A DNA stretch of 64,000 nt from an uncultured Elusimicrobia bacterium (lineage in GTDB: Bacteria; Elusimicrobiota; Elusimicrobia; Elusimicrobiales; Elusimicrobiaceae), in assembly GCA_947306425.1 (NCBI GenBank), contig CAMZGO010000008.1, positions 105 through 64,104 of the forward strand. Reading direction: 5' to 3'. Within the stretch, counting starts at the first letter, position 1, and the number at the start of each line of letters is the position of its first letter. The notes below the pieces were generated by a model. The model saw only the letters and a program-made list of their open reading frames with translations, searched no databases and was not told the DNA's origin. Positions 1 through 64,000 of the stretch are shown piece after piece. The position numbers and the translations under genes were made by a program.

Positions 1-378
1 AAAAAAGCAATTTTCAAATCAAAGGTAGCAGAAATGATAATGATGGGTAAAAATATTAGAGAGGCTCAAAAACGTTATTTCTTAATTCATAATCAATATA
101 CTAATAATATAAATAACTTAGATATTGAGCTTCCTTCTTGTGAATGGAATTATACCGGTGCTTCTAGTATAGGTACATGTCAAAATGGCTCATTATACGT
201 ATACGACACAGGTATGACTTCCTTCTATGATGAACCTTCCAATAATTTTTGGATTCATTTTTTCAGTTCAGGTAAAGATGAATGTTCAGATAAAGAATCT
301 GAGAATCGTTGTAAAGATTTAGGATATTATATAGGATGCGGCTATCATGGTAGTATTTACCGCTGTTACAATAGGTAG
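1..378 (+). CDS. type IV pilin-like (prepilin-type) protein, C-terminal part; 5' end lies outside the window
   Basis: Frame 1 is open from nt 1, with no stop before the listed ATG at 34. The Cys-rich central part (NLDIELPSCEWNYTG...) parallels the two complete prepilin paralogs at 11484-11999 and 18670-19137 (VLDVELPSESECS). The N-terminal methylation motif would lie upstream of the window. Confidence 0.5.
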   Translation, partial: KKAIFKSKVAEMIMMGKNIREAQKRYFLIHNQYTNNINNLDIELPSCEWNYTGASSIGTCQNGSLYVYDTGMTSFYDEPSNNFWIHFFSSGKDECSDKESENRCKDLGYYIGCGYHGSIYRCYNR

Positions 379-450
379 TTTTTTCTTAAATATCTGCAAA
401 AATAACAATAGTATGTTCCTTTTTTGGTAAAATATATTAGGGGAGATATT

Positions 451-3138
451 ATGCCAAAAAAAGAAATAAAAAACAAAACTATAACAGAAGAAAAAGTAAA
501 TTCCGTTAAAGCACTTGAGGCTTTAATTCAAAAAGTAAAAAAAGCACAGGAAATTTTTGCGACTTACACTCAAGAACAAGTGGACGCAATTTTTAAAGCA
601 GCCGCTGCCGCCGCAAATAAAGCGCGTATACCGCTTGCCAAAATGGCTGTGGAAGATACCGGTATGGGTGTAGTTGAAGATAAAGTTATTAAAAATCATT
701 TCGCAAGCGAATATATCTTTAATAAGCACAAAAATATTAAAACCTGCGGTATCATTAAAGAAGACAAAATCAACGGCACAAAAACAGTTGCCGAACCTTT
801 GGGCGTTATCGCAGGAATTATTCCGACAACCAACCCCACATCTACAGTAATTTTCAAATCTTTAATTTGTTTAAAAACCAGAAACGGCATAATATTTTCC
901 CCCCATCCGCGCGCTAAAAAAAGCACTATTGAAGCTGCAAAAATTGTCTTGGACGCAGCCGTAAAAGCCGGCGCGCCGGAAAATATTATAGGTTGGATTG
1001 ACGAACCTAGCCTTGAACTTACAACTTATTTAATACACAATGAAAATATCGCCACTATTTTAGCAACAGGCGGAACAGGGATGGTTAAGGCATCATATTC
1101 TTCGGGCAGGCCGGCACTCGGCGTCGGCCCCGGAAATGTTCCGGCAGTAATTGACGAAACTGCTGATATTAAAACTGCGGTAAGCTCAATTTTACTTTCA
1201 AAAACTTTTGATAACGGTATGATTTGCGCCTCAGAGCAATCAATAATTGTTGTTGATAAAATTTACAATGAAGTTAAAAAAGAACTCGTTAAACGCGGTG
1301 CCTATATTTTAAGTAGTGCGGAAGAAAAGAAAGTTTCCTCAATCCTATTAATTGACCCGCGCACCAAAGGCCTTGCTTGCACTAAAGATGCTTATAAAGC
1401 CGCCTTAAAATGCGGCTGCACAAGCGTGAACCCAAAAATCGTCGGTCAAACAGCAAGAACAGTGGCTGAACTTGCAGGTATCAAAGTGCCGGAAGATACA
1501 AAAGTATTGGTAGGGGAGGAAACCTCTTACGACGTTATGAATCCCTTTGCACATGAAAAACTTTCCCCCGTTATTGCTTTGTATAAAGCTAAAGATTTTG
1601 AAAAAGCAGTACATATTGCACATCAGCTGGTTTTGCTTGGAGGTGCAGGGCATAGCGCCGCTTTTTATACAAATCCTTTAAATCAGGACAGAATAAATTA
1701 CTTTTCAGCCCAAATACCTACTTGCCGTTTGATTATAAATTCCCCCTCCTCGCATGGCGGCATAGGGGATTTGTATAATTTTAAACTTGAACCGTCTTTA
1801 ACTCTAGGTTGCGGCTCTTGGGGCGGTAACTCCGTAAGCGGAAATATAGGTGTGGAACACCTTCTTAATTATAAAACAGTTGCAGAAAGGAGAGAAAATA
1901 TGCTTTGGTTTAAAGTTCCCAGAAAAATTTATTTCAAAAGGGGCGCGGTAGATTTGGCTTTACGCGTATTAAAGGGCAAGAAACGCGCATTTATCGTTAC
2001 GGACAGGTTTTTATTTAATTCCGGCGCGGTTTCAGCCGTAACAAATGTTTTAGAAGAACTTGATATTGATTATCAAATTTTCTTTGATGTTAAACCGGAC
2101 CCAACCCTTTCAACAGTAAAACAAGCGATGGATATTATCAATCCTTATGAACCGGATTTAATTATTGCACTTGGCGGCGGTTCACCTATGGACGTTGCAA
2201 AAGTCATCTGGCTTAAATATGAACAGCCGGAAACTAATTTTGAAGATATTTCCATGCGCTTTATGGACATACGCAAACGTATTTGCCAAATTCCGGACTT
2301 GGGTGTAAAAGCAAATTTAGTTGCAATTCCTACGACTTCGGGTACAGGTTCTGAAGTAACGCCTTTTTCAATTATTACAGATGATGAAACCCATATCAAA
2401 TATGCTTTAGCTGATTATGCTTTAACACCTGATATGGCTATAGTTGACCCAAATTTCGTTGATAATATGCCAAAGGGTTTGACTGCCGCATCAGGTATTG
2501 ACGTTTTGGTACATTGTTTGGAAGCCTATGTTTCTTCCATGGCAACAAATTTTACAAACTCTAATTCTTTAGAAGCAACAAAACTTGTTTTTAAATATTT
2601 AGTCCGCTCTTATAAAGACGGTGCAAAGGACCCTATTGCACGCGAAAAGATGCATTATGCCGCAACTATTGCCGGTATGGCTTTTGCAAATGCTTTCCTT
2701 GGTTTATGCCACTCCATGGCACATAAATTAGGTGCGGCTTTCAATATACCGCACGGCGTAGCAAATTCACTTTTAATTTGCCAGATAATTAAATTTAATG
2801 CTACGGATTCCCCTAAAAAGCAAGCGGCTTTCCCGCAATACAAATACCCTTGTGCAAAAGAACGTTACGGTCAAATTGCCGATGAACTTAAACTCGGCGG
2901 TAAAAATGATGATGAGAAAGTTAAACTGCTTCTCAAAGCCATCATTAAACTTAAAAAAGATATTAATTTGCCGGCTTCAATCAAGGAATACGGTATTAGC
3001 CGCAAAGACTTTGAGTCCAAATTAGACGAACTTGTTGAACTTGCTTTTGATGACCAATGCACCAGCGCAAACCCTGTATATCCGTTACTAAAAGATATCA
3101 GGCAAATTTACCTTGATGCTTATGAAGGTAAGATTTAA
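451..3138 (+). CDS. adhE: bifunctional acetaldehyde-CoA / alcohol dehydrogenase
   Basis: ORF 424-3138. The ATG at 451 is preceded by a GGGGAG RBS. An N-terminal aldehyde dehydrogenase half and a C-terminal iron-type ADH half are joined by the AdhE linker (GGIGDLYNFKLEPSLTLGCGSWGGNS). Confidence 0.95.
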   Translation: MPKKEIKNKTITEEKVNSVKALEALIQKVKKAQEIFATYTQEQVDAIFKAAAAAANKARIPLAKMAVEDTGMGVVEDKVIKNHFASEYIFNKHKNIKTCGIIKEDKINGTKTVAEPLGVIAGIIPTTNPTSTVIFKSLICLKTRNGIIFSPHPRAKKSTIEAAKIVLDAAVKAGAPENIIGWIDEPSLELTTYLIHNENIATILATGGTGMVKASYSSGRPALGVGPGNVPAVIDETADIKTAVSSILLSKTFDNGMICASEQSIIVVDKIYNEVKKELVKRGAYILSSAEEKKVSSILLIDPRTKGLACTKDAYKAALKCGCTSVNPKIVGQTARTVAELAGIKVPEDTKVLVGEETSYDVMNPFAHEKLSPVIALYKAKDFEKAVHIAHQLVLLGGAGHSAAFYTNPLNQDRINYFSAQIPTCRLIINSPSSHGGIGDLYNFKLEPSLTLGCGSWGGNSVSGNIGVEHLLNYKTVAERRENMLWFKVPRKIYFKRGAVDLALRVLKGKKRAFIVTDRFLFNSGAVSAVTNVLEELDIDYQIFFDVKPDPTLSTVKQAMDIINPYEPDLIIALGGGSPMDVAKVIWLKYEQPETNFEDISMRFMDIRKRICQIPDLGVKANLVAIPTTSGTGSEVTPFSIITDDETHIKYALADYALTPDMAIVDPNFVDNMPKGLTAASGIDVLVHCLEAYVSSMATNFTNSNSLEATKLVFKYLVRSYKDGAKDPIAREKMHYAATIAGMAFANAFLGLCHSMAHKLGAAFNIPHGVANSLLICQIIKFNATDSPKKQAAFPQYKYPCAKERYGQIADELKLGGKNDDEKVKLLLKAIIKLKKDINLPASIKEYGISRKDFESKLDELVELAFDDQCTSANPVYPLLKDIRQIYLDAYEGKI

Positions 3139-3160
3139 GTACTTAAAATGCGAAGTCAAA

Positions 3161-3190
3161 AAGGGCTGCTTTGAAAGCAGCCCTTTTTTA
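3161..3190. terminator. bidirectional rho-independent terminator between adhE and tig
   Basis: Hairpin AAGGGCTGC-tttgaaa-GCAGCCCTT flanked by an A-run and a T-run, between convergent genes. Confidence 0.7.
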
Positions 3191-3212
3191 AACGGAAATA
3201 TTTAACTTTAAC

Positions 3213-4484
3213 CTATGCAATATTTGCCTTTTCTTTTAAGAAAGTAAATACTTTTCTTTCTTTAATTGTTGCTAAAATATCTTCTTTGCGTGTTTCAAAA
3301 AATTGCTTAATTTGCTCCGCTTCCTTAGGAGAATTTTTCAACGCATTATCCATTTCTTCTTTAAGGTCTGTGTCGGTTGCAGCGATATTTTCTTTATTTG
3401 CGATAGCATGGATGATGTAGCCGATTCTTAAATCCTTTTCAACCGAAGGACGCATTTTTTGAACAAAAGTTTTGCGGTTTTCTTCAGGGATATTGGCAGT
3501 CTTACCGCCAAACATCCTGTGAATAAAATTTTCAACCGACAAATTGGTATGGTAATCAACCAAAGCTTTGGGTAAATCAAAATTATTGGCCTTGACTAAA
3601 GCATCTTCAATTTGGCTTGTAACTTCCCTGTCTGCACGGTGTTTTGCTTCGTGCTCCAAAGTGTTTTTGACGTGTTCTTCAAGTTTTTCCACACTTTCAA
3701 AACCCATATCTTTTGCGAATTTATCATCTAATGTAGGAAGAACTTTATTTTTAATTTCTTCAACGGTTACAGTTATTTCCACAGGGGTATTTTCTTCTTT
3801 AATTTCAAAAGTTTTTGTTTCACCCTTTTTCATACCTTTCAAATTATCAGAAAGCCCGGAAATAGTTTGAGGTGCGGACATGTCAATCATTTCGCTTTTA
3901 GCAGTATATTTTTTATCTTCAACACCGTTTTTCTTGCCGGTATAACTGACGATTACATAATTAGTATCGCTAACAGCTTCGCCTTCTTTTACAGCTTCTA
4001 AAGTAGCATTGTTTTCAAGTACGGAATTGATATGATTTTTAATATCTTCTTTTGTTACTTTATTGTCTTTTTTGGTAACTTTGATACCGATATAATCTTT
4101 AGGTTCAAATTCAGGTGCAATATCTACTGAAATTTGAAAAGTAAAAGGAGCATTTTCTTTCAGAGAATTAAAATCAACTTTACTCACAGTCGGTGCCATA
4201 ACGGCATTTAATTTTGTTTCTTGTAAAGCATTTAAAGAAGCACGGCGGATAACTGTATCTAGTGCACGTTCTAAAATGTGGCCTGAAAAATTTTTCCTGA
4301 CTAAATCCAAAGGAACTTTACCTGCCCTAAAACCTTGCATTTGGGCGCGGCTTTGAACTTGCAAAGTGGCATTATGAAAGCATTCATTAATAAGAGTTGC
4401 ATTAGCGGTAACCTCTAAAACTACAGTGCAACCCTCTTTTGAAATTTGTTTTGTGGTAACATTTTGTTTTCCGTCTACAGACAT
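3213..4484 (-). CDS. tig: trigger factor
   Basis: 423 aa with trigger-factor N-terminal, FKBP-like and C-terminal organisation (QMQGFRAGKVPLDLVRKNF). AGGAG RBS upstream. Confidence 0.92.
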   Translation of the reverse strand: MSVDGKQNVTTKQISKEGCTVVLEVTANATLINECFHNATLQVQSRAQMQGFRAGKVPLDLVRKNFSGHILERALDTVIRRASLNALQETKLNAVMAPTVSKVDFNSLKENAPFTFQISVDIAPEFEPKDYIGIKVTKKDNKVTKEDIKNHINSVLENNATLEAVKEGEAVSDTNYVIVSYTGKKNGVEDKKYTAKSEMIDMSAPQTISGLSDNLKGMKKGETKTFEIKEENTPVEITVTVEEIKNKVLPTLDDKFAKDMGFESVEKLEEHVKNTLEHEAKHRADREVTSQIEDALVKANNFDLPKALVDYHTNLSVENFIHRMFGGKTANIPEENRKTFVQKMRPSVEKDLRIGYIIHAIANKENIAATDTDLKEEMDNALKNSPKEAEQIKQFFETRKEDILATIKERKVFTFLKEKANIA

Positions 4485-4506
4485 TTTAACGCTCCTAACA
4501 TTTATC

Positions 4507-4588
4507 TGGACGGAGAGGGACTTGAACCCTCACGGATTGCTCCATACGCTCCTAAGGCGTACGCGTCTGCCGATTCCGCCACCCGTCC
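4507..4588 (-). tRNA. tRNA-Leu (anticodon UAG), class II with long variable arm, no encoded CCA
   Basis: Manual fold of the minus strand. Acceptor GGACGGG/TCCGTCC, anticodon stem TACGC/GCGTA with loop CT-TAG-GA, variable arm GGA-GCAA-TCC, T arm GAGGG-TTCAAGT-CCCTC. Confidence 0.85.
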
Positions 4589-4614
4589 CTCAATATGAGA
4601 TATTTAAAAGAAAA

Positions 4615-4687
4615 TGGGCCATGAGAGACTCGAACTCTCGACCTTACGCTTAAGAGGCGTCTGCTCTACCAACTGAGCTAATGGCCC
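4615..4687 (-). tRNA. tRNA-Lys (anticodon CUU), no encoded CCA
   Basis: Manual fold of the minus strand. GGGCCAT acceptor, D arm GCTC-AGTTGGTA-GAGC, anticodon loop CT-CTT-AA, T arm GAGAG-TTCGAGT-CTCTC. Confidence 0.9.
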
Positions 4688-4795
4688 AACGTGTATATTA
4701 TATCATATTTTATGTTATCGTGTAAATTAATGCTATCTTTTTATGGTAACGAATTATGCTATTTTTTGTGCATGTTCTTGCAAATTTAAATGCTT

Positions 4796-4958
4796 TTTAA
4801 TTTTTCTGTTCCTAAAGTACCGAGAGTCGCTTCGCTCCCGTTCTTCGCGGTACTCTGCGTCACAGAGAAAAGTTAAAAATCATCTTAAATTTGCTGCGTC
4901 GCACACAGTATCCACATTCGCTTCGGTTTTGGTACTCATCGTCAGACAGAAAATTAAA
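4796..4958 (+). ncRNA. candidate structured non-coding RNA (unclassified; rod-like nested helices)
   Basis: Closing helix 4802-4809 / 4946-4953, extended by A-T pairs. A second helix 4816-4825 / 4927-4936 has two G-U pairs that form only on the plus strand. Internal hairpin 4853-4857 / 4863-4867. The region is locally GC-richer than its flanks. The overlapping ORF 4743-5042 looks non-coding. Confidence 0.25.
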
Positions 4959-5006
4959 ATTTTCTCAAAAATAATTGCCGAATTGTTGCACATACTACAA
5001 CACAAA

Positions 5007-5040
5007 ACTCCCCTGCTTTCACAGGGGAGTTTTTTGTTTT
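5007..5040. terminator. bidirectional rho-independent terminator
   Basis: 9-bp stem ACTCCCCTG / CAGGGGAGT with a 6-nt loop. It is followed by TTTTTGTTTT on the plus strand and TTTTGTGTT on the minus strand. It lies just downstream of the GGGtGRT gene. Confidence 0.7.
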
Positions 5041-5055
5041 AAGTAAAAACTTTAC

Positions 5056-6051
5056 TTATTTTGCTTCGGCAATTGCAACCGCTACTGCTACTGATGCACC
5101 TACCATCGGGTTATTACCCATACCGATAAGCCCCATCATTTCAACGTGTGCGGGAACTGAAGAGGAACCTGCAAATTGCGCGTCGCTATGCATGCGGCCC
5201 ATTGTGTCGGTCATACCGTATGATGCGGGGCCTGCTGCCATATTGTCCGGATGCAAAGTTCTGCCTGTACCGCCGCCTGATGCGACGGAGAAATATTTCT
5301 TGCCGTTTTCCACAGCCCATTTTTTATAAGTGCCGGCAACCGGGTGCTGGAAGCGTGTCGGGTTTGTAGAGTTACCGGTAATGGAAACATCTACACCTTC
5401 GTGGCGCATAATGGCAACACCTTCGTTTACATCATCAGCACCGTAGCATTTAACTTTTGCGCGGTCGCCGTCTGAAAATGCTTTTTCGGAAACAATTTCA
5501 AGTTTGCCGGTATAGTAATCATATTTAGTTTCTACAGAAGTAAAACCGTTGATTCTTGAAATAATATAAGCCGCATCTTTACCAAGTCCGTTAAGAATTA
5601 CGCGGAGCGGTGTTTTGCGGACTTTATTTGCGGTTTTGGCAATACCGATTGCACCTTCTGCGGCGGCAAAACTTTCATGGCCTGCTAAAAAGCAGAAACA
5701 TTTTGTTTCTTCCCTAAGTAACATTGCAGCTAAATTACCGTGGCCTAAACCGACGGCACGTTGGTCCGCAACTGAACCGGGGATACAAAAACTTTGTAAA
5801 CCGACGCCGATTTTTTCTGCCGCTTCCGCTGCGGTTTTTACGCCGCTTTTAATTGCGATTGCAGCACCTACTGTATAAGCCCAGACGGCATTTTCAAAAG
5901 CAATCGGCTGTATACCTTTGACGATAGATTCAACATCAATACCTTTCTTTGTGCAGATTTCTTTTGCTTCTTCAAGGGAAGCAATACCATATTCCTTTAA
6001 AACGGAATTTATTTTTTCAATTCTTCTTTCATAACCTTCAAAAGTTACCAT
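5056..6051 (-). CDS. GGGtGRT family protein (conserved, function unknown)
   Basis: Contains the signature SGGGTGRTLHPDNMAAGPASYGMTDTMGRMH. Start moved to ATG 6051 (MVTFEGYE), which has an AGGAAGGAG RBS and lies 4 nt after the upstream stop. The listed start at 6096 would overlap the upstream gene. Confidence 0.85.
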   Translation of the reverse strand: MVTFEGYERRIEKINSVLKEYGIASLEEAKEICTKKGIDVESIVKGIQPIAFENAVWAYTVGAAIAIKSGVKTAAEAAEKIGVGLQSFCIPGSVADQRAVGLGHGNLAAMLLREETKCFCFLAGHESFAAAEGAIGIAKTANKVRKTPLRVILNGLGKDAAYIISRINGFTSVETKYDYYTGKLEIVSEKAFSDGDRAKVKCYGADDVNEGVAIMRHEGVDVSITGNSTNPTRFQHPVAGTYKKWAVENGKKYFSVASGGGTGRTLHPDNMAAGPASYGMTDTMGRMHSDAQFAGSSSVPAHVEMMGLIGMGNNPMVGASVAVAVAIAEAK

Positions 6052-6055
6052 AAGT

Positions 6056-6757
6056 TTACTCCTTCCTCGGGTCAATTTTCTTGACGGCTTCGTCATAGCG
6101 GCCGTATTTGCTTATATTTTTTTCATAAGCGGTTTTTGGATCTTCGCCTTTTTTGATAGCGTCCATCATTTTGCCAAGGTTAACAAATTTGTAGCCGATA
6201 ATTTCATTATTTTTATCAAGGCCGACTTCCAAGACATAACCTTCTGCCATTTCAAGATAGCGCGGGCCTTTAGCCTCGGTTGCATACATGGTGCCGATTT
6301 GTGAGCGGAGGCCTTTACCTAAATCTTCAAGCCCGGCACCGATAGTCAAACCGCCTTCAGAGAAAGCACTTTGTGAGCGGCCGTATACAATTTGAAGGAA
6401 TAATTCCCTCATAGCAGTATTGATAGCATCACAAACAAGGTCAGAATTTAATGCCTCTAAAATTGTTTTGCCTGTCAAAATTTCTGCAGCCATAGCGGCG
6501 GAGTGTGTCATACCGCTGCAGCCTAAAGTTTCTACCAAGGCCTCTTTAATAACACCGTTTTTGATGTTTAAAGTTAATTTGCAAGCGCCTTGTTGTGGGG
6601 CGCACCAACCGATACCGTGCGTTAAACCGCTGATATCTTTAATTTCTTTTGCGCAAACCCATTTGCCCTCTTCCGGAATCGGGGCGGGCTGGTGTTTTGC
6701 GCCTTTACAGACACTGCACATATTTGCGATGTGTGGGGTACATTTTTCGCAACTCAT
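6056..6757 (-). CDS. NifU/IscU-like iron-sulfur scaffold domain protein with N-terminal Cys-rich extension
   Basis: NifU-N-like core (GCSGMTHSAAMAAEILTGKTILEAL) preceded by CEKC...CSVC. Immediately upstream of, and probably co-transcribed with, the GGGtGRT gene. Confidence 0.75.
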   Translation of the reverse strand: MSCEKCTPHIANMCSVCKGAKHQPAPIPEEGKWVCAKEIKDISGLTHGIGWCAPQQGACKLTLNIKNGVIKEALVETLGCSGMTHSAAMAAEILTGKTILEALNSDLVCDAINTAMRELFLQIVYGRSQSAFSEGGLTIGAGLEDLGKGLRSQIGTMYATEAKGPRYLEMAEGYVLEVGLDKNNEIIGYKFVNLGKMMDAIKKGEDPKTAYEKNISKYGRYDEAVKKIDPRKE

Positions 6758-6811
6758 AGAATCTCCTTTATATAAGATACATATATTTTAGCAAATTTAA
6801 CGCTCTTTTAA

Positions 6812-6840
6812 TTGCCCCTTAACTCCTAAAATGCTAGAAT
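6812..6840 (+). promoter_or_regulatory. putative sigma70 promoter with extended -10
   Basis: TTGCCC (6812-6817), 17-nt spacer, TG-c-TAGAAT (6832-6840). It lies 24 nt upstream of the small-ORF start. Confidence 0.35.
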
Positions 6841-6863
6841 TTATTTAGCAGTAAGGAGTTTTT

Positions 6864-6983
6864 ATGTTTGAAAAATTACTTAATAAATTGGATAACTATC
6901 TAAAGAAAAAAGCAAAAACAGGCTGCTGCCATTGTGCCGACGGCAAAGGCAATTGCCAAAAGAAAAATCAACAAGGTAAATAA
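6864..6983 (+). CDS. unlisted 39-aa Cys-rich small protein (MFEKLLNKLDNYLKKKAKTGCCHCADGKGNCQKKNQQGK)
   Basis: Hand-translated. A strong AAGGAG RBS sits 5 nt upstream of ATG 6864. The TAA stop overlaps the ATG of the downstream permease (TAATG at 6981-6985), indicating translational coupling. Confidence 0.55.
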   Translation: MFEKLLNKLDNYLKKKAKTGCCHCADGKGNCQKKNQQGK

Positions 6984-7933
6984 TGCACGCTTTAACTGCT
7001 TATATATTAGGTAAGTTGGGAATCAATACCGCTTCACAATGGGGGCATGCGGCGGTAATGTTTATAACTGATTCCGTAAAAATCTTACTTATTTTATTTA
7101 TAGCAATAAGCACTATCGGTGTTTTGCGGACTTACCTTTCCAAAGCAACTATGGAAAAATATCTTGCAAGCAAACACCGTTTTTTGAGCAGTTTTGCCGC
7201 CGCAATGTTCGCTATTTTCACACCGTTTTGTTCTTGTTCTTCCGTTCCAATATTTTTAAGTTTAGTTAAACTCCGCGTGCCTTTTGCCTCGGCAATTTGT
7301 TTTTTAGCAGTTTCCCCCCTCGTCAATGAATATTTAGTTGTTTTGATGCCAAAATATTTTGGCTTTCCCATAACTATTGCTTATATTATAGGCGGTATAG
7401 CAACGGGTATGCTTGCCGGCTGGACACTTGAAAAACTTGGTTTTGCAAAATACCTTGAGCCCGCCTTTATTGAAGAAGATCCTGATTTCCCCGAATATAA
7501 AAATTTCACAAGCCGCTTGCAATTTGGAACTAATGAAGGTTCAAAAATAGTCAAACGCTTGTGGGTGTGGATACTTGCCGGCGTTGCACTCGGGGCTGTT
7601 TTGAACATTTATGTTTCAGATGAAAGTATAGTTAAAGCCGTTAATTTAGGCGGTATTTTCAGCGTACCGCTTGCCGCAATTTTGGGCGCGCCCATTTACG
7701 GTAGCTGTGCCGGTGTTGTTCCTATTGCTTTGATATTTTTTGAGCGCCCGCTTCCGCTTGGAACGGTGTTGGCGTTTTTGATGTCTGTATCGGCAATGAG
7801 TTTGCCGGAAGCCGTAATCTTGCGCGGCGCTATGAAGATAAAGCTGCTTGCGGCATTTTTCTTGACTGTCTTAATAGGTATAATAATTCAAGGATATTTT
7901 ATAAATGCTGTTTCCCGTTTCCTCATTAAATAG
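6983..7933 (+). CDS. ArsP/YraQ-type permease with vicinal-cysteine motif
   Basis: 316 aa, polytopic. The TPFCSCSSVP motif is typical of the predicted-permease family that includes ArsP. Confidence 0.75.
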   Translation: MHALTAYILGKLGINTASQWGHAAVMFITDSVKILLILFIAISTIGVLRTYLSKATMEKYLASKHRFLSSFAAAMFAIFTPFCSCSSVPIFLSLVKLRVPFASAICFLAVSPLVNEYLVVLMPKYFGFPITIAYIIGGIATGMLAGWTLEKLGFAKYLEPAFIEEDPDFPEYKNFTSRLQFGTNEGSKIVKRLWVWILAGVALGAVLNIYVSDESIVKAVNLGGIFSVPLAAILGAPIYGSCAGVVPIALIFFERPLPLGTVLAFLMSVSAMSLPEAVILRGAMKIKLLAAFFLTVLIGIIIQGYFINAVSRFLIK

Positions 7934-7993
7934 TTCCCTTAATTTTATATAATTACTTTATAGGACATTTTATCCTAAAGGAGTGTTTTATTT

Positions 7994-10900
7994 ATGAAAA
8001 GACTTTTTAATTTGCTTACACGCAAAGATTTTTCCGCTTTATTTTGGGCACAAATATCAGGTGTAATGAATGATAATATAACAAGAACCGCCCTTGCAAC
8101 TTTAATAGCAGGTAAAATACTGACTGTTTATAAGCCACAAACCTCTAATATGGTATTCCTCATACTCGCCGTTTATATGCTGCCGTTTTTTATTTTTTCA
8201 ATTTCTGCCGGACAAATCGGTGATAAATATGATAAAACAAAGGTTACGCGTATAATAAAATTGACAGAAATTTTTACCGTACTAATTACTATACTCGGTT
8301 TTTACTTAAACTCAATAGTAATTTTATTTATATCTTTGTTCATTATGGGTTCACAATCCGCATTTTTTGGCCCCCTCAAATATGCTTTGATGACACAAAT
8401 TTTGCATAAAACCGAATTGATTGACGGAAATGCCTTACTTGAATCAAGCCGATATCTTGCAATTTTATTTGGAACTATACTAGGTACTATGTTTATTACC
8501 CCGAAAATCGGGCTTGGAACAATGTTCATAATTATGTTGCTTTTGGCTTTAGCCGGATACTTCGTAACCGGTTTATTTAGCCCTTTAAAACCGCTTGCTA
8601 AGGATTTAAAAATTAACCCAAATATTTTTAAAAGTACCTGGCGTAATTTATCAAGGGCGCAAAAATCAAAAAAATTATTTTTGGCAATTTTGGCTATTAA
8701 CTGGTTTTGGGTTGTAGCTGCTATTTTGCTATCCCAATTAAATACGGTTACGACATCCATTTTGAACCTCACGCCCTCAGTATACATTTTTTTAATGACA
8801 GTATTTTGTGTTTCCGTAGGAATAGGTTGTTTAGCCTGTTATCGTTTGGTTAAAACAGAAATCAGTATTAAATATGTACCGTTAAGTACGGTGGGAATGT
8901 CCCTTTCACTACTATTTATCGCATTTATTTTGGCAATTATGCCGGATTTCGCCGCACCTGTAAATCTGACCTACTTTTTAAGTTCACTTTTCGGGTTAGG
9001 TTTAACTATAGGAATAATCGTACTTTCAATTTGTGCAGGCTTATATATAGTACCGCTTAATGCCCACTTGCAAGCAATGTTAGCTGAAAAATTTAAAACA
9101 CGTATGCTTGCAACTTGTAACTTTTTAAATGCTTTCTTTATGGTAATTGCCGGGGCTATAACCTATGCCTTACTCTGCGTCGGGTTCGGAACCCCTGTAA
9201 TTATTGCCGTTTTGGCCCTGGCGAATTTTATAATTGCTATTTATACCTGTACATTACTACCCGATTATGTTTTAAGATCCGCAGTATACTTCTTACTTAA
9301 CAGTATTTACAAAATTAAATTGCGCGGTATGGAAAATTATTCCCAAGCCGAAGGGCCGACAGTAATAGTCGCAAACAACAATTCTTTCTTAGATCCTCTT
9401 TTGCTGGCTGCTTTTTTACCGGAAGATATTGTATTTATGGTTGACAGCAATATTGCCAAACGTTTTTGGGTTCGTATCTTTTTAAGATATGTGCGCCATA
9501 TTCCCGTAGACCCTACGAATGCAATAGCCGTAAAAACAATTATTGATAAAGTTAAAAAAGGCACAAAAGTTGTAATTTTCCCTGAAGGACGCATGAGCAC
9601 CACAAGCGGTATCATGAAAGTTTACCCCGGGCCTGCCATGGTTATTGAACGTTCCGGCGCACAAGTTTTACCTATTTTTATTCAAAATACACAATATACA
9701 AGGTGGTCTTACTACGGACGCAAACTCAGGCACCTGCCCAGCAATCTGGAATATGTAATAAACATTTTACCACCCAGAAAACTAAATATATCAAGCACTT
9801 TAAAAGGCCGTAACCGCCGTTATAAAGCTGAAGATGCCGTCTATGATTTAATGCTTGAAATGAAAGTAAAAAGTTTTAATTTACAACATACAATTTTCCG
9901 TTGCTTAATTGAGGCCGTTGATTTGGCACGCCGTTCTACCCGCGCTTTGGAAGATATGACGCGCAAAACTGTATCTTTCGGAACTTTGCTTACAGGCTCC
10001 TTTTTACTCGGTCGCAAGTTTACACAATTTTCAAAAGAGGGTGAATTTGTCGGTTTAATGCTGCCAAACGTTAATGCATGTGCGCTTAGCATTTTCGGCT
10101 TAATGGCTTATGGGCGTGTTCCTGCAATGATTAACTTTTCCGCCGGCATAAAAAATATTTTACTTGCTCTAAAAGTAGCACAGATTAAAGTGATAATAAC
10201 CTCCCGTGCTTTTGTAGAAAAAGCAGAACTTGGAAATATAATTGAATCAATAAATCAAACAGATACAAAAATTATATATCTTGAAGATATTCAAAAAACC
10301 ATCACTTTAGGAGATAAACTGCTTGCCTTGACACAAAGTTTCTTCCCACATCAAAGTTATAAAATAATTTGTAAGGACAGAAACCCGGATAAACCTGCAG
10401 TTGTCTTGTTTACCAGCGGTTCCGAAGGCGCACCAAAAGGTGTAGTATTAAGCCATAAAAATTTAAATATGAACAGATACCAAATGTCCAGTTTAATTCA
10501 AATGGGTTTACAAGATAAATTTTTCAATGCCTTACCTATGTTCCATAGTTTCGGCCTTGCGTGCGGTTTATTTATACCTATTTTAAACGGTGCCTCTGTG
10601 TTTTTATATCCCTCACCTTTGCACTATAAAGCCATACCTGAACTTGTTTATGACAGAAATGCAAATGTATTCTTTGGTACGGATACATTCTTAAATGCTT
10701 ATGGAAAACAAGCACATCCCTATGATTTTTACAATATTAAATATATCGGTATCGGCGGAGAAAAACTAAAAGATGAAACATTTTCTTTGTGGACGGAAAA
10801 ATTCGGCATACGCATTTTAGAAGCGTACGGGACCACAGAGGCAAGCCCTGTTGTATCTTTCAATACTCCCATGTATTACAGGCGCGGAACAGTGGGCAAA

Positions 10901-11425
10901 TTACTGCCTTGCATGGAAGCAAGAATTGAAAAAATTGAAGGTATACAAGAAGGCGGCCGCTTATTTATTAAAGGCGACAATGTTATGCTTGGTTATTTAA
11001 AGGAAAATAAACCGGGTGTTATTCAACCGCTTAAGGACGGTTGGTATGATACCGGCGATATTGTTGACTTTGATAAAGACGGTTTTGTTGTAATGAAAGG
11101 CCGAGCAAAACGCTTTGCTAAAATTGCCGGGGAAATGGTTTCCTTAACGGCAGTTGAATTTGCTATGACGGAAACTTGGCCGGATATCAAGCACGCTGTT
11201 ATCTCAAAATCCGACGCAAAACGCGGCGAGCAACTTATTGCCTATACTCAAAAACAAGATGCAGACTTAAAGGTTCTACAACAAGCATTAAAAGACAAAG
11301 GTTTTAGCGAACTTTGGATACCTAAAGTCCTGCGCGTTGTAGAAGAAATACCGCTAGGCGGTACAGGCAAAACCGATTATATAAAATTGAAAACCAACGA
11401 AATAAAAAATTTCGGGGAAAATTAA
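7994..11425 (+). CDS. aas: LplT-like MFS transporter / PlsC-type acyltransferase / acyl-ACP synthetase (Aas-like) triple fusion
   Basis: 1143 aa. About 430 aa of 12-TM MFS at the N terminus. A central acyltransferase block (FPEGRMS). A C-terminal AMP-binding domain (LFTSGSEGAPKGV, EAYGTTEASP, GDIVDFDKDGF). Confidence 0.88.
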   Translation: MKRLFNLLTRKDFSALFWAQISGVMNDNITRTALATLIAGKILTVYKPQTSNMVFLILAVYMLPFFIFSISAGQIGDKYDKTKVTRIIKLTEIFTVLITILGFYLNSIVILFISLFIMGSQSAFFGPLKYALMTQILHKTELIDGNALLESSRYLAILFGTILGTMFITPKIGLGTMFIIMLLLALAGYFVTGLFSPLKPLAKDLKINPNIFKSTWRNLSRAQKSKKLFLAILAINWFWVVAAILLSQLNTVTTSILNLTPSVYIFLMTVFCVSVGIGCLACYRLVKTEISIKYVPLSTVGMSLSLLFIAFILAIMPDFAAPVNLTYFLSSLFGLGLTIGIIVLSICAGLYIVPLNAHLQAMLAEKFKTRMLATCNFLNAFFMVIAGAITYALLCVGFGTPVIIAVLALANFIIAIYTCTLLPDYVLRSAVYFLLNSIYKIKLRGMENYSQAEGPTVIVANNNSFLDPLLLAAFLPEDIVFMVDSNIAKRFWVRIFLRYVRHIPVDPTNAIAVKTIIDKVKKGTKVVIFPEGRMSTTSGIMKVYPGPAMVIERSGAQVLPIFIQNTQYTRWSYYGRKLRHLPSNLEYVINILPPRKLNISSTLKGRNRRYKAEDAVYDLMLEMKVKSFNLQHTIFRCLIEAVDLARRSTRALEDMTRKTVSFGTLLTGSFLLGRKFTQFSKEGEFVGLMLPNVNACALSIFGLMAYGRVPAMINFSAGIKNILLALKVAQIKVIITSRAFVEKAELGNIIESINQTDTKIIYLEDIQKTITLGDKLLALTQSFFPHQSYKIICKDRNPDKPAVVLFTSGSEGAPKGVVLSHKNLNMNRYQMSSLIQMGLQDKFFNALPMFHSFGLACGLFIPILNGASVFLYPSPLHYKAIPELVYDRNANVFFGTDTFLNAYGKQAHPYDFYNIKYIGIGGEKLKDETFSLWTEKFGIRILEAYGTTEASPVVSFNTPMYYRRGTVGKLLPCMEARIEKIEGIQEGGRLFIKGDNVMLGYLKENKPGVIQPLKDGWYDTGDIVDFDKDGFVVMKGRAKRFAKIAGEMVSLTAVEFAMTETWPDIKHAVISKSDAKRGEQLIAYTQKQDADLKVLQQALKDKGFSELWIPKVLRVVEEIPLGGTGKTDYIKLKTNEIKNFGEN

Positions 11426-11451
11426 AATAAATCAAATTAACTCGCAAAATT

Positions 11452-11486
11452 TCCCCCTATGAGTAAAATTGTAGGGGGATTTTTTA
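11452..11486. terminator. bidirectional rho-independent terminator
   Basis: TCCCCCTA ... TAGGGGGA hairpin followed by TTTTTTA, between the convergent aas-like and pilin-like genes. Confidence 0.7.
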
Positions 11487-11999
11487 TTCCACTATACAAC
11501 CTTTATGTGTAGCACCGGGAAGGTTGCTTGTAATTTCACTTACATTACACACTTTTTTACAGATTTTTTCTTTAACATTTATAGGTAAACCTTGTACTTC
11601 ATTTTGATAATAACAAAAGAATTTTTTAGCAGGTATTTTATTATTTACCGCTTGAAGAGCATACCCAAGACGAATATCGGTATTTAAATTCCATATTACT
11701 ATTTGTCTTTGTGAACCTATACAATTAAATTTTCCTTGAGAATAACCTGAAACATTAATATCCAAAAAATTATTTAGATTTGAACACGAAAATGATGCGC
11801 TTGGATAAATAGGATATTCCCCGTTAACCAAAGCATAACGCTCCAAAGCATCGGCAATACTTCTTAAATTACTCATATTTGCTTTTACTTTGGTGACATT
11901 TGTTAAATAATAATATTGAGGTAAGGCAATTGCGGCAAGCACACCTATAATCAAGACTACAACTAATAATTCTATTAAGGTAAAACCTTTATTTTTCAT
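11484..11999 (-). CDS. prepilin-type N-terminal cleavage/methylation domain protein (type IV pilin-like)
   Basis: N terminus MKNKGFTLIELLVVVLIIGVLAAIALPQY, followed by a Cys-containing C-terminal domain. Confidence 0.85.
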   Translation of the reverse strand: MKNKGFTLIELLVVVLIIGVLAAIALPQYYYLTNVTKVKANMSNLRSIADALERYALVNGEYPIYPSASFSCSNLNNFLDINVSGYSQGKFNCIGSQRQIVIWNLNTDIRLGYALQAVNNKIPAKKFFCYYQNEVQGLPINVKEKICKKVCNVSEITSNLPGATHKGCIVE

Positions 12000-12048
12000 A
12001 AAAACTCCGTTTATTACTTGGTAAGGCTCAAAAAATTTATATAGAAAA

Positions 12049-12224
12049 ACGGCTGCTATATTAGAGCCCCAACCAAGAAACCCAAATATAACAGCCGTAA
12101 TTTCCCGCTTTAATAAACGGGAAATATTCGGCAGAACAAGATATACGGTCTTGCTCCGCCTAAACGGCTATTTTTTGGATTGGTCGGGTCTTTGGTTGCC
12201 CAAAGATTCTCCGTCTAAATACGG
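12049..12224 (-). ncRNA. candidate structured RNA (sRNA, 3' UTR or pilin leader), minus strand
   Basis: Five hairpins: 12049-12061/12086-12098, 12101-12107/12118-12124, 12130-12140/12150-12160, 12189-12195/12200-12206, 12211-12214/12221-12224. Mismatches in the first and third become G-U pairs only on the minus strand. The first helix is followed by T5 on the minus strand. Confidence 0.3.
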
Positions 12225-12299
12225 TTCCAAAAAATCTACAAATTATCTAAAACTACTTGTAAACCCCTCCTGACAATCAATATAAAAATTATACAAAAT

Positions 12300-12968
12300 T
12301 TAACATGGGCGGCGGTAAAATGCCATAAGCTTTGCTGCTACTAGAATTTCATCTTGGGAAACTTTTATTTGTTTCGTCGGTGTTGATAATAAAATTTCCC
12401 CCCCGCTTAATAAATTTAGCTTTTTTATACAATATTTATTTTTGTATCTAATTAAAGCAATTTTGCCGCTTTGCACTGCTTCCGCACGGACAAAAATAGC
12501 AAATTCCCCCTTCTCTGCCCAAGGGCAAGCGCTTTTGGAATCTATCTTTAAGGCAAATGTTTCTTTTTGTCTTGCATCAAACATAACGGGCAAAAATTCT
12601 TCCGGCTCAAAAGTATAAGGCAAGTCAAAATACTCACTTTGGATTTCAAGCGCTACGCCGATATGTTTTGACGACGGCAAAGAAGATATTATTTCATATA
12701 AACTTTTTGCTGTGGTAGTGCCTTCCCTTATTGTAAAATTCGGCGCTTCATAAAAAGACGAGGGCTGAGATATATCTTCTTCAAAGTAGGAAAGGGGTTT
12801 ATCAAAGGCAGCTGCAAGTTTTTGTAAATTTTTTTTATCGGGTTTAAAGCGGTTTTTCACCCAATGAGAAATTACGCTTGAGTCTTTTAACCCAAGTTTT
12901 CTTGCTAGTTCTACTTTTGTCATGGATGTTAATTTGAGCAATTTTTCTATTTTTTGGCCTAGATCCAT
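12300..12968 (-). CDS. XRE-family HTH repressor with LexA/CI-type (S24-like) C-terminal domain
   Basis: N-terminal HTH (TKVELARKLGLKDSSVISHWVKNRFKP). The C-terminal beta domain has Ser (IDSKSA) and Lys (CIKKLN) at positions expected for the S24 dyad. Confidence 0.78.
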   Translation of the reverse strand: MDLGQKIEKLLKLTSMTKVELARKLGLKDSSVISHWVKNRFKPDKKNLQKLAAAFDKPLSYFEEDISQPSSFYEAPNFTIREGTTTAKSLYEIISSLPSSKHIGVALEIQSEYFDLPYTFEPEEFLPVMFDARQKETFALKIDSKSACPWAEKGEFAIFVRAEAVQSGKIALIRYKNKYCIKKLNLLSGGEILLSTPTKQIKVSQDEILVAAKLMAFYRRPC

Positions 12969-12989
12969 AATTTACACCCCTATATTAAA

Positions 12990-13018
12990 TTTATAGCAAA
13001 AAAGAGGGCTGATGTCAA
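12990..13018 (-). promoter_or_regulatory. putative sigma70 promoter of the XRE/S24 repressor gene
   Basis: On the minus strand: TTGACA (13018-13013), exact 17-nt spacer, TATAAA (12995-12990), then an AGGGGTG RBS and ATG 12968. Confidence 0.5.
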
Positions 13019-13039
13019 ACTAAAAACTTCGTCTTAAAT

Positions 13040-13068
13040 TTGACAAGTTGAAAAATATTTGATACAGT
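13040..13068 (+). promoter_or_regulatory. putative divergent sigma70 promoter for the 13273-13967 transcript
   Basis: TTGACA (13040-13045), 17-nt spacer, TACAGT (13063-13068). Back-to-back with the repressor promoter. Confidence 0.45.
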
Positions 13069-13086
13069 TGTATCAGATTTGATACG
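13060..13086. promoter_or_regulatory. candidate operator: palindrome TGATACA-gt-TGTATCA plus a third TGATAC half-site 20 bp away
   Basis: Perfect 7-bp arms at 13060-13075 overlap the -10 of the rightward promoter. ATTTGATAC is repeated at 13056 and 13076, two helical turns apart. Confidence 0.45.
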
Positions 13087-13121
13087 ATTAAAACAGATCG
13101 CCAAATCTAAAAACAAACTTA

Positions 13122-13221
13122 GCGCCTATGCTAAAAGCAATTAAAACTTGTTTTTAATTGTGAGACGGCTCTCCCACCCCTCCTTTCCAGGAGTGCTGCG
13201 TAAGCAGCAAAGCGTAGGCGC
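13122..13221 (+). ncRNA. structured leader / candidate cis-regulatory RNA
   Basis: Closing helix GCGCCTATGC (13122-13131) / GCGTAGGCGC (13212-13221), with a G-U pair only on the plus strand. It encloses three hairpins: AATTAAAA/TTTTAATT, CTCC-tttcca-GGAG and GCTGC-GTAA-GCAGC (GNRA loop). Confidence 0.3.
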
Positions 13222-13272
13222 AAGTTAAAAGCAGATGTTTAGAGATGTTAACTAGATAGTGTAGGAGTTTTT

Positions 13273-13602
13273 ATGAAGGAAACAAAGCAACAAGAAAATA
13301 CTTTTATTAAAGATAAAATGCAAAACATGACTTCTCAAAATACCACAACTTGGGCCGAACTTTATCAAACATTGCAAGAACTTTTAGACAGGCGTCAAGA
13401 GTTGTTAAAACAAGTTCAAGAATTTAGGAAACTTGATGATGCTCTAAAAAGTTATTTTTCAGGTGTAAAAATCTGCCATATAGGCCCTTACAAAGTACTT
13501 GGGCATGAGGTGGAAGAGGAAAGATTTAACCTCCCGCACCATATAAAAAGTAAATATTCCCATCGTGATAAAAAATGGGAAGTGGAAATATCAAAACTAT
13601 AA
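13273..13602 (+). CDS. hypothetical protein (109 aa)
   Basis: ORF with a GTAGGAG RBS. No recognisable motif. Confidence 0.5.
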   Translation: MKETKQQENTFIKDKMQNMTSQNTTTWAELYQTLQELLDRRQELLKQVQEFRKLDDALKSYFSGVKICHIGPYKVLGHEVEEERFNLPHHIKSKYSHRDKKWEVEISKL

Positions 13603-13604
13603 TT

Positions 13605-13967
13605 ATGCAATATTTGGCTTTACGATGGTTTACTTTGAGTTGTTTTGATAAAGAAAAATTAAAAATATTTCATTCTTTAGAACGTTCAATAAAATCAGCC
13701 GGTAAAAAAGAAAAATATTTATGCTGGCACAAACAAACGGAGAATTATTTAAAACGAGAATTACAAAATCTCTTATCTATGAATACCATGACAAAAAATA
13801 AATTACAAATATTTGAAACTAATTTACAAAAATTTTTGGAACAAAACAAATTGAATAAAAATTTGTTTTTAGAAAACATGAATTTTTTACAACAGTGTGA
13901 CAAAATCATCTGCCATAAAAATCATACCATTAAAAAAGCTTCCGACACAATTACTTCCTTACCCTAA
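13605..13967 (+). CDS. hypothetical protein (120 aa)
   Basis: ATG 13605 lies 2 nt after the upstream stop. The listed start at 13575 would overlap. No recognisable motif. Confidence 0.4.
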   Translation: MQYLALRWFTLSCFDKEKLKIFHSLERSIKSAGKKEKYLCWHKQTENYLKRELQNLLSMNTMTKNKLQIFETNLQKFLEQNKLNKNLFLENMNFLQQCDKIICHKNHTIKKASDTITSLP

Positions 13968-14016
13968 ACACCCACAAGGCAGTCCTCCTTAACTGCCTAA
14001 CCCCAAAGCCACACAA

Positions 14017-14048
14017 GCGCCAAGTAACTTTTCCTACTTGGCGCTTTT
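14017..14048 (+). terminator. rho-independent terminator
   Basis: 10-bp stem GCGCCAAGTA / TACTTGGCGC, 8-nt loop, then TTTT. Confidence 0.7.
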
Positions 14049-14073
14049 ACATCTAAATGCTATAATTTAATGT

Positions 14074-15843
14074 ATGGAGAAATGGATTGCCTTTACCATC
14101 ATTTTTTTAAGTTTTACTACGCAAATTATAGCGGCTTTACCGCAGTTTTTGGGTGGTTCAGGTTTCGGCATTAACAGCGATCATGCCAATTTTGAAGGTA
14201 CTTACCCAACATATTGGGATTCTTTAATGAAGGAACAGAGTAAAGAAAATCTTCGGCAGGGGCTTGGGGATTTATCTGCCGCCCATTATAAAGAAGCGGA
14301 ACAAATTTTTGCCAAAGCAGTAGTAAAAAATCCGGATGAACCGTATACCCATATTTTTTTGGGAATTTCGCTTTATTGGCAGGGGCGTGTCCAACCGGCG
14401 ATTGCAGAATACCTAAGCGCATTGAAACTTGACCCCAAAAACCCGGAAGCCCACCAACTGCTGGGTATTGCTTATGCTTGGCAAGGAAAAATTAATGATG
14501 CTCTAACCTCATTCCAAAATGCTTTACAATATGCGCCAAACAGGCCCGATACTCACATGAATTTGGGTTCTACTTATGCTGCTTTGAATAAATATGAGGA
14601 GGCCCTTTTCCATTTCCGAACAGCAACCGAATTAGATAAACGAAACCCGTTATATCAATATCAATTAGGATCTTTACTTGAACTTTTGGGGCGTGATGCC
14701 AATGCAAAAAGTGCTTTTAAACAAGCAATTACACTTTATCCAAATTATGAAGAAGCCATTTTGTCTTTGGCTGTATTAGAAGAGAAACTCGGAAACAAAA
14801 ATAAATCCGAAATAAATTACAAAAAAGCACTTCGTTTAAAAGCCGGTGACAGCATAGCCCGCACACGCTTAATAAACTTGCTTTTGGAAACTAAACAAAC
14901 GAAAGAAGCACTTACCTTATTTGCACAGGGTTTCTTAATTTCTCCATTAGAAGACGGAGGCCTTGCACTTTCATTAACCTACACCGGTTCAGATGCGGAA
15001 AATCAAATTCAGGAAAACCAAGGTAAGGATAAAAAAACATTACCGCAAGAATTTAAAAGGCCACAACTTGAAAATTTTAAAAATCGTCTTAAAAAAGTAC
15101 CTTCAAGCAAGCAACTTAATATTGATATGGAAATTTCTATTGAACCCAAACAAAAACCAAATAGTTTAAAAACAAATACGAACAAAGAAAATGTACAAAG
15201 TGCTTTTGTAAACGCCGTACTTGAACAAGAAAAACTCTTAAATACTACCACTTTTGAAAGAAGTTTTATTTTAGCGTCTTCGGATGAAAATACACGCAAA
15301 CAACAACTTGAAAATATTTTCCGCGGTCTAAATAATTTATTGCAAAACACGGGGCCGGATTATCAGGTAAAAATGGCCTTAAAAGCAGCTACTCCCGTAC
15401 AAGATACCTCAACGTTAAAACAGCCCAAAACAGGCCCTTCAAATATATCTACGATGCGGAACTCAAAAGCAGGTTATAATCCTTACATGGTCGGCAATGA
15501 CATGGGCCTTTGGGTAGCCGGCAGGGGCTGGCTTAGATTTATGCAAGACATTTTACCAACGGTAAATGCCCGTTTTGAAAATGCACAAACATTTGAAAAT
15601 GCTCTTTTGCTCTGTTTATTAAATTTAACCTTAGGGGAAGGAAGCGAAGCAATTAAGGCGGCTGAATATGCGATAAATTCGGCAAAAACGCAACAGGAAA
15701 AAGCACTCGCTTATTTAGCACAAGGTACGGCTTTAGTAGTATTAGGGGATGAAACGCACGCCCAAGAATTATATAACTTGGCACTTAAAGAAGACCCGGA
15801 AAATAAAATTATAAAAAGTAATATTGAAATTTTTAAGGATTAA
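14074..15843 (+). CDS. secreted tetratricopeptide-repeat protein
   Basis: N-terminal signal-like segment. Multiple TPR units (AIAEYLSALKLDPKNPEAHQLLGIAY...). Confidence 0.8.
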   Translation: MEKWIAFTIIFLSFTTQIIAALPQFLGGSGFGINSDHANFEGTYPTYWDSLMKEQSKENLRQGLGDLSAAHYKEAEQIFAKAVVKNPDEPYTHIFLGISLYWQGRVQPAIAEYLSALKLDPKNPEAHQLLGIAYAWQGKINDALTSFQNALQYAPNRPDTHMNLGSTYAALNKYEEALFHFRTATELDKRNPLYQYQLGSLLELLGRDANAKSAFKQAITLYPNYEEAILSLAVLEEKLGNKNKSEINYKKALRLKAGDSIARTRLINLLLETKQTKEALTLFAQGFLISPLEDGGLALSLTYTGSDAENQIQENQGKDKKTLPQEFKRPQLENFKNRLKKVPSSKQLNIDMEISIEPKQKPNSLKTNTNKENVQSAFVNAVLEQEKLLNTTTFERSFILASSDENTRKQQLENIFRGLNNLLQNTGPDYQVKMALKAATPVQDTSTLKQPKTGPSNISTMRNSKAGYNPYMVGNDMGLWVAGRGWLRFMQDILPTVNARFENAQTFENALLLCLLNLTLGEGSEAIKAAEYAINSAKTQQEKALAYLAQGTALVVLGDETHAQELYNLALKEDPENKIIKSNIEIFKD

Positions 15844-15845
15844 AT

Positions 15846-16637
15846 ATGCAAAAATACGGCCAGCATTTTTTGGTTAATAAAGGAATAATAAATAAAATTA
15901 TTGATACTGCAGTTGATAATTTAAACGGCACTTTAGTGGAAATAGGGCCCGGTGAAGGTGCTTTAACTTTACCGCTGATTGAACGCGGCGTCCAAAATTT
16001 TACAGTCGTAGAAATTGACCCTGTAATGACCGCTAAATTAAAACAAACTTTGCCCGATTGGGCCGGCGTAAATATAATTGAGGGCAATTTTCTTAATCTT
16101 GATTTACAGTTTTTGGCTAAAGAGGAAAAACTAAATTTCATCAGCAATTTACCTTATATTGATGCGGCACAAATTTTATTAAAAGTGCTTGAACTTAATA
16201 ATTTTGCGTCGGCAGTTTTTATGTTCCAGCGTGAACAGGCACAAAAACTTTATGCTTTACCGGAAAGCAAACATTACGGGGCCTTGAGCGTTTTATTTCA
16301 GGCCCTTGCACAAAGCAGGCCTGTTTGCCGTGTAAGCCCCGGCAGTTTTAATCCGCCGCCTAAAGTGGAAAGCGAAGTTTTATTTATTACCCCGCGTCCG
16401 CAAAGATTATTTACAAATAAAATACATTATAAAAATTTTAGAGAAACGGTTAAAACAGCTTTTTCTTTCCGCCGTAAAACTGTATTAAATGCCTTGGTAG
16501 AAAAATATAAAAAAGATAAAATAAGCCTAGCGAAAATTTTGGTAAGTTCCGGTTTAAAAGTATCTTCAAGGGCAGAAGAAGTACCGGCAAAAAATTATGC
16601 TTTGCTTGCAAAAAATTTGGAAGGGTTTATTTTTTAG
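15846..16637 (+). CDS. rsmA: 16S rRNA (adenine1518/1519-N6)-dimethyltransferase
   Basis: MQKYGQHFLVNKGIINKII, EIGPGEGALT and NLPY motifs. Confidence 0.92.
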   Translation: MQKYGQHFLVNKGIINKIIDTAVDNLNGTLVEIGPGEGALTLPLIERGVQNFTVVEIDPVMTAKLKQTLPDWAGVNIIEGNFLNLDLQFLAKEEKLNFISNLPYIDAAQILLKVLELNNFASAVFMFQREQAQKLYALPESKHYGALSVLFQALAQSRPVCRVSPGSFNPPPKVESEVLFITPRPQRLFTNKIHYKNFRETVKTAFSFRRKTVLNALVEKYKKDKISLAKILVSSGLKVSSRAEEVPAKNYALLAKNLEGFIF

Positions 16638-16644
16638 GAGAATT

Positions 16645-18192
16645 ATGAAAACAATAAAAACGGATGTTCTAGTCATCGGCAGCGGGATTGCCGGCTCGCT
16701 TTATGCCTATATATTGGGTGCTGCAGGCTTAAAATGCACCTTAATTTCCGCCGATAAATTAGCTGATTGCGACAGTTCCCTTGCACAAGGCGGTATAATT
16801 TATGAAGATAAACCAGATTTTAAATTACTCCTAAAAGATATACAGCGTGCCGGCTGCGGAGTGTGTAATGAAGAAGCGGTTTTGACCGCCTGCCGCGAGG
16901 GTTTTAAAGTAATTGAAAAATATTTTATCAAAGAATTTAAAACCGATTTTAACAAATCTGACAACGGCAAATTTTTACTAACAAAAGAAGCAGCGCACTC
17001 AAAAAGGCGTATACTTTACAGTAAAGACGCCACGGGGAAAGCTTTAATTGACTCAATGCAAAGTGCTCTGAAAAAGTTAAAAAATGTAAAAATTATTGAG
17101 CAGGCATCGGCAGTTGACCTTTTAACTTTATCACACAACTCCCAAAACCCGCAAGATTTATATAAACCTTTAACCTGCTTTGGCGCATATATTTTAGACA
17201 ATAAAACCAAAAATGTTTTTGCGGTTGTCGCTAGAAAAACAATACTCGCCACAGGCGGGCTCGGCCAAATTTTTAAATATACGACAAATATTGATACACT
17301 TTACGGCAGCGGTATCGCGATGGCTTACCGTATCGGCGCACGCGTTATCAATATGGAATATACACAGTTCCATCCGACGGTTTTTGCTTTAGGTAACAGA
17401 AATGCTTTGATTTCCGAAGCCGTCCGCGGCGAGGGTGCTGTTCTAATAAATAAATTCGGCAAACCTTTTATGCAAAATTATCATCCCTTAAAGGACCTTG
17501 CCCCGCGTGATATCGTCGCGCGCGCTATTGAACACGAACGCCTGAAAACAAAAAGTGATTTTGTGTATTTATCACTTGCCTCCATGAAACCGGACTTTAT
17601 TAAAAACCGCTTTCCAAATATTTATAAAACCTGTTTAAATAACGGCATTGACATAACCAAACAACCTATACCGGTAATGCCGGCAATGCATTATTTTTGC
17701 GGCGGAATTTTTACCGATTTGGAAGGGCGCACAAATATTTTGAATCTTAATGCTATCGGGGAATGTGCCTGTACAGGCTTTCACGGGGCTAATCGTTTAG
17801 CAAGCACTTCTTTGCTTGAAGCGGTTGCTTTTGCCGCACTTTGTGCGCAGGCGGACATTAAAGAAATTAAAACAAAAAAATTTTATTTACCTGCCCCGAA
17901 AGTTTGGCGTATGGCGGAAAAAGAGCCGGATGTAAATTTAATTTTACAGGATATTTCCGTCATAAAAAATACTATGTGGAACTATGTCGGTTTAATTAGG
18001 AGTAAGGACCGCTTAACCCGTGCTGAAAAGATTTTAAGACATTTAAAAAATGAAATTGACGTATTTTACAAAGGTTGTAAACTTACCCCCGAACTTCTGC
18101 ATCTGCGTGACGGCGCACAAACCGCATTACTTGTAACTTACGGTGCCTTGAAAAATAAACATAGTTTAGGCACGCATTATAGGGAGGATTAA
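16645..18192 (+). CDS. nadB: L-aspartate oxidase
   Basis: DVLVIGSGIAG FAD motif and fumarate reductase/succinate dehydrogenase flavoprotein-like core. ATG 16645 follows an AGGAG RBS. The listed start at 16597 overlaps rsmA. Confidence 0.9.
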   Translation: MKTIKTDVLVIGSGIAGSLYAYILGAAGLKCTLISADKLADCDSSLAQGGIIYEDKPDFKLLLKDIQRAGCGVCNEEAVLTACREGFKVIEKYFIKEFKTDFNKSDNGKFLLTKEAAHSKRRILYSKDATGKALIDSMQSALKKLKNVKIIEQASAVDLLTLSHNSQNPQDLYKPLTCFGAYILDNKTKNVFAVVARKTILATGGLGQIFKYTTNIDTLYGSGIAMAYRIGARVINMEYTQFHPTVFALGNRNALISEAVRGEGAVLINKFGKPFMQNYHPLKDLAPRDIVARAIEHERLKTKSDFVYLSLASMKPDFIKNRFPNIYKTCLNNGIDITKQPIPVMPAMHYFCGGIFTDLEGRTNILNLNAIGECACTGFHGANRLASTSLLEAVAFAALCAQADIKEIKTKKFYLPAPKVWRMAEKEPDVNLILQDISVIKNTMWNYVGLIRSKDRLTRAEKILRHLKNEIDVFYKGCKLTPELLHLRDGAQTALLVTYGALKNKHSLGTHYRED

Positions 18193-18193
18193 A

Positions 18194-18673
18194 ATGAAAT
18201 TATCTGAACACGAAAAATTTTTGGAGATGGCTATTAAATTAGCGGAAAAAAGCGCAAAAAGCGGTAAAGGCGGACCTTTCGGCGCGGTGATAGTTAAAGA
18301 CGGTAAAGTCATTGCAAAAGCACATAATACCGTTACGACTTCAACGGACCCAACCGCACACGCGGAAGTTAATGCCATACGCAAAGCATGCAAAAAATTA
18401 AAAAATTTCCAACTTGACGGATGCACGATTTATGCAAGTGCCGAGCCTTGCCCCATGTGCTTAGGTGCAATTTATTGGGCGCGCCCCAAAGCCATTTTTT
18501 ATGCTGCTGAAAAGAAAATTGCCGCGCGCGCCGGCTTTGACGACAGTTTTATTTACAAAGAAATTGAACGCCCGCAAGACAAACGTAAAATTAAGACGCA
18601 TCATTTACCCTTAAAAGATGCGCCTTTACCGTTCAAAATTTGGGCTAACAAACAAGACAAGGTGGAGTATTAG
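18194..18673 (+). CDS. guaD: guanine deaminase (CDA-fold, GuaD-type)
   Basis: GGPFGAVIVKDGKVIA...DPTAHAEVNAIR...PCPMCLGAIYWARPKAIFYAA...GFDDSFIYKEI is colinear with Bacillus GuaD as I remember it. Confidence 0.82.
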   Translation: MKLSEHEKFLEMAIKLAEKSAKSGKGGPFGAVIVKDGKVIAKAHNTVTTSTDPTAHAEVNAIRKACKKLKNFQLDGCTIYASAEPCPMCLGAIYWARPKAIFYAAEKKIAARAGFDDSFIYKEIERPQDKRKIKTHHLPLKDAPLPFKIWANKQDKVEY

Positions 18674-19137
18674 TAATAGTATTTACAATATTGATCTGTT
18701 ATACATGAACTGCTATGGTCGGTTTCTTTATGACATAAACGGTTCGCAAGATCGTTTGTATTTGTACTAAGAGCCGTACATATAAATGGTTTCCCGGTGT
18801 TAGACTTCATGTAAAAACACATTTGTGTATTAAAAATTTTTTTACAACATCTAAGGAGGCTAGAATCTATAATACTACATTCACTTTCACTAGGTAATTC
18901 CACATCAAGTACCTGAATATCATCATAGATACCGGCATAAGTATTGTGGGTTATATAATACCTTTGTACAGACTGTTGGAAAGTTTTTGTAAGTGTTTTT
19001 AATTCAACAAACTTTGCTTTACCGACTGCCATTTGATATTGCGGCAGGGCAATCCCGGCAAGTATACCGATAATTAAAACTACTACAAGCAACTCAATTA
19101 AAGTAAAACCTTTGTCTGCGTTTTTTATTTCTTTCAT
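18670..19137 (-). CDS. prepilin-type N-terminal cleavage/methylation domain protein (type IV pilin-like)
   Basis: KGFTLIELLVVVLIIGILAGIALPQY N terminus. AGGAGAG RBS. Confidence 0.85.
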   Translation of the reverse strand: MKEIKNADKGFTLIELLVVVLIIGILAGIALPQYQMAVGKAKFVELKTLTKTFQQSVQRYYITHNTYAGIYDDIQVLDVELPSESECSIIDSSLLRCCKKIFNTQMCFYMKSNTGKPFICTALSTNTNDLANRLCHKETDHSSSCITDQYCKYYY

Positions 19138-19189
19138 AAACTCTCCTAATTCACTTTATAAAGCGTTTAAAAATATTATTACCCCAAAA

Positions 19190-19220
19190 ATTATACAAAA
19201 AAAAAAAAAATGTCTGTCAA
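19190..19220 (-). promoter_or_regulatory. consensus sigma70 promoter of the pilin-like gene with a T14 tract in a 19-nt spacer
   Basis: On the minus strand: TTGACA (19220-19215), then GACA + T14 + G, then TATAAT (19195-19190). A 46-nt leader and an AGGAGAG RBS follow. Confidence 0.6.
19197..19210. repeat. A14/T14 homopolymer
   Basis: Counted directly. It is the longest homopolymer I saw in the window. Confidence 0.95.
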
Positions 19221-19291
19221 GACCTTTTTTAAAACTCCAACGATAATTCATAAAGATATTCATCTGTGGCACAAAAAGTTAAACATTTCCC

Positions 19292-19320
19292 TTGACATTT
19301 AACATAATAACTTGTATTCT
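19292..19320 (+). promoter_or_regulatory. putative sigma70 promoter of trxA
   Basis: TTGACA (19292-19297), 17-nt spacer, TATTCT (19315-19320). Confidence 0.45.
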
Positions 19321-19338
19321 TTATCAAAGGGGATGTTT

Positions 19339-19656
19339 ATGGAAATACATTTAACTGATGCAAACTTTGACCAAGAAGTTTTACAGTACAAAGGTGTCGT
19401 CTTGGTTGACTTTTGGGCACCTTGGTGCGGGCCATGCAGAATGCTTGGGCCCGTCATTGAAGAAATTGCCAAAGAATATGAAGGCAAAGCGAAAATCTGT
19501 AAAATAAATACAGATGAAGCACCGGAACAAAGCGGGAAATTTCAAATTTCCTCTATTCCTACGGTAATTATCTTCAAAAACGGCACGCCGGAAATTACTT
19601 TAAACGGCCTCCAGAGCAAGGAAGAAATAAAAAAACAACTTGACTCTCTGCTCTAA
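19339..19656 (+). CDS. trxA: thioredoxin
   Basis: WCGPC active site. 105 aa counted from the ATG preceded by an AAGGGGA RBS. Confidence 0.92.
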   Translation: MEIHLTDANFDQEVLQYKGVVLVDFWAPWCGPCRMLGPVIEEIAKEYEGKAKICKINTDEAPEQSGKFQISSIPTVIIFKNGTPEITLNGLQSKEEIKKQLDSLL

Positions 19657-19682
19657 TTATTTGTAATATATTCTTATTAATA

Positions 19683-19709
19683 GCCCGCTCTTAAGGGCGG
19701 GCAACTTTT
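19683..19709 (+). terminator. probable rho-independent terminator
   Basis: GCCCGC-tcttaagg-GCGGGC hairpin followed by a weak T-run. Confidence 0.45.
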
Positions 19710-19752
19710 CCAAAATTCGGGGTTTTCCAAAAATTTTTAGCAGTATTTGCTT

Positions 19753-22389
19753 ATGCTTGATAAAAAATTTTTTATTATTGACGCACATGGCATTTTACAC
19801 CGCAATTACCACGCTTTACCGCCTTTAACTTCAGCAAAAGGTGAGGAAGTGGGCGCCTTGTACGGTTTTGTTAATTGGCTGCTTAAATTTTTGGAGTCAA
19901 AAAAACCGACGCATGTCGCCGTTTGTTTTGATTCAAAAGGCCCGACTTTCAGACACGAAATTTTTAAGGACTATAAAGCAAACCGCCCGCCGACAGATGA
20001 AGCGCTTGTTTCCCAACTAAAAATTGCACGCGAGATTTGCACCGCGCTCGGCCTAAAAGTTGTTGCCCTGCAAGGTGCGGAGGCAGATGACCTAATGGCA
20101 AGCTGCGCCAAAATTGCCGGCAAAGATAACACCGATACAATAATTATCACAAGTGATAAAGATATTTATCAAATTGTCGGGCAGCATATTAAACTTTGGT
20201 CCGGTTCAACGCAAGATGATTATAGGGATGACAGCGCCTGTATAAATAAATTCGGAGTACCTTGCAAATATATAGCAGATTATTTGGCACTCTTGGGGGA
20301 TAGTTCAGATAATGTTCCCGGTGTAGAAGGTATCGGCGCAAAAAGCGCACAAACTTTAGTAAGCACTTTTGGTACAGTTGAAGCAATTATTGAAGCCGCA
20401 AAAAATAACAGCCCCCAAATAAAAGATGCTTTAAAAAATAAAATTTTGAAAGGTGAAGAATCTGCCAAACTTTCAAAAAAACTTATTTTACTTAAAGATA
20501 ATTTACTTGATTTAAATTATGAAGATTTCAAAATTACCCCCCCCGATTTAAATAATATTAAAAATTTTGCGGAACGTTTTGAATTTAAAAATTTAAATTA
20601 TTTTTTAAAGGAACATCAAAATCAAGAACTGCAAAAAACACAGGCCCAGCTTTTTACGCAAGGGGAACTTTTCGGAGATTTTAATGAAACTGCACAAGGG
20701 CCTGCTCAAAAAATTTTACCCGTTCCTCAAGATTTTAAGACTGTTTTAAATAAAGCGCGCGGTGCTTTTGAAGTTTTTATTTATGCGGAAGATGAATTTT
20801 TGTTAATCGTCTTAAATGAGCAGGATTTTGCATATAAACAAATACAAAATATTACACCGGAAGAATCAGAAATTTTAGGACAAATTTTGCAAGACTCTTC
20901 CACTTTAAAATTAAGCCACGATTTAAAATGTACTTTGCGAGCTATCAAATTTGTTCCGGAAAAACAAACATTTTTGAACTGCTTTGATTTTGAACTTGCC
21001 GCATATTGTTTAAACCCTGCACAAGATTTCGGGCTGGTTACTTTACTAAACAAAAATTTAAAAATAAACTTTGAACAAGATATAAGTCAGGAAGATAAGT
21101 TTACTTTATATGCACAAAATATTTTTACCTTGAAAAAATATTTTGAAAATGCTTTGTCCCAAAGTTTACGGAACAACGTTTTTAAAGAACTTGAAACACC
21201 TCTTGAAACTGTTTTGCTCTCTATGGAAAGTGCAGGCATTGAATTAGATACGGCCTGGCTTAAGACTTTGGCTTTGCTTTTGTCTTCCGAAATGGAAACG
21301 ACACAAAAGGAAATTGACAAATTAATCGGCGGGCAAGTAAATATAAATTCTACTAAACAACTTGGTATATTGTTGTTTGAAAAATTAAAATTGCCGGTAC
21401 TGCGCAAAACAAAAACCGGCTATTCTACCGATGAGGAAACTTTGGAAGGCCTAAAAAAATTCCACCCCATTTGCGAACTGATTTTAAAATACCGCGAAGC
21501 AGCAAAATTAAAAACAACTTATGTTGACTCTTTGCTTGATTTGGCAGACCAAAATACGCGCCGTATACATACAAATTTCAACCAAACAGGAACGGTAACA
21601 GGACGCCTTTCAAGTTTTAACCCCAATTTGCAAAATATCCCGATTAGGACGGAAAAGGGGCGCTTAATACGCCAAGCATTTTGCGCGGGGGAAGGCAAGG
21701 TTTTACTCTCTTTAGACTATTCTCAAATTGACTTGAGAGTACTTGCCCATGTGTCGCGAGATGAAACTTTAATTCACTCTTTTAAGACCTCTGACGACAT
21801 CCATGCGCGCACTGCTTCCGAAGTGTTTAATAAACCGATTGCGGAAGTAACAAAAGAAGACCGCGCGCATGCAAAAGGTATCAACTTCGGCATTGTCTAC
21901 GGGCAAGGCCCTTTGGCACTCTCCCAAACATTAGGCATTACCATGACACAGGCAAAAGACTATATTGACAGTTATTTCGCACGTTATGATACAGTTAAAT
22001 CTTGGATAAACAAAACCGTTACCGAAGCACGAAAAACAGGTTTTGTTACAACTTTACTTGGGCATATCAGATATTTACCGGAATTTCAGGATTCAAACCC
22101 GCGTTTGGTAAGTTTTGCTTCACGGGCGGCTGTAAATACGGTGGTGCAGGGCGGTTCCTCAGATATCATAAAAAAAGCAATGCTTGATATATATAAAGAA
22201 CTGCCGCAAGATATAGATTTACTTTTACAAATTCACGACGAACTTATTTTTGAAGTGCCGGAAGGAAAAATAAAGGACTTTGCTTTATGGGCAAAAACTA
22301 AAATGGAAAATGCCATAATCTTAAAAGTACCTTTAGTGGCTAAGGCAAAAGCAGGGAAAAATTTAAATAACATGGGGCCTGTTTTGTGA
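19753..22389 (+). CDS. polA: DNA polymerase I
   Basis: 5'-nuclease domain (LLGDSSDNVPGVEGIGAKSA). Polymerase motifs (DYSQIDLRVLAH, RAHAKGINFGIVYG, QIHDELIFE). Confidence 0.95.
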   Translation: MLDKKFFIIDAHGILHRNYHALPPLTSAKGEEVGALYGFVNWLLKFLESKKPTHVAVCFDSKGPTFRHEIFKDYKANRPPTDEALVSQLKIAREICTALGLKVVALQGAEADDLMASCAKIAGKDNTDTIIITSDKDIYQIVGQHIKLWSGSTQDDYRDDSACINKFGVPCKYIADYLALLGDSSDNVPGVEGIGAKSAQTLVSTFGTVEAIIEAAKNNSPQIKDALKNKILKGEESAKLSKKLILLKDNLLDLNYEDFKITPPDLNNIKNFAERFEFKNLNYFLKEHQNQELQKTQAQLFTQGELFGDFNETAQGPAQKILPVPQDFKTVLNKARGAFEVFIYAEDEFLLIVLNEQDFAYKQIQNITPEESEILGQILQDSSTLKLSHDLKCTLRAIKFVPEKQTFLNCFDFELAAYCLNPAQDFGLVTLLNKNLKINFEQDISQEDKFTLYAQNIFTLKKYFENALSQSLRNNVFKELETPLETVLLSMESAGIELDTAWLKTLALLLSSEMETTQKEIDKLIGGQVNINSTKQLGILLFEKLKLPVLRKTKTGYSTDEETLEGLKKFHPICELILKYREAAKLKTTYVDSLLDLADQNTRRIHTNFNQTGTVTGRLSSFNPNLQNIPIRTEKGRLIRQAFCAGEGKVLLSLDYSQIDLRVLAHVSRDETLIHSFKTSDDIHARTASEVFNKPIAEVTKEDRAHAKGINFGIVYGQGPLALSQTLGITMTQAKDYIDSYFARYDTVKSWINKTVTEARKTGFVTTLLGHIRYLPEFQDSNPRLVSFASRAAVNTVVQGGSSDIIKKAMLDIYKELPQDIDLLLQIHDELIFEVPEGKIKDFALWAKTKMENAIILKVPLVAKAKAGKNLNNMGPVL

Positions 22390-22967
22390 GAAATAATTTG
22401 GATTTTCATCAAGAAGGGAAACTTATTATTGCCTTAAGCGGGGCAATTGCAAGCGGAAAAACGGCTGTTTTGGAAGAATTTGCTGCCCTTGGCGCTGAAA
22501 CCATTTGTGCAGATGCTTTGGCTGCTAAATACCGCCAACTGTTAAAAACAAAAATAAAAAATGCCTTTGGTACAGAAGATAAAAATAAATTAGCAAAACT
22601 TGTTTTCAGAGATACGGAAAAACTAAAAGAACTTGAAAACATGTTACACCCTTTGATATTAAAAGAGGCCAAAGAAATAGTTCAAAAGACATCTAAAAAA
22701 GTTGTGGTATTTGCTATACCTTTACTTTTTGAAAAAGGGCTTGAAGATGGTTTTGATTTAACTGTTTGTGTATATACCTCTTATAAGAAACGTGTAAAAA
22801 GGGCTCTTCTGCGGGGTACAAATGAAGATTATTTTAAACGATGCGAAGAAACACAACTGCCTATGGCAGTTAAAGCGGAACGAGCTGATATAATAATTTT
22901 TAATGAAGGAACGCGGGCTGATTTAAAAAATAAAATCGCGCGCTTTTACAATACTTTAAAAAAATAA
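22386..22967 (+). CDS. coaE: dephospho-CoA kinase
   Basis: P-loop GAIASGKT and CoaE-like length. The GTG start overlaps the polA stop (GTGA). Confidence 0.85.
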   Translation: MRNNLDFHQEGKLIIALSGAIASGKTAVLEEFAALGAETICADALAAKYRQLLKTKIKNAFGTEDKNKLAKLVFRDTEKLKELENMLHPLILKEAKEIVQKTSKKVVVFAIPLLFEKGLEDGFDLTVCVYTSYKKRVKRALLRGTNEDYFKRCEETQLPMAVKAERADIIIFNEGTRADLKNKIARFYNTLKK

Positions 22968-22982
22968 AAATGAGGATAACTT

Positions 22983-24533
22983 ATGGAAAATAATGAAGTA
23001 AAACCTACCGAAACAAAACCCACCGCAGTAAAAGAAAATAAGGAAGTAAAAGAAGCAAAAACTTCCAAAGAAACCAAGGCAAAGGAAACTGCCGAAGTAA
23101 AAATATTGCAAACTGCCGAGGAAAATAAAGAAGTCAAAAATCAAAAAGAAATAGTAAATAATAAAAAAATGCAAACAAACGGCATTATTCAAGAACGCCA
23201 AAACGGGCAAAGGAATTTTAATAATAACCGCCGTTATCAACAGCCGTTGCCGCAAAGGCCAAACGGCGCAAAACCGATGGATGCCAGGCAGCTTGCGGAA
23301 TTGAGTGTAGCTGACCTTACAAAACTTGCCATCAATTATAACATTGAAGATATTTCCGGCCTTCGTAAGCAACAACTTATAGGCAAAATTATTGCAGTGC
23401 AAGCAAAGCAAAACGGCTCCGTTTACGGCGGAGGTGTCTTAGAAATTTTACCTGACGGTTTCGGTTTTTTACGTTCCGAGGAAAATAATTATTTGGCAGG
23501 TGCGGAAGATATATATGTTTCCCCTTCACAAATTAAACGTTTTGGTTTAAGAAAAGGCGATAAAATTGAAGGGTTAATCCGCCCGCCGAAAGATAATGAA
23601 AGATTTTTCGCGATGTTACAAGTTCAAAAAGTTAATGATGTGGATGCTGATAAAATTTTCCGCCGCCCGCTTTTTGAAAATTTAACACCACTGTACCCAA
23701 ATAAAAGATTTGTATTAGAACTTGATAAAAACTCCAACACGCAACGTGTTATTGATTTAATTGCCCCTATCGGTAAAGGCCAGCGTGCATTGATTGTGGC
23801 CGCACCGAAAACAGGTAAAACCATAATGTTACAAAACTTGGCAAATTCTTTGACGACAAATCACAAAGATATTGAACTTTTAGTGCTTTTGATTGACGAA
23901 CGCCCTGAAGAAGTAACAGATATGAGCAGAAATGTTAAAGGCGAGGTTTTGGCCTCTACCTTTGATGAACCGGCCGAGCGCCATGTACAGGTTGCGGAGA
24001 TGGTACTTGAAAAAGCAAAACGCGGTGTTGAAAACGGTAAAGATGTCGTTATTTTACTTGATTCAATAACCCGCCTTGCACGTGCTTACAATACTGTTAC
24101 ACCTGCAAGCGGACGTGTATTAACCGGCGGTCTTGAAGCAACCTCTTTACAACGCCCGAAACGATTTTTCGGCGCGGCAAGAAATATTGAAGAAGGCGGC
24201 TCTTTGACGATTATTGCTACCGCATTAGTGGAAACAGGTAGCCGCATGGATGAAATCATCTTTGAAGAATTTAAGGGTACGGGTAACAGCGAAATTTATC
24301 TTGACAGAAAACTTGCCGACAGGCGCATCTTCCCTGCCATTGATATTAACCGCACTTCTACTAGAAAAGAGGACTTACTCCTTACCGAAGATGAACTTAA
24401 TAAATCTTGGATACTTAGAAAGATTTTATCACCTTTAAGTTCCATTGATGCAATGAGTTTACTGCTGGAAAAATTATCTGCCACAAAGTCAAACAAAGAC
24501 TTTTTAAAGCAAATGGAAGTAAGCAGTTTCTAA
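22983..24533 (+). CDS. rho: transcription termination factor Rho with about 100-aa low-complexity N-terminal extension
   Basis: Rho N-terminal/CSD region and RecA-type core ([25 protein letters not shown]). The first 100 aa or so are K/E-rich and then N/Q-rich. Confidence 0.95.
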
Positions 24534-24550
24534 AAGTTATATAAACTGAA

Positions 24551-24582
24551 AATATCCCTGCTATATAGCAGGGATATTTTTA
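24551..24582. terminator. bidirectional rho-independent terminator between rho and miaA
   Basis: AATATCCCTGCTA / TAGCAGGGATATT palindrome flanked by A-runs and T-runs. Confidence 0.65.
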
Positions 24583-24598
24583 TTATGTTCCATATAAA

Positions 24599-25528
24599 TC
24601 AAATTAAATATAATATTTCTTTTACAATATCTTCTTCGGTTTTACCGGCGCAGTTTATTGTTTGTTTTTCTTGGTAACGGCCAAACCATGTGCGTTGGCG
24701 TTTGGCATATTGGCGGGTTAAAATCGTGATTTGCTCTTTGGCTTGCTCTTCTGAAATTTCATTTTTTAAGAAACTTATTGCTTGCGGATATCCTAAACTC
24801 TTTAAGCCGGGGGCATCGGGTTTATGACCTTTGGAAAGCGCTTGTTTTGCTTCTAAAACCATAGGTTCAAAAATTAAATTTGTGCGTTTTATAATACGCT
24901 CCAAAAGTTGTTCTTTTGGCATATCTAAATAAAAAAAGTGTGCTTTATCTTTTGTAATTTCTTGTTTTAATTTGCCGCTTTTTAAGACGGATGCAGGTTT
25001 TCCGGTAAGTTCATAAATTTCCAAAGCGCGTATTAAGCGGTGTATGTTTTGATAGGGTATTTCTTTGGCACTTTGCGGATCAATTTCCTGCAAGCGTTTA
25101 TGCAAATATTCGCGGCCGTACATATCGGCTTCACGTGCAAGACGGGCACGTAGAATCAAATCAGCTTTCGGTAAATTATCCATACCGCAAAAATAATTTT
25201 GTAGATACATCCCGCTGCCGCCCGTAAAAATTACTTTATTATTTTCTCTTTCTGAAATTTCGCGTGCCATGGAAATAAAGCGCGAGACATCAAAAACTTC
25301 ATCTACCGGCAAAAAATCTACCAAATAATAAGGCACGCCTTCCACCAGATATTTGCCGTTTTCCCATTTGCCCAAAGGTGCGGCAGTACCGACATTTAAA
25401 CCTTTATAAATTTGGCGGGAATCAAGTGAAATGATACTATAACCCAACTTTTTTGCAAGCAGCAAAGCAACTGCCGTCTTACCGACGGCAGTTGGCCCTG
25501 AAATTATTATGGGTAAATGCTTGCTCAC
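24599..25528 (-). CDS. miaA: tRNA dimethylallyltransferase
   Basis: IIISGPTAVGKT P-loop. IPP transferase family pattern. Confidence 0.92.
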   Translation of the reverse strand: MSKHLPIIISGPTAVGKTAVALLLAKKLGYSIISLDSRQIYKGLNVGTAAPLGKWENGKYLVEGVPYYLVDFLPVDEVFDVSRFISMAREISERENNKVIFTGGSGMYLQNYFCGMDNLPKADLILRARLAREADMYGREYLHKRLQEIDPQSAKEIPYQNIHRLIRALEIYELTGKPASVLKSGKLKQEITKDKAHFFYLDMPKEQLLERIIKRTNLIFEPMVLEAKQALSKGHKPDAPGLKSLGYPQAISFLKNEISEEQAKEQITILTRQYAKRQRTWFGRYQEKQTINCAGKTEEDIVKEILYLI

Positions 25529-25992
25529 TTAAACAAACTTTTGTCCTTTTGAATTTTATTACAGATACTTTGGCATTTGCAATTAGGCACGCACACCTCA
25601 GGTAAGCGGAGCATTATGCGGGTGTTGCAGTCCAAAAAATCATTTGCAAGCGCCATAATCTTTGCAGCAACAGCACTGTCAATTTTGGTAAATTCTATAC
25701 CGATAGTGTAAACAGGCCCCTTTTGGCGGACCCATGCAGTTTTTGCTTCTACGTCAAATTTACCGATGGTCGGAAGTTCCATTTTAATATGCATAATACC
25801 TGCAATAGGTGCTTTTAAAAACGAAACAATACGCATACCTGAAGCAGACAAATCAGCTAAAACCGCCGCAATTTGGTGGACTTTGCCATCGCTGTTATCA
25901 GTGTAAGTTAAGTCAATCGGCTCAACTATATTGCTAATCACGGGAACACGCGGATGACGGCGGCGTTCAACAAAATTATTATCTTTACTCAT
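25525..25992 (-). CDS. PilZ domain protein with Cys-rich C-terminal tail
   Basis: RRRHPRV and DLSASG motifs (RxxxR ... D/NxSxxG). ATG 25992 lies 8 nt after an AAGAGG RBS. Confidence 0.72.
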   Translation of the reverse strand: MSKDNNFVERRRHPRVPVISNIVEPIDLTYTDNSDGKVHQIAAVLADLSASGMRIVSFLKAPIAGIMHIKMELPTIGKFDVEAKTAWVRQKGPVYTIGIEFTKIDSAVAAKIMALANDFLDCNTRIMLRLPEVCVPNCKCQSICNKIQKDKSLFK

Positions 25993-26004
25993 AATCAAAA
26001 CCTC

Positions 26005-27228
26005 TTATTTTAAAATTTTACCATCACTTTCTTTAATTAAAATTTCTTCCAAACTTCCGGCTTCCTTTGCTGCAGCAGTTCTATACCATAAATTACCTGA
26101 AGTACGGCCGGAATTTTTTGTCTCAAATAACACTTCTTCCTTTTGCCCGATGCGGCTTTTATAAGCAAGGGAAGAACACTCCCTAATTTCATTTAACAAA
26201 ATATTTAAACGATTTTCCACCATTTCTTGCGCAATTTCTTTAAGTTCCGCTGCCGGGGTGCCGGCCCTCGGCGAGAATTTAAAACAATATGCAAAACTAA
26301 AACCGCATTTTTTAACAAGATTTAAGGTTTGTTTAAAGTCCTCATCTGTTTCCGTAGGATACCCTACAATAATATCTGTACTTATTAAAAAACCAAGTTG
26401 TTTTAAATTTTTTACTATATTATAATATTCTTCAGCGGTATAGAGGCGTTTCATATCTTTTAAAACTTTTGTACTTCCGCTTTGTAAAGGCAGATGTAAA
26501 TGCCTTGCAATTTTTTTATTATCTTGCACAACTTTATAAAAATCATCTTTAATAAAAACAGGATGAGGGCTTAAAAAGCGCACGCGTTTAACTTCCGGTA
26601 TTTTACATACTTCTTCAAGCAGTTTTGTAAAGGTAAAACCCTTATAATTATAGGCATTTACCGTCTGCCCAAGAAGCATAATTTCAGGAGATTTCTTTGA
26701 TTTTATTCGGCAATTTTCCAAAATAATTTCAGGCGGAATTGATTGTGCTTCGCCCCTAACATAAGGAACTATACAGTAAGAACACTTACAACTGCAGCCG
26801 CGCATAATACTTACTTGTGCAGTAATCTTCTTATTTTCATCTTCCGGCACAATTTTAACATTTAAAGGTTTGAATAAAGAACTGTTTTCTAAAATTGTCG
26901 GAAACTTTTCAAGAGACTTTGCCCCACATACTATATCTGCCTGCGGGAAACGTTTTTTAACTGCCTTGCCAAGGCGTTCCGCCGCACAACCTGCAAAAAT
27001 AATTTTACGGTCTTGTTTTTCCCCTTTCCATTTTTCCAGACGTCCAAGATAAGATAAAGCGCGGTGCTCGGCGTGGTCCCTAATAGTACAAGTATTAATT
27101 AAGACTAAATCGGCCTCATTTAAGACCGTTGTTTGCTGATAACCGAAACCAAACAAATGAAGCAGCATCTCTTCGGAGTCTGCTTCATTCATTTGGCAAC
27201 CGTAATTTTTAAGATAAACCTTTTTCAA
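26005..27228 (-). CDS. miaB: MiaB-family radical-SAM methylthiotransferase
   Basis: N-terminal YGCQMNEADSE, radical-SAM CKCSYC cluster and a TRAM-like C terminus. miaA is two genes downstream. Confidence 0.82.
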   Translation of the reverse strand: MKKVYLKNYGCQMNEADSEEMLLHLFGFGYQQTTVLNEADLVLINTCTIRDHAEHRALSYLGRLEKWKGEKQDRKIIFAGCAAERLGKAVKKRFPQADIVCGAKSLEKFPTILENSSLFKPLNVKIVPEDENKKITAQVSIMRGCSCKCSYCIVPYVRGEAQSIPPEIILENCRIKSKKSPEIMLLGQTVNAYNYKGFTFTKLLEEVCKIPEVKRVRFLSPHPVFIKDDFYKVVQDNKKIARHLHLPLQSGSTKVLKDMKRLYTAEEYYNIVKNLKQLGFLISTDIIVGYPTETDEDFKQTLNLVKKCGFSFAYCFKFSPRAGTPAAELKEIAQEMVENRLNILLNEIRECSSLAYKSRIGQKEEVLFETKNSGRTSGNLWYRTAAAKEAGSLEEILIKESDGKILK

Positions 27229-27232
27229 TTTA

Positions 27233-27652
27233 TTATAAAGTAACTTTGAATTTGCGTTTTGCGGTTTGTTCTTCTTTACCGTCTACATAAGCTTTTGCTT
27301 CAAGGCAAAAATTACCGGTATTAAAATTCCACCAATCAAACCACCAATAACCATTTGCTTGACGGCAATTTTGCCATTCACCGCCGTTAATTGAAACCTG
27401 CATAGCGGAACAAGGCTTACGTGAACCTAAGCGGAAACAATAATGCCCGCAATAGACGGTTTCATTATTTTGAGGATAGTCAATACAAATATTTTTGCAA
27501 TTTGTTTTTTTGGTTTGTCTGACATTTTTGCAAGACATTTTTTTAGTATTAACCCCTGAATTCGCAACCAAAACATCTCCCTTTGAATTTAATTGTCTTG
27601 TTTTAGCTGTTGCTTTTTTAGTTTTTGTTTTTCTTGTTTTTGTTAATAACAT
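27233..27652 (-). CDS. hypothetical protein (basic N-terminal tail, Trp/Cys-rich beta-type C-terminal domain)
   Basis: ORF embedded in the operon. No motif recognised. Confidence 0.5.
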   Translation of the reverse strand: MLLTKTRKTKTKKATAKTRQLNSKGDVLVANSGVNTKKMSCKNVRQTKKTNCKNICIDYPQNNETVYCGHYCFRLGSRKPCSAMQVSINGGEWQNCRQANGYWWFDWWNFNTGNFCLEAKAYVDGKEEQTAKRKFKVTL

Positions 27653-27662
27653 ACTTCCTCCA

Positions 27663-29288
27663 TTAAAAAGTATTCAATAATTCTTTTAACGCACCTAAAT
27701 TATCTGCCGGCAAATGTATTTTAATGACGCGCCTTCCCTTTTCTTCAAGCGCCCTAAAATCTGCTAATGCTTGTGCCTGAACAAGATCATTAAAGGTATA
27801 TGGTTGGTTAGGTATAGCGGCATCTTCTTTGACTTCGGATGAAAATATGATGAAAATACCTTTACCGGAATCACCTTTGAATAATTGCCCTGTTGAATGT
27901 AAATAACGCGGTCCATAACCAAATACAGATGCATGGTGTGTTGTTTTAAATATATTTTGCCTTATTTCTTCAAATACTGCGGTAAGTTCCGGGCTTTCCG
28001 GTAAATAGGCAAGAAGGGCGAAATAATCTTTCCCGTTAGTAAGTTTGGCAATATCAGAAAATAAATATTTTCTTGAAATTTCCCCTTCCAAGTTTTTAGA
28101 AACCAAAAATTCTGCTTTGGCTGCTTCATCTTTTTTACCTTCCGCAAGAGAAGATAAAATATTTTTAGTTATCGTTTTAGAAAGCTGAACGTTTGGTTGG
28201 TCAAAAGGATTAATCTTCATTATTGCACCGGCAGCCGCAGTAGCAATTTCCCAGAATAAAAATTGTGCACCTATTTGATATTTATTATCGACATTAACTT
28301 CCATGTAAGGAACAGCTTTAAAATGTTTTTTAGGTGTTTCACCTTGATAGTTTAGAGCGACGAAAACCCTATCTTCCAAATATTCTTTTTCAGGTTCGGC
28401 CTCTTGGCATACTACGGGAAGAATTCCTTTCTTTTCCTTTCCTGTGGACTCTGCGACAAGCTGCTCTACCCACAAACCGAAAACTGCAAATTCTTTGGGC
28501 ATAATCAAGGTAAGTTTATCTCTGCCGTTAAGTGCTGCTTGCCCCATCAAAGCACCTAAGATAAGGGCAGGATTATCTTCTGAATTTTGGAAAATATCAC
28601 CTGCTTCTTTAGCTATCATTAAAAGTTTTTCAATATCTATTCCGGCTAATGCAGCAGGTACCATACCAAACAAAGAAAGTGCTGAAAAACGCCCGCCGAT
28701 ATCAGCTTTGTTTATGAAAATTTTTCTAAATTTTTTCTCTGTTGCAAGTTTTACTAATCCGGTATCAGGGTCGGTTATCGCTATAAAATTTTCCCCGGCA
28801 TTTTGTTTTTTAGCTGATAGTAAGCCGTAAAAATACGCGAACTGTGATGAGGGTTCTACTGTTCCGCCGGATTTGCTTGCAAATATAAACAATGTTTTTT
28901 CAAGGTCAATTTTAGAGGTTACCTTAGCTATATGTTCCGGGTTTGTGGTATCCAAAACATATAAAGAGGGATATCCCTCTTGTTTACCGAATATAACACG
29001 CATAACCTCCGGTGCCAAACTTGAACCGCCCATACCCATTAAAACAACGGAAGTAAAATCTTTTTTGATTTCTTGTGCAAATGCATTAATCTCCGGAACT
29101 TTTGCCAAAGTCCAATCATAAACGTTGGTCCACCCCAGAGAGTTATTTATGATTTTTGTATGTTCTTCTTCCTTTTTCCACAATGTAGCATCGTGCTTAT
29201 AGAAGCGTTCCTTAAAATTTAACGCTTTTAGTTTTTTAAAGCCCTCCTCAACTAAGAGTTGGGATTGTTCATTTAAATTTATTTGCAT
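27663..29288 (-). CDS. pgi: glucose-6-phosphate isomerase
   Basis: LMGMGGSSLAPEV and DIGGRFSALS motifs. 541 aa. Confidence 0.87.
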   Translation of the reverse strand: MQINLNEQSQLLVEEGFKKLKALNFKERFYKHDATLWKKEEEHTKIINNSLGWTNVYDWTLAKVPEINAFAQEIKKDFTSVVLMGMGGSSLAPEVMRVIFGKQEGYPSLYVLDTTNPEHIAKVTSKIDLEKTLFIFASKSGGTVEPSSQFAYFYGLLSAKKQNAGENFIAITDPDTGLVKLATEKKFRKIFINKADIGGRFSALSLFGMVPAALAGIDIEKLLMIAKEAGDIFQNSEDNPALILGALMGQAALNGRDKLTLIMPKEFAVFGLWVEQLVAESTGKEKKGILPVVCQEAEPEKEYLEDRVFVALNYQGETPKKHFKAVPYMEVNVDNKYQIGAQFLFWEIATAAAGAIMKINPFDQPNVQLSKTITKNILSSLAEGKKDEAAKAEFLVSKNLEGEISRKYLFSDIAKLTNGKDYFALLAYLPESPELTAVFEEIRQNIFKTTHHASVFGYGPRYLHSTGQLFKGDSGKGIFIIFSSEVKEDAAIPNQPYTFNDLVQAQALADFRALEEKGRRVIKIHLPADNLGALKELLNTF

Positions 29289-29304
29289 AAGAACCTCTCA
29301 CTAT

Positions 29305-29760
29305 CTACCTAAAATTTTTAACTTCCACTTCCAAAACTTTTTTGATACGTTTCACATGGCGTTCCTCTTGGCCTTTATTCGTTGCCGTTAGAAAGGCCTC
29401 CGCCAATAATGCTGCTTGCTGCGGCGAAATCACACGCCCGCCAAGGCACAAAATATTCATATTATCGTGTGTTACGCCTTGTGCAGCGGTATAAATATCA
29501 TGTGCCACACTTGCATAAATACCTTTAAATTTATTGGCCGTAATACAAACACCTACACCGCTGCCGCACATTAAAATTCCGCGCTGGGCCTTGCCTGAAA
29601 TTATTGCTTCCGCTACTTTAATTGCAAAATCCGGATAATCAACACTATCTTCGGAATTGGTACCAAAATCAAGCACCTCAAAACCAAGTTGTTTAATTTT
29701 TTCAACTATTGCTTGTTTTAGGACAAAACCACCGTGATCACAACCAAGGGCAACTATCAT
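29305..29760 (-). CDS. rpiB: ribose-5-phosphate isomerase B
   Basis: MIVALGCDHGG...MCGSGVGVCITANK pattern. Confidence 0.92.
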   Translation of the reverse strand: MIVALGCDHGGFVLKQAIVEKIKQLGFEVLDFGTNSEDSVDYPDFAIKVAEAIISGKAQRGILMCGSGVGVCITANKFKGIYASVAHDIYTAAQGVTHDNMNILCLGGRVISPQQAALLAEAFLTATNKGQEERHVKRIKKVLEVEVKNFR

Positions 29761-30317
29761 TATAACTCCTTTTCCACTAACTCACAAAGAGTATGACCGA
29801 TAAATATATGACACTCTTGTATACGCGGAGTATTGTTTGATTTAACAATTATAGGTAAATCTACAATATCCTTAATGGTTCCGCCGCTTTTACCCAAAAA
29901 AGCTGCAGTGTAACAATTCATTTTTTTAGCAAGTTCAAGGGCTTTGTAAACATTAGCACTATTGCCTGAAGTGGAAATACCTATAATCACATCCCCCGCC
30001 TTTGCAAAGCCTTCTATTTGGCGGGAAAAGGTATAATCGTACCCATAATCATTACCGATAGCAGTTAAACTTGATGTATTGGTATTTAAAGCAAGGGCAG
30101 GGTAACTTCTGCGTTCTTTTTTATATCGGCCGACGAATTCAGCAGCAATATGCTGGGCATCGCCCGCGCTGCCGCCGTTACCCATTAAAATCACTTTTCC
30201 TCCTGCTTTTAAAGATTTTACTACTTCCGCTGCTAATTTATCAATTTGAGGGCCTAAATTTTCCCCCACATAGGTTAAGACTTCTATCAGTTCTTTCGTT
30301 TGCTGTTTGGTAAACAT
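29760..30317 (-). CDS. gmhA: SIS-domain D-sedoheptulose-7-phosphate isomerase
   Basis: GNGGSAGDAQHIAAEF and ISTSGNSANV motifs. Confidence 0.85.
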   Translation of the reverse strand: MFTKQQTKELIEVLTYVGENLGPQIDKLAAEVVKSLKAGGKVILMGNGGSAGDAQHIAAEFVGRYKKERRSYPALALNTNTSSLTAIGNDYGYDYTFSRQIEGFAKAGDVIIGISTSGNSANVYKALELAKKMNCYTAAFLGKSGGTIKDIVDLPIIVKSNNTPRIQECHIFIGHTLCELVEKEL

Positions 30318-30325
30318 AAAATCTC

Positions 30326-31051
30326 CTAAATAACCTCAATATTCTTTTTAGGCACCCAATTAAAAGCACCTTCGCTGCCTACTGATACTTCATACCAATC
30401 CCCTTTTTTGTCGTGCACTTCCAAAAGTTGTGCTCTGGGAACATTTAAAGCAACCGGGAAATTTTCCGAAGGTCCGCTTCTTAACTCAGCCCTTGGTGCA
30501 GTTACTACAGCCAAATTCTGCACATCTTTTTTTACTCTTAAAAGGTAAAAGCAAGTAAAAAACAAGGTTGAACATAAACTAACAACTGCTATCTTAACCA
30601 GAAAGGGCCTATACTTAAAAGATAGCATAAAAGTAGATACAATAGCAAATAACCACAAACTAATGAAGGCAAGTCCCTTTAATTCTTGTAAGGAAAAGTA
30701 ATGATAAATTAAAAATATACTTCTTGGCATATTTTCCGGTATCAAATTTTGGCCGGTTTTTTGCAAGGTAAAAGATAAGTTGTTTATTATATCTTTATCT
30801 CTTGGATTTAGCCGAAAAGCACGATAATAGTTCACAAGAGCTTTATCTAAATCCCCCGCTTTAAAGTAACTGTTTGCGAGGTTATAATAGGCATAACTAT
30901 CTTTTGGAAATGCTGTAATCTGCTTTTGATACTCAACAGCAGCAGCAAGGTAATTGCCTTCGTTAAATAAGTCTTGAGCAGTTTTTGTTTGCCCTTGTGC
31001 AAAACAAAAAAGTGATAAAAAAAGTGATATGAACGTCAAAAAGTATTTCAT
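30326..31051 (-). CDS. batE: BatE-like TPR + SH3b protein
   Basis: Signal peptide, TPR units, a TM segment and a C-terminal SH3b-like GDWYEVSV. It is the last gene of the Bat cluster. Confidence 0.65.
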   Translation of the reverse strand: MKYFLTFISLFLSLFCFAQGQTKTAQDLFNEGNYLAAAVEYQKQITAFPKDSYAYYNLANSYFKAGDLDKALVNYYRAFRLNPRDKDIINNLSFTLQKTGQNLIPENMPRSIFLIYHYFSLQELKGLAFISLWLFAIVSTFMLSFKYRPFLVKIAVVSLCSTLFFTCFYLLRVKKDVQNLAVVTAPRAELRSGPSENFPVALNVPRAQLLEVHDKKGDWYEVSVGSEGAFNWVPKKNIEVI

Positions 31052-32886
31052 TTAATCTCCTTTTCCAAAGCAGAAAGTAAGGACAAAAGTTTTTGCTTTT
31101 CTTCTTTTATGCTTTTACCGGAACCTACAATGGTAACCGGCGCATATTTTAACATGGCAAGATGTTTCCAACAAGACGTTAATTTACTTGTTAAAGAAGC
31201 ACTTAAATTTAATTTTTTACATACTTCTTCTATACTCATCAAACCGATTTGGGAACCCATTTTAGCTTCCAGATAATCTTGTAAAATTTCGGGTAACCGG
31301 TCAGTTTTATCAGCGATTTTTATACTTTTTTTAGCCTTTAAATAATATTTTAGGCCGCCGGTTAAAGAAATTTCGCCTTTCCTAATCAAAGCAATTAAAA
31401 ATGCAATCAAAACTAAAACAAAAGCATAATAATTATTATTACCGAAATCTGCAACATACAAAACGAATTTATTAAAGGAGCTTTGCGGCAAATGTTTCAA
31501 ATAACTTATATCAGTAGTTAAATGCTGTATTTGATTGGTTGTATCCCCACCATTATTAGAAGAAAAAGATAAGGTTTTAGAATTTTCTACCGCGGGCGGT
31601 AAAACTTTTATTGGCAAAGGCTCCGTATGTATAGTTTTATAAGTTTTTGAATCAATATCAAAATAAGAAAAATTAATTTTCGGTATAGTGTAAGAACCGG
31701 AAGCGCGCGGAACAATAACCGTTTTATAAATCTTCAAACCGTTTATTCTACCTGAAGCAATTGTATTTTTTAAGTCAGAAGATGTTTCATAAATTCTAAA
31801 ACTAGGCCCTAAATCAGGTAAAGCAATATCTTTTACTGCAGCCAAATTACCTGTACCCATCACAACAATATTCAAAGTGATAGGTTCGCCTGCGGCTACT
31901 TTGTAAGTATCTAAAGAAGATGTTATTTTAAAATTTGTCCCCACCGCGCCATAAAAACTTGCCGGTTTATTTTTAGAGGGTAAAGGCAAAATATCAACAA
32001 ATAAAATATCACTTTCAACTTTATGGGACTGCCCGCCGTTTGCGCCCCTAAAAAAGACATCAAAAGCATCAAAAAACCCCTCGGAAGATGTGTAAGTTAC
32101 GGATGCTGAGCCAATTTCAGCTACACCGCTGACTAAACCAAAAAGCGCACTTTCTATTTCTGTATAATAATAGGTTTTATTGCCAAAATGCTCTTGCCCT
32201 TGTCTTGTTGCAAGGTCCTCTGAAAACATACCTTTTAATTGCGGTTTATCGTACATCGGCTGGCCCAAAGTATTTTGCGACTGATAAAACCTTATTTTTA
32301 AAGTAACTTGTTCATTTATATAAGCCTTCTTGGTATTTGTTTCAGCGGTCATAAAAAAATTCGGCAGTTTGGCATTAGGATTATATCCGTTATCTTCAAG
32401 TTTGGATTTTTTTTGATTGGTTCGTTCCTGTTCTTGCTGTTGGGTTTGGGCTTGGGTGCGGGGTGCAGACGGGGTTTGCCTGGAAATTTCAACCTCTATC
32501 GGTTCTGTGGAATAATTTTTACCCGCTACCTGAACCGTAAAAGCCCCAATAGTTGTTTTACCGGCAAAACGGGGTGTCAAGATATAATTGAATTGCATCA
32601 AAGCGGATACTTTCCCGTTTATCATATTAACTTGGCGGCTTTGACCTGCGGAGTAAATATTAAAATTTGGCAAAGACGGCATCTGAGGATTTTCAATATT
32701 AGTAGAAGGAGCACTTACATAAACCGTAAGATTAATTTCTTCTTCTAAAGTTAAAGTTGTTGTGTTTACCTCAGCCCTAACTTCCACTTGGGCCTTCAAA
32801 TTAGAAACACAAATCACAAAAAGAACACTGCTTATTAAAAGTGTTTTAAAAATACTCCGAAGTGAAATATTACCAATCCTTTTCAA
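31048..32886 (-). CDS. batD: BatD-like oxygen-tolerance protein
   Basis: The listed ORF runs to 33135, but that extension is a K/N-rich out-of-frame read through batC. An in-frame TTG at 32886 lies 8 nt after an AAAGGAG RBS and gives a normal signal peptide (LKRIGNISLRSIFKTLLISSVLFVIC). Confidence 0.72.
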   Translation of the reverse strand: MKRIGNISLRSIFKTLLISSVLFVICVSNLKAQVEVRAEVNTTTLTLEEEINLTVYVSAPSTNIENPQMPSLPNFNIYSAGQSRQVNMINGKVSALMQFNYILTPRFAGKTTIGAFTVQVAGKNYSTEPIEVEISRQTPSAPRTQAQTQQQEQERTNQKKSKLEDNGYNPNAKLPNFFMTAETNTKKAYINEQVTLKIRFYQSQNTLGQPMYDKPQLKGMFSEDLATRQGQEHFGNKTYYYTEIESALFGLVSGVAEIGSASVTYTSSEGFFDAFDVFFRGANGGQSHKVESDILFVDILPLPSKNKPASFYGAVGTNFKITSSLDTYKVAAGEPITLNIVVMGTGNLAAVKDIALPDLGPSFRIYETSSDLKNTIASGRINGLKIYKTVIVPRASGSYTIPKINFSYFDIDSKTYKTIHTEPLPIKVLPPAVENSKTLSFSSNNGGDTTNQIQHLTTDISYLKHLPQSSFNKFVLYVADFGNNNYYAFVLVLIAFLIALIRKGEISLTGGLKYYLKAKKSIKIADKTDRLPEILQDYLEAKMGSQIGLMSIEEVCKKLNLSASLTSKLTSCWKHLAMLKYAPVTIVGSGKSIKEEKQKLLSLLSALEKEIK

Positions 32887-33553
32887 TTTGATTACTCCTT
32901 TGCTCTTGTTTAGGTAAATCCTGTTTATGTTCCTGTGCCATTTGCAAAACACTTGCGGCTTCTTCTTTGGCAGAAGTTTCTTTTTCCTTTTGCTCTTGTT
33001 TTTCTTGTTCTTGTTGTTTTTGGTCTTGTTTTTGTTTATTTTGATTTTGCTTATCTTGGTTTTGTTGTTTATCTTGTTTATTATCTTGATCTTTTTGAGG
33101 ATTTTGTTTCTGCTGCTGGCTTTGCTTTTGTGCATTTTCCTCTTTTAACATAAATTGTAAATTCTGTTTCGCATCTTTATCCTTCAAATTCAATAATATG
33201 GCTGCCCGCATAGCCTGTTTAGCACCCTCTTTATCACCTGCCTTATATGCGGAATTACCCAAATTATACAAAGCATTTTGATTTAAAGAAGCTTCCTGCT
33301 TATTTTTAGGGGCCGGCACTAAAGCATTTTCAAAGGCAGAAGATGCAGCCCCATAATCTTGAAGCCTATACAAAGCCGTACCACTATTGTAAGATGCTTC
33401 CGAAGGGGCTTTTTCCGATGCTTTTTCATAAAGTTCAAAAGCCTTGCCGAATTTACCTTCATCATATGCTTTATTGCCTTGCCTTAAAGTTGAATTTTGG
33501 GCAAATAAAGGTAAACTTAAAAATATAAAGATGAAAGTTAAAAATGTTCTCAT
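32870..33553 (-). CDS. batC: BatC-like TPR protein with Q/K/E-rich low-complexity tail
   Basis: Signal peptide and TPR units. Its position lies between batB and batD. Confidence 0.68.
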   Translation of the reverse strand: MRTFLTFIFIFLSLPLFAQNSTLRQGNKAYDEGKFGKAFELYEKASEKAPSEASYNSGTALYRLQDYGAASSAFENALVPAPKNKQEASLNQNALYNLGNSAYKAGDKEGAKQAMRAAILLNLKDKDAKQNLQFMLKEENAQKQSQQQKQNPQKDQDNKQDKQQNQDKQNQNKQKQDQKQQEQEKQEQKEKETSAKEEAASVLQMAQEHKQDLPKQEQRSNQIEKDW

Positions 33554-33555
33554 AA

Positions 33556-34560
33556 CTATATTTTACCTTTTCTTACAGGCAGGCACAAAGCCCCCATAAT
33601 TAAAATTATAGCAAGTGCAAGCGGTATTTGATAGCGGGTTTTATAAACAACGGTATCGGTCGTTTTAGTAAGGCTCTTATCTAAAGAACGAAGTTGTACT
33701 GCAATACTGTCTGCTACTTGCTGCGCGCTAGTATACTTTATATAGGCCCCGCCTGTCTTAGAGGCAAGGTCTATTAATGTCTTTTCATCTAATTTAGTTA
33801 AAACCGTTTTGCCTGTTTTATCTTTTTTATATTCTGTTCCGGAAGATGTCTTAATCGGTATAAGTTCCCCCTCTTCCGTACCTATACCTACAGATATTAT
33901 TTTTATTCCGGCTTCCCTTGCGGTTTTAAGGGCATCTTCTATATCTTGCGGGTTATGGTCTTCTCCGTCGGTAACAAGTACAAGCGCCTTTACGCCGCTG
34001 TAAGGGCCGAGCATACGCGCGGCAAGGTTTATAGTCGGCGATAACGCAGTACCTGTTATGGGAAGCATATTTATTTTTAATTGCTCGCTTAAATTTTTAA
34101 GTGCATTTAAATCGGTCGTAATAGGGCAAAGCATATATGCCTGAGAAGTAAAAGCAATCAAACCAAGACGTTCTTGTGTAATTTCCTCAAAAAGCATTTT
34201 CAGCATAGTTTTTGCATTTGCAAGACGGTTCGGTTTAAAATCCTGTGCCTGCATTGACAGGGAAACATCCAAAGCAATTACTGCTTGAGAGTATACTGCA
34301 ACATTTTCACGCCTTTCTTTTCCCCATTGGAGCCCGGCTAAAGCAATAAATAAACAGAAAACACCGCTTAAAAATAAGATATCTTTTAAACGCCTTCTGA
34401 ATTTAAATTCCGGCGGTGTTAAAAGGGAAAAATTTGTTTTAGAAAAGAGCGTTGACAACACTGATTTCCGACGCAAAAAACCAAGCCGCCAAAAAAATGC
34501 TATCAAAATTGCGGTTAAGATTAAATAAAAAAATATTTTTATATTTGCAAACAGTTCCAT
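33556..34560 (-). CDS. batB: BatB-like von Willebrand factor A domain membrane protein
   Basis: N-terminal TMs and a VWA MIDAS motif (LDVSLSM). Confidence 0.83.
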   Translation of the reverse strand: MELFANIKIFFYLILTAILIAFFWRLGFLRRKSVLSTLFSKTNFSLLTPPEFKFRRRLKDILFLSGVFCLFIALAGLQWGKERRENVAVYSQAVIALDVSLSMQAQDFKPNRLANAKTMLKMLFEEITQERLGLIAFTSQAYMLCPITTDLNALKNLSEQLKINMLPITGTALSPTINLAARMLGPYSGVKALVLVTDGEDHNPQDIEDALKTAREAGIKIISVGIGTEEGELIPIKTSSGTEYKKDKTGKTVLTKLDEKTLIDLASKTGGAYIKYTSAQQVADSIAVQLRSLDKSLTKTTDTVVYKTRYQIPLALAIILIMGALCLPVRKGKI

Positions 34561-34566
34561 AAGCGC

Positions 34567-35694
34567 TTAAGGTATTTTAATAAAAATAAACTTCCCCCCC
34601 AAAAAAGCAAGCAAGGCAAAAAGTAAAGAAAGCCAAAGTAAATTTTGATAAGCATCCTCATAATTTAACTTTTTATCTTCGCGGTAAATTGTTTTTTCAA
34701 GTGCATTGATTTGGGTATAAATATCGTTCAGTTCGGCGGTATTTAAGGCCGTATAGGCCCGTGCACCTGTTATGTCGGCAATTTCCTGTAAAGTATTTTT
34801 TGCTTTAAGCATGTTTTCCCTGTTTGCTTTATAACTAGCTATAAGTTGATCCCGATAAGGAATATTCATTGGTAAACCGGAAATATCCCCAGCCATTAAA
34901 ATAGTGTATACTTTTATACCGTATGCAGCGGTAGCTTTAGCAGCGGCAATAGGGTCCACCGTACCGCTGTTATTTTCCCCATCCGTAACCAAAATGATAA
35001 TTTTGCTTTTTGCAATTCCGTCTTTTAAATGCTGAGTACTTACGGCTATAGCATCACCTATAGCAGTACCGCTGACGCCGCTTAACATATCCACATAAAC
35101 ATAACCCAAATATTCTTTTAGTGCAGAGTAATCCAAAGTCAAGGGGCATTGCAGCATCGCAGCACCTGAAAATACAACTATGCCAATTCTATCGCTGCTG
35201 CGGGCAGAGATAAAATCATCAACAGTCTCTTTTGCTGCAGCCATACGGTTATACAAATCCTCCGCCTTTTGGGCTTTAGTAGCCTCAAAATCAGGGGTAT
35301 TCATACTGCCGGAGACATCCAAAGTAAGCATAATATCTATTCCTTGTGTCGGCGGCGGAAGTGTTTTGCCTTCTTTTTGCGGGCGTGCAAGCGCTAAAAT
35401 AGCAAAGAATAGACATAATAATACACAAGTTAAACTAAAATATTGTGCAAGCAGGGTAGCAAAATCTTGCTGTATTTTTTGACCTGCTATAAGAGGATAT
35501 TTTACCCTCGCCCCGCCTTTAGTTTTAAGCATAAAACCCCAAAATGCCGCAAATAACCAAAGTATCAGCAAATATAAAACATTCGGGTTTGCCAATTTTT
35601 TACCATGCAAAGTAAAAAATACGCAAAGATTTAAAGCCGCAAAACACAACAAAATCAATAAAACAGGGCGCAAGTATTTAGTTATGCTTTTCAT
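34567..35694 (-). CDS. batA: BatA-like von Willebrand factor A domain membrane protein
   Basis: N-terminal TMs, a VWA MIDAS motif (LDVSGSM) and a C-terminal TM. Confidence 0.83.
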   Translation of the reverse strand: MKSITKYLRPVLLILLCFAALNLCVFFTLHGKKLANPNVLYLLILWLFAAFWGFMLKTKGGARVKYPLIAGQKIQQDFATLLAQYFSLTCVLLCLFFAILALARPQKEGKTLPPPTQGIDIMLTLDVSGSMNTPDFEATKAQKAEDLYNRMAAAKETVDDFISARSSDRIGIVVFSGAAMLQCPLTLDYSALKEYLGYVYVDMLSGVSGTAIGDAIAVSTQHLKDGIAKSKIIILVTDGENNSGTVDPIAAAKATAAYGIKVYTILMAGDISGLPMNIPYRDQLIASYKANRENMLKAKNTLQEIADITGARAYTALNTAELNDIYTQINALEKTIYREDKKLNYEDAYQNLLWLSLLFALLAFLGGKFIFIKIP

Positions 35695-36637
35695 TTCCCC
35701 CTCCTTTTAAATTATCTTTGGCTTGGTAACGGCTTAAATCTGTTTCCTTATTTTCCAAAATAATTGCTTTGGCTGTAAGCAGTGTTTTATCTCTTTCTTC
35801 CACACTTGGCACAACACGGGCGAATTTAACAAGGCCCAATTCCTGCTGAAATTTATGAAATACATTGAAATCAAATTTAAAGTCTTTTACTGTTTTTAAT
35901 TTCTTAAATAATTCGCGTGCCGTCATTTTTTGTGCTTCAAAATTAAAACGCGCAGATAGGAATTGGCGCAATATATCGGAAATTTCGGAATAATAAAGTT
36001 TATACTGATTTTTCTCCCACAAGTCACTTTGTGTTAAAATATCAAGTTGGGAGAGGGCAATCTCATGCATAGGACGTTCTTGTTTCTGATAAGGACTTAG
36101 GTTTAACGGCTGTGGTTTACTTTTTCGCTTTTTAAAATAAATAAAAGCATAAATTAAAAGCCCTATAAATAAAACAATAAATATGAACGGCCATATATTG
36201 AAAGGCCTGTATGGACCGCGGATATCAATAAGACTTGTAATTTTTGAAGATATTTCTTCAATGTCAATTTCAAGATTTTCCGTTTTTAACTTTTCACCAC
36301 CTGGGGTAATAAAACCCAAAGCAGTCAAAGTTGAGATTTGCAAATTAAGCGGTAAGACCGTTGCTTCAATTAAAAACGGGTTTTGTTTATTTGGGACTAT
36401 GGAAAGAATTTCAAAATCCTTTTGGCTGGTATTTTCCCCGTCAAAAGCAGCCGTATCTGGTAAAGTGAATGTCAATTTCAACGGCGTACCGAAAGTTGCT
36501 TTTTGTGGCTTATTATTATATTCCAAGACCTTTATATTTTCTTCCTGTTGTACAGAATCATCGGCATCTATATTTTGAGGCTGAGAAAACGCAAACAAAG
36601 GAAAAAATAAAAATACTAAAATAAAATATTTTCTCAT
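35678..36637 (-). CDS. hypothetical membrane protein, positional equivalent of the DUF4381-type gene of MoxR/Bat operons
   Basis: Signal peptide plus a central TM followed by KKRKSK. It lies between the DUF58 gene and batA. Confidence 0.55.
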   Translation of the reverse strand: MRKYFILVFLFFPLFAFSQPQNIDADDSVQQEENIKVLEYNNKPQKATFGTPLKLTFTLPDTAAFDGENTSQKDFEILSIVPNKQNPFLIEATVLPLNLQISTLTALGFITPGGEKLKTENLEIDIEEISSKITSLIDIRGPYRPFNIWPFIFIVLFIGLLIYAFIYFKKRKSKPQPLNLSPYQKQERPMHEIALSQLDILTQSDLWEKNQYKLYYSEISDILRQFLSARFNFEAQKMTARELFKKLKTVKDFKFDFNVFHKFQQELGLVKFARVVPSVEERDKTLLTAKAIILENKETDLSRYQAKDNLKGGGNEKHN

Positions 36638-37524
36638 CTTTTTAACTTCCTTGAACGGCGTTTAAAAAAACTTACCAAAGTATCAGAAACTTTATCGCCA
36701 TCTTGTATAACAATATATTCAAGCCCGCTTTTTGTAAATAACAATTTTGCTTGGTCAAGTTCTTTGACTTGTTTTCGGGTTACTTCTTCAGCACTTTTTG
36801 AGGCCAAATTAAGTAAGGTTTGTGTACCGTCCTCAAGCCCTTCAAGAGAAATGAAAACCCTCGCTTTGGGCAAAACTCTTTCAAGTTTATCTTCAACTAT
36901 TACAGGCACTAAATCAAATTTACGTGCTGTTAACTTGAAAGGTTTTGAGTAATCAAGTTCCGTCTTAAAATCTGAAATTAGAATTAAAATACCGTTGCGC
37001 CTTATCAAATGATTTATACTATCCAAAGCAAGCATAATATTTGTCCCCTTACTTGCCGGAGTAAAAGCCAAAAGTTCACGAATAATCCTAAGCACATGAC
37101 GCCGCCCCTTTTTTGGAGGTATATAAAGTTCAATTTTATCGCTGAACAGAAGCAGGCCAACCTTATCGTTATTGTGTGTGGCAGAAAAAGCAAAAACGGC
37201 TGCAAGTTCAGCTGCAATTTCGCTTTTAAGCCGTCCTAGTGAACCAAACATCAAAGAAGCAGAGACATCACAAGCAATGAGAAGGGTTAGTTCGCGTTCC
37301 TCATTAAACTTCTTGACGAAAGTAGTGCCTGTCTTCGCCGATACATTCCAATCAATACTTCTGATATCGTCACCCGGAATATATTGGCGAACTTCGGCAA
37401 ACTCTATACCTTGGCCTTTAAATATACTTAAATATTCACCGGCAAAGGTTTCCTTGACAAGTTTGCCCGTCTCAATTTCTATGCGACGAACGCGTTTTAA
37501 AATTTCTGCCGTATCCATAGGCAC
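36634..37524 (-). CDS. DUF58 domain protein
   Basis: GDDIRSIDWNVSAKTG motif. It follows moxR, as is typical. Confidence 0.85.
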   Translation of the reverse strand: MPMDTAEILKRVRRIEIETGKLVKETFAGEYLSIFKGQGIEFAEVRQYIPGDDIRSIDWNVSAKTGTTFVKKFNEERELTLLIACDVSASLMFGSLGRLKSEIAAELAAVFAFSATHNNDKVGLLLFSDKIELYIPPKKGRRHVLRIIRELLAFTPASKGTNIMLALDSINHLIRRNGILILISDFKTELDYSKPFKLTARKFDLVPVIVEDKLERVLPKARVFISLEGLEDGTQTLLNLASKSAEEVTRKQVKELDQAKLLFTKSGLEYIVIQDGDKVSDTLVSFFKRRSRKLKR

Positions 37525-37532
37525 CCGCTCAG

Positions 37533-38516
37533 TTATGGTACTTCTATTGTAGCAAAGAGTTTTTCAATTATCTCTTCTGTAGTAACATTTTCCGCTTCAG
37601 CTTCGTAGGTAAGTAAAATTCTATGCCTTAATACATCGGGGCCTATTTCTTTTATATCTTCCGGCGTAACATAACCGCGCCCCTCCAAAAAGGCATAGGC
37701 CTTTGCGGCTTTTGTTAAGAAAATTGATGCACGCGGGCTTGCACCGTATAGAATATACGGGGCCAAACCTTCAAGTTTATAATCTTTCGGATAACGTGTT
37801 GCAAAAACCAAATTTAAGATATAATCTTTAACTTTCTCATCCACATAAATATTATCCGCGACTTGACGTGCCTTTAAGATTTGTTCAAGCATAATTCTTC
37901 CGGATACTTTTGGTGTATTAGCAGTTGACATCCTTTCCAAAATCTGCCTTTCTTCTAGTTTTGAAGGATAAGCAATATTTATTTTAAGCATAAACCTATC
38001 CACTTGTGCTTCAGGTAAAGGATAAGTTCCCTCTTGTTCAACGGGGTTTTCGGTAGCAAGAACCATAAACGGTTCTGGAAGTTTATACGTTTCTTCCCCG
38101 ATAGTAACTTGGCGTTCTTGCATGGCCTCTAGCAATGCACTTTGAACTTTCGCCGGAGAACGATTAATTTCATCTGCCAAAACCAAGTTCGCAAATACCG
38201 GGCCTTTTCTAACCGAAAAAGTGCCTTCTTTAGGGTTAAAAATCAAAGTACCTGTTACATCGGCAGGTAACAAATCCGGCGTAAATTGTATACGCTGGAA
38301 AGAACAACTTATAATTTCCGCTAATGTTTTGACTGTTAATGTTTTCGCAAGGCCGGGCACACCCTCAATTAAAATATGCCCATCAGCAATAAGGGCAACA
38401 AGCATTTTGTTTACTAAATCCTCTTGCCCGACAATTACTTTTGCAATTTCCTGTTTTAAATCCTGCAAAAATAAACTTTCTTTTTGAACTTCCTGATTTA
38501 TTTCCGTTATATTCAT
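37533..38516 (-). CDS. moxR: MoxR-family AAA+ ATPase
   Basis: GVPGLAKT Walker A, LADEINR Walker B, AAA_3 pattern. Confidence 0.93.
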   Translation of the reverse strand: MNITEINQEVQKESLFLQDLKQEIAKVIVGQEDLVNKMLVALIADGHILIEGVPGLAKTLTVKTLAEIISCSFQRIQFTPDLLPADVTGTLIFNPKEGTFSVRKGPVFANLVLADEINRSPAKVQSALLEAMQERQVTIGEETYKLPEPFMVLATENPVEQEGTYPLPEAQVDRFMLKINIAYPSKLEERQILERMSTANTPKVSGRIMLEQILKARQVADNIYVDEKVKDYILNLVFATRYPKDYKLEGLAPYILYGASPRASIFLTKAAKAYAFLEGRGYVTPEDIKEIGPDVLRHRILLTYEAEAENVTTEEIIEKLFATIEVP

Positions 38517-38533
38517 CTTACCCCCCTATAATC

Positions 38534-39190
38534 TTAAATATACTGACCGATCTCTCCTTGATCTTTTTTATCAACTTTATTTTCTTCACTGATTTTGACG
38601 TTAAGACCGTCTTTATACCACTTTTGTTCTGCTAAACTATCTGCTAATTGTTTAGCTGTTTGCGCTAAAATCAAATTATCACTTGAAACAGCATTATTTA
38701 TGGTTTGTGCTACCTCTGGCGTACGATATGTCGACAAAACATTTAGCAAATTAGCCCTTTCAAGAAGTTCATCTTGATAAAAGGATAACAACATCTTTAA
38801 AGTTTGTTTATCTTTATATAAGGTAAGCAACTTGAATATTTTAGCACGATCCTCCGGCAAAGTGAACATCTTCAAATATTCCCTTATCAATGTTTCTGCT
38901 TCCCCGGCACCGCTTGAATACGCAATATCTATGAAAGCAAAGCAAATTTCAGGGTCATAAGTCATAAAAACATTTTCCTTTACTTTACCGAAAGAATTTA
39001 AGTTGTTATATTTAAATCCTCTCCGATTAGCAGCGATATCAGGTATAAAATTTTGGTCTACGCCGGCAGCAACATTGGAAATTAAATCCTTAGGTGTAAT
39101 ATCTGCTTTAGATAATGCGGTAGTTGTTCCCCCCCAAAATACAAAATAACCAGCAACGACCACTACAAATAAAAATAGAATTTGTTTCAT
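38534..39190 (-). CDS. hypothetical membrane-anchored protein
   Basis: N-terminal TM. In operon 17 nt upstream of moxR. Confidence 0.55.
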   Translation of the reverse strand: MKQILFLFVVVVAGYFVFWGGTTTALSKADITPKDLISNVAAGVDQNFIPDIAANRRGFKYNNLNSFGKVKENVFMTYDPEICFAFIDIAYSSGAGEAETLIREYLKMFTLPEDRAKIFKLLTLYKDKQTLKMLLSFYQDELLERANLLNVLSTYRTPEVAQTINNAVSSDNLILAQTAKQLADSLAEQKWYKDGLNVKISEENKVDKKDQGEIGQYI

Positions 39191-39254
39191 AATTCAATAT
39201 CACCTTCCTTTAAAAAGCAATTTGCCCTACACCTATATATTAGCAAATTTTTTG

Positions 39255-39989
39255 CTATTTAATCTGAATAAATTTTATAGGCAAATTTTTATTTTCAATT
39301 ACTGCATAATTTTTGGGGTTTTTAACTTCATCAGCGGAAATTAAATTTATCCTGTAAAATATATTTATTTCTTTAGCTGTATTTTCGGTCTTAATAATTT
39401 CAAAGAAACTGTCTGAAAGTTTACTTGCTGATAAAACAAATACAATCTGTTCCTTGTTAAAATTTACTTTTGGATATGAACCCTTATGTTCTTTTAAGAA
39501 TTTGTTATAGGCAGGGGCATCTTTAATAATCAGAAATTCTTCCGGCAATTTAAGCATAGTTATACGCGCTGTTTCACTTAACGGAGATTCTTCACCACTA
39601 TAAAAATTCTCCATAGCGGAAGGATGAACTACAAAATCCTCTTTTTCTAAAATAATAGTTTTACGCTTTTTCATGTCGTTTCGTGAAATAAGGTCAAAAA
39701 CATCTTTTGGTTTATTTGCCTGACTATAAAAAACTAAATCCTCTTCCTTTTGAGGGGTAGCAGAAAGTTCTTGTCCGGTTTTAGAGGATTCTTCACCTAC
39801 AAACAAAATTTCACCGGCCTCATTTGAATCTATGGAATTTTCAAGTTCCCTTTGTGCCGTCTCTTCAAGCATAGCCATAACTTCCGGGCTTTCTTTGTTG
39901 ATTTGATATTTAGGCCACAAATAATATTGCCAAAGCAATGCTGCCGCAAAAATACCAAGACAAAGGGCTATTATATTTCGGTGTTTCAT
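39255..39989 (-). CDS. hypothetical membrane-anchored protein
   Basis: N-terminal TM. 4-nt overlap with queF. Confidence 0.55.
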   Translation of the reverse strand: MKHRNIIALCLGIFAAALLWQYYLWPKYQINKESPEVMAMLEETAQRELENSIDSNEAGEILFVGEESSKTGQELSATPQKEEDLVFYSQANKPKDVFDLISRNDMKKRKTIILEKEDFVVHPSAMENFYSGEESPLSETARITMLKLPEEFLIIKDAPAYNKFLKEHKGSYPKVNFNKEQIVFVLSASKLSDSFFEIIKTENTAKEINIFYRINLISADEVKNPKNYAVIENKNLPIKFIQIK

Positions 39990-40396
39990 TTAGTTTTCCA
40001 TTTGCCGTATTCGGCAATAATTTGCGATTTTAAACCTCCGCGAGGCGTAAAATCAGCAATTATACGGGCACATTTCGGTTTAGCGGCTTTAACTACATCA
40101 TCCAAAATCTTATTGGCGGTATTTTCCATAAAGATACCCATATCACGATATTCAAGTAAATAATATTTTAATGATTTAAGTTCTAAACACAGTTTATTAG
40201 GAATATACTCAATAGTTATTGTCGCAAAATCCGGAAGCCCGGTTTTGGGACAAACGGAAGTAAACTCCGGCAAAGAAATACGTATCAAATAATCCCTCTT
40301 ATACTGGTTATCCCAACATTGTATAGCAGGCAATTTAGTATCAGCACCGCGCCTTGCATGTGTTTTAGTATAACCGAAATCCAAGTCCTTATTCAT
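39986..40396 (-). CDS. queF: NADPH-dependent 7-cyano-7-deazaguanine reductase (unimodular type)
   Basis: EFTSVCPKTGLPDFATITIEYIP...SLKYYL motif. Confidence 0.9.
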   Translation of the reverse strand: MNKDLDFGYTKTHARRGADTKLPAIQCWDNQYKRDYLIRISLPEFTSVCPKTGLPDFATITIEYIPNKLCLELKSLKYYLLEYRDMGIFMENTANKILDDVVKAAKPKCARIIADFTPRGGLKSQIIAEYGKWKTK

Positions 40397-42314
40397 ATTT
40401 TAACCTCACTGAATTCAAGAATATTATACAAATATTTAAGGCAAAAAAGCCCCAAAAATTGTACCAACCGTAAAAAGGATCCCACGAAACCACAATATAA
40501 CAAATAAGCCCGATTAAAATAGTCAAAAGCAAGTTTAAGCAGACAGTATCCCAACCTTTTTGATATAAATCAAAAATACGCTTAACCAAAGTAAAATCTT
40601 TACCTTTTATTATGATATCAACCCAACTTGTAAATAAATTATTTGACGGAACAAAAGCAATAGAAGCATCTGCTTCCAAAAGGGCCAAAATATCGTTAAA
40701 CCCGTCCCCTATCATTGTTATTGTTGAACCTAAATTCTGTTCCGCACTTATTTTTGCAGCTTTATCTGTCGGATACATATTACCGTAATACTCTTTAATA
40801 TTCGCTTTTTTTGCTACTGCCGATATGGCCAATGTATTATCCCCTGAAATTAAAGATACTTTCTTCTTTAAGTTAAACAAATATTTAACAGTAGAGGCGG
40901 CATTTGCACGCAGACGGTCAGTAAAATAAATACATCCTAAAAACTCATTATTTTTAGCAACGTAGAAAACTGTTTTCTGCACTTCTTCCTCCGCCGTAGG
41001 AACATTTATACCCTTGTTTTCCAGCCAAGTGCGCCTTCCCGCAAGATAAGTATCTTTTCCGCTTCTGACCAAGGCCCCATAACTTGGATGTAATTCCAAA
41101 GAAGAAATTTTTAACGGCGTCATCTTGTTTTTTATACCCCATTCTTTCAAAGCTAAGGCAAAAATATTTTGTGCATTTTGCTGGGTACTTAAAGCTGCTT
41201 TCATTAAATCATTTTTAGAAATACCTTCCGCAGGAACAATTTCAGCTACCTGTAAATGACCTGTGGTTAAGGTACCGGTTTTATCAATAAAAACCTTGTT
41301 TGAGTTTTTAATCCTATTCAAAACATTTATGTCATTGACCTTTATTTTATCTTTAAAGGTAACACCGGACAAATAGCGCCAAGGAAGTAGAACAGAAAGC
41401 ATATAAGCGACAGGCGAGACTAGCATAATAAAATAACATGCCTGTGTCAAGGCCGGTAAATAAGATGAATTTTGTGAGTATGAAAAATAGAATAAACAAC
41501 CAAGAAGAAGAGAAATAAAAATAATTGCACAAAGAAAAACAAAAGAAGTGTTTTCAAGGGTGCTTATCTTAATGAGTTTCCTATTTTCACTTTGCTTAAC
41601 TGCTTGCAAGACCCTGGCAATATTTGATGATTTCCTTGAACTTAACACCTTAATTTCAACATCTTTACCTTTATTGACGGAACCGGCAAGAACTTTGTCC
41701 CCCTCTTGCTTTGAAGCAAGGGTAATATTTCCGGTTAAAAGATTTTCATCAAACAAAGTTGCCCCTTTCACAATCTCGCCGTCAAAAGAGAGGCGATGTG
41801 CCGTTTTTAAAAGAATAATATCTCCTACTTTAACTTCCTCACAAAAAACCTTTTTACTACCGTTTTTCGTTATTAAAGTGCATGACGGAGAAATAAAATT
41901 ATCCAAACTTTCCATAAATTTAAAAGAATTTTTAAGTTGACCAATCTCGCGCGCTTTCACGAAATTGGCAATCATTAATGTGAACGCGATACTTACAAAG
42001 GCCCAGCCGTTATTTACATTTTGCCCGTCCATCTGCCCCATAATACCGAAACCTAAGGCCGCCAAAATAGAAAAATATAAAAAAGCATTAAACCCGATAT
42101 AATATCTAAAAAGTTCTTTTAAAGCACCGGTAAAAAATAAACTTCCGCCCCAAAAAGAAACGATTAAAGCAAAAATCAAACTGATACTATGTGAAAAACC
42201 AAATAATTGGGATATTAATATCAGAAGAAGAAAAGCCAAGCAAACAAAACCCCTTAGAGCATAAGAAGAAGCAGGATAATAAACAAGTTTATAAGCAGTT
42301 TTTTGATATTGCAT
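40389..42314 (-). CDS. atypical P-type ATPase (P1B-like core, no metal-binding domain)
   Basis: DKTGTLT and GDGFND are present. The actuator motif reads TGN rather than TGE (41727-41735). The TM6 motif reads SPV rather than CPC. Confidence 0.82.
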   Translation of the reverse strand: MQYQKTAYKLVYYPASSYALRGFVCLAFLLLILISQLFGFSHSISLIFALIVSFWGGSLFFTGALKELFRYYIGFNAFLYFSILAALGFGIMGQMDGQNVNNGWAFVSIAFTLMIANFVKAREIGQLKNSFKFMESLDNFISPSCTLITKNGSKKVFCEEVKVGDIILLKTAHRLSFDGEIVKGATLFDENLLTGNITLASKQEGDKVLAGSVNKGKDVEIKVLSSRKSSNIARVLQAVKQSENRKLIKISTLENTSFVFLCAIIFISLLLGCLFYFSYSQNSSYLPALTQACYFIMLVSPVAYMLSVLLPWRYLSGVTFKDKIKVNDINVLNRIKNSNKVFIDKTGTLTTGHLQVAEIVPAEGISKNDLMKAALSTQQNAQNIFALALKEWGIKNKMTPLKISSLELHPSYGALVRSGKDTYLAGRRTWLENKGINVPTAEEEVQKTVFYVAKNNEFLGCIYFTDRLRANAASTVKYLFNLKKKVSLISGDNTLAISAVAKKANIKEYYGNMYPTDKAAKISAEQNLGSTITMIGDGFNDILALLEADASIAFVPSNNLFTSWVDIIIKGKDFTLVKRIFDLYQKGWDTVCLNLLLTILIGLICYIVVSWDPFYGWYNFWGFFALNICIIFLNSVRLKYE

Positions 42315-43282
42315 TATATGCCCCTATCAATTGCATCAAAACGCCTTTTGGTTATATACTTACGACCGCTGTTAGTTTTTAATGCACTTATTTTAGAATT
42401 ATATTTCTTGGAATTTTTAGGGTCAAGTTGTGCAGCCGTTTTATAATTTAAAGCTGCGTTTTGGGGATCATCCAAAGATAAAATATCGCCGGCGAAATCA
42501 TAGGCGGGAACATATTTGTTGTTTATAGCTTTAAGTTCATTTAAATCCGCCAAAGCGGCTTCATACTCGCCTTTAGCATAAAGCATTTCAGCGCGGCAGA
42601 AAATAGCCGGAATATAATTCTTTTGCAAAGACATAGCAGCAGAGCAATCTTCCAAAGCATTGGCATATTGTCTTAATTTACGTTCTGCCATAGCACGTCT
42701 AAAATAATGTTTTGGATTTTTGGGATTTTTATAAATCAAATCCGTAAATTCTTGTGCGGCGGCGGAATAATTACCTACATCGTATTGATATAAAGCATGG
42801 TTTAAAAGCGCTGTTTGATTCTCCGGCTGAAGTTCTAAAGCATATTGTAAATCTTTATAAGCAGCTGGAAAATTGCCTATTTTTTGGTAAGCAGCCGCCC
42901 TGTTAAGCAAAGCCGAAAAATAATCCTCTTTCAATGCTAACGCTTTTGTTAAATAATAAATTGCAAGCCCATTTTTATCTTGTTTTAAGTAAAATGCACC
43001 TATATTATTCAAAAGTTCCGTACTGCGGGGATAAATTTCATAAGCCTTTTTATAGTCTGCTTCCGCACGCTTATAGTCCCCAAGTTTTTCATACAAAACA
43101 GCTCGGTTTGCAATAGCTGAATAAAAGCCGGGTTCCCTACGCAGTATTTGACTGTAAATTTGAAGGGCTTGTTCGGTTTTGCCTTGCTTATCTTTATTCA
43201 AGGCCTCCTTAAATAAACTTTCAGTACCTGAACAGGCACAAAGCAAAATGACTGATAATAACAAATATAGATGTCTTTTCAT
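42314..43282 (-). CDS. TPR-repeat lipoprotein
   Basis: MKRHLYLLLSVILLCAC lipobox at ATG 43282, which overlaps the lspA stop by 4 nt. Multiple TPR units. Confidence 0.75.
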   Translation of the reverse strand: MKRHLYLLLSVILLCACSGTESLFKEALNKDKQGKTEQALQIYSQILRREPGFYSAIANRAVLYEKLGDYKRAEADYKKAYEIYPRSTELLNNIGAFYLKQDKNGLAIYYLTKALALKEDYFSALLNRAAAYQKIGNFPAAYKDLQYALELQPENQTALLNHALYQYDVGNYSAAAQEFTDLIYKNPKNPKHYFRRAMAERKLRQYANALEDCSAAMSLQKNYIPAIFCRAEMLYAKGEYEAALADLNELKAINNKYVPAYDFAGDILSLDDPQNAALNYKTAAQLDPKNSKKYNSKISALKTNSGRKYITKRRFDAIDRGI

Positions 43283-43758
43283 TTTTCTCTCCTCTTTTCT
43301 TCTTTTAAAAATGCTAAAGCAATCAGGGCTGCACCTACACATATTGAACTATCGGCTACATTAAAAACAGGCCAAAAGTGAAAATCTAAAAAATCCACTA
43401 CATACCCTAAAACTATTCTATCATAAATATTGCCCAAAGCGCCTGCAAAAATTAGAACATAACCGTATTTAGCTAATTTACCCATGGTCAAAATATCTTT
43501 CCGCCACTTAACCATGAGAATTAACACCGCAATACTTACAAACAACAAAAACAAATTGGAATTTTGAAATAATCCAAAGGCGGAGCCGGTATTTTCCACG
43601 TAAGTTAAACTAAAAAAAGGCAAAATTTGTACGCTTGCTCTTGGAAGTAAAAATCTCAAAGCAAGAATTTTTGTAAACAAATCCAAAGATAATATAACAG
43701 CAAATAAAACAATTTCCGTCTTATGTTTACTTTCCAAAAACAAGCGTTTTGAAAACAT
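43279..43758 (-). CDS. lspA: lipoprotein signal peptidase II
   Basis: FNVADSSICVGAALI motif and four TMs. It follows ileS. Confidence 0.9.
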   Translation of the reverse strand: MFSKRLFLESKHKTEIVLFAVILSLDLFTKILALRFLLPRASVQILPFFSLTYVENTGSAFGLFQNSNLFLLFVSIAVLILMVKWRKDILTMGKLAKYGYVLIFAGALGNIYDRIVLGYVVDFLDFHFWPVFNVADSSICVGAALIALAFLKEEKRREK

Positions 43759-46586
43759 TATTTATTTTCCTCTAATACTTTAGCACAGCGCGGGCATAAA
43801 TCCGAATATTTTGGGTTTTGCCCCAAATCCTCGTGCCATTGCCAGCAACGCGCACACTTTGAACCTAAAGCATGCAATACTTTTATACTTAGAGGTTCTT
43901 TTGTTTCCCCGTCGTCAACTTCTGCCTGAGAAACGATAGCCACCTCCGGCCAAAATTTAAGGGTCTGCTTCAAAAATTCCTTTGTTTCTTTATCGGAAGA
44001 ATTAAATATTATTTTTGCTTCAAGCGGTGCACCGATTAAACCATTTTGGCGGGCTTCCTCAAGTGCTTTTAGGACTTGGGGACGAATATCGGTTATCTTA
44101 TTCCAACGTACTAAAACTTCCTCTGGGCAAATATAACTTGCTTTTTCAGGCATATTACTTAAAAATACGCTTTCTTCAAGATAAGTACCGAGCGGCAATT
44201 TTTTGAGTTCTTGCCAAACTTCTTCCGCCGTAAAACACAATACCGGCGCAAGCAACTTAACTAAAGCCAAGACTGTTTCCGCAAGAACTGTTTGTGCGGA
44301 ACGCCTGCTTTGTGCTTCAGTACCGATAGTGTAAAGGCGGTCCTTTGAAGCATCAAGCATTAAAGAAGAAAGGTCTAGTATACAAAAATCAGTAATTTTA
44401 CGAACTGCTTTCCTAAATTCAAAATTCCTGTATGCTTCCAAAACCTCTTTAATTAGATTGTCCAAGCGGGCCATCATATACTTATCAAGTTCTGTCAAAT
44501 TTGCCCCAACTACAGTATGTTTCATTGGATCGAAATCATATAAATTACCTAAAGCATAGCGCAAAGTATTTCTGATTTTACGGTAACTTTCAATAGGGCC
44601 GGCCAAAATCTCTTGAGAAATCCGGACATCTTCGCTATAATCGGTAAAACTTACCCACATACGCAAAATATCTGCACCGTATTTATTTGTTATTTCGTCC
44701 GGTTCAATACTATTGCCGGCCGATTTATGCATAGCCCTGCCTTGTTGGTCCAAAATCATACCATGGGTTAAAACATTTTTGAAAGGTGCTTTATCTTCCA
44801 AAACAGTACCCGCAATAAGCGAAGTTTGAAACCAACCGCGATGTTGGTCTGAACCTTCTAAATATACTTGTGCCGGGTAACCAAGACCGCGATATTTTAG
44901 AACCTCTGCCCAAGATACACCGGAATCAAACCAAACATCTAAAATATCTTTTTCTTTTGTAAATTCTTTACAACCGCAAGAGCAAGTATGACCGGCAGGT
45001 AAAATTTCTTCGGCAGATTTCTCAAACCAAAAATCGCTGCCTTCCTTTAAGGCCCGCTCTTTTATGGCTTTTATGACCTCGGGTTCAACTTGCATTTTAC
45101 CGCATTTTTTGCAATAGAAAACCATTATCGGTACACCCCAAAAACGCTGGCGGCTTAAACACCAATCCGGGCGTTGTTCCACCATGGAAGTTATACGTCT
45201 TTCTCCTGTTTGGGGATACCATTTTGTATTTTTTATTTCTTCAATAAGTTTTTGTCTTAAATTGTCTTTGTCTACTGATAAGAACCATTGTTCCGTTGAG
45301 CGGAAAATAATTGGTTTCTTACATCTCCAACAATGCGGATAAGAGTGGGTAATATCTTCCTGTTTTAGCAAGAACCCAATTTCTTTGAGTTTTTCAATTA
45401 TGAGAGAATTAGCTTTAAAAATATGCTGTCCGGCGAATTCGCCTGCATCTTCGGTAAAAATACCTTTTGCATCAACAGGGCAAAGGCAGGGCAAATCCCA
45501 AGCAAGACCTGCCTTAAAATCATCCTCGCCATGGCCGGGAGCGATGTGTACTATACCGACGCCGGTATCCATAGTAACGAAATCAGTATAAATAACAGGG
45601 TTTTCCTTACTGTTAAGCGGATGATAATATTTTAAACCGACTAAATCTTCCCCCTTTATAGTGGAAAAAGTTGCGGCTTCCAATCCTATATTTTTTAGAA
45701 AACTATCAGCAAGCTTTTCCGCTGCGATTAAGTAAGTGCCGTCGGGCATAGACATTATGCGGTAATCCTCATCTTTTGCAACGGCTGCAGCCTGGTTTGC
45801 AGGAATAGTCCAAGGGGTTGTGGTCCAAACTGCTAAATATACGGGTTTATCTTCTAAATTATGTAATTTTTCAGATGGATTTACAAGTTTGAAGCGCAAA
45901 TAAATTGAAGTTGAGACTTTATCATGATACTCGGTTTCAGCATCAGCCAAAGCAGTTTCACAATTTGGACACCAATAAATTGCTTTTTTACCCTTATAGA
46001 CATAACCCTTTTCAAGTGCATCAAAAAAGGCGGAAACAGTTAAGCCCTCATAGACATTAGACATTGTAAGGTAAGGATTATCCCAATCGGCAGTAACACC
46101 AAGCCGCTTAAAACCCTCGCGTTGAATATTGACAAAATTTTGAGCGAACTCCCTTGCACGTTTTCTGAACGCAGGTATATCTTTTACATCCCGTTTGTCA
46201 ATTTTCATTTCTTTTAAGAGGGCTTGCTCTATCGGCAAACCATGACAATCCCAACCGGGAATATAAGGGCTGTGATATCCCATCATTGTATGGGATTTAG
46301 TGATAATATCTTTCAAAATTTTATTAAAAGCATGCCCCATGTGTATACGGCCGTTTGCATAAGGCGGACCGTCCGCTAAAATAAACTTTTCATTTTTATT
46401 GGTTTTATCAAGCATTTTTTGATAAAGTTTAATTTCGTTCCAATAGGCAAGCGTTTGCGGTTCTTTTTTAGCAAGGCCGGCCCTCATAGGAAAATCGGTT
46501 TTAGGAAGTAAAACCGTGTGGGAATATTTATTTTTATTTTCTGTTTTAATTTCTGTTTTATTTACTGTTCTTTTAATTTCGCTCAT
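43758..46586 (-). CDS. ileS: isoleucine--tRNA ligase
   Basis: HMGH and KMSKS-type (AMHKSAGN) motifs. C-terminal zinc-binding CxxC pairs. 942 aa. Confidence 0.97.
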   Translation of the reverse strand: MSEIKRTVNKTEIKTENKNKYSHTVLLPKTDFPMRAGLAKKEPQTLAYWNEIKLYQKMLDKTNKNEKFILADGPPYANGRIHMGHAFNKILKDIITKSHTMMGYHSPYIPGWDCHGLPIEQALLKEMKIDKRDVKDIPAFRKRAREFAQNFVNIQREGFKRLGVTADWDNPYLTMSNVYEGLTVSAFFDALEKGYVYKGKKAIYWCPNCETALADAETEYHDKVSTSIYLRFKLVNPSEKLHNLEDKPVYLAVWTTTPWTIPANQAAAVAKDEDYRIMSMPDGTYLIAAEKLADSFLKNIGLEAATFSTIKGEDLVGLKYYHPLNSKENPVIYTDFVTMDTGVGIVHIAPGHGEDDFKAGLAWDLPCLCPVDAKGIFTEDAGEFAGQHIFKANSLIIEKLKEIGFLLKQEDITHSYPHCWRCKKPIIFRSTEQWFLSVDKDNLRQKLIEEIKNTKWYPQTGERRITSMVEQRPDWCLSRQRFWGVPIMVFYCKKCGKMQVEPEVIKAIKERALKEGSDFWFEKSAEEILPAGHTCSCGCKEFTKEKDILDVWFDSGVSWAEVLKYRGLGYPAQVYLEGSDQHRGWFQTSLIAGTVLEDKAPFKNVLTHGMILDQQGRAMHKSAGNSIEPDEITNKYGADILRMWVSFTDYSEDVRISQEILAGPIESYRKIRNTLRYALGNLYDFDPMKHTVVGANLTELDKYMMARLDNLIKEVLEAYRNFEFRKAVRKITDFCILDLSSLMLDASKDRLYTIGTEAQSRRSAQTVLAETVLALVKLLAPVLCFTAEEVWQELKKLPLGTYLEESVFLSNMPEKASYICPEEVLVRWNKITDIRPQVLKALEEARQNGLIGAPLEAKIIFNSSDKETKEFLKQTLKFWPEVAIVSQAEVDDGETKEPLSIKVLHALGSKCARCWQWHEDLGQNPKYSDLCPRCAKVLEENK

Positions 46587-46718
46587 ATTGTACCTGCTTT
46601 TATTGTATATTTAAATTATATAATATTTGGCCTTATAATATTAGAGGCATCTTTCTTTACTTACAGCCCAATTTATGATAGAATTAGAGTTAATATAATT
46701 TCAATGGAGGAAACATTT

Positions 46719-47297
46719 ATGTCAGTACTTCTCATGTTCGCATGCATTGTACTTACTGTAATTCTAATAGCAGCAATATATATTGCAGTTGTTTACAACG
46801 GTCTAATTCTTAATAGAAACCGCGTTAAAGAAGCATACAGCGACATTCAAGTTCAAATGAAACGCCGCTATGATTTAATACCTAATTTGGTAGAAACCGT
46901 CAAAGGTTATGCCGCCCATGAAAGCCAAACGCTTGAAAAAGTTATTCAAGCAAGAAATATGGCTATGGCACAAAAAGGCGATTTAAAAGAACAGGCAAAA
47001 GCCGAAAATATTTTGAGCGGAACACTTAAAAGTTTATTTGCCGTTTCCGAAAATTACCCGGAACTTAAAGCAAACCAAAACTTCTTAAAACTTCAATTTG
47101 AACTTACCGATACCGAAGATAAAATTAAAGCCGCACGCCGCTTTTACAATACAAATGTTTTGGCTTTAAATAATAAAATTGAAATGTTCCCAAGCAATAT
47201 TATTGCCGGAATGTTTGCTTTTAAGAAACAAGAATTTTTTGAACTTGATGAGGACGAAGCTCAAGCAGCAAAAAAAGCCGTCCAAGTTAAATTCTAA
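46719..47297 (+). CDS. lemA: LemA family protein
   Basis: ATG 46719 follows a GGAGG RBS. An N-terminal TM, then YNGLILNRNRVKEAYSDIQVQMKRRYDLIPNLVETVKGYAAHE. Confidence 0.88.
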   Translation: MSVLLMFACIVLTVILIAAIYIAVVYNGLILNRNRVKEAYSDIQVQMKRRYDLIPNLVETVKGYAAHESQTLEKVIQARNMAMAQKGDLKEQAKAENILSGTLKSLFAVSENYPELKANQNFLKLQFELTDTEDKIKAARRFYNTNVLALNNKIEMFPSNIIAGMFAFKKQEFFELDEDEAQAAKKAVQVKF

Positions 47298-47303
47298 GAT
47301 ATT

Positions 47304-48251
47304 ATGGCTACAACCCCGCTTAATCTATATGACGAAATCGCAAGAAATAAAAGAAAGACTGTCTTTATTCTTTTGCTTTTCCCTTTAGTTTTAGCGGGGT
47401 TGGTTTATACTACAATTTTCCTTGTTTTTTACTTTGTCGGTTTAGATGCCGAACAAACAATACAGGCAATAAATTTCCAAGAAATAAATCTTATATCATC
47501 CATGGCAGCTGCCGTAACGATAGTGCTTGCAGTAATTTGGGCAGCTGTGTCCTGGTTTACGGGCGACCATATTATTTTAAACTCCGCTAATGCACATGAA
47601 ATTTCCCGTTCAACGCACCCCGAAATTTTTGTTTTAGTAGAAAATTTAACTATCGCAACAGGCCTGCCCTTACCGCGCATTTATATTATTGATGACGATT
47701 CCCTAAACGCTTTTGCAACCGGCAGGGACCCTGAGCACGCTTCCCTTGCCTTAACACGCGGCATTATTAACAAATTGAACCGGGCGGAACTTGAGGGCGT
47801 TATTGGCCATGAACTCGGGCATATTGCGAACCGCGATATACGCCTTACCATGCTTGTAGCAACTTATATCGGTGCAATCAGTTTAATGGGGCAAATTTTA
47901 TTACGTACAGGCAGAGGTAAACGAAATGGAAAAGGAAATTTCCTGCCGCTAATAGGCCTTGTTTTAATAATATACGGTGCTATTTTTGCACCTTTAATAA
48001 TGTATGCTCTTTCAAGAAGGCGAGAATTTCAGGCCGATGCAACTTCGGCATATATGACAAGGAACCCCGAAGGCCTTGCCTCTGCTTTAGAAAAAATTTC
48101 TACTGACAGCAGGGTTGAAGTTCTAGACGGCAAAGATGCCCTTGCGGCCGCCTGTATAGCCTTCCCCGGGAAAGAAGGGCTTTCCTTAAGTTCTTTATTT
48201 TCCACACATCCGCCGATAAAAGACCGCATTGAAAAACTCCGCGCGATGTAA
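47304..48251 (+). CDS. htpX: M48-family zinc metalloprotease (HtpX-like)
   Basis: HELGHI motif and four TMs. Paired with lemA. Confidence 0.87.
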   Translation: MATTPLNLYDEIARNKRKTVFILLLFPLVLAGLVYTTIFLVFYFVGLDAEQTIQAINFQEINLISSMAAAVTIVLAVIWAAVSWFTGDHIILNSANAHEISRSTHPEIFVLVENLTIATGLPLPRIYIIDDDSLNAFATGRDPEHASLALTRGIINKLNRAELEGVIGHELGHIANRDIRLTMLVATYIGAISLMGQILLRTGRGKRNGKGNFLPLIGLVLIIYGAIFAPLIMYALSRRREFQADATSAYMTRNPEGLASALEKISTDSRVEVLDGKDALAAACIAFPGKEGLSLSSLFSTHPPIKDRIEKLRAM

Positions 48252-48292
48252 AGAAACCGCAATACTGTTTCAATAATGGTTGTTTTATTCCA

Positions 48293-48778
48293 CTACACAA
48301 AAGTATTAGTAGCAAAAATGTGAGTACACCAGTTTATTTTTTGTTTTGTGCCGCCAAAATAATTATTTGATAAATAGTTTTTGAATAGCAAATCAGAAAG
48401 GTCAGTTTCTGTTTTGTGTAAAATATTTTTTACTTCACAAAGTAAACGAAAATATTTATCTCGTTCACAATTCTTTAGAATAATTTTTCCGTTTTTCAAA
48501 AAATTTTCCGTTATTGTTTTTGCCCGTTTTGCGGCAACTTTTTCACACTTATTTTTTGTTTTTAGTTCGGGAGTATCAATATTCTTTACGCGTACTGATA
48601 TTTTATCGCAAAATATTGGATATTGGCAAGGTAAAGATACAGTGAAAGTATCTCCGTCATATACCGAAATAATTTTGACATCATAAAAATCTTGCACAGG
48701 TTTTGCAAATAAAAGATTTGTTAAAAATAATAAGCAAAAAATTATTAAACCTTTATTTTTTACGATAAAAACGGCCAT
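48293..48778 (-). CDS. secreted staphylococcal-nuclease-like (SNase/thermonuclease) protein
   Basis: DGDTFTV...VRVKNIDTPE...ERDKYFRLL pattern. Start placed at M22 (signal peptide MAVFIVKNKGLIIFCLLFLTNLLFA). The start is uncertain because none of the candidate ATGs has a clear RBS. Confidence 0.7.
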   Translation of the reverse strand: MAVFIVKNKGLIIFCLLFLTNLLFAKPVQDFYDVKIISVYDGDTFTVSLPCQYPIFCDKISVRVKNIDTPELKTKNKCEKVAAKRAKTITENFLKNGKIILKNCERDKYFRLLCEVKNILHKTETDLSDLLFKNYLSNNYFGGTKQKINWCTHIFATNTFV

Positions 48779-48790
48779 AATTACTTTATG

Positions 48791-48911
48791 AACGCAAAAA
48801 CCCATAAAATAAAAATAGCCGTAGTCCTCTAACGAGGACATTTGGCATAAACCAAAGGGTTTATAAAGTCCTTTGATTTATACCTAACTAGCTATTCTTG
48901 GTTTTTGCGTT
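48791..48911 (-). ncRNA. structured leader / candidate cis-regulatory RNA upstream of the nuclease gene
   Basis: 12-bp closing helix 48791-48802 / 48900-48911 and a 6-bp helix 48814-48819 / 48891-48896. Two hairpins: 48824-48829/48834-48839 and 48847-48858/48870-48881. The single mismatch in the last hairpin is a G-U pair only on the minus strand. Confidence 0.3.
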
Positions 48912-49144
48912 GTCTTTATGAGTAAGACCCACAAAGACGGTTTCTTTTTTCAAAAGAATCCAAAAATAGAATAAAAAGTCGCAAAACGACTGTACATTGT
49001 AATTATACAAAAATTATCGGATGAAAGTTAAAATTTAGAAACATAATAATAACACATAAATTAAGTACCAATTGCAATAAAATTTCCCCGTTCCGCGTTT
49101 AATAATTGTAAAATATACTTAGTTGTTTTTGCCCGGAGGAGTAA

Positions 49145-50425
49145 ATGAAAAAGTCTTTAACTATTGTTTTGTCCTTACTTTTATCTGCTGCTTTATCGGC
49201 ACAAAATATAGATGGTACAAATTTACAAGAACAGAAATTAACTTTAGAGGATTGCATAAATTTAACACTGCAAAATAACCCGGAAATTGCTGCTTCTTAT
49301 TCCACACAGGAAGCGCAAAAGAGCCAATTAAAACAAAGTAAATCAAATTATTTTCCTCAAATAAACGGCAGCGCCGGTTATAACCGCTCAAACAGTAACT
49401 CCGCCCAAGGTAACAGCGGAACAAATAACAATTATTCCGCTTCAGTTAATGCTACACAACTTATTTATGATTTCGGGCAGACGAGTTCAACCGTAGGTAT
49501 ACAAGAAAAGTCTTATCAAAGTGCAGTGCAAAATACAACCGCTTTAATTAATGACAAAATTTATGCTTTAAAGGTCGCTTATTATGCGGTATTATCTGCG
49601 GAAGAATCAGAAAATGTTTACAAACAGTCCGTAGAACAATATACAGAACAATTAAAACGCGCAAAGGCATTTTATGAAGTGGGAACATATCCTAAAATTG
49701 ATGTAACTTCAGCGCAAGTAAATTTAAATGATTCAAAATTGAATTTATTAACCGCCCAAAATTTAGTAAAAACAAGACGGCAAGAACTTTTAAATGTGAT
49801 GGGTATATCAGACCCAAACCCCACTTTTAGTTTGGAAATGACAGATGTTTTACCCCCCTTTGAACTTACCTTAGAAGAGGCCTTAAAAGAAGCCAATAAA
49901 AACAGGCCCGATTTGCTTTCAAAACAACTGCAAGTTGAAAGTGCAAGACAAAATGTAACACTGGCTAAAACCGGCTTTGCACCAACCCTTACCGCAAACG
50001 GAACTTATGTTTGGAGCGGGGCAGAATTTCCCCTCTATGACCGTTGGTCAGCAGGTGCGAATTTAAATGTCCCTATTTTTAGCGGTCTTAGCACCTATAA
50101 TAAAGTTGAACAGGCAAAACAAAATCTTCAAACATCCTACAGCAATTTAACTGCTTTAGAGCAAAAAATTTTGCTTGAAGTTAAAACCGCTTATCTTGCT
50201 TTAAATAATGCAAAGGAACGTATACCCGTTGCCGAACTTACAAAAGAGCAGGCAAAAGAAAGTTATGATTTGGCCGTCGGCAGATATAAGGTCGGTGTAG
50301 GAAATTATATTGAAGTAAAAGATGCGGAAACCTCTTACAGTAAGGCAAAACTTTCCTATATTGAAGCGGTTTTTGATTACAATTTGGCAGTTGCAAAATT
50401 AAAAAATTCAATAGGAACAAGATAA
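49145..50425 (+). CDS. tolC: TolC-family outer membrane efflux protein
   Basis: Signal peptide and two OEP repeats. Confidence 0.87.
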   Translation: MKKSLTIVLSLLLSAALSAQNIDGTNLQEQKLTLEDCINLTLQNNPEIAASYSTQEAQKSQLKQSKSNYFPQINGSAGYNRSNSNSAQGNSGTNNNYSASVNATQLIYDFGQTSSTVGIQEKSYQSAVQNTTALINDKIYALKVAYYAVLSAEESENVYKQSVEQYTEQLKRAKAFYEVGTYPKIDVTSAQVNLNDSKLNLLTAQNLVKTRRQELLNVMGISDPNPTFSLEMTDVLPPFELTLEEALKEANKNRPDLLSKQLQVESARQNVTLAKTGFAPTLTANGTYVWSGAEFPLYDRWSAGANLNVPIFSGLSTYNKVEQAKQNLQTSYSNLTALEQKILLEVKTAYLALNNAKERIPVAELTKEQAKESYDLAVGRYKVGVGNYIEVKDAETSYSKAKLSYIEAVFDYNLAVAKLKNSIGTR

Positions 50426-50433
50426 GGAGAATT

Positions 50434-51588
50434 ATGAAATTAATTAAGAAAAAATATGCAATAATCGCAATCATTGTAACAGTATGTGCGGCTATATTTT
50501 TGCTAAAGGGATGCAAAAACGGCAAGGCCGCAAATTACCGTATTGAAAATCCGCGCCGGGCAAAAATAGTACAAACGGTTGAAGCGTCAGGTACCATTAA
50601 CCCCGTTACACAAACAAGTGTAGGAACACAAATTTCCGGCAGGGTAGAACAAATTTTCGTTGATTATAATTCTATTATCAAGAAAGGACAATTACTTGCA
50701 GTTATTGACCCTTCTACTTATCAATCAAATGTAATTCAGCAAGAAGCGAATTTACAAAAACTTGAAAGTATTTTCAAAAATGCCAAACGTAATTATGAAA
50801 GATACAAAAAATTATATTCCCAAGAACTTGTCGCAAAAAGCGAACTTGATAATGCGGAGATGGATTACCTTTCCGCCAATGCCCAAATGGTGCAAGGGCG
50901 CGCAAGTTTGGATAAAGCAAAAATTGATTTGAGTTATACAAATGTCGTTTCCCCGGTAGACGGAATAGTAATTTCAAAGGAAGTGGAATTGGGGCAAACT
51001 GTCGCAGCAAGTTACCAAACGCCTACTTTATTTTTAGTAGCCGAAGATTTAACAAAAATGCAGATTGAAGTTAATATTTCAGAGGCTGATATAAGCAAAA
51101 TTAAAGAGGGTCAAAAAGTTAATTTTAATATTGATGCGTACCCGACAACTACCTTTGAAGGCCAGGTAAGCCAAGTGAGAAATGCCGCCACCACTATTTC
51201 AAATGTTGTTACTTATACTGTTGTTGTTTCCGTTGATAATAGTGAATTACTGCTTAAACCCGGTATGACGGCAAATGTGGCAATAATTACCGCCGAAGTA
51301 AATGATGCCTTAAGTGTTCCGAATCAAGCCTTACGTTTTGTACCACCTGATAATGCAAAAATATCCGGCGATAAAGCAGGGCAGCGCAAGAACTTTAAAG
51401 GGCAGGGTTTATGGCGGCAACATAGGGACGGCTCTATTTATATAACAGAAGTAAAAACAGGAATAACAGACGGTAATAAAACTGAAATTATTTCCCAAGA
51501 AATAACTGAAAATACACCCATAATAGTTGCTAGCGAAAATACAAAAAGTAAAAACGGCAACCGCCGTATGGGGCCACCGGGATTTTAA
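50434..51588 (+). CDS. MacA/HlyD-type periplasmic adaptor
   Basis: N-terminal TM, biotinyl-lipoyl-like and coiled-coil hairpin pattern (VGTQISGRVEQIFVD...LLAVIDPS). Confidence 0.87.
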   Translation: MKLIKKKYAIIAIIVTVCAAIFLLKGCKNGKAANYRIENPRRAKIVQTVEASGTINPVTQTSVGTQISGRVEQIFVDYNSIIKKGQLLAVIDPSTYQSNVIQQEANLQKLESIFKNAKRNYERYKKLYSQELVAKSELDNAEMDYLSANAQMVQGRASLDKAKIDLSYTNVVSPVDGIVISKEVELGQTVAASYQTPTLFLVAEDLTKMQIEVNISEADISKIKEGQKVNFNIDAYPTTTFEGQVSQVRNAATTISNVVTYTVVVSVDNSELLLKPGMTANVAIITAEVNDALSVPNQALRFVPPDNAKISGDKAGQRKNFKGQGLWRQHRDGSIYITEVKTGITDGNKTEIISQEITENTPIIVASENTKSKNGNRRMGPPGF

Positions 51589-51602
51589 AAGCAGAGGGCA
51601 AA

Positions 51603-52307
51603 ATGTCTTTAATAAAAGTTGAACATATTTGGAAAATTTATAATCTTGGCGATATTCCGCTTGAAGTGCTTAAAGATGTAAGTTTAACTATTGATGCCGG
51701 TGAATTTGTGGCAATTATGGGGCCGTCAGGTTCAGGTAAAAGTACTTTTATGAATATGCTTGGCTGCCTTGATAAACCCACAAAAGGTACTTATATTTTA
51801 GACGGCATAAACATAACAAATTCTACTTTAAGCGAACTTGCAGATATTAGGTGCCGCAAAATCGGTTTCGTGTTTCAGGGGTTTAATTTAATTGCAAGAA
51901 CAAGCGCCATAGAAAATGTTGAACTGCCGATGATTTATGCGCATATTCCTTCTGAAGAACGCGTGCAAAAAGCAAAAAAAGCATTAAAAGAAGTGGGGCT
52001 TGAAAACCGCTTGGACCATACACCAAACCAACTTTCCGGCGGTCAACAGCAAAGAGTTGCAATCGCGCGCGCTATCGTAAATGATGCACCGATAATTTTT
52101 GCCGACGAGCCAACCGGCAACCTTGACACAAAAACCAGCATTGAAGTTATGGAAAGTTTTTATAAGTTAAATGAAGAAAAAAATAAAACAATTATTCTTG
52201 TTACTCATGAACCGGACATCGCCGCATACGCAAAAAGAATTGTACGTTTTAAAGACGGTGTTATCGTAAGTGATGAGCAAAATAAAAATAGGACAAAACC
52301 ACAATGA
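51603..52307 (+). CDS. MacB/LolD-type ABC transporter ATP-binding protein
   Basis: GPSGSGKST Walker A, LSGGQQQRVAIARA signature, IIFADEPTGNLD Walker B. Confidence 0.93.
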   Translation: MSLIKVEHIWKIYNLGDIPLEVLKDVSLTIDAGEFVAIMGPSGSGKSTFMNMLGCLDKPTKGTYILDGINITNSTLSELADIRCRKIGFVFQGFNLIARTSAIENVELPMIYAHIPSEERVQKAKKALKEVGLENRLDHTPNQLSGGQQQRVAIARAIVNDAPIIFADEPTGNLDTKTSIEVMESFYKLNEEKNKTIILVTHEPDIAAYAKRIVRFKDGVIVSDEQNKNRTKPQ

Positions 52308-53539
52308 TTGATTTTTTAACTATCTTAAAAATTGCCTTAAAGGCGCTTTGGGTAAACAAAATGCGTTCGGTTTTAACTAGTTTGGGCATAATTATCGGTG
52401 TAGCGGCGGTTATTGTTATGCTTGCAGTCGGCGAGGGAAGTAAAAAGCGTATTTCTGACCAAATGTCCAGCATGGGCAGTAACTTGCTTATGATACGTTC
52501 CGGTTCTGTTACTTCAAGCGGTGCACGGGCAGGGCAAGGCGCACAGCCGACGCTTACTTTAAAAGATTCTGAGGCTATTGCAAAAAATGCCCAACATATT
52601 GCACAAGTTGCGCCAAGTGTTAGTTCAACGGCACAAATTGTTTACGGCAATCAAAATTGGTCTACAAGAATTACGGGGACTACCCCCTCCCTCTTTTACA
52701 TTCGTTCTTGGGAAGTTGATAACGGTGCGCTTTTTACTGATGATGAGGTCCGCCAAGGGGCAAGTGTCGCAATTTTGGGTGAAACTGTGGTGGAAAATTT
52801 GTTCGGTGTCCTTGACCCAATCGGAAAAACCGTCCGCATAAATAATGTACCTTTTAAAGTGGCGGGTGTTTTAAAATCACTTGGGCAAAATGCCATGGGT
52901 ACGGATCAAGATGATACCGTAATTGTGCCTATAACAACAGCAATGAAACGTTTATCAGGTTCACAATTTCAAGGAACGGTAAATAATATTATGGTGCAGG
53001 CACTTTCCACCGATGATTTAGCCGCTGCGGAAGAAGAAATTACACTTCTGCTCCGCCAACGCCATAATATTACCGGTAAAAAACAAGATGATTTTATCAT
53101 TCGCAATTTAACACAAATGATGGAAAGCGCCATGGAAGCAAATGAAACTTTTAGTTTACTGCTTGCCGCGATTGCATCAATTTCTTTGCTTGTCGGCGGC
53201 ATTGGTATTATGAATATTATGCTTGTATCTGTAACGGAAAGAACGCGCGAAATCGGCATCCGTATGGCTATTGGCGCAAAGATGTGGGATATACGCCTTC
53301 AGTTTTTAGTGGAAGCGCTTGTTCTATCTTTAACAGGCGGCTTGCTTGGGATAATTTTAGGGCTTTCCGTTGCTTTGTTTATTAAGAATTTTACACCGGA
53401 CTTTTTACCAATCAGCATAACTATTACCCCGATGGTAATTTCTTTTGCATTTTCCGGTTTAGTGGGAATTTTCTTTGGGTTTTATCCGGCGTACAAAGCG
53501 TCTATGCTCAACCCAATTGACGCCTTAAGGTTTGAGTAA
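52304..53539 (+). CDS. MacB-type ABC transporter permease (MacB_PCD + FtsX)
   Basis: N-terminal TM, periplasmic domain and a C-terminal FtsX-type 3-TM bundle. 4-nt overlap with the ATPase gene. Confidence 0.9.
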   Translation: MIDFLTILKIALKALWVNKMRSVLTSLGIIIGVAAVIVMLAVGEGSKKRISDQMSSMGSNLLMIRSGSVTSSGARAGQGAQPTLTLKDSEAIAKNAQHIAQVAPSVSSTAQIVYGNQNWSTRITGTTPSLFYIRSWEVDNGALFTDDEVRQGASVAILGETVVENLFGVLDPIGKTVRINNVPFKVAGVLKSLGQNAMGTDQDDTVIVPITTAMKRLSGSQFQGTVNNIMVQALSTDDLAAAEEEITLLLRQRHNITGKKQDDFIIRNLTQMMESAMEANETFSLLLAAIASISLLVGGIGIMNIMLVSVTERTREIGIRMAIGAKMWDIRLQFLVEALVLSLTGGLLGIILGLSVALFIKNFTPDFLPISITITPMVISFAFSGLVGIFFGFYPAYKASMLNPIDALRFE

Positions 53540-53540
53540 A

Positions 53541-56500
53541 CTAAAATTTTTCTGAAAATAAATCAAGCCAATTTGCTTTATAATCTTCCGGGGTTGTTGC
53601 AAAAGCTTCTAAATCTAATGCTTTACCGATTTTAACTTGCGGAGCATTAATACCTGCCATTTCATAAAGCGCGTAAACAATAGCCAAATTAGCAGAAGCA
53701 CTACCTCGATAAAACGGCTTTGCATTTGTAAAAATGTAACTGATTTCGGATATATTATTATGCAATATATCTAAATCATCTTCGGTCAACTTTCCCCCTT
53801 GTTGTACATGCTCAATAATAGGTTTAATAAGATTATAATCTTCTTGTATAACCTTAAATGCGGCATCAATATTATTATGATAGACATCGCCATAATTATC
53901 TCTCTTAACTCCCGCCGGATGAGACATCTGATTTACCATGGAACCTAATTCTTCTAAATCAATACGAGTCAAAATAACTCCTTTAAAAGCGTGGGGCCTT
54001 CTATTTTTTGCAGTCCTTAAAAAATCATCCTGATATTCTGCATATGCATTTTCATGAAAACGTGTGTAAAACTCAATTGGCGTATTAGCTAAAATACCAA
54101 AGACAATATCATCAGATAAAGGTCCAAATTCTGATCCCATAAAATCACTAGGAGCAGATTTTTCATTCAGTGAATTGGCCATACCGTACTGCATCGGCCT
54201 CTCAATATATTCCCACATAATTTCATTAGATTCATTGTGTTTTTCCAAAAATAACTTTATTTGATTTATTTTTTTATGATAAAGAAAGATCTTTTTTCCC
54301 ATGTTTTTTACCGCTTCTTCTATACTTTTGCCTAACATTAAGTCCTGTTCAAAATTTTCTGTTATATCTTTCATAGTATAAACATATAAAGGATTAGTAC
54401 CCGGAAATTTAGATTTTTCTTCGCTCGGCAAAGTGGTTTCGTAACGGTCAGAATATTTGATAAGTTCATCGAATTCTTGAGGACTATCAATAGCCATTTG
54501 CCTAAGATTTTTATTGTAATACTTTTGCCAATCTTTATAAAAATCTACCCCCACAATTTCTTGCATTTTTTGGCTTTCTTCTAAGTTTAAGGGTTTACCG
54601 CTGAAAATTCCCGGAACAAATTGTTTGCGTGAATTAATAAATTTTTCCACTTCGCTTTCAAATTTCGGTACCGGCATTTTGATACTTCCCACAAGCGGTA
54701 CGGTTGCTAAAGCAAACGGCAAAGTTACAGGGTTTAACAAACTAAAAGCAAACAAACCGACACCGACGGCAGGCAAAACCCAACCCGGTAATTTAGATAA
54801 AAGTGAATTATTTTCTGCATCAGAATTGGTTTGATTTTTTACCGGTGTTTCAACAGTTATCATATTGTCAGTCGGTTGCAAAATAACTTCGCCGTTATTA
54901 TCCAAACTCGCGCGCCACCAACCGATTTTGCCGTCTAACTGCGCCCATACTAAAACATCCAAAATACTTTCTGCACCTATATTGCCTGTTATTACTTCTT
55001 GAGTATCTTGAAACCTACCGTCAGATTTAACTTTAACCACAACAGGGGCTATTCCGCCGAGTTCAAAGCGTTTGGCAAAACTTACGGCAAAATCTGCGTT
55101 CGGCGTCAAGTAATTTATACCTTCTTGTGTTTTGCCTACAGATAAACCATATTTCAAAACATCTTGTAGTTCGCCGTAAGAATGTAATACTATACCTCTG
55201 TATAAAGATAATTTATCTCTAAAACCTTCAGGCAACAAGTCCCTCATTTTCCCTCTAGTGGCTTTTATATTTTTTACGATATTATCTTTGTAATCCCATG
55301 TAAAAATATTTTTAGCTGAAAAAGTTACTGTTTTTAGATTTAAAGGCTTTTCATCAGGGGTAGATTTTTCTTTTGCACCGATATCTTCCAGGCCTAAACG
55401 AATTCTGTTTAGTTCATAAATATCATTATGATTCAAATCAAAATACTCAAAATCTATTATAGTTACAATAAGTTTTCCATTTTCATCACGTCTAAAAAAT
55501 ATATTATTCCATAAATCAGTATGATAAAAACCTTCTGCATTTAAATCTTTAACAAAATTTACAATTTGTTCCCATTCTTCATTTGTTATCTTAACACCTC
55601 TTAACGCAGCCATTGCTTCTGCACCTACTTTGGATATATTACCACGAATTATAACTTCCCAATTATCAACAATATTAACATACAATTTGTCTTGTAACGT
55701 AAAACCGGAAGTATTTACCGGTGACATTATCATATAACGTCTAAGCCAACTACATCTCTTTTTGACTTCATTTGCTATTTCATCCGATAAATCAGATAAA
55801 TTTGTTGACAACACTGTCGGACTTTCAACACCTATCAAAGGATATCTAGATGCAAATTTTTCTTTAAGAGTACTAAAGAGTTTTGTCCTGCTTATTTCGT
55901 CCGTTCCTGTTTCTATTCCTTTATCAGATATTCCTGTATAGTAGGCCTTTACCTCGTTATCAGAACCTATTAATTTCCCAACTGGAAATCTAACTTCCAC
56001 CACTTTCTTAATATCCGTTTTAAGGTTTAAGGGGTTTTCAGAATTTATTTTTTGCGTTAAGCTAGGTCTGTTAAAACTTGCCAAAAACGGTAAAGCTGCT
56101 AAAGCCATAGCGGGTTCTACTGCACCGTTAATGAGCGCCGTTAAACCCAAACCGATACCCAAAGCCGGCATTATTAAAGATTTAAAAGAAAATTTATTTA
56201 AAACAACAATATTTTTTGATTTGTAAATTTCATTTTTAGGTAACAGTAATTCTTTTATTTCTGTTCTAGTCTTATTTGCGATAGGATTATGAGGATCAGA
56301 ATAATCAAGCATTATTTGATAATTAGTTGCCATATCCCCATCAATAACATAAAAATGGAAATGATATCTCGGTGCATCATTAGATAAAGAATATTCATGC
56401 CGCGCAATACGAACTATTTTATTACTATCATTACTGTATAAGCGAAGAACATTCCATCGGTCAATAAATAAGGCATAAGCAGGGTTTTGGGGTGTCGCAT

Positions 56501-64000: not shown

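Follow-up and report, generated by a model that had tools for sequence, protein, structure and literature searches.

T-runs as promoter spacers in a prepilin gene family of Elusimicrobia, with a possible role in tuning promoter strength

Results

A T-run between two perfect promoter boxes

The window, by which we mean the whole 64,000-nucleotide stretch of DNA that was analysed, is C8:105-64104 of genome G000 (1.44 Mb, 36% G+C, 21 contigs), from an uncultured Elusimicrobia bacterium. On its minus strand, a prepilin-type gene is preceded by a predicted leader and by a predicted sigma70-type promoter whose spacer is mainly a run of T; trxA is encoded divergently on the plus strand. The features of this region are:

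18670..19137, minus strand: prepilin-type gene, 155 aa, ATG at 19137, N terminus MKEIKNADKGFTLIELLVVVLIIGILAGIALPQY (PF07963 N_methyl, E 1.8e-9)
19138..19189, minus strand: predicted 5' leader, holding the near-palindrome CGCTTTATAAAGTG (19152-19165) and the RBS AGGAGAG (19141-19147)
19190..19196, minus strand: G (19196) and the -10 box TATAAT (19190-19195), a 6/6 consensus match
19197..19210, minus strand: pure T14 homopolymer, the main part of the spacer, one of 57 genome runs of 12-19 nt
19211..19214, minus strand: GACA, the 4-nt non-T part of the spacer, which marks the 'gap-4' long class
19215..19220, minus strand: -35 box TTGACA, a 6/6 consensus match
18674..19290, no strand assigned: whole pilin cassette (gene, leader, promoter and ~70 nt upstream), present or absent between strains
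19292..19320, plus strand: trxA promoter candidate (TTGACA, 17 nt, TATTCT), independent of the T-run
19339-19656, plus strand: trxA, the divergent gene (PF00085)

The promoter had been flagged in a sequence-only reading whose anatomy (the two boxes, the T14 run, the 19-nt spacer, the RBS and the ATG) is correct in every detail when the sequence is read again. The spacer is GACA + T14 + G, that is 19 nt (4+14+1), set between two perfect hexamers; 12/12 bases agree with the canonical sigma70 boxes TTGACA/TATAAT. A length of 19 nt falls outside the canonical 17 +/- 1, and a promoter scan that admits spacings of 16-18 nt omits the site. A perfect TTGACA-N19-TATAAT occurs once in the window, compared to 0.04 expected from shuffles. 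The corresponding shuffle null for T12 alone (3.2 expected) is uninformative because the TT dinucleotides that make up the run survive shuffling; for runs, the genome's own run-length histogram supplies an informative null.

Three other kinds of element were ruled out at the site. A sigma54 promoter would carry GG-N10-GC, which is absent; an intrinsic terminator with the T-run as its U-tract would have an adjacent GC hairpin, also absent; and the GACA-T14-G spacer contains no dyad operator as in MerR-type promoters with 19-20 bp spacers. No known RNA family (Rfam) matched between window positions 17500 and 20500.

The promoter belongs to a genome-wide family

The run-length histogram of G000 is bimodal. 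A/T runs fall away from 1320 at 7 nt to 193 at 8 nt, 7 at 9 nt, 2 at 10 nt and 0 at 11 nt, and then reappear in a second peak with 14 runs of 14 nt, 34 of 15 nt, 5 of 16 nt and 2 of 19 nt, plus one T13 and one run interrupted by a contig end; homopolymers of 9-12 nt are nearly missing outside the promoter cassette. Cassette sites were located by the run alone (>=11 nt, n=57), and these 57 T/A runs compare to ~0.7 runs of at least 13 nt expected from base composition.

All 57 runs share one architecture: TTGAC[A/T], 0-4 nt, the run, 1-2 nt, and TA[C/A/T]AAT. At 47 of the run-located sites, TTGAC[AT] precedes the T-run by 0-4 nt, and TA[ACT]AAT lies 1-3 nt downstream of every run that has downstream flank. 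The gap sequences differ among paralogues (ACG, GCCG, TGCG, GACA and others), in contrast to the conserved hexamers and run. A prepilin gene of 146-187 aa follows 52/57 runs at a distance of 22-62 nt; 2/57 precede paralogous signal-peptide proteins (452 and 468 aa), and 3/57 reach contig ends. Counted from the genes, 55 of the ~100 prepilin-type ORFs in G000 have a run of at least 9 T within 260 nt upstream. Thus the flagged promoter, which had been presented as a candidate switch of one gene, turns out to be one of ~57 copies of a single cassette.

The 15 nt flanking the promoter on either side are only 45-46% identical among copies, and impure runs are rare (2 interrupted and 3 collapsed, compared to 57 pure). 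Given that the runs have stayed pure while their flanks diverged, it is the homopolymeric nature of the spacer itself that is maintained, and not its length alone.

The mosaic and decayed copies in G000 are:

C12:39958
C1:69414
C1:176797
C16:10253
C4:80914
C6:13341

The copy at C12:39958 is mosaic, joining a long-class -35 module to a leader and N terminus of short-class type. At C1:69414 an interrupted run gives a spacer of exactly 17 nt, and the run at C6:13341 reads T10-G-T6. In three copies the run has collapsed (to T6-T8), and one of these copies stands ahead of a truncated gene. The two proteins outside the pilin family, secreted or membrane proteins of unknown function, have the same T15-C-TACAAT module (C1:254192-254206 and C4:94458-94472) behind a degenerate -35 box (TTGCGG). 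For seven T-runs a contig end is no more than 200 nt away, indicating that the cassettes break assembly.

Two spacing classes flank the canonical optimum

Spacing was counted at the 47 G000 sites that have both TTGACN and TA.AAT. The spacer is 14 nt at 1 site, 15 nt at 9, 16 nt at 7, 19 nt at 15, 20 nt at 12, 21 nt at 2 and 23 nt at 1; none of these strong-box copies has a spacer of 17-18 nt. The only two T-run cases at 17 nt in the genome each have a -35 box matching at 3/6 positions. In contrast, run-free TTGAC[AT]/TA[ACT]AAT pairs in the same genome peak at 17 nt, with 18 pairs vs 7 at 16 and 7 at 18, so the host RNA polymerase looks conventional. The flagged spacer was said to be off-optimum, and indeed it is: ordinary G000 promoters peak at 17 nt, and the cassette of a sister genus is kept at 16 nt.

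Run length compensates in part for gap length. Gap-3 copies carry T15-16 and gap-4 copies T14-15 (Mann-Whitney p = 0.008, with paralogues that are not independent), and the gap-0 class has the shortest runs of all. Because the compensation is partial and the gap-0 runs are shortest, the spacers settle at two discrete set-points, 15-16 and 19-20 nt. Each class is in turn divided roughly equally between two neighbouring lengths (15/16 and 19/20).

The flagged 19-nt spacer is the mode of the long class (15/47). It had been read as probably low or OFF; as a transient OFF state this does not hold, since 19 nt is the modal long-class state and is conserved across species (15/47 in G000, 37/75 in the sister species G019). 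Nor does the family behave as though it stood one step from ON through the loss of 1-2 T, with no strong-box copy at 17-18 nt.

A search within the long class for a hidden, better-spaced -35/-10 pair gave at most 3/6 matches, except for TTGCGT in one subset. This 'TTGACTTGCG' subset (C4:113458, C1:199151, C4:30002 and others) has a second, overlapping TTG box (TTGAC-TTGCG), which would lie 15-16 nt from the -10 box. A few G000 promoters have TTGCG or TTTGCG alone beside the run.

Run length among paralogues and in one pair of strains

Among the paralogues of G000, runs range from T13 to T19. Between strains, the run at C9:43-55 is T13 in G000 and T15 in the ENA metagenome contig L103, with identical flanks; L103 matches C9:1-1617 at 99.4% identity over 1619 nt, and in G000 this run is 42 nt away from a contig end. 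The strain-level difference comes from this one informative strain pair. These data point to slippage of the runs, by 1-2 nt, among paralogues and in near-identical strains, and the description of the run as slippage-prone finds support at the C9 locus. At the same time, run length is equal in 4/5 near-identical paralogue pairs (at least 88/100 flank bases), and MutS and MutL are both intact in G000.

We searched for a second strain carrying the flagged locus by exact-protein look-ups and a scan of metagenome contigs and found none: neither the exact flagged pilin protein nor the exact neighbouring deaminase protein matched anything on record, and a locus-specific pattern gave 0 matches in the metagenome contigs. 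Exact-protein look-ups for further strain pairs (rsmI, an MBL-fold protein and three pilins) gave no matches, and a contig found via an ECF-sigma protein ends 250 nt before its T-run. A generic class-B pattern gave only 3 T-run matches in the metagenome contigs, all of them in other species.

The whole cassette is itself variable. In ENA contigs L101 and L102 the encoded TrxA is identical and nucleotide identity over trxA-polA is 97.4%, but in both, 55 bp replace the 617 bp of window 18674-19290, so that the whole pilin cassette is missing; from 19291 onward the trxA promoter is unchanged. Since these contigs lack the cassette yet keep the trxA promoter, the cassette can be dispensed with and the run does not belong to that promoter, which agrees with the placement of the tract outside it in the sequence-only reading: the 97%-identical strain without the cassette keeps the trxA promoter from 19291. 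Genomes G003 and G015 have no pilin at the deaminase-trxA site. Across species of the genus, this intergenic site holds different pilin cassettes or none.

Total spacing is conserved among relatives

G000 belongs to the Elusimicrobiaceae, and its closest named matches are Elusimicrobium simillimum and MAGs of uncultured gut Elusimicrobium. The cassette is present in two Elusimicrobiaceae genera, with sites of T13 or longer in 13/33 own-genus and 15/72 sister-genus genomes. It was not found in the eight further genera searched or in two further families of the order, and several well-assembled congeners are without it. Independent assemblies of at least 20 other species, as well as metagenome contigs, contain it.

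In G019, the 75 copies have spacers of 18 nt (5), 19 nt (37), 20 nt (28) and 21 nt (5), with none at 17 nt. The sister genus keeps its cassette at 16 nt with T12 (65/84 copies in G131, 11/16 in G081, 12/14 in G070 and 7/11 in G117). Each species has a typical run length: T12 accounts for 63/84 runs in G131, and T15 for 34/57 in G000. Different combinations arrive at the same sum; G085 reaches 16 nt as 3+T11+2 and G081 as 2+T12+2. The same is seen at the syntenic deaminase-pilin-trxA site, where G000 has 4+14+1 = 19, G019 3+14+2 = 19 and G023 5+13+2 = 20. From these compensating spacer changes, total spacing is conserved across relatives and run length is species-typical. G100 has two spacing classes, 16 and 19 nt, with the same T12. 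G000 and G019 have longer runs (T14-16) and a dominant 19-20 nt class, next to one of 15-16 nt.

Taken together, the comparisons within and between genomes show that the homopolymeric nature of the spacer is under selection, with two conserved set-points (~16 and ~19-20 nt) and occasional slippage.

Pilin genes, leaders and assembly machinery

The genome encodes ~100 prepilin-type ORFs in 1.44 Mb, and the flagged 155-aa protein has the N-terminal motif of type IV pilins and pseudopilins (PF07963, E 1.8e-9). A prepilin peptidase, 4 T2SSE-family ATPases and 2 secretins are present in G000, so the pilin-like products have machinery for processing and assembly.

Two features recur in the predicted leaders of the paralogues. 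In most of them, a (G)CTTTATAAAG(C) or GTATAAA motif lies ~10 nt upstream of the RBS. Many leaders also open with a hairpin whose stem sequence varies among paralogues while pairing is kept around an A-rich loop (for example TATACGG/CCGTATA, GGCG/CGCC and ATAGC/GCTGT). Judged from sequence, the hairpin and motif may serve as an mRNA-stabilising 5' hairpin or as an operator.

A separate conserved hairpin of ~52 nt, ACGGCTGT...(loop)...CAGCCG followed by T5-8, has at least 26 copies in G000, one of which lies in the window:

12045-12098 (G000 C8:12149-12202), minus strand: one copy of the ~52-nt hairpin

Nine copies stand directly upstream of prepilin genes that have no T-run, including the window pilin at 11484-11999. 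Possible identities for the element are a terminator cassette, an attenuator and a small repeat travelling with a second pilin class.

Discussion

How the T-run may act

Our preferred reading, in which we place even confidence, is that the T14 run is a selected, slippage-prone homopolymer spacer that would tune the strength of a sigma70-type promoter. As part of that evenly balanced reading, the T-run cassette would drive about half of the ~100 prepilin-type genes through its predicted promoters, and each cassette would act as a mutational dial, setting promoter strength for the pilin paralogue that it precedes. The flagged 19-nt copy would probably be a weak, detuned promoter, like most of the long class, and its output would go up if the run were shortened and down if it were lengthened. 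What we describe is a family-wide design and not a one-off OFF switch. Several observations count against a dial: the narrow length distribution, the equal runs in 4/5 of the closest paralogue pairs, the intact MutS/MutL and the single strain difference. A T-tract just upstream of the -10 box also need not serve variation, as M. agalactiae vpma shows (PMC2268961). Stabilising selection on a fixed length would account for the two set-points just as well as a dial does, and the dial gives no reason for the existence of the 19-20 nt class.

A fixed structural role is a serious rival, one that we consider possible but clearly less probable than the dial. Here the pure T-run would be selected for A-tract rigidity, overtwist, a narrow groove or a contact surface; its length would be held constant, and slippage would be rare noise without an adaptive role. 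A-tract DNA has about 10.0 bp per turn. By this geometry, a 16-nt T-run spacer should rotate nearly as a 17-nt mixed spacer does, which fits the 16-nt set-point; the 19-20 nt class, in contrast, should be roughly a third of a turn out of phase, and a fixed spacer so badly aligned leaves that class unaccounted for. The narrow, species-typical lengths (T15 in 34/57 runs of G000, T12 in 63/84 of G131), the compensating changes that conserve total spacing, the equal runs of the most similar paralogue pairs, the intact mismatch repair and the precedent of the vpma T-tract, which lies upstream of the -10 box and plays no part in variation (PMC2268961), all speak for it. The T13 vs T15 difference between 99.4%-identical strains and the roughly half-and-half split of each class between adjacent lengths argue the other way.

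The sequence-only reading had proposed a binary contingency switch, OFF at 19 nt and ON at 17-18 nt after the loss of 1-2 T, as in vlp. Ordinary G000 promoters do prefer 17 nt, the product is one of a multigene family of surface proteins, the run is both long and pure, and spacer indels turn vlp, maa2 and vmm ON or OFF (PMC2268961). But 0/47 strong-box copies in G000 stand at 17-18 nt, and in G019 0/75 stand at 17 nt and 5/75 at 18 nt. The long class is 2-3 steps from 17 nt and 3-4 from the 16-nt set-point of the sister genus, which is far for a one-step switch. In addition, compensating changes keep the 19-20 nt state across species, so this state is selected and is not a drifted OFF state. 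With no copy at 17-18 nt, a distance of 2-4 steps from any optimum and a length conserved across species, the binary model is unlikely as stated. A further reading, which we regard as quite improbable, takes the 16-nt aligned and the 19-20-nt out-of-phase promoters as two regulatory classes of pilin promoter, controlled by a run-binding factor or by supercoiling, with slippage superimposed. The 19-20-nt class would then be active only upon untwisting or shortening of the A-tract spacer, the untwisting coming from a dedicated T-run-binding factor or from a change in DNA supercoiling, and the species-typical run length would co-evolve with the T-run-binding factor. As for the T14 being a sequencing or assembly error, or a fortuitous run, the contig ends near seven of the runs could be read that way, and assembled homopolymer lengths can err by one, so the exact length of the flagged run is to be taken as +/- 1. 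Yet concordant sites number 57 where 0.7 are expected, and the cassette recurs in metagenome contigs and in the independently assembled genomes of at least 20 further species. The existence of the run is thereby settled, and the probability left to such an artefact is negligible.

Significance

To our knowledge, next to nothing is known of how genes are regulated or hosts engaged in the phylum Elusimicrobia, and in the literature searched we found no published description of T-run pilin promoters or of homopolymers in this group. If the runs tune or switch expression, about half of a ~100-gene pilin repertoire, in a genome of 1.44 Mb, would take part in mutation-driven surface variation; the logic would match that of the Mycoplasma vlp and Neisseria systems on a larger scale. 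If instead the reading with two regulatory classes is true, the promoters would encode, physically, a combinatorial programme for the expression of 50-85 pilins in each cell. With their strict purity, their species-typical length and their two off-canonical set-points, the runs offer a natural experiment on the way in which promoter strength depends on spacer length and on the geometry of A-tracts. In genome annotation, the cassette reliably marks where pilin genes start, and it often causes contigs to break.

Comparison with known systems

In H. influenzae hifA/hifB, with (TA)n, and in Neisseria porA/opc, with poly-G/C, the number of spacer repeats sets the promoter strength of pilus or outer-membrane genes. 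As in the family described here, the tract sits in the promoter spacer of surface-structure genes. Those systems, unlike the present one, are single loci whose observed states gather at the optimum or beside it; here, an entire family stands at two off-optimum set-points.

The surface-protein genes vlp of M. hyorhinis, maa2 of M. arthritidis and vmm of M. mycoides carry a homopolymer or repeat in the -35/-10 spacer (PMC2268961). With the vlp type our promoters have in common a run between the promoter boxes, a surface family in which each paralogue has its own tract (here 52 prepilin genes), and a tract position at which length change by slippage would alter the spacing (PMC2268961). They differ in that the products here are type IV pilin-like proteins of diderm gut Elusimicrobia, at 50-85 copies per genome, and in that mismatch repair is present, lengths are tightly held and no copy stands at the canonical ON spacing.

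In H. pylori sabA, a T13-T18 run tunes RNA polymerase binding in a graded, multiphasic manner via local DNA geometry (Aberg et al. 2014, PMC4081817). The likeness is a T-run of similar length near the core promoter. The sabA tract, in contrast, is upstream of and adjacent to the -35 box, where it aligns UP-like elements, whereas the run described here lies downstream of the -35 box and before the -10 box (PMC4081817). In M. agalactiae vpma, Xer1 inversion does the switching and the T-tract has no role in variation (PMC2268961); like the flagged promoter, the vpma promoter is that of a surface protein and carries a homopolymeric T-tract immediately upstream of its -10 box.

Follow-up and report, generated by a model that had tools for sequence, protein, structure and literature searches.

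The window analyzed here is a 64,000-nt stretch of DNA, near one end of which a single minus-strand frame, translated over positions 53541-63998, runs through 3,485 sense codons to a single stop. The frame takes up 16.3% of the window length with no internal stop, and there is no stop upstream of it before the window edge, so that the gene is 5'-truncated there. The first-pass annotation, which had described one uninterrupted minus-strand frame covering 16 percent of the window and still open at its edge, was correct on both counts, although the frame as it was given lies 2 nt out of register with nt 64000. The region encodes the C-terminal part, at least 3,485 residues, of a giant protein that is hypervariable and specific to its lineage, from a rumen member of the Elusimicrobiaceae.

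In view of the fact that the source is a short-read metagenome, that contigs of this species often break within the gene and that the arrangement of modules varies among samples, we considered whether the array could be a product of repeat mis-assembly, or else a pseudogene in decay. There is very little to be said for this explanation. At the DNA level the repeat copies are just 60-82% identical and the longest exact direct repeat in the locus is 38 nt, which makes repeat collapse or mis-assembly unlikely. Uninterrupted frames of 1,300-3,664 codons made of the same blocks occur in independent assemblies from ~9 other MAGs, and the full span of open frames in ~9 independent MAGs is 1,300-5,786 codons. 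The local GC content is 33-37%, and chance could not have kept AT-rich DNA of this kind free of stops over 10.4 kb. Catalytic residues are also kept in nearly all copies. The gene is real.

The visible protein is composed of four A, five B, two C and one D modules and six H linkers. These features, together with the neighboring operon, are as follows:

53541-63998, minus strand: giant ORF, 3,485 sense codons plus stop (53541-53543), 5' end truncated by the window edge
62982-63998, minus strand: A1, predicted AvrB/XopAH-type Fido module, aa 1-339, first ~36 module residues cut by the window edge
62466-62942, minus strand: B1, predicted R-S-E ADP-ribosyltransferase-fold module, aa 353-511
62304-62399, minus strand: H1, hydrophobic bilobed linker core, aa 534-565
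61698-62180, minus strand: B2, predicted ART-fold module, aa 607-767
61554-61652, minus strand: H2, linker core, aa 783-815
60501-61535, minus strand: A2, predicted AvrB-type Fido module, aa 822-1166
59658-60380, minus strand: C1, predicted Kdo/WaaP-type minimal protein-kinase module, aa 1207-1447
59097-59570, minus strand: B3, predicted ART-fold module, aa 1477-1634
58947-59045, minus strand: H3, linker core, aa 1652-1684
57870-58946, minus strand: A3, predicted AvrB-type Fido module, aa 1685-2043
57360-57836, minus strand: B4, predicted ART-fold module, aa 2055-2213, the AF2-modelled sequence (pLDDT 93)
57216-57314, minus strand: H4, linker core, aa 2229-2261
56184-57215, minus strand: D, orphan module, aa 2262-2605, without a match in Pfam, the PDB or homologue searches
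56076-56174, minus strand: H5, linker core, aa 2609-2641
55359-56045, minus strand: C2, predicted Kdo/WaaP-type kinase module, aa 2652-2880
54852-55328, minus strand: B5, predicted ART-fold module, aa 2891-3049
54684-54779, minus strand: H6, diverged linker core, aa 3074-3105
53544-54671, minus strand: A4, predicted AvrB-type Fido module, C-terminal, aa 3110-3485, stop codon directly after
49145-53539, plus strand: operon for TolC, membrane-fusion protein, ABC ATPase and MacB-FtsX permease, convergent, its end 1 nt from the giant stop

Self-comparison by blastp gave 41-53% identity among the four A modules (E 1e-78 to 1e-124), 37-50% among the five B modules and 35% between the two C modules, with D present as a single copy; H1-H5 share 54-88% identity with one another and H6 has diverged. 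HMM-defined borders agree within ~10 nt with the module order and coordinates that had been proposed earlier. Also borne out was the claim that an H linker follows every B module within about 25 residues, the distance from the end of B being 10-19 residues to the H profile match and 22-25 residues to the hydrophobic core. The modules form cassettes of up to three enzyme domains in the fixed order A, C, B, and one cassette holds D; H linkers separate the cassettes, and an H always stands ahead of a cassette.

The MacAB-TolC-type operon is the syntenic neighbor of the giant gene in most of the relatives' loci, and a convergent MacB permease is the next gene also in loci L001, L003, L004 and L029. 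A functional tie between the operon and the giant gene was considered and rejected, based on the convergent orientation, an ABC type that is wrong for a 400-600 kDa substrate and the absence of the operon beside relatives P0004, P0074 and P0015. No secretion system, processing protease or immunity gene linked to the giant gene was found within the window, and there were no T3SS genes in the window or in the relatives' loci examined.

Enzymatic modules of the array

Three of the four module types were identified as toxin- or effector-type protein-modifying enzymes (AvrB-type Fido, Kdo-type kinase and ART fold), and their catalytic residues are conserved among the copies, in agreement with the original description of the locus as an array of effector-like modules. 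In profile searches, A matched AvrB_AvrC and, below the cut-off, XopAH; C matched Kdo; B and D were without a match; AlphaFold and Foldseek, run on module B, returned the ART fold.

From its profile matches and motifs, module A is predicted to be an AvrB/XopAH-type Fido domain. The Pfam model AvrB_AvrC gave 68.4 bits (cut-off 23.2), a score that is summed over the four copies and comes mainly from profile positions 241-324, and the NCBIfam model XopAH gave 94 bits, which is below its cut-off of 220. A single-sequence search of the PDB with A had no match, and a profile of A found the AvrB structures 1nh1 and 8two (E=0.012 over 70 residues). The R-G-S-A and D motifs of A align to R266, G267, A269 and D297 of AvrB, which are UDP-rhamnose contacts whose mutation abolishes activity (PMC10866546). 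R-G-S-A is kept in 14 of the 15 A copies, the remaining one having K-G, and the D is present in all 15. Homology between A and the type III effectors AvrB, AvrC and XopAH covers the C-terminal ~170 residues; the R-G that binds diphosphate and the A and D that contact the sugar are shared, and the first ~190 residues of A fall outside the alignment. The predicted transferase is probably NDP-sugar or nucleotide dependent. Unlike those effectors, which belong to Pseudomonas and Xanthomonas, A is built at least four times into one giant protein, and its bearer is a non-plant bacterium without an evident T3SS; the assignment would extend AvrB-type Fido enzymes far beyond plant pathogens.

The structural model of module B points to an R-S-E ADP-ribosyltransferase fold. 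When the AF2 model of the B4 sequence was compared with the PDB by Foldseek, the top 20 matches were all members of the ART superfamily (E 1e-3 to 5e-2, with a modest TM of ~0.4), and the ART-fold matches include PltA, pertussis S1, the TreX Rhs toxin and Tpt1. Transferases of the R-S-E type are recognized by an Arg on beta1, a Ser-x-Ser/Thr that ends beta2 and a catalytic Glu (ExE) with which beta5 starts. In B the R is on beta1, an S/T closes beta2 and an acidic residue opens beta5, a layout that holds in 19 of 20 copies. By motif, YRG occurs in 19 of the 20 and YF[ST] or FFAS in most, and in 19 VLVW has a single acidic residue (E or D) ahead of it, the strict ExE motif being absent. Searches of Pfam and NCBIfam with B had no match, so by sequence profile it is not in a described ART family, and neither single-sequence nor profile searches of the PDB matched it by sequence. 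The B-type family, which has 182 representatives in 1.84 billion protein clusters, would be a new ART-like domain family. Stand-alone B homologues have classic Sec signal peptides, which suggests that they are exported.

Module C is predicted to have a minimal Kdo/WaaP-type protein-kinase fold, with a protein or a sugar as candidate substrate. Kinases of this type are recognized by a profile match, a catalytic loop of the form HxDxxxxN and a metal-binding Asp of the DFG type, and C has all of these: the Pfam model Kdo (PF06293) matched at 44.7 bits (cut-off 21.3), in two stretches, and the catalytic motif HxDLxxN...IDFE is kept in 7-8 of 9 copies. A profile of C found weak generic kinase matches alone in the PDB, and HopBF1 was not recovered. 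The orphan module D had no match in Pfam, PDB or homologue searches and is absent from all of the relatives' loci and proteins examined. D was also considered as a relative of B or C; no relationship was found by hhalign.

Relatives and strain-level variation

Related genomes were searched for syntenic giant ORFs, and relatives were found in ~9 rumen Elusimicrobiaceae MAGs only, mostly in the same chromosomal slot. The relatives are 2,865-5,786 aa in length and consist of the same blocks, with a different order of cassettes in every genome. Full-length relatives open with a Sec signal peptide, and their head, of ~900 or more residues, is conserved; it is from these relatives that the head is known, the N-terminus of the window protein lying beyond the window edge. 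The head of relative P0001 had no match in the PDB. Extra modules in the relatives include a zeta-toxin kinase, a GDSL lipase and a trypsin-like module, and in two relatives a complete MFS transporter is embedded in the chain. There are also relatives that have the head and trypsin-like, B and C modules and no H. The C-terminal modules of the relatives are A, B or C, with no conserved C-terminal signal.

Contigs that are 93-99% identical in the flank have different 3' cassettes, and this variability has a sharp boundary at the end of the gene; cassettes are replaced at the level of strains. The first-pass annotation had likened the design logic to that of MARTX or polymorphic toxins, and the likeness holds in that the modules are of effector type and the locus is polymorphic at strain level, like a conflict locus.

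The H linker and its topology

H is a 32-33-residue, uncharged, bilobed and Pro/Gly-rich segment with basic residues on both flanks, of which there are 27-28 copies across six proteins. Apart from the six H linkers, the visible protein has no hydrophobic segment. Pattern matching located 22 H cores of 30-33 residues (nearly all 32-33), which are without charge apart from an occasional loop Glu; upstream of them there are 47 K/R to 15 D/E, and downstream 57 to 38. Five H segments compared with NCBIfam and Pfam at E<=10, including PEP-CTERM, LPXTG and GlyGly-CTERM, gave nothing relevant, and a profile of H alone found one 75-aa fragment among 5.8 billion proteins. A PHROGs match inside H5 was dismissed as it consisted of just 17 hydrophobic residues. 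H appears to be a hydrophobic punctuation motif without known counterpart, and its topology could reveal a new way to tether, process or export many effectors from one chain. Chlamydial Inc proteins resemble H in having two hydrophobic lobes with a short loop between them, and the soluble domains to either side probably share one face of a membrane. The Inc bilobed domains are 40-60 residues long, occur once per protein and belong to type III secretion substrates; unlike them, H has 32-33 residues, is Pro/Gly-rich and is repeated 6-10 times.

We give about an even chance to the reading that the protein is an effector array, polymorphic and polyvalent, whose H hairpins associate it with a membrane, a topology that we infer as follows. 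In relatives, the TM segment of the head is followed by a very basic stretch, an H-like bilobed element and a receiver domain, and this layout, together with the embedded MFS transporters, favors a same-side location of the H flanks. Judging from the positive-inside rule, the receiver domain and the MFS transporter, the hairpin would have its flanks inside. Against the hairpin reading, two full membrane spans would be a tight fit in the 32-33 residues of H, and AF2 predicted no helix for H, at a very low confidence. A crude Hessa sum for translocon insertion of H had a median of +3.4 kcal/mol, and genuine MFS transmembrane segments score similarly. A hairpin with its flanks inside would put the toxin modules in the producer's own cytoplasm, which is at odds with the export predicted for stand-alone B and leaves delivery without an explanation.

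A protein with its enzymes on that side of the membrane could also be a resident array of the cytoplasmic face, in which the periplasmic head would sense, the receiver and tethered enzymes would modify the producer's own proteins, and the cassettes would never be delivered; its purpose could be abortive infection, stress-induced dormancy or signaling. Consistent with this are the K/R enrichment on both H flanks, the occurrence of the receiver domain and the MFS transporter in the same chain in relatives, the cytoplasmic cofactors (ATP, NAD+ or NDP-sugar) that all modules need, the lack of a secretion system or immunity gene nearby and the strain-level hypervariability, which is typical of defense loci too. 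We nevertheless judge it quite unlikely, given that PADLOC defense models had no match, that the locus is in a conserved housekeeping slot and not a defense island, that stand-alone B domains appear to be exported and that the AvrB family is otherwise known solely as host-directed effectors. It is also hard to see why self-regulation should call for five ARTs, four Fido domains and two kinases within a single protein.

An export route is built into the alternative that the chain is a secreted polyprotein, which we regard as unlikely, if somewhat less so. Each H would then be an internal signal-peptide-like element with an n-region Lys, the h-region LMPALGIGLGLTALI and the c-region NGAAEP-ALA, and the cassettes would be freed outside the cytoplasm, cut either by signal peptidase I after the conserved [A/T/V]-x-A or by the trypsin-like modules of relatives. 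In the H alignment a basic residue just ahead of H is indeed followed by a hydrophobic core of 15-16 residues, a G/P that breaks helices and then [LM]-A-x-A, which hardly varies, and the c-region resembles that of the clade's own signal peptides (..SPAFAQ and ..TGFA). Moreover, H is ahead of a cassette in every case, stand-alone B homologues are predicted to be Sec-exported and several relatives have trypsin-like modules. However, a chain in translocation would meet H in the stop-transfer orientation, which makes serial internal signal peptides topologically awkward; a signal peptide has no use for the second lobe (ALPFFASF), which is strongly conserved; and H is entirely missing from those relatives that have head, trypsin-like, B and C modules.

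The conformation of H also bears on whether the linkers are membrane beta-hairpins, 6-10 per chain or from several chains, that form a beta-barrel, either to display the cassettes at the outer membrane or as a pore for reaching the target cell. In the AF2 model of a B-H-A junction H was without helix, at a very low confidence (pLDDT ~32). The constant length of 32-33 residues, the central Asn-Gly/Pro turn, the bulky/small alternation of lobe 1 (L-G-I-G-L-G-L-T), the aromatic end of lobe 2 (FFASF) and the marginal insertion energy would likewise suit a hairpin of strands. The periodicity of lobe 1 is stronger at 160-180 degree than at 100 degree, but not significantly (p=0.12), and lobe 2 has none. 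Further, the supposed lumen face is Gly/Ala and not polar, MFS transmembrane segments give a similar crude energy sum, neither a BAM/TAM-type signal nor a Pfam OMP match turned up, and the H copy number differs among proteins. Taken together, we consider a barrel of this kind improbable.

Only slightly better, in our estimation, are the prospects of a related idea, namely that the H linkers jointly make a membrane conduit or scaffold (a hairpin bundle or a single-chain beta-barrel) that exports or displays each toxin cassette. If this were true, the protein would be a self-contained, single-polypeptide multi-effector delivery device, based on a secretion or translocation principle so far undescribed and used by rumen Elusimicrobiaceae against protozoa or other cells.

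Comparison with known giant proteins and the rumen setting

The claim that the overall architecture fits no described family stands, in that no published paper or curated model describing it as a whole was found. Giant multi-toxin proteins and TM-studded giants are already known, and the novelty lies in the variant, not the kind. Giant proteins with many toxin domains were noted by Zhang et al. 2012 (PMC3482391), examples being SACTE_5178 of Streptomyces (13,652 aa, with ARTs, caspases and metallopeptidases) and the giant toxins of Wolbachia. Like these, the protein described here combines several unrelated toxin/effector enzyme domains in one polypeptide, including predicted R-S-E ADP-ribosyltransferases, has no adjacent immunity gene and comes from a host-associated producer. 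It differs from them in its domain set (AvrB-Fido, Kdo-type kinase and a putative new ART family), its head, the fixed order inside the cassettes, the conserved hydrophobic 32-33-residue linker between them and its confinement to rumen Elusimicrobiaceae.

With MARTX toxins (RtxA of Vibrio and related bacteria) it shares a length of several thousand residues and a modular effector array that is shuffled among strains. The absence of RTX, Rhs/YD, haemagglutinin and CPD elements, which had been remarked on from the letters of the sequence, was confirmed by the lack of any such Pfam match at E<=1. Unlike MARTX, there are no RTX or glycine-rich repeats (Pfam and NCBIfam, for the visible 3,485 aa and the relatives, the window protein's N-terminus being beyond the edge) and no inositol-hexakisphosphate-activated cysteine protease (Peptidase_C80; Pfam, E<=1), and the effectors are parted by hydrophobic linkers and not by CPD cleavage sites. 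Nor is there a dedicated type I secretion system (HlyB-type ABC, MFP and TolC), the neighboring ABC being of the MacB_PCD/FtsX type and convergent, and relatives have an N-terminal Sec signal peptide. As in polymorphic toxins (CDI and Rhs), the 3' end varies among near-identical strains and diversification is driven by recombination. In contrast to these, there are no RHS/YD, FHA, PAAR, LXG or pre-toxin domains (Pfam, window protein and relatives' heads), many toxin domains are internal where polymorphic toxins have one C-terminal tip, and downstream there is no immunity gene but a convergent MacB permease 1 nt away.

The 'Archaeovorins' of Omnitrophota are giant proteins with numerous predicted transmembrane regions among enzymatic domains; they have >30,000 aa, SecA-DEAD domains and carbohydrate-active or adhesion domains (West-Roberts et al. 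2023, 10.1101/2023.11.21.568195). Both families are giant proteins of small host- or prey-associated bacteria. Unlike the Archaeovorins, the relatives identified here are of 2,865-5,786 aa and have no SecA match, the modules are of the protein-modifying toxin type and a single, specific and conserved motif serves as spacer.

Elusimicrobia, bacteria of the gut and rumen, are common there but poorly understood, and have relatives inside termite-gut protists. The presence in a rumen member of 10-17 kb of hypervariable gene for AvrB-like, kinase and ART modules suggests an active interface of conflict or symbiosis, for which there is no molecular handle so far. In the effector array that we favor, the head would start insertion at the cytoplasmic membrane and each H would dip into the membrane as a hairpin, keeping the adjoining cassettes on the same side. 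The enzyme cassettes would together make up a polyvalent set of effectors or toxins for use in conflict with another organism, and the repertoire would be renewed by recombinational shuffling of cassettes. The target would most plausibly be a eukaryotic cell such as a rumen protozoon or, alternatively, competing bacteria. The proposed conflict role draws on the toxin-type modules of the relatives, the stand-alone B homologues with their predicted export, the variable 3' cassettes and the association with protozoa, Elusimicrobia being enriched in fractions associated with rumen protozoa (PMC6217230).

The giant frame and its modules

The first-pass annotation had described one uninterrupted giant frame on the minus strand, and translation confirmed it, giving 3,485 open codons from 63998 downwards to a stop at 53541-53543. 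No stop lies upstream and the frame (minus strand, register of 63998) stays open up to the window edge, with residues 1-44 being part of an A module cut by that edge. The self-similarity of the modules, also read from sequence alone, was borne out by per-module BLAST: there are four copies of A (41-53% identity), five of B (37-50%), two of C (35%), one of D and six of the hydrophobic linker H, and the borders originally drawn match those from HMMs to within ~10 nt. Linkers H1-H5 are 54-88% identical, making them the best-conserved part of the protein, and outside the H linkers the visible protein has no hydrophobic stretch. Repeat collapse was dismissed because the copies are only 60-82% identical as DNA, the longest exact repeat in the gene is 38 nt, and its base composition is the same as in the remainder of the window; that the ORF is an artefact is extremely improbable. 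We firmly conclude that the gene is real, lineage-specific and hypervariable, and that it encodes an ordered array of toxin/effector-type protein-modifying enzymes with a novel conserved hydrophobic motif between them.

The C-terminal ~170 residues of A match Pfam AvrB_AvrC and NCBIfam XopAH/AvrB (the N-terminal ~190 residues are family-specific), and a profile of 15 A copies matched AvrB crystal structures. In the profile alignment the invariant motifs P-F-x-R-G-S-A and L-D-L align with AvrB R266, G267, A269 and D297, which contact the beta-phosphate and rhamnose of UDP-rhamnose, and the substitutions R266A and D297A abolish RIN4 rhamnosylation (Peng et al., PMC10866546). Since these contact residues are kept in 14-15 of the 15 copies, A is, on sequence grounds, probably an active AvrB-type Fido transferase. 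Module C exceeds the Pfam Kdo/WaaP kinase threshold and carries an HxDLxxN catalytic loop and an IDFE metal-binding motif. Module D is an orphan, with no match to any family, structure or homologue, and is absent from every relative.

No match to B was found in Pfam, NCBIfam or PDB sequences. An AF2 model built from a 20-copy alignment reached pLDDT 93, and its best 20 Foldseek matches in the PDB were all ADP-ribosyltransferase (ART)-fold proteins, at modest TM-scores (~0.4); the top matches include the pertussis-like PltA of E. coli and Salmonella, pertussis S1, the Rhs toxin TreX and Tpt1/KptA, and further down are the ART-fold toxins CARDS toxin, pierisin and scabin. In the model a conserved Arg (YRG) sits on the first core strand, a Ser/Thr (YF[ST]) ends the second strand and is followed by a helix, and an acidic residue ([ED]VLVW) starts a later strand, a predicted R-S-E arrangement in which the strict ExE is missing and the structural similarity is modest. 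Searching 1.84 billion representatives with the B profile gave 182 matches, which include, besides giants, proteins of 240-320 aa; five of the latter were retrieved, each with one or two B-like domains, and a classic signal peptide opens four of the five. The source was named for one cluster member of these small proteins, and is Elusimicrobiaceae. P0031, P0040, P0017 and P0058, small proteins combining a Sec signal peptide with one or two B-like (ART-fold) domains, form an unannotated, B-related family whose members are putative exported ADP-ribosyltransferases.

Relatives and strain-level variation

A whole-protein search of 5.8 billion sequences returned five relatives, all giant (2,865-5,786 aa), one of which is annotated as from an Elusimicrobiaceae MAG. 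Among 185,579 species-representative genomes the A module occurred in only ~9 MAGs, all Elusimicrobiaceae/Elusimicrobia; those with a stated source are all ruminal (water-buffalo rumen and other ruminal MAGs), and the genomes often hold 2-3 loci each. Every relative locus is an uninterrupted frame of A, B, C and H in an order that differs each time, following the grammar H-[A]-[C]-[B]-H. The N terminus of full-length relatives consists of a Sec-type signal peptide and a conserved head, at least ~900 residues long; the head has one TM segment, next a strongly basic stretch, and after that an H-like bilobed element. Extra cassettes in relatives encode a receiver domain, zeta-toxin/AAA_33 kinases, a GDSL lipase and trypsin-like peptidases, and a complete MFS transporter is embedded in two relative proteins. 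There are also giants that have this head together with B, C and trypsin-like modules but lack H linkers.

Two relatives deserve separate mention. In P0005 a single A module is followed (aa 1259-2865) by ~1,600 residues of tandem ~70-residue repeats with an 'ENGRNP'-type motif, not seen in the window protein. P0161 (4,581 aa, Elusimicrobiaceae, 'MFS transporter' at NCBI) is a giant in which an MFS transporter is embedded and B-like domains of divergent sequence occur. To the eye it also seems to have two regions resembling metallophosphoesterases (GNHE motifs), as well as bilobed hydrophobic linkers whose sequence is of another type; it suggests a wider superfamily of hairpin-punctuated giants.

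In contigs from other samples the encoded MacB protein is identical and the flanking operon 93-99% identical to that of the window, and their alignment to the window ends exactly at the 3' end of the giant gene. Their terminal cassettes read ...H-A-B-H-C or ...B-H-B-C versus ...C-B-H-A in the window, with 41-57% amino-acid identity and with 91-95% DNA identity only in short mosaic patches. Such 3' cassette replacement between near-identical contigs marks this as a conflict locus that recombines and diversifies.

The H linker and the role of the array

An HMM from the six window copies found 27-28 copies of H across six proteins. Pattern matching located 22 cores, nearly all of 32-33 residues; they are uncharged except for an occasional loop Glu and follow [LIV]-[LM]-P-A-[LIV]-G-[IV]-G-L-x-L-T-A-L-[IL]-N-[GP]-x-x-x-P-x-[LM]-A-L-A-x-[LV]-P-[FL]-[FL]-A-S. 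The flanks are net basic (47 K/R versus 15 D/E upstream, 57 versus 38 downstream). By a crude translocon energy sum, H was not separable from real MFS helices. AF2 renders H as coil (pLDDT ~32), and lobe 1 alternates bulky and small residues with a beta-type periodicity that is not significant (p=0.12). We give about an even chance to the giant protein being a polyvalent effector/toxin array whose H hairpins associate it with a membrane. Three features favour a same-side topology of H: its basic flanks, the position of the receiver domain after the TM segment and bilobed element, and the MFS transporters embedded in relatives. That H forms beta-hairpins assembling into a barrel seems improbable. 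A secreted polyprotein processed at H is a somewhat stronger competitor, if still an unlikely one; the central part of H resembles the c-region of a signal peptide with an A-x-A site after it. H matched no curated sorting signal or domain in NCBIfam and Pfam, nor did its profile find it in other protein contexts among 5.8 billion proteins.

For the array tethered by hairpins, the domain types, the exported stand-alone B homologues and the strain variability favour a part in conflict between organisms. Three points together suggest a eukaryotic target, either rumen protozoa or host cells: the known AvrB-family members that have been studied work inside plant cells (PMC10866546), protozoa-associated rumen fractions are enriched in Elusimicrobia (PMC6217230), and no immunity genes are present at the giant gene. 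The main internal tension is that a hairpin with both flanks inside would place the toxins in the producer's own cytoplasm, and no delivery route for the toxin modules is visible. We consider a resident array that is self-directed or defensive doubtful, slightly more so than the processed polyprotein.

Zhang et al. 2012 (PMC3482391) noted giant proteins combining several toxin domains, Omnitrophota have giants with interspersed TM regions (10.1101/2023.11.21.568195), and an abundance of huge proteins is on record for Elusimicrobia (PMC11573180). The features that define MARTX toxins and polymorphic-toxin systems were sought in the giant protein and not seen. Our literature search found no publication linking Elusimicrobia with AvrB and no description of this family, which provides the first case of AvrB-type arrays beyond plant pathogens and adds a new ART-like domain family (B) and a novel linker motif (H).

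Genomic slot and neighbours

The slot runs from ArgRS through pilin-like genes and the giant gene to a convergent MacB/ABC/MFP/TolC operon, the latter part (giant gene and operon) being seen in the window and in four relatives' loci (L001, L003, L004 and L029). In the window 1 nt separates the MacB-type permease stop (plus strand, ending at 53539) from the giant gene stop (minus strand, 53541-53543), a gap that leaves no terminator space between the convergent genes; relatives have 50-340 nt here. Directly upstream of the giant genes in three relatives' loci are type IV pilin-like (N_methyl) genes:

L001, 8729-9827
L003, 9312-9770
L027, 1360-2924

Such genes recur in the fetched loci, so their position may be a coincidence; a functional link is the alternative. 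Elsewhere the window carries the following:

424-3138, AdhE, housekeeping
7994-11425, plus strand, fusion of MFS transporter, acyltransferase and AMP-binding enzyme (1,143 aa), its architecture resembling LplT-Aas lysophospholipid recycling
19747-22389, PolA, housekeeping
22983-24533, Rho, housekeeping
29305-39190, minus strand, long co-directional run with BatD-like and VWA-domain proteins, resembling a Bat aerotolerance-type operon
43758-46586, IleRS, housekeeping

A second small strain-variable spot lies between the M48 peptidase and TolC (window 48252-49071 versus 1485-2706 of contig L023), where L023 has a 341-aa ORF and the window a 182-aa SNase-like ORF (48293-48841), both sides being 98.6-99.2% identical.

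Follow-up and report, generated by a model that had tools for sequence, protein, structure and literature searches.

Four AvrB-related Fido modules, probably active, in a giant modular protein of a gut Elusimicrobiota bacterium

The DNA analysed here (the window) is a stretch of 64,000 nucleotides from an Elusimicrobiota (Elusimicrobiaceae) bacterium of ruminant-gut metagenomes (GCA_947306425.1, contig CAMZGO010000008.1, forward-strand positions 105–64,104). A giant open reading frame (ORF) on the minus strand extends from 53541 to beyond 64000 and encodes more than 3485 amino acids, with its N-terminus lying beyond the window end. The frame closes with a stop codon at 53541–53543 and stays open as far as base 63998. 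In the encoded protein, four AvrB-like modules (A) alternate with ADP-ribosyltransferase-fold modules (B), Kdo/WaaP-type kinase modules (K) and conserved hydrophobic hairpins (HP) in the order A1-B1-HP-B2-HP-A2-K1-B3-HP-A3-B4-HP-X-HP-K2-B5-HP-A4 from the N- to the C-terminus (Table 1). The downstream neighbour is a convergent macB gene, which ends at 53539, 1 nt from the stop codon. The window shows neither a secretion system nor an immunity gene or target for the giant protein; directly downstream, an immunity gene is absent, and those window genes that were examined include none for type III secretion. RHS, LXG, haemagglutinin and PAAR domains gave no Pfam match in the giant protein, and PADLOC, run with an anti-phage defence role in mind, gave zero matches.

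Table 1. Features of the giant ORF; coordinates are window positions.
Feature	Position	Strand	Evidence or remark
A1, AvrB-like Fido module	62979–64000	minus	N-terminal part cut by window end; Pfam AvrB_AvrC 15.9 bits; 55% identity to A4
A2, AvrB-like Fido module	60495–61544	minus	Pfam AvrB_AvrC 24.0 bits; 46% identity to A4
A3, AvrB-like Fido module	57864–58931	minus	Pfam AvrB_AvrC 23.6 bits; 46% identity to A4
A4, AvrB-like Fido module	53544–54671	minus	C-terminal module of the protein; Pfam AvrB_AvrC 19.2 bits; best NCBIfam XopAH stretch; AF2 and Foldseek
Catalytic segment of A4, P-F-Y-R-G-S to L-D-L-E-A-F	53601–53717	minus	Alignment to AvrB
Equivalent segment in A3	57933–58049	minus	Alignment
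Equivalent segment in A2	60564–60680	minus	Alignment
Equivalent segment in A1 (LDLSAF)	63045–63161	minus	Alignment
R322 codon of A4 (AvrB R266)	53706–53708	minus	Alignment
D353 codon of A4 (AvrB D297)	53613–53615	minus	Alignment
T-N-P-L-Y motif of A4 (N93, Y96; AvrB N62, Y65)	54384–54398	minus	hhalign and invariant columns
T-N-P-L-Y counterparts, other copies	58656–58670; 61248–61262; 63819–63833	minus	
Y-x-E-Y motif of A4 (Y213; AvrB Y131, rhamnose contact)	54033–54044	minus	hhalign and invariant columns
Y-x-E-Y counterparts, other copies	58350–58361; 60969–60980; 63465–63476	minus	
B1	62439–62987	minus	36–50% identity to B4 (B1, B2, B3, B5)
B2	61671–62246	minus	As B1
B3	59103–59591	minus	As B1
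B4, ADP-ribosyltransferase-fold module	57333–57875	minus	AF2 and Foldseek
B5	54783–55346	minus	As B1
K1, Kdo/WaaP-type protein-kinase-like module	59574–60506	minus	Pfam PF06293
K2, Kdo/WaaP-type protein-kinase-like module	55314–56066	minus	Pfam PF06293
X, single-copy module of about 340 aa	56199–57215	minus	No detectable family (no Pfam, no PDB sequence match)
Hydrophobic bipartite linkers of about 40 aa (six)	61551–61664; 62289–62417; 58941–59057; 57213–57326; 56073–56189; 54681–54794	minus	

The A copies share 46–55% amino-acid identity with A4 over approximately 350 residues, with 98 invariant columns, and are only 63–76% identical as DNA, which marks them as old paralogues rather than an artefact or a chance match. 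This DNA divergence and the occurrence of homologous multi-copy genes in independent assemblies rule out both an assembly artefact and a recent duplication. The original observation of four paralogous modules of about 350 amino acids is borne out by HMM envelopes that fall within a few codons of the boundaries given there (A4, 53544–54671; A3, about 57876–58943; A2, about 60507–61532; A1, from 62988 to the window end); the match of A1 begins at position 36 of the 363-position A profile. The C-terminal motif ascribed to all four copies is present as described, with small deviations (L-H-D in A3, LDLSAF and TPASY in A1). A degenerate DNA pattern encoding P-x-x-R-G-[ST]-x24-G-x-x-x-D-L-E-A-F matches three of the four copies, against an expectation of 0 from shuffled sequences. 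All of the modules lie on the minus strand within the one ORF, a strand that had not been given before.

AvrB is a classic effector in plant immunity, and its enzymatic activity was solved only in 2024. Four independent routes, namely Pfam, NCBIfam, a transitive profile link and Foldseek, show that the A modules are truly related to it, as had been proposed. Pfam AvrB_AvrC (PF05394) matches the whole protein in four stretches (68.4 bits, E = 8.1e-19). Scanned singly against the gathering cut-off of 23.2 bits, A2 and A3 pass and A4 and the truncated A1 fail, and these single-module matches cover profile positions of approximately 240–324 of 326 only. The check had been suggested for both AvrB_AvrC and Fic; Pfam Fic (PF02661) has no match at E <= 1 in the giant protein or in single modules. 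The NCBIfam XopAH/AvrB model (NF041403) scores 94.4 bits as the sum over the four copies, with its best stretch in A4, where giant-protein residues 3316–3481 correspond to model positions 119–287 of 288. This makes the model of XopAH (AvrXccC) of Xanthomonas the best-covering sequence model for A4; however, the score is far below the curated subfamily cut-off of 220 bits, the modules are internal to a protein of more than 3485 residues and both architecture and organism differ, so that the A modules fall outside the XopAH/AvrB subfamily. In the third route, hhalign aligns the A profile with a family of 51 AvrB-like proteins (probability 99.8%, E = 9.6e-28, spanning A4 residues 91–376; probability 99.9% with AvrB added to the family). 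All 51 members match Pfam AvrB_AvrC, and their profile retrieves the PDB chains of AvrB with E = 5e-18, which supplies the anticipated profile link to the AvrB crystal structures.

The fourth route is structural. The AlphaFold (AF2) model of A4 (pLDDT 82, pTM 0.85) retrieves AvrB at ranks 1–6 of a Foldseek search of the PDB (probability 1.00, E = 1.3e-3 to 8e-3), with TM-scores of 0.36–0.41 (query-normalized) and 0.44–0.51 (target-normalized) that denote a moderate rather than a tight match. The next neighbours are Fic-domain proteins (FICD, Bep proteins and AnkX) at E above 0.1. In direct sequence comparison, a gapless BLASTP alignment of A4 residues 307–364 with AvrB residues 251–308 has 28% identity and only 24.6 bits (E = 0.003, for a single comparison), a search of the PDB sequences with A4 alone gives nothing relevant, and the four-module profile reaches AvrB in the PDB at E = 0.4 only. 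The low pairwise score and this last value could be taken as chance similarity of short motifs, a reading that is refuted, and is now extremely improbable, since the Pfam, NCBIfam, Foldseek and hhalign matches are significant, mutually consistent and directed to AvrB and no other family. The best match of the four-module profile was AcrIIA15 (E = 0.0017), which is weak and probably spurious. The C-terminal sequence of AvrB used in the original alignment is correct, and the full AvrB sequence is identical to 2nud_A residues 3–323.

The A modules thus share their fold with AvrB/AvrC of Pseudomonas syringae (PF05394; PDB entries 1NH1, 2NUD and 8TWS), although identity over the structural alignment is approximately 11% and each module carries an extra N-terminal helical extension of about 90 residues and an insertion of about 40 residues (145–186, of low pLDDT). 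Whereas AvrB is a free type III effector of approximately 320 amino acids with an N-terminal acylation site, found in a plant pathogen, the A modules are internal repeats of a giant protein from a gut Elusimicrobiota bacterium.

The pocket residues were mapped through the hhalign alignment and the columns of the four copies, with frequencies taken from 32 distinct A modules of related proteins; the roles of the AvrB residues follow published work (PMC10866546; PMC2686095). The placement of the module Arg and Asp on AvrB R266 and D297 is confirmed by the gapless BLASTP alignment, which pairs R322 with R266 and D353 with D297. The active-site loop reads P-F-[YL]-R-G-[ST] in all four copies and resembles the P-x-x-R-G-S loop of AvrB/AvrC; the R266 equivalent is Arg in 30 of the 32 modules, and the equivalents of G267, S268 and D297 are Gly, Ser or Thr, and Asp, respectively, in 32 of 32. 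As in AvrB, the Asp lies 31 residues past the Arg, ungapped, in each copy. N93 (AvrB N62) and Y213 (Y131) are invariant in the four copies, Y96 (Y65) is replaced by Phe in A3, and A325 (A269) is kept. T125 and H217 of AvrB belong, like Y131, to the sugar and acceptor side: T203 of A4 aligns with T125 and is Thr in A1, A2 and A4 and Gly in A3, and the H217 position holds His in A1 and A4 and Tyr in A2 and A3. R99 is not kept, aligning with I128 in A4 and with Ile, Met or Tyr elsewhere, and G46 has no aligned equivalent; an invariant Y-H-K-K stretch (residues 131–134) lies near I128 in sequence. In the A4 model, the loop P-F-Y-R-G (residues 319–323) has pLDDT below 50.

AvrB is a protein O-rhamnosyltransferase that uses UDP- or dTDP-rhamnose as the donor, and thus does more than bind nucleotide (PMC10866546); AvrC is a rhamnosyltransferase too. 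A nucleotide-sugar transferase is therefore the best mechanistic guess for the A modules, by analogy with AvrB, and each module is a divergent, probably active member of the AvrB/XopAH branch within the Fido superfamily. The original reading of nucleotide-dependent, host-protein-modifying domains holds in its relation to AvrB and has to be widened in its chemistry, which in AvrB is rhamnosyl transfer; a host protein would be one possible target. As judged from the alignment, the donor bound by an A module would be linked to a nucleoside diphosphate and would most likely be a sugar, such as rhamnose, carried on UDP or dTDP. N93 and Y96 in the T-N-P-L-Y motif would touch the base region, R322 and G323 in the P-F-Y-R-G-S loop would hold the β-phosphate together with the helix starting at S324, and T203, Y213, A325 and D353 would touch the transferred group, which would next pass to a Ser/Thr hydroxyl of a protein docked on the β-sheet lobe.

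The loop–helix core is common to the A modules and Fic/Doc proteins of the Fido superfamily, and it is conceivable, albeit unlikely, that the modules run another Fido chemistry (AMPylation, phosphocholination or phosphorylation) instead of glycosyl transfer. After AvrB, the nearest structures are those of FICD, the Bep proteins and AnkX, the P-F-x-R-G-S loop is slightly nearer to Fic HPFx[D/E]GN than the AvrB loop P-D-Q-R-G-S is, and the donor may differ since neither R99, the α-phosphate contact of AvrB, nor G46 is conserved. The Fic motif HPFx[D/E]GN[G/K]R with its catalytic His is, however, absent, Lys or Val standing at the His position, and Arg occupies the Fido D/E position exactly as in AvrB, which also has S268 at the N position and lacks the His (Kinch et al., 2009; PMC2686095); the description of P-F-x-R-G-S as a degenerate Fic loop agrees with that work. 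The lack of a Pfam Fic match and the conservation of residues contacting rhamnose in AvrB (Y131, D297, A269 and, in most copies, T125; PMC10866546) also argue against another chemistry. Loss of catalysis, with the AvrB-like folds retained for binding or scaffolding, is still less probable. It would account for the loss of R99 and G46, the variability at T125 and H217 and the low modelling confidence of the catalytic loop, but the R-G-[ST] loop, D353, Y213 and N93 hardly vary among 32 modules whose overall identity is only approximately 40–55%, which suggests selection on the pocket.

The B module was modelled by AF2 with pLDDT 73, and its top Foldseek matches are EcPltA, KptA/Tpt1, typhoid toxin PltA and pertussis S1; the B profile has zero matches among the PDB sequences. 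The K modules match PF06293 with scores of 28.3 and 23.8 bits (cut-off, 21.3). The hairpins follow the consensus LLMPALGIGLGLTALINGAAEPALALxALPFFASF.

A word-indexed protein search gave only four relatives, and an exhaustive HMMER search reached the wider family. Module order differs between strains with 93–99% identical flanking genes, and the last module of the gene is A4 in the window versus a K module in strains L001, L002 and L003, which is the variable C-terminal module expected of polymorphic toxins. Such reshuffling suggests ongoing diversification, a hallmark of proteins of inter-organism conflict. From these features we infer that the giant protein is an array built from effector or toxin modules that use nucleotide cofactors. 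Typical Sec signal peptides at the N-terminus of two relatives (P0005 and P0006) suggest export, and the hydrophobic hairpins suggest membrane anchoring. For the enzymes, the site of action would be the cytosol of a second cell, bacterial or eukaryotic, because NDP-sugars, NAD+ and ATP are supplied by the cytosol only. Mammalian cells make no NDP-rhamnose (PMC10866546), and the donor or the target would therefore differ from those of a simple animal-host model. Taken jointly, it is reasonably probable that the A modules are active AvrB-type transferases within an exported effector or toxin array.

The array may instead serve its own cell, tethered to the inner membrane with the A, B and K modules facing the producer cytoplasm and modifying proteins or envelope precursors of that same cell. 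Of the six hairpins, five directly precede a module that needs a cytosolic cofactor (the sixth precedes X), a Lys/Arg-rich flank after two hairpins suggests the cytoplasmic side, one relative (P0003) is fused to a receiver domain (Pfam PF00072), another (P0007) has at its N-terminus a long hydrophobic stretch of multiple spans, transporter-like as judged by eye, and neither an immunity gene nor dedicated secretion genes lie beside the giant gene. We consider such a role rather doubtful given the Sec signal peptides of the relatives, the NCBI annotation of one relative as a 'zeta toxin family protein' and the ADP-ribosyltransferase fold of the B modules, both of which are typical of toxins, and a module shuffling between strains that resembles variable offensive proteins. 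Export of an effector or toxin array thus remains the preferred reading. By their generally known features, MARTX and polymorphic toxins are similar in being very large, in combining several unrelated enzymatic modules and in varying in content between close strains. They differ in that MARTX repeats, a cysteine protease and RHS, LXG or haemagglutinin delivery regions were not detected here, no immunity gene is adjacent and the modules are parted by conserved hydrophobic hairpins.

Full-length matches to the A profile are confined to Elusimicrobiaceae-type proteins, and the nearest relatives outside this family are AvrB-like proteins of Melainabacteria (Gastranaerophilales), the C-terminal halves of which score 80–112 bits against the A profile. 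They have the P-[YFW]-x-R-G-S and D-L-E-A-F motifs, and some make up the C-terminus of giant proteins with a kinase-like domain (RamC_N). Unlike the A modules, they are without the A-specific N-terminal half and are mostly free proteins of 270–340 amino acids or single C-terminal domains rather than hairpin-separated tandem arrays. AvrB-like domains are common in gut Melainabacteria genomes, and the expectation that AvrB-family domains would be unusual outside phytopathogens was not upheld. The literature that was found treats the AvrB family as plant-pathogen type III effectors; nothing pertinent was found on AvrB outside plant pathogens, including gut Melainabacteria, or on giant Elusimicrobia genes.

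Animal-gut bacteria from two little-studied phyla therefore possess the AvrB-type catalytic core, which at the Elusimicrobia locus occurs in four tandem copies within a giant modular protein. With these observations the range of a 'plant-pathogen' enzyme family grows to include gut bacteria and a new modular architecture, and the question arises of how a bacterium with no type III secretion system evident in the window would deploy AvrB-like domains. The proteins may be used to examine the generality of AvrB-type glycosylation, as well as its donors and targets where UDP-rhamnose is absent. A broader scenario can be put forward only tentatively: giant, strain-variable, hairpin-divided multi-effector proteins, as a class not described before, might deliver AvrB-type glycosyltransferases, ADP-ribosyltransferases and kinases into other cells in the gut, for example those of bacteria, protists or host epithelium, deployed by gut Elusimicrobia and, in simpler forms, by gut Melainabacteria. 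If this were true, protein O-rhamnosylation or a related AvrB-type modification would be a widespread inter-organism weapon in animal guts, and AvrB and XopAH, as effectors of plant pathogens, would be one offshoot of a far larger family. The degenerate DNA pattern that matches the window copies also recovers Xanthomonas genes.

No further stop codon interrupts the giant minus-strand ORF between its own stop and the final in-frame base that the window contains (63998), so that the window holds the C-terminal 3485 amino acids of a larger protein. The modules emerged from a comparison of 100-residue chunks of the giant protein against the whole giant protein, giving the order A1-B1-hairpin-B2-hairpin-A2-K1-B3-hairpin-A3-B4-hairpin-X-hairpin-K2-B5-hairpin-A4 from the N- to the C-terminus, with A1 truncated by the window end. 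The four paralogous A modules of the original prediction were recovered with HMM envelopes within a few codons of the predicted limits, and the C-terminal motif described for them applies overall, with small deviations (LDLSAF in A1 and L-H-D in A3). The A modules, of approximately 350 amino acids, share 46–55% identity with A4 and have 98 invariant columns. Their DNA copies are a mere 63–76% identical, which marks them as old paralogues under selection. The same divergence rules out an assembly artefact as the source of the four copies.

Positions of the features discussed (window coordinates unless another contig is named)
Feature	Position	Strand	Description
Giant ORF stop codon	53541-53543	minus	
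A1	62979-64000	minus	AvrB-like
A2	60495-61544	minus	AvrB-like
A3	57864-58931	minus	AvrB-like
A4	53544-54671	minus	AvrB-like
AcrIIA15-matching part of A4	~54000-54340	minus	profile positions 111-220
B1	62439-62987	minus	~180 aa
B2	61671-62246	minus	~180 aa
B3	59103-59591	minus	~180 aa
B4	57333-57875	minus	~180 aa
B5	54783-55346	minus	~180 aa
K1	59574-60506	minus	Kdo/WaaP kinase family, PF06293, above cut-off
K2	55314-56066	minus	Kdo/WaaP kinase family, PF06293, above cut-off
X	56199-57215	minus	single copy, ~340 aa, hairpin on each side
Hairpin	54681-54794	minus	
Hairpin	56073-56189	minus	
Hairpin	57213-57326	minus	
Hairpin	58941-59057	minus	
Hairpin	61551-61664	minus	
Hairpin	62289-62417	minus	
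Window giant-gene end	53541-57000	minus	K2-B5-hairpin-A4
L001 giant-gene end	7183-9843		hairpin-A-B-hairpin-K
L002 giant-gene end	2182-5394		K-B-hairpin-B-hairpin-B-K
L003 giant-gene end	4483-5106		final module K
Export (efflux) operon	49145-53539		TolC/HlyD/ABC/MacB
Bat-operon-like cluster	29305-39989	minus	
BatD-domain gene	31048-33135	minus	
Two VWA-domain genes	33556-35694	minus	
tRNA gene	4507-4588		
tRNA gene	4615-4687		

The A modules are almost certainly homologous to the Pseudomonas syringae effector AvrB; the original observation and its main interpretation proved correct along four independent lines, namely profiles, a bridging family, fold and pairwise alignment. The giant protein matches Pfam AvrB_AvrC (PF05394; E 8.1e-19, 68.4 bits, cut-off 23.2), and each A module contributes one stretch to the match. 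Scanned singly, A2 (24.0 bits) and A3 (23.6 bits) pass and A4 (19.2 bits) and the truncated A1 (15.9 bits) lie just under the cut-off, the single modules covering only the last 70–85 profile positions. Coverage is longer in the NCBIfam XopAH/AvrB model (positions 119–287 of 288), where the giant protein reaches 94 bits, far under the subfamily cut-off of 220 bits. A profile built from the A modules and three close relatives was used for an exhaustive HMMER search; of the 132 proteins found, 51 (255–360 amino acids each) were aligned as the bridging family. All 51 match Pfam AvrB_AvrC (best E 3.8e-22), and a profile built from them together retrieves the AvrB crystal-structure sequences over AvrB residues 61–316 (chain positions 63–318; E 5e-18). 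In hhalign, the A profile aligns with this family over A4 residues 91–376 with a probability of 99.8% (E 9.6e-28), or 99.9% once AvrB is included among its members. The alignment to AvrB originally proposed was reproduced by pairwise BLASTP (28% identity over 58 residues, gapless), the AvrB sequence used for comparison being identical to PDB chain 2nud_A.

The top six Foldseek PDB matches of the A4 AlphaFold2 model (mean pLDDT 82, pTM 0.85) are all AvrB (8TWO, 8TWJ, 2NUD, 8TXF, 2NUN and 1NH1; probability 1.00, E 1.3e-3 to 8e-3), with TM-scores of 0.36–0.41 when query-normalised and 0.44–0.51 when target-normalised. Many lower-ranked matches are Fic domains (FICD, Bep proteins, AnkX), all with non-significant E-values. 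Relative to AvrB, the A module adds an N-terminal helical extension of approximately 90 amino acids, modelled with high confidence, and a poorly modelled insertion of approximately 40 amino acids (residues 145–186). The four-module profile also matches the anti-CRISPR AcrIIA15 weakly (8JFO_B; E 0.0017, 21 bits), a match that is probably compositional.

AvrB residues, with their roles taken from structures of 2024 (PMC10866546) and from Kinch et al. (2009; PMC2686095), were mapped onto A4 from the hhalign alignment, and conservation was followed over the four copies and 32 distinct full-length A modules of relatives. The module Arg and Asp predicted to correspond to AvrB R266 and D297 do so, as R322 (Arg in 30 of 32) and D353 (Asp in all 32). 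In AvrB, R266 and G267 contact the β-phosphate, the R266A substitution abolishes RIN4 rhamnosylation and D297 contacts rhamnose O3'' (PMC10866546); G267 corresponds to G323, a glycine in 32/32 modules. S268, the Fido 'N' position (Kinch et al., 2009; PMC2686095), corresponds to S324, which is Ser or Thr in 32/32. A269, which contacts rhamnose O2'', and A270, which together with A269 contacts the α-phosphate in the R266A–UDP structure (PMC10866546), map to A325 (Ala or Ser across the A modules) and S326 (Ser, Ala or Thr). The uracil contact N62 is N93, invariant across the four copies; the base-stacking Y65 is Y96 (Phe in A3); and the rhamnose contact Y131 is the invariant Y213 (PMC10866546). 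In the peptide-binding sheet, T125, which also contacts rhamnose O4'', is T203 (Gly in A3) and H217 is H251 (Tyr in A2 and A3) (PMC10866546). The α-phosphate contact R99 is replaced by I128 and is not conserved, and G46, which contacts ribose O2' (PMC10866546), is unaligned, without an A4 equivalent. AvrB and the A modules alike lack the Fic catalytic His, whose position is Lys or Val in the A modules, and carry Arg at the Fido D/E position (cf. Kinch et al., 2009; PMC2686095). The P-F-Y-R-G loop has a pLDDT below 50 in the A4 model.

Both AvrB and AvrC are rhamnosyltransferases that use UDP- or dTDP-rhamnose to modify Ser/Thr of target proteins (AvrB: PMC10866546), and AvrB needs no metal ion for this transfer (PMC10866546). 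Because the phosphate-, base- and sugar-side residues are largely kept, and near-invariant although the A modules are otherwise approximately 50% diverged, an active NDP-sugar-dependent transferase of the AvrB type is the best-supported reading, and such activity is moderately probable. With R99 and G46 both lost, the nucleotide moiety of the donor could be a different one. The identities of donor and target are ones that we infer, and assignment of the donor specifically as NDP-rhamnose would be tentative and somewhat doubtful.

The A module is a divergent member of the known AvrB family. A degenerate DNA pattern of the catalytic segment, with 0 matches in 100 window shuffles, found 71 loci in GTDB species-representative genomes, 70 of them confirmed as AvrB-like by HMM. 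Plant pathogens and their relatives (six Xanthomonas species, Paracidovorax oryzae, one Ralstonia strain), a few Myxococcales, Vulcanimicrobiota and Variovorax genomes, and two Elusimicrobiaceae genomes with 3–5 full A modules per 8 kb are represented, but the large majority of loci belong to gut Candidatus Gastranaerophilales and other Melainabacteria. The expectation that AvrB domains are unusual outside plant pathogens thus holds for the literature, where a search found no paper linking AvrB with Melainabacteria, Elusimicrobiota and the other non-plant-pathogen phyla hit, but not for sequence databases. The Melainabacterial genes, from human, mouse, chicken, rabbit and rumen samples, encode proteins of approximately 300 amino acids, sometimes in tandem (pairs at loci L009, L030 and L052), or the C-terminal domain of proteins of 1000–2900 amino acids that also bear LysM and RamC_N kinase-like domains. 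The complete A module, including its specific N-terminal half, is confined to Elusimicrobiaceae-type proteins. The novelty lies in the N-terminally extended variant, in its tandem array within a giant strain-variable protein and in the animal-gut setting.

The B modules (36–50% identity to B4) gave no significant Pfam match. The top Foldseek matches of the B AlphaFold model are EcPltA, KptA/Tpt1, typhoid toxin PltA and pertussis toxin S1 (probabilities approximately 0.97–1.0, E approximately 2e-3), and the five modules are predicted to fold as ADP-ribosyltransferases. Their conserved Y-R-G ... [YF]-[FL]-[ST] ... [ED]-[VI]-[LI]-V-W pattern recalls the R-S-E motif of ADP-ribosyltransferase toxins. 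By eye, the K modules have apparently kept the H-x-D-L-x-x-N and D-F-E catalytic motifs. Module X showed no detectable relatives in a Pfam scan and a PDB sequence search. The six bipartite hydrophobic segments of approximately 40 amino acids between module groups (consensus LLMPALGIGLGLTALINGAAEPALALxALPFFASF) look like membrane hairpins and may serve in anchoring, translocation or processing; five are closely similar (34–83% identity among copies), in many cases more strongly conserved than the enzyme modules on either side, and the one nearest A4 is more divergent.

Among related proteins outside the window, P0005 (5620 amino acids) has six A copies; both P0005 and P0006 open with a Sec-type signal peptide, and receiver-like, trypsin-like and P-loop (zeta-toxin-like) regions can be made out in them by eye. 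NCBI labels P0007 'zeta toxin family protein [Elusimicrobiaceae bacterium]'; its N-terminal region is long, hydrophobic and multi-span. P0003 has a response-regulator receiver domain followed by a hairpin and an A module. In three metagenome contigs from near-identical strains (L001–L003), the flanking genes are 93–99% identical to the window, yet the giant-gene end has a different module order or set, the final module being K in all three and A4 in the window. This indicates that modules are shuffled by recombination between strains. These contigs also tend to break inside the giant gene.

Every identified module type requires a cytosolic cofactor (NDP-sugar, NAD+ or ATP), which favours a modular array of effectors or toxins that would work in the cytosol of another cell. 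Its main rival, a less probable reading, has the array tethered to the inner membrane of the producer, with the producer itself as its target. Neither an immunity gene nor a secretion system is present among the giant gene's neighbours, and PADLOC gave no match. Export of the whole protein as an effector or toxin array is an evenly balanced proposition, and AvrB-type transferase modules within such an array appear, by a modest degree, the best explanation overall. The neighbours are ordinary chromosomal genes, including those for IleRS, PolA and Rho, and a complete export operon convergent with the giant gene, its macB ending one base from the giant-gene stop codon with no space for separate terminators. 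IleRS is 61–71% identical to named Elusimicrobiota, Elusimicrobiaceae and Candidatus Avelusimicrobium proteins, which places the organism in Elusimicrobiota. The contigs that share macB with the window stem from metagenome assemblies, and the related Elusimicrobiaceae genomes that bear A modules are of rumen source. Elsewhere in the window, and unrelated to the A modules, lie a Bat-operon-like cluster and two tRNA genes.

Follow-up and report, generated by a model that had tools for sequence, protein, structure and literature searches.

Repeated hydrophobic linkers join predicted effector-type enzyme cassettes in a giant protein family of Elusimicrobiaceae

Short hydrophobic elements accompany soluble domains in several described systems. 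Monotopic phosphoglycosyl transferases of the PglC type are held in the membrane by a re-entrant helix of ~30-36 uncharged residues with a proline-containing break and a basic interface, the two ends of which lie on the same face; this helix anchors a single catalytic domain. Chlamydial Inc proteins, which are delivered by type III secretion, contain one bilobed domain per protein, with hydrophobic lobes of ~20 amino acids (aa) each (40-60 aa in total), and helical hairpins are also found in other effectors. MARTX toxins join their effector domains through unstructured linkers that are cut by a protease. AB toxins, including diphtheria toxin (TH8-TH9), CNF1/PMT and TcdA/TcdB, have a single translocation region per toxin, with an acidic pH-sensing tip. 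At flavivirus/HCV junctions, which are viral and based in the eukaryotic endoplasmic reticulum (ER), two short hydrophobic stretches and a short polar turn with conserved charges lie between units. PEP-CTERM/exosortase and LPXTG/sortase signals place a short motif, a hydrophobic stretch and basic residues in that order. Finally, polymorphic toxin systems combine an N-terminal trafficking region and a variable C-terminal toxin domain with one or more adjacent immunity genes (Zhang et al. 2012, PMC3482391).

The window analyzed here is a 64,000-nucleotide stretch of DNA from an uncultured Elusimicrobia bacterium. On its minus strand, an open reading frame (ORF) running from 53541 to beyond 64000 encodes at least 3,485 aa and, as found by translation, contains six in-frame copies of a hydrophobic linker, H1 to H6 (Table 1). 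All six copies lay in a single reading frame and within a few bases of the positions given for them in the original prediction. The reading frame (ORF called at 53541..63866) has no stop up to base 63998; the gene is therefore cut by the end of the window and lacks its N-terminal part, and further linker copies may lie upstream. A self-BLAST map gave the module order A-B-H1-B-H2-A-K-B-H3-A-B-H4-X-H5-K-B-H6-A, in which every one of the five B domains directly precedes a linker, and H5 follows the unique module X rather than a B domain. Pfam scanning of the 3,441-aa product detected AvrB_AvrC in four stretches (E=7.7e-19) and Kdo in two (E=1.4e-11), with nothing else above threshold. The B domain was modeled by AF2 with a pLDDT of 85-97. 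Its best Foldseek match was 1wfx (KptA/Tpt1; E=7e-3, prob 0.99), with further matches to EcPltA, pertussis S1 and PARP10, and at a TM of about 0.25-0.35 an ADP-ribosyltransferase (ART)-like fold is weakly predicted. Module X had no Pfam match and no counterpart among other family members. The cassettes would be toxin/effector-type enzymes, comprising AvrB/Fic-like, ART-fold and Kdo/HopBF1-like kinase types, with a zeta-like kinase in relatives.

Table 1. Modules and linkers of the giant protein encoded in the window (positions count from the first base of the window)
Feature	Position	Strand	Residues (aa)	Sequence	Basis or remark
Giant multi-cassette ORF	53541..64000	-			Translation, self-BLAST module map, Pfam, long relatives
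Four A domains, AvrB/AvrC-like (Fic-fold related)	62982-63998 (partial), 60429-61529, 57876-58931, 53544-54665	-			Pfam, self-BLAST
Five B domains, ~170 aa, predicted ADP-ribosyltransferase-like fold	62421-62948, 61671-62201, 59067-59576, 57333-57842, 54822-55334	-			HMM copies, AF2, Foldseek
Two K domains, Kdo/WaaP-like small kinase	59577-60395, 55335-56060	-			Pfam, self-BLAST, HxDxxxN...IDFE motifs
Module X	56181..57206	-	2221-2562		Unique
Linker H1	62298..62408	-	487-523	GSFLLPIGIGLGLTALINGAAEPALALTALPFFASFS	Translation; AF2
Linker H2	61545..61658	-	737-774	NLLMPALGIGLGLTALINGAAEPALALSALPFFASFSN	Translation; AF2
Linker H3	58938..59051	-	1606-1643	SLIMPALGIGLGLTALLNGSTGPALTLASLPVLAGFNT	Amino-acid conservation, without excess codon identity
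Linker H4	57207..57320	-	2183-2220	NLLIPALGIGLGLTALINGAAEPSMAFATLPFFASFNK	Inside a 253-nt tract 81% identical to the H2 region (D5)
Linker H5 (copy flagged originally)	56067..56180	-	2563-2600	SLIMPALGIGLGLTALINGAVEPAMALAALPFLASFNR	Reference copy of repeat family D3; originally given as 56069-56183, KSLIMPALGIGLGLTALINGAVEPAMALAALPFLASFN
Linker H6, type II variant	54678..54791	-	3026-3063	LPGWVLPAVGVGLFAFSLLNPVTLPFALATVPLVGSIK	Translation

A total of 58 distinct linker copies were collected, and all of them belong to giant proteins of a single rare family, encoded in Elusimicrobiaceae MAGs. The linker is an uncharged segment of 36-40 residues with the layout K/R, lobe 1, a break of ~6 residues, lobe 2 and, mostly, K/R again. 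Lobe 1 comprises 15-20 uncharged residues and starts L-P-x-x-G-x-G-L (L-P-[AVI]-[LIV]-G), the break reads Asn-Gly/Pro ... Pro, and lobe 2, of 12-15 uncharged residues, has a conserved Ala and is kinked at a Pro. Over the 58 copies, the mean uncharged lobe lengths were about 19.7 and 15.3 residues, with an uncharged core of ~40 aa. Among 24 aligned family copies, only P11, G16, L22, A34 and P37 were near-invariant; the residues conserved (Pro, Gly, Asn, Ala and Leu) are of a structural kind, neither catalytic nor charged. The linker lies outside globular domains, as the original prediction required: AF2 left it out of the adjoining, confidently modeled B domain. The possibility that it belongs to the preceding B domain was rejected on the same evidence and because linkers follow other modules too, including kinase, AvrB-like, zeta and X modules in the family.

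The order E-P, hydrophobic stretch and basic residues had been likened to C-terminal sorting signals. This analogy failed, since the Glu of 'AAEP' was present in only 7/24 aligned copies, at a variable tip position (E/A/G/T and others), and no sorting-signal HMM was matched. Searches of five linkers against NCBIfam and Pfam at E<=10 returned nothing meaningful, including no sorting-signal or signal-peptide model. Moreover, all six linkers are internal, with at least 374 aa after each. Thus, the linkers differ from PEP-CTERM signals in being internal and repeated and in having no conserved E-P, and from LPXTG signals in being internal and in carrying L-P-[AVI]-[LIV]-G without Thr.

The repetition greatly exceeds what chance would give, and the five type-I linkers form a direct-repeat family at the DNA level (D3; 131 nt, 65-82% identical). 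Amino-acid identity among H1-H4 was 58-86%, compared with 42-49% for their adjoining B domains; H5, which falls outside this B-flank comparison, was 70-83% identical to H1-H4 over a 30-residue core. The earlier claim that the linkers are better conserved than their flanks was therefore borne out for H1-H4, but not for H6, which shared 35-40% identity with the other linkers, no better than its flanks. H6 proved to be a diverged equivalent, as had been proposed, and represents the type II variant that is the commonest type in other family members.

Codon usage indicated that part of the similarity arises at the DNA level. H1 and H2 used identical codons at 26/29 identical residues, compared with 11.5 expected (P=3e-8), and an excess of identical codons was found among H1, H2 and H4 (P from 3e-8 to 2e-3). 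Codon identity in H3 and in the B domains was at expectation. The raw codon identities of H5 with H1, H2 and H4 (16/25, 16/25 and 19/25), which stand outside the expectation test, point the same way. These comparisons indicate that the near-identity of H1, H2 and H4 is owed partly to gene conversion between linkers; H5 was probably homogenized in part likewise, and gene conversion is probably also behind the gain and loss of whole cassettes. The description of the motif as nearly invariant overstates the constraint at the protein level because gene conversion contributes. Pure recent duplication was rejected, as synonymous sites in the B domains are saturated (357 identical codons versus 317 expected) and H3 and H6 have no codon excess.

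Given this signal, the linkers might be recombination joints only, with the sequence kept by homologous recombination and cassette shuffling at the DNA level and the peptide a tolerated greasy spacer. The codon excess among H1, H2 and H4, the 253-nt tract shared by the H2 and H4 regions (81% identity) and the differences between orthologues by whole units adjoining linkers are all in keeping with such joints. However, H3, H6 and 50-odd linkers from other genomes retain the hydrophobic pattern and its Pro, Gly, Asn and Ala residues without codon identity, at 25-70% amino-acid identity, and the charge bias of the flanks and the uniform lobe lengths are protein-level features. We therefore regard a purely DNA-level role as very improbable. 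Since H3 and orthologous linkers hold the motif pattern without codon identity, selection acts on the peptide.

The physical properties of the peptide were consistent with a membrane element. In the 3,441-aa product, the only 19-mers with a Kyte-Doolittle score of >=1.6 were those of the six linkers. Their best 19-mers had a Wimley-White octanol dG of -3.6 to -8.7 kcal/mol, inside the range of genuine MFS helices in the relative P0004 (-2 to -10.7). A crude Hessa-type sum was marginal for the linkers (+3.0 to +3.7 kcal/mol per 19-mer), and this measure fails to separate them from the true MFS helices (+1.3 to +4.3). The first charged residue upstream of the linker was K/R in 41/52 copies (P=5e-6) and the first downstream in 37/55 (P=0.003). 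Basic residues had been noted as often following the motif, and those preceding it are even more regular. In an AF2 two-linker construct, both linkers were modeled as helix(14)-loop(6)-Pro-kinked helix(11) at low confidence (pLDDT 36-51), with helix 19-32, a loop and helices 39-43 and 45-49 for H1 (in model A3) and, at a pLDDT below 40, helix 269-282, a loop and helix 289-299 for H2. At 14 and 11 residues, the modeled helices fall short of canonical spans. Further, A, B and K cassettes were each found after both odd and even linker counts. Therefore, the linker is not a single membrane pass, and a single-pass transmembrane (TM) segment was rejected by this parity of cassette types.

Strand-like features were also apparent. 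In lobe 1, large residues alternate strongly with small ones (period 2), as would suit a beta-strand; lobes of 12-19 residues fit strands more readily than canonical helices, and aromatic residues occur at the flank-side ends. The linkers could thus be transmembrane beta-hairpins with strands of ~12 residues, the 6-10 hairpins of one chain forming a barrel or pore and the cassettes serving as giant loops. However, AF2 gave helices and no strands, and the putative strands would be apolar on either face, leaving no side to line a lumen. In addition, a near-invariant Pro lies midway along lobe 2, and orthologues differ in their number of linkers per chain (6 to 10 or more), unlike a defined barrel. 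A beta-hairpin structure accordingly has only a slim chance of being correct.

The design that is observed, an iterated element with a family-wide pattern, rare elsewhere, excluded from globular domains, and with characteristic hydropathy, flank charges and parity, would be best explained if each linker were a membrane-inserting helix-break-helix hairpin with both ends on one face. We give this explanation about an even chance, and we infer from the same properties that the linker probably enters a membrane, of either the producer's envelope or a target cell, where it may serve anchoring, cargo delivery or processing. The hairpin would partition into the bilayer, re-entrant or thin-spanning and back. 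Both of its ends would remain on one membrane face, so every enzyme cassette would lie on one side, pinned to the membrane surface by the hairpins. Of the three readings offered by the original prediction (membrane anchor, cleavage site, and pore or translocation segment), a helical-hairpin or re-entrant anchor gave the best fit to the hydropathy, the AF2 helix-loop-helix, the K/R flanks and the parity, although the AF2 confidence was low.

Among known elements, the PglC-type re-entrant helix resembles the linker in its helix-break-helix form, Pro break and basic edges, and the same-face ends of the linker are a proposal. No sequence relationship was found by Pfam or by a PDB profile search, which returned only a non-significant TM-helix match (ActF, E=0.88), and, in contrast to the single-domain PglC anchor, the linker is internal, iterated 6-10 times and joins unrelated enzyme cassettes. 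The Inc bilobed domain and other effector hairpins likewise have two hydrophobic lobes, a short turn and moderate hydrophobicity, with the adjoining soluble parts on one side, as is proposed for the linker. The linkers, however, have shorter lobes (15-20 and 12-15 aa), are iterated and lie in a carrier with a Sec signal, and no type III secretion system (T3SS) genes were found in the loci of the window or its relatives.

The side of the membrane on which the cassettes reside is addressed by two sets of evidence. Full-length relatives begin with classical Sec signal peptides, and cysteine is nearly absent, with 1 residue in the 3,441 aa of the window product versus a background of 1.02% (P=1.6e-14) and 0.03-0.14% in all family members. 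Depletion of this kind is a usual trait of proteins that pass through membranes in an unfolded state, and this export context adds to the case for a membrane-inserting hairpin. Together, the Sec signal and cysteine depletion suggest that the cassettes are exported. On the other hand, an MFS_1 domain that seems complete is part of the chain of the relative P0004. A complete MFS domain brings the chain back to the side where it started, in keeping with the parity of the cassettes. This insertion and the K/R-rich flanks suggest a location at the cytoplasmic face.

Alternatively, the chain could act as a secreted multi-effector toxin, in which the hairpin of each unit enters a target-cell membrane and helps the adjoining cassette to cross. 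Diphtheria toxin TH8-TH9, CNF1/PMT and the hydrophobic region in large clostridial toxins work on this principle; here, every cargo unit would have a hairpin of its own. Such a role shares the membrane-inserting hairpin with the preferred explanation and differs in delivery. The Sec signal peptides of relatives, the extreme cysteine depletion, cassette types that work within cells (AvrB-like, ART-fold, small kinases and zeta-like) and the lack of immunity-like small genes beside the carrier gene would all suit it, as would the moderate hydrophobicity, so that the hairpins might escape arrest in the inner membrane of the producer. The linkers also resemble the AB-toxin hairpins in being rich in G/A/L/I/P and in lying beside enzymatic cargo. 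However, the acidic tip residue expected of pH-triggered hairpins, as in the diphtheria toxin T domain, is not conserved, and no receptor-binding or known translocation domain was recognized in the N-terminal regions; in that of P0001 (residues 1-961), Pfam detected only a REC domain. Further, no path for crossing the outer membrane was found, and the MFS domain of P0004 fits a secreted toxin poorly. Cargo translocation is therefore considered unlikely, if plausible.

The small residues of the linker raised another possibility, that the hairpin is a stop-transfer and internal signal-like pair that is cut by signal peptidase I or an intramembrane protease, with the cuts releasing or tail-anchoring individual units as at flavivirus/HCV junctions. 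Lobe 2 closes with the pattern 'P-phi-phi-[AGSV]-[SGNT]' in 43/58 copies, and in 44/58 the turn leads into 'P-x-phi-small-phi-[AGS]', giving conserved small-x-small positions behind helix-breaking prolines that are compatible with signal peptidase I. Lys, a hydrophobic stretch, an N/G/P-rich stretch (N-G/P...P) and A-x-A are compatible, though internal, with the n-h-c layout of Sec signal peptides, in which a basic n-region and an h-region of 10-20 aa precede a c-region that has a helix breaker and small residues at -3/-1, and family signal peptides end ...GFA|D, ...SFA|Q and ...LFA|T (sites placed by eye), much like the linker ...PFFA|S. Like the viral junctions, the linker places paired short hydrophobic stretches and a polar turn between consecutive units, with small residues at candidate -3/-1 sites for cleavage.

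Several observations run against such processing. No signal-peptide or sorting-signal model in NCBIfam or Pfam was matched, tight helix packing would equally call for small residues, and Phe would be an unusual residue at -3 for signal peptidase I. The turn is uncharged, unlike that of the viral junctions, and both flanks are basic, a poor fit with a cytoplasmic turn. In addition, no dedicated protease gene is conserved beside the carrier gene, and no natural gene fission at linkers was found among fragments. Processing at the linkers thus seems improbable. A specific version would make the whole chain a polyprotein of bacterial origin, in which lobe 1 serves as membrane stop or anchor and lobe 2 as internal signal; signal peptidase I would cut at P-phi-phi-[A/G]|S or the post-turn A-x-A and so turn one Sec-exported chain into effector units that are each tethered to the membrane or released. 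This version is slightly more improbable still.

The linker motif is short and sharply defined, and it appears confined to one lineage. A profile of the motif found 15 proteins at E<=1e-3 among 1.84 billion representative proteins, all of the same family, which on the sequences searched occurs only in Elusimicrobiaceae of the gut and rumen. Five relatives that are either full-length or long (2,865-5,786 aa) were recovered. The literature searched, on giant Elusimicrobia toxins, bacterial polyproteins and this domain combination, did not describe the family. Both the database and the literature searches agree with the earlier remark that an iterated internal element of this sort is known from no described protein, and hence with a hairpin-joint design without a described counterpart. 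The carrier family resembles MARTX toxins in being giant (3,500-5,800 aa) and, as predicted, secreted, with a strain-variable string of effector-type domains. However, the Pfam scan of the 3,441-aa product detected neither RTX/glycine-rich repeats nor a cysteine protease domain, the domains are joined by hydrophobic hairpins, and no HlyB-type type I secretion system (T1SS) signal or nearby transporter was detected; the transporter adjoining the carrier gene is MacB-type (MacB_PCD and FtsX, with a separate ABC ATPase) and convergent. This MacB/HlyD/TolC operon is syntenic in the window and in relatives' loci L001, L003, L004 and L005 and is absent beside P0004. The window and the relatives' loci yielded no secretion or processing partner for the carrier gene. 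With regard to polymorphic toxin systems, the family has a signal peptide, a large N-terminal region and variable toxin-type cassettes; its toxin domains are multiple and internal, and no immunity-like genes flank the carrier gene in these same loci. An anti-phage defense system was rejected for want of a PADLOC match, as was a plasmid or phage origin, with no tblastn match and a locus that is chromosomal and syntenic.

If the hairpins insert into membranes, they would constitute an undescribed way to organize and deliver many toxin/effector enzymes from one gene, in which each cargo unit has its own membrane element; MARTX toxins instead use one translocation region or a separate secretion machine. 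The gene-conversion signal suggests that the linkers also act as hinges for cassette shuffling. Elusimicrobiota are common yet barely studied members of gut and rumen communities. Huge proteins are over-represented in this phylum (PMC11573180), and membrane insertion of the hairpins would provide a first functional handle on them.

The original prediction described six copies of a hydrophobic linker (H1 to H6) between cassettes. All six intervals translated, in the frame of one giant minus-strand ORF, to the described motif, with coordinates accurate within a few bases, confirming that the repeated element is real. The flagged copy, H5, reads KSLIMPALGIGLGLTALINGAVEPAMALAALPFLASFN and falls within a single listed ORF of 3,441 aa. 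At the DNA level, the five type I linkers (H1 to H5) form a direct-repeat family, D3, of 131 nt with 65-82% identity; H6 is of type II. The frame of the giant ORF was open up to base 63998, with no in-frame stop to the window edge, and the extra upstream residues, KEILGEETFNVWHKYYNKDL..., matched the start of the repeated A module. Thus, the window end truncates the gene, whose product is at least 3,485 aa long. By analogy with its relatives, the unseen upstream part may hold more linkers, an N-terminal region of about 1,000 aa and a signal peptide.

Positions of the giant gene, its elements and neighbouring features (window nucleotides unless another sequence is named; values for P0001 to P0005, P0013 and the L005 giant protein are residues)
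Feature	Sequence	Position	Strand	Content
Giant ORF	window	53541..63866	-	
Open frame upstream of giant ORF	window	63867-64000	-	
Linker H5	window	56069-56183	-	
B domains	window	54822-62948		five copies
Module X	window	56181-57206		
D5 tract, first arm	window	57208-57460		H4 and B4 tail
D5 tract, second arm	window	61546-61798		H2/B2-tail region
Convergent operon	window	49145-53539	+	TolC-like OEP, HlyD-family adaptor, ABC ATPase, MacB-type permease
tRNA genes	window	4507-4687	-	two neighbouring genes
1,143-aa ORF	window	7994-11425	+	MFS domain, acyltransferase, AMP-binding enzyme
Prepilin-type (N_methyl) genes	L001	8729-9827		
Prepilin-type (N_methyl) genes	L003	9312-9770		
Extra TM-like segment	P0001	~505-560		
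Extra TM-like segment	P0002	~545-600		
Extra TM-like segment	P0003	~520-580		
Extra TM-like segment	P0005	~490-545		
MFS_1 domain	P0004 (locus L002)	~190-640		
Third-variant linkers	P0003	3328, 4418, 5089		
Third-variant linkers	P0013	273, 557		
Third-variant linker	L005 giant	1267		

Self-comparison and Pfam searches gave the architecture A-B-H1-B-H2-A-K-B-H3-A-B-H4-X-H5-K-B-H6-A. The A modules were AvrB_AvrC-like (four stretches, E=7.7e-19), and the K modules resembled the Kdo/WaaP-like small kinases (two stretches, E=1.4e-11), with intact HxDxxxN...IDFE motifs. The B domain, of 170 aa and without a Pfam or PDB sequence match, was folded confidently by AlphaFold2 (AF2; pLDDT 85-97). Its best structural neighbours were KptA/Tpt1 (1wfx; E=7e-3, prob 0.99), EcPltA, pertussis toxin S1 and PARP10, a weak match. 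In agreement with these ADP-ribosyltransferase-fold neighbours, the B alignment displayed a conserved Y-R-G ... Y-F-[ST] ... acidic-residue pattern, and B may represent a new ART-like toxin family. Module X (342 aa), between H4 and H5, is the sole unit here made of a single unknown domain; it had no Pfam match and no counterpart in any other retrieved family member.

A profile built from the linkers detected 58 distinct copies, spread over the window protein, five long relatives (P0001 to P0005; 2,865-5,786 aa), twelve fragments and another two genomic loci. In a search of 1.84 billion representative proteins, it retrieved only 15 at E<=1e-3, all of the giant-protein family, and the linker had no match in Pfam, NCBIfam or PDB sequences, or in plasmid or phage collections. 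The family consensus was x-x-L-x-x-x-x-L-P-A-x-G-I-G-L-x-x-T-x-L-x-N-G-x-x-x-P-x-L-A-L-A-x-L-P-F-x-A-S, in which only P11, G16, L22, A34 and P37 were near-invariant alignment positions. A third variant carries an extended second lobe (...ALAAGTGLLLSSTFPI...) of about 20 residues, near full transmembrane length. A PEP-CTERM or LPXTG signal was rejected, as the linker is internal, lacks the conserved signature and has no HMM match. With the Glu of "AAEP" present in only 7/24 aligned copies, the E-P sorting-signal analogy that accompanied the proposal of cassette cleavage failed. Polyprotein processing at signal-peptidase-like sites within the linkers would agree with the small-x-small patterns behind prolines in 43-44 of 58 copies, but these sites are putative, being read from sequence, and the charge distribution of the linkers is a poor fit; we consider such processing rather improbable.

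Conservation within the window was compared between linkers and their flanks for copies other than H5, which comes after module X. Amino-acid identity among H1-H4 was 58-86% versus 42-49% for the adjoining B domains, and H6 was 35-40% identical to the other linkers, not above its flanks. The 30-residue H5 core was 70-83% identical to H1-H4. Between H1 and H2, 26/29 identical residues used identical codons, compared with 11.5 expected from codon usage (P=3e-8), and the H1-H4 (19/25) and H2-H4 (20/29) pairs were likewise far above prediction. Codon identity was at expectation for H3 against the other linkers and for the B domains (357 versus 317 expected); H5, outside this test, gave raw identities in the same direction with H1, H2 and H4 (16/25, 16/25 and 19/25). 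The two arms of the 253-nt D5 tract were 81% identical and shared the identical peptide VSREETSNSNLNFKNLL, and the tract looks like a recent gene-conversion event reaching past the linker. The codon excess and this tract show gene conversion homogenising some linkers. The description "nearly invariant" must be qualified accordingly, as the near-identity of H1, H2 and H4 is in part a DNA-level effect. That the linker is purely a recombination joint is highly unlikely: although a DNA-level process does contribute, it leaves the family-wide pattern unexplained, and selection on the peptide pattern itself is evident from H3, from H6 and from the linkers of other genomes.

Elsewhere, the window has the content of an ordinary chromosome, with genes for AdhE, trigger factor, PolA, Rho, IleRS and tRNAs. 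Two of the tRNA genes neighbour each other beside the trigger-factor gene, and the 1,143-aa ORF looks like an LplT/Aas-type lysophospholipid transporter-acyltransferase fusion. The related loci all came from gut or rumen records labelled "MAG: Elusimicrobiaceae bacterium". The giant gene occupied the same position in L001, L003, L004 and L005 as in the window, and these loci kept the convergent MacB/ABC/HlyD/TolC-type operon, a candidate exporter link for the giant protein, which is absent from the different context of P0004. The stop codons of the giant gene and operon lie 1 nt apart. Upstream of the giant gene, in the loci that extend far enough, are argS and prepilin-like genes; one or two prepilin-type genes lie directly upstream in the same orientation in L001 and L003, and the corresponding region falls outside the window. 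Cassette content varied among orthologues: the window protein and P0001 were colinear, with whole linker-adjoining units present or absent. No immunity-like genes were found near the giant gene in the window or related loci.

In four relatives whose N-termini are complete, a classical Sec signal peptide came first, and about 1,000 aa without a known function came next. One more TM-like segment was present in the N-terminal regions of full-length relatives; a conserved Asp lay close to where it begins, and a strongly basic stretch came after it. This arrangement could mean that the chain passes through the inner membrane once, behind a periplasmic domain about 500 aa long. Cysteine was depleted in the giant protein (1 in 3,441 aa versus 1.02% in other window ORFs; P=1.6e-14) and in all family members (0.03-0.14% in P0001-P0005, L004 and L005); full-length relatives had the sole conserved pair (CxxxxxC) in their N-terminal region. 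Proteins that pass through membranes in an unfolded state, among them autotransporter passengers, RTX toxins and type III effectors, are typically depleted in this way.

Within the window protein, the linkers alone reached a Kyte-Doolittle hydropathy of >=1.6 over 19 residues. Their best windows on the Wimley-White octanol scale (-3.6 to -8.7 kcal/mol) were within the values spanned by the true MFS helices of P0004; a crude Hessa-type sum was marginal (+3.0 to +3.7), and the same sum failed to discriminate those helices. The uncharged core averaged about 40 residues (lobe 1 ~19.7, break ~6, lobe 2 ~15.3), with large and small apolar residues alternating strongly at period 2 in lobe 1, and was bounded by K/R upstream in 41/52 copies (P=5e-6) and downstream in 37/55 (P=0.003). 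AF2 never packed the linker onto a neighbouring domain. Linker pLDDT was below 40 in a one-linker construct; in a two-linker construct, each linker was modelled as two helices, the first of 14 residues and the second of 11 residues with a Pro kink, joined by a 6-residue loop (N-G-A-A-E-P), at pLDDT 42-51. These predicted helices, together with apolar residues on both strand faces, Pro in mid-strand and variable copy number, argue against linkers as beta-hairpins building one barrel, for which we see very little likelihood. The same cassette types followed odd and even linker counts, so a linker cannot pass just once through the membrane if enzymes that are homologous are all to work in one compartment. 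The most economical reading, with about an even chance of being correct, is a membrane-inserting helix-break-helix hairpin with both ends on one face; among the three alternatives of the original prediction, this same-side hairpin is the best supported. The hairpin would either pin successive cassettes to one membrane side or help them engage the membrane. A hairpin of AB-toxin type translocating each unit is unlikely; the acidic tip is not conserved in the linkers.

The linker is similar in form to the re-entrant helices of monotopic enzymes and to the bilobed hydrophobic domains of secreted effectors, but is unrelated to either in sequence. A MARTX toxin was rejected, as the giant protein lacks RTX repeats, a cysteine protease domain and a HlyB-type exporter. 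Elusimicrobiota are enriched in huge proteins according to a survey (PMC11573180), and no description of this family was found in the literature searched. We therefore class linker and giant protein as a variant in which a hydrophobic hairpin is combined with a giant multi-effector toxin, both of known kinds; what is new is a dedicated hairpin iterated as the joint between cassettes. P0004 carries a complete-looking MFS_1 domain in frame, between its N-terminal region and first zeta-toxin cassette, and an MFS domain returns the chain to its starting side of the membrane; if the assembly is correct, this limits topology models. Two features, the basic linker flanks and the MFS insertion, favour a site at the cytoplasmic face of the inner membrane of the producer, and three others, the Sec signal, Cys depletion and effector-type cassettes, favour an exported protein that acts on another cell.
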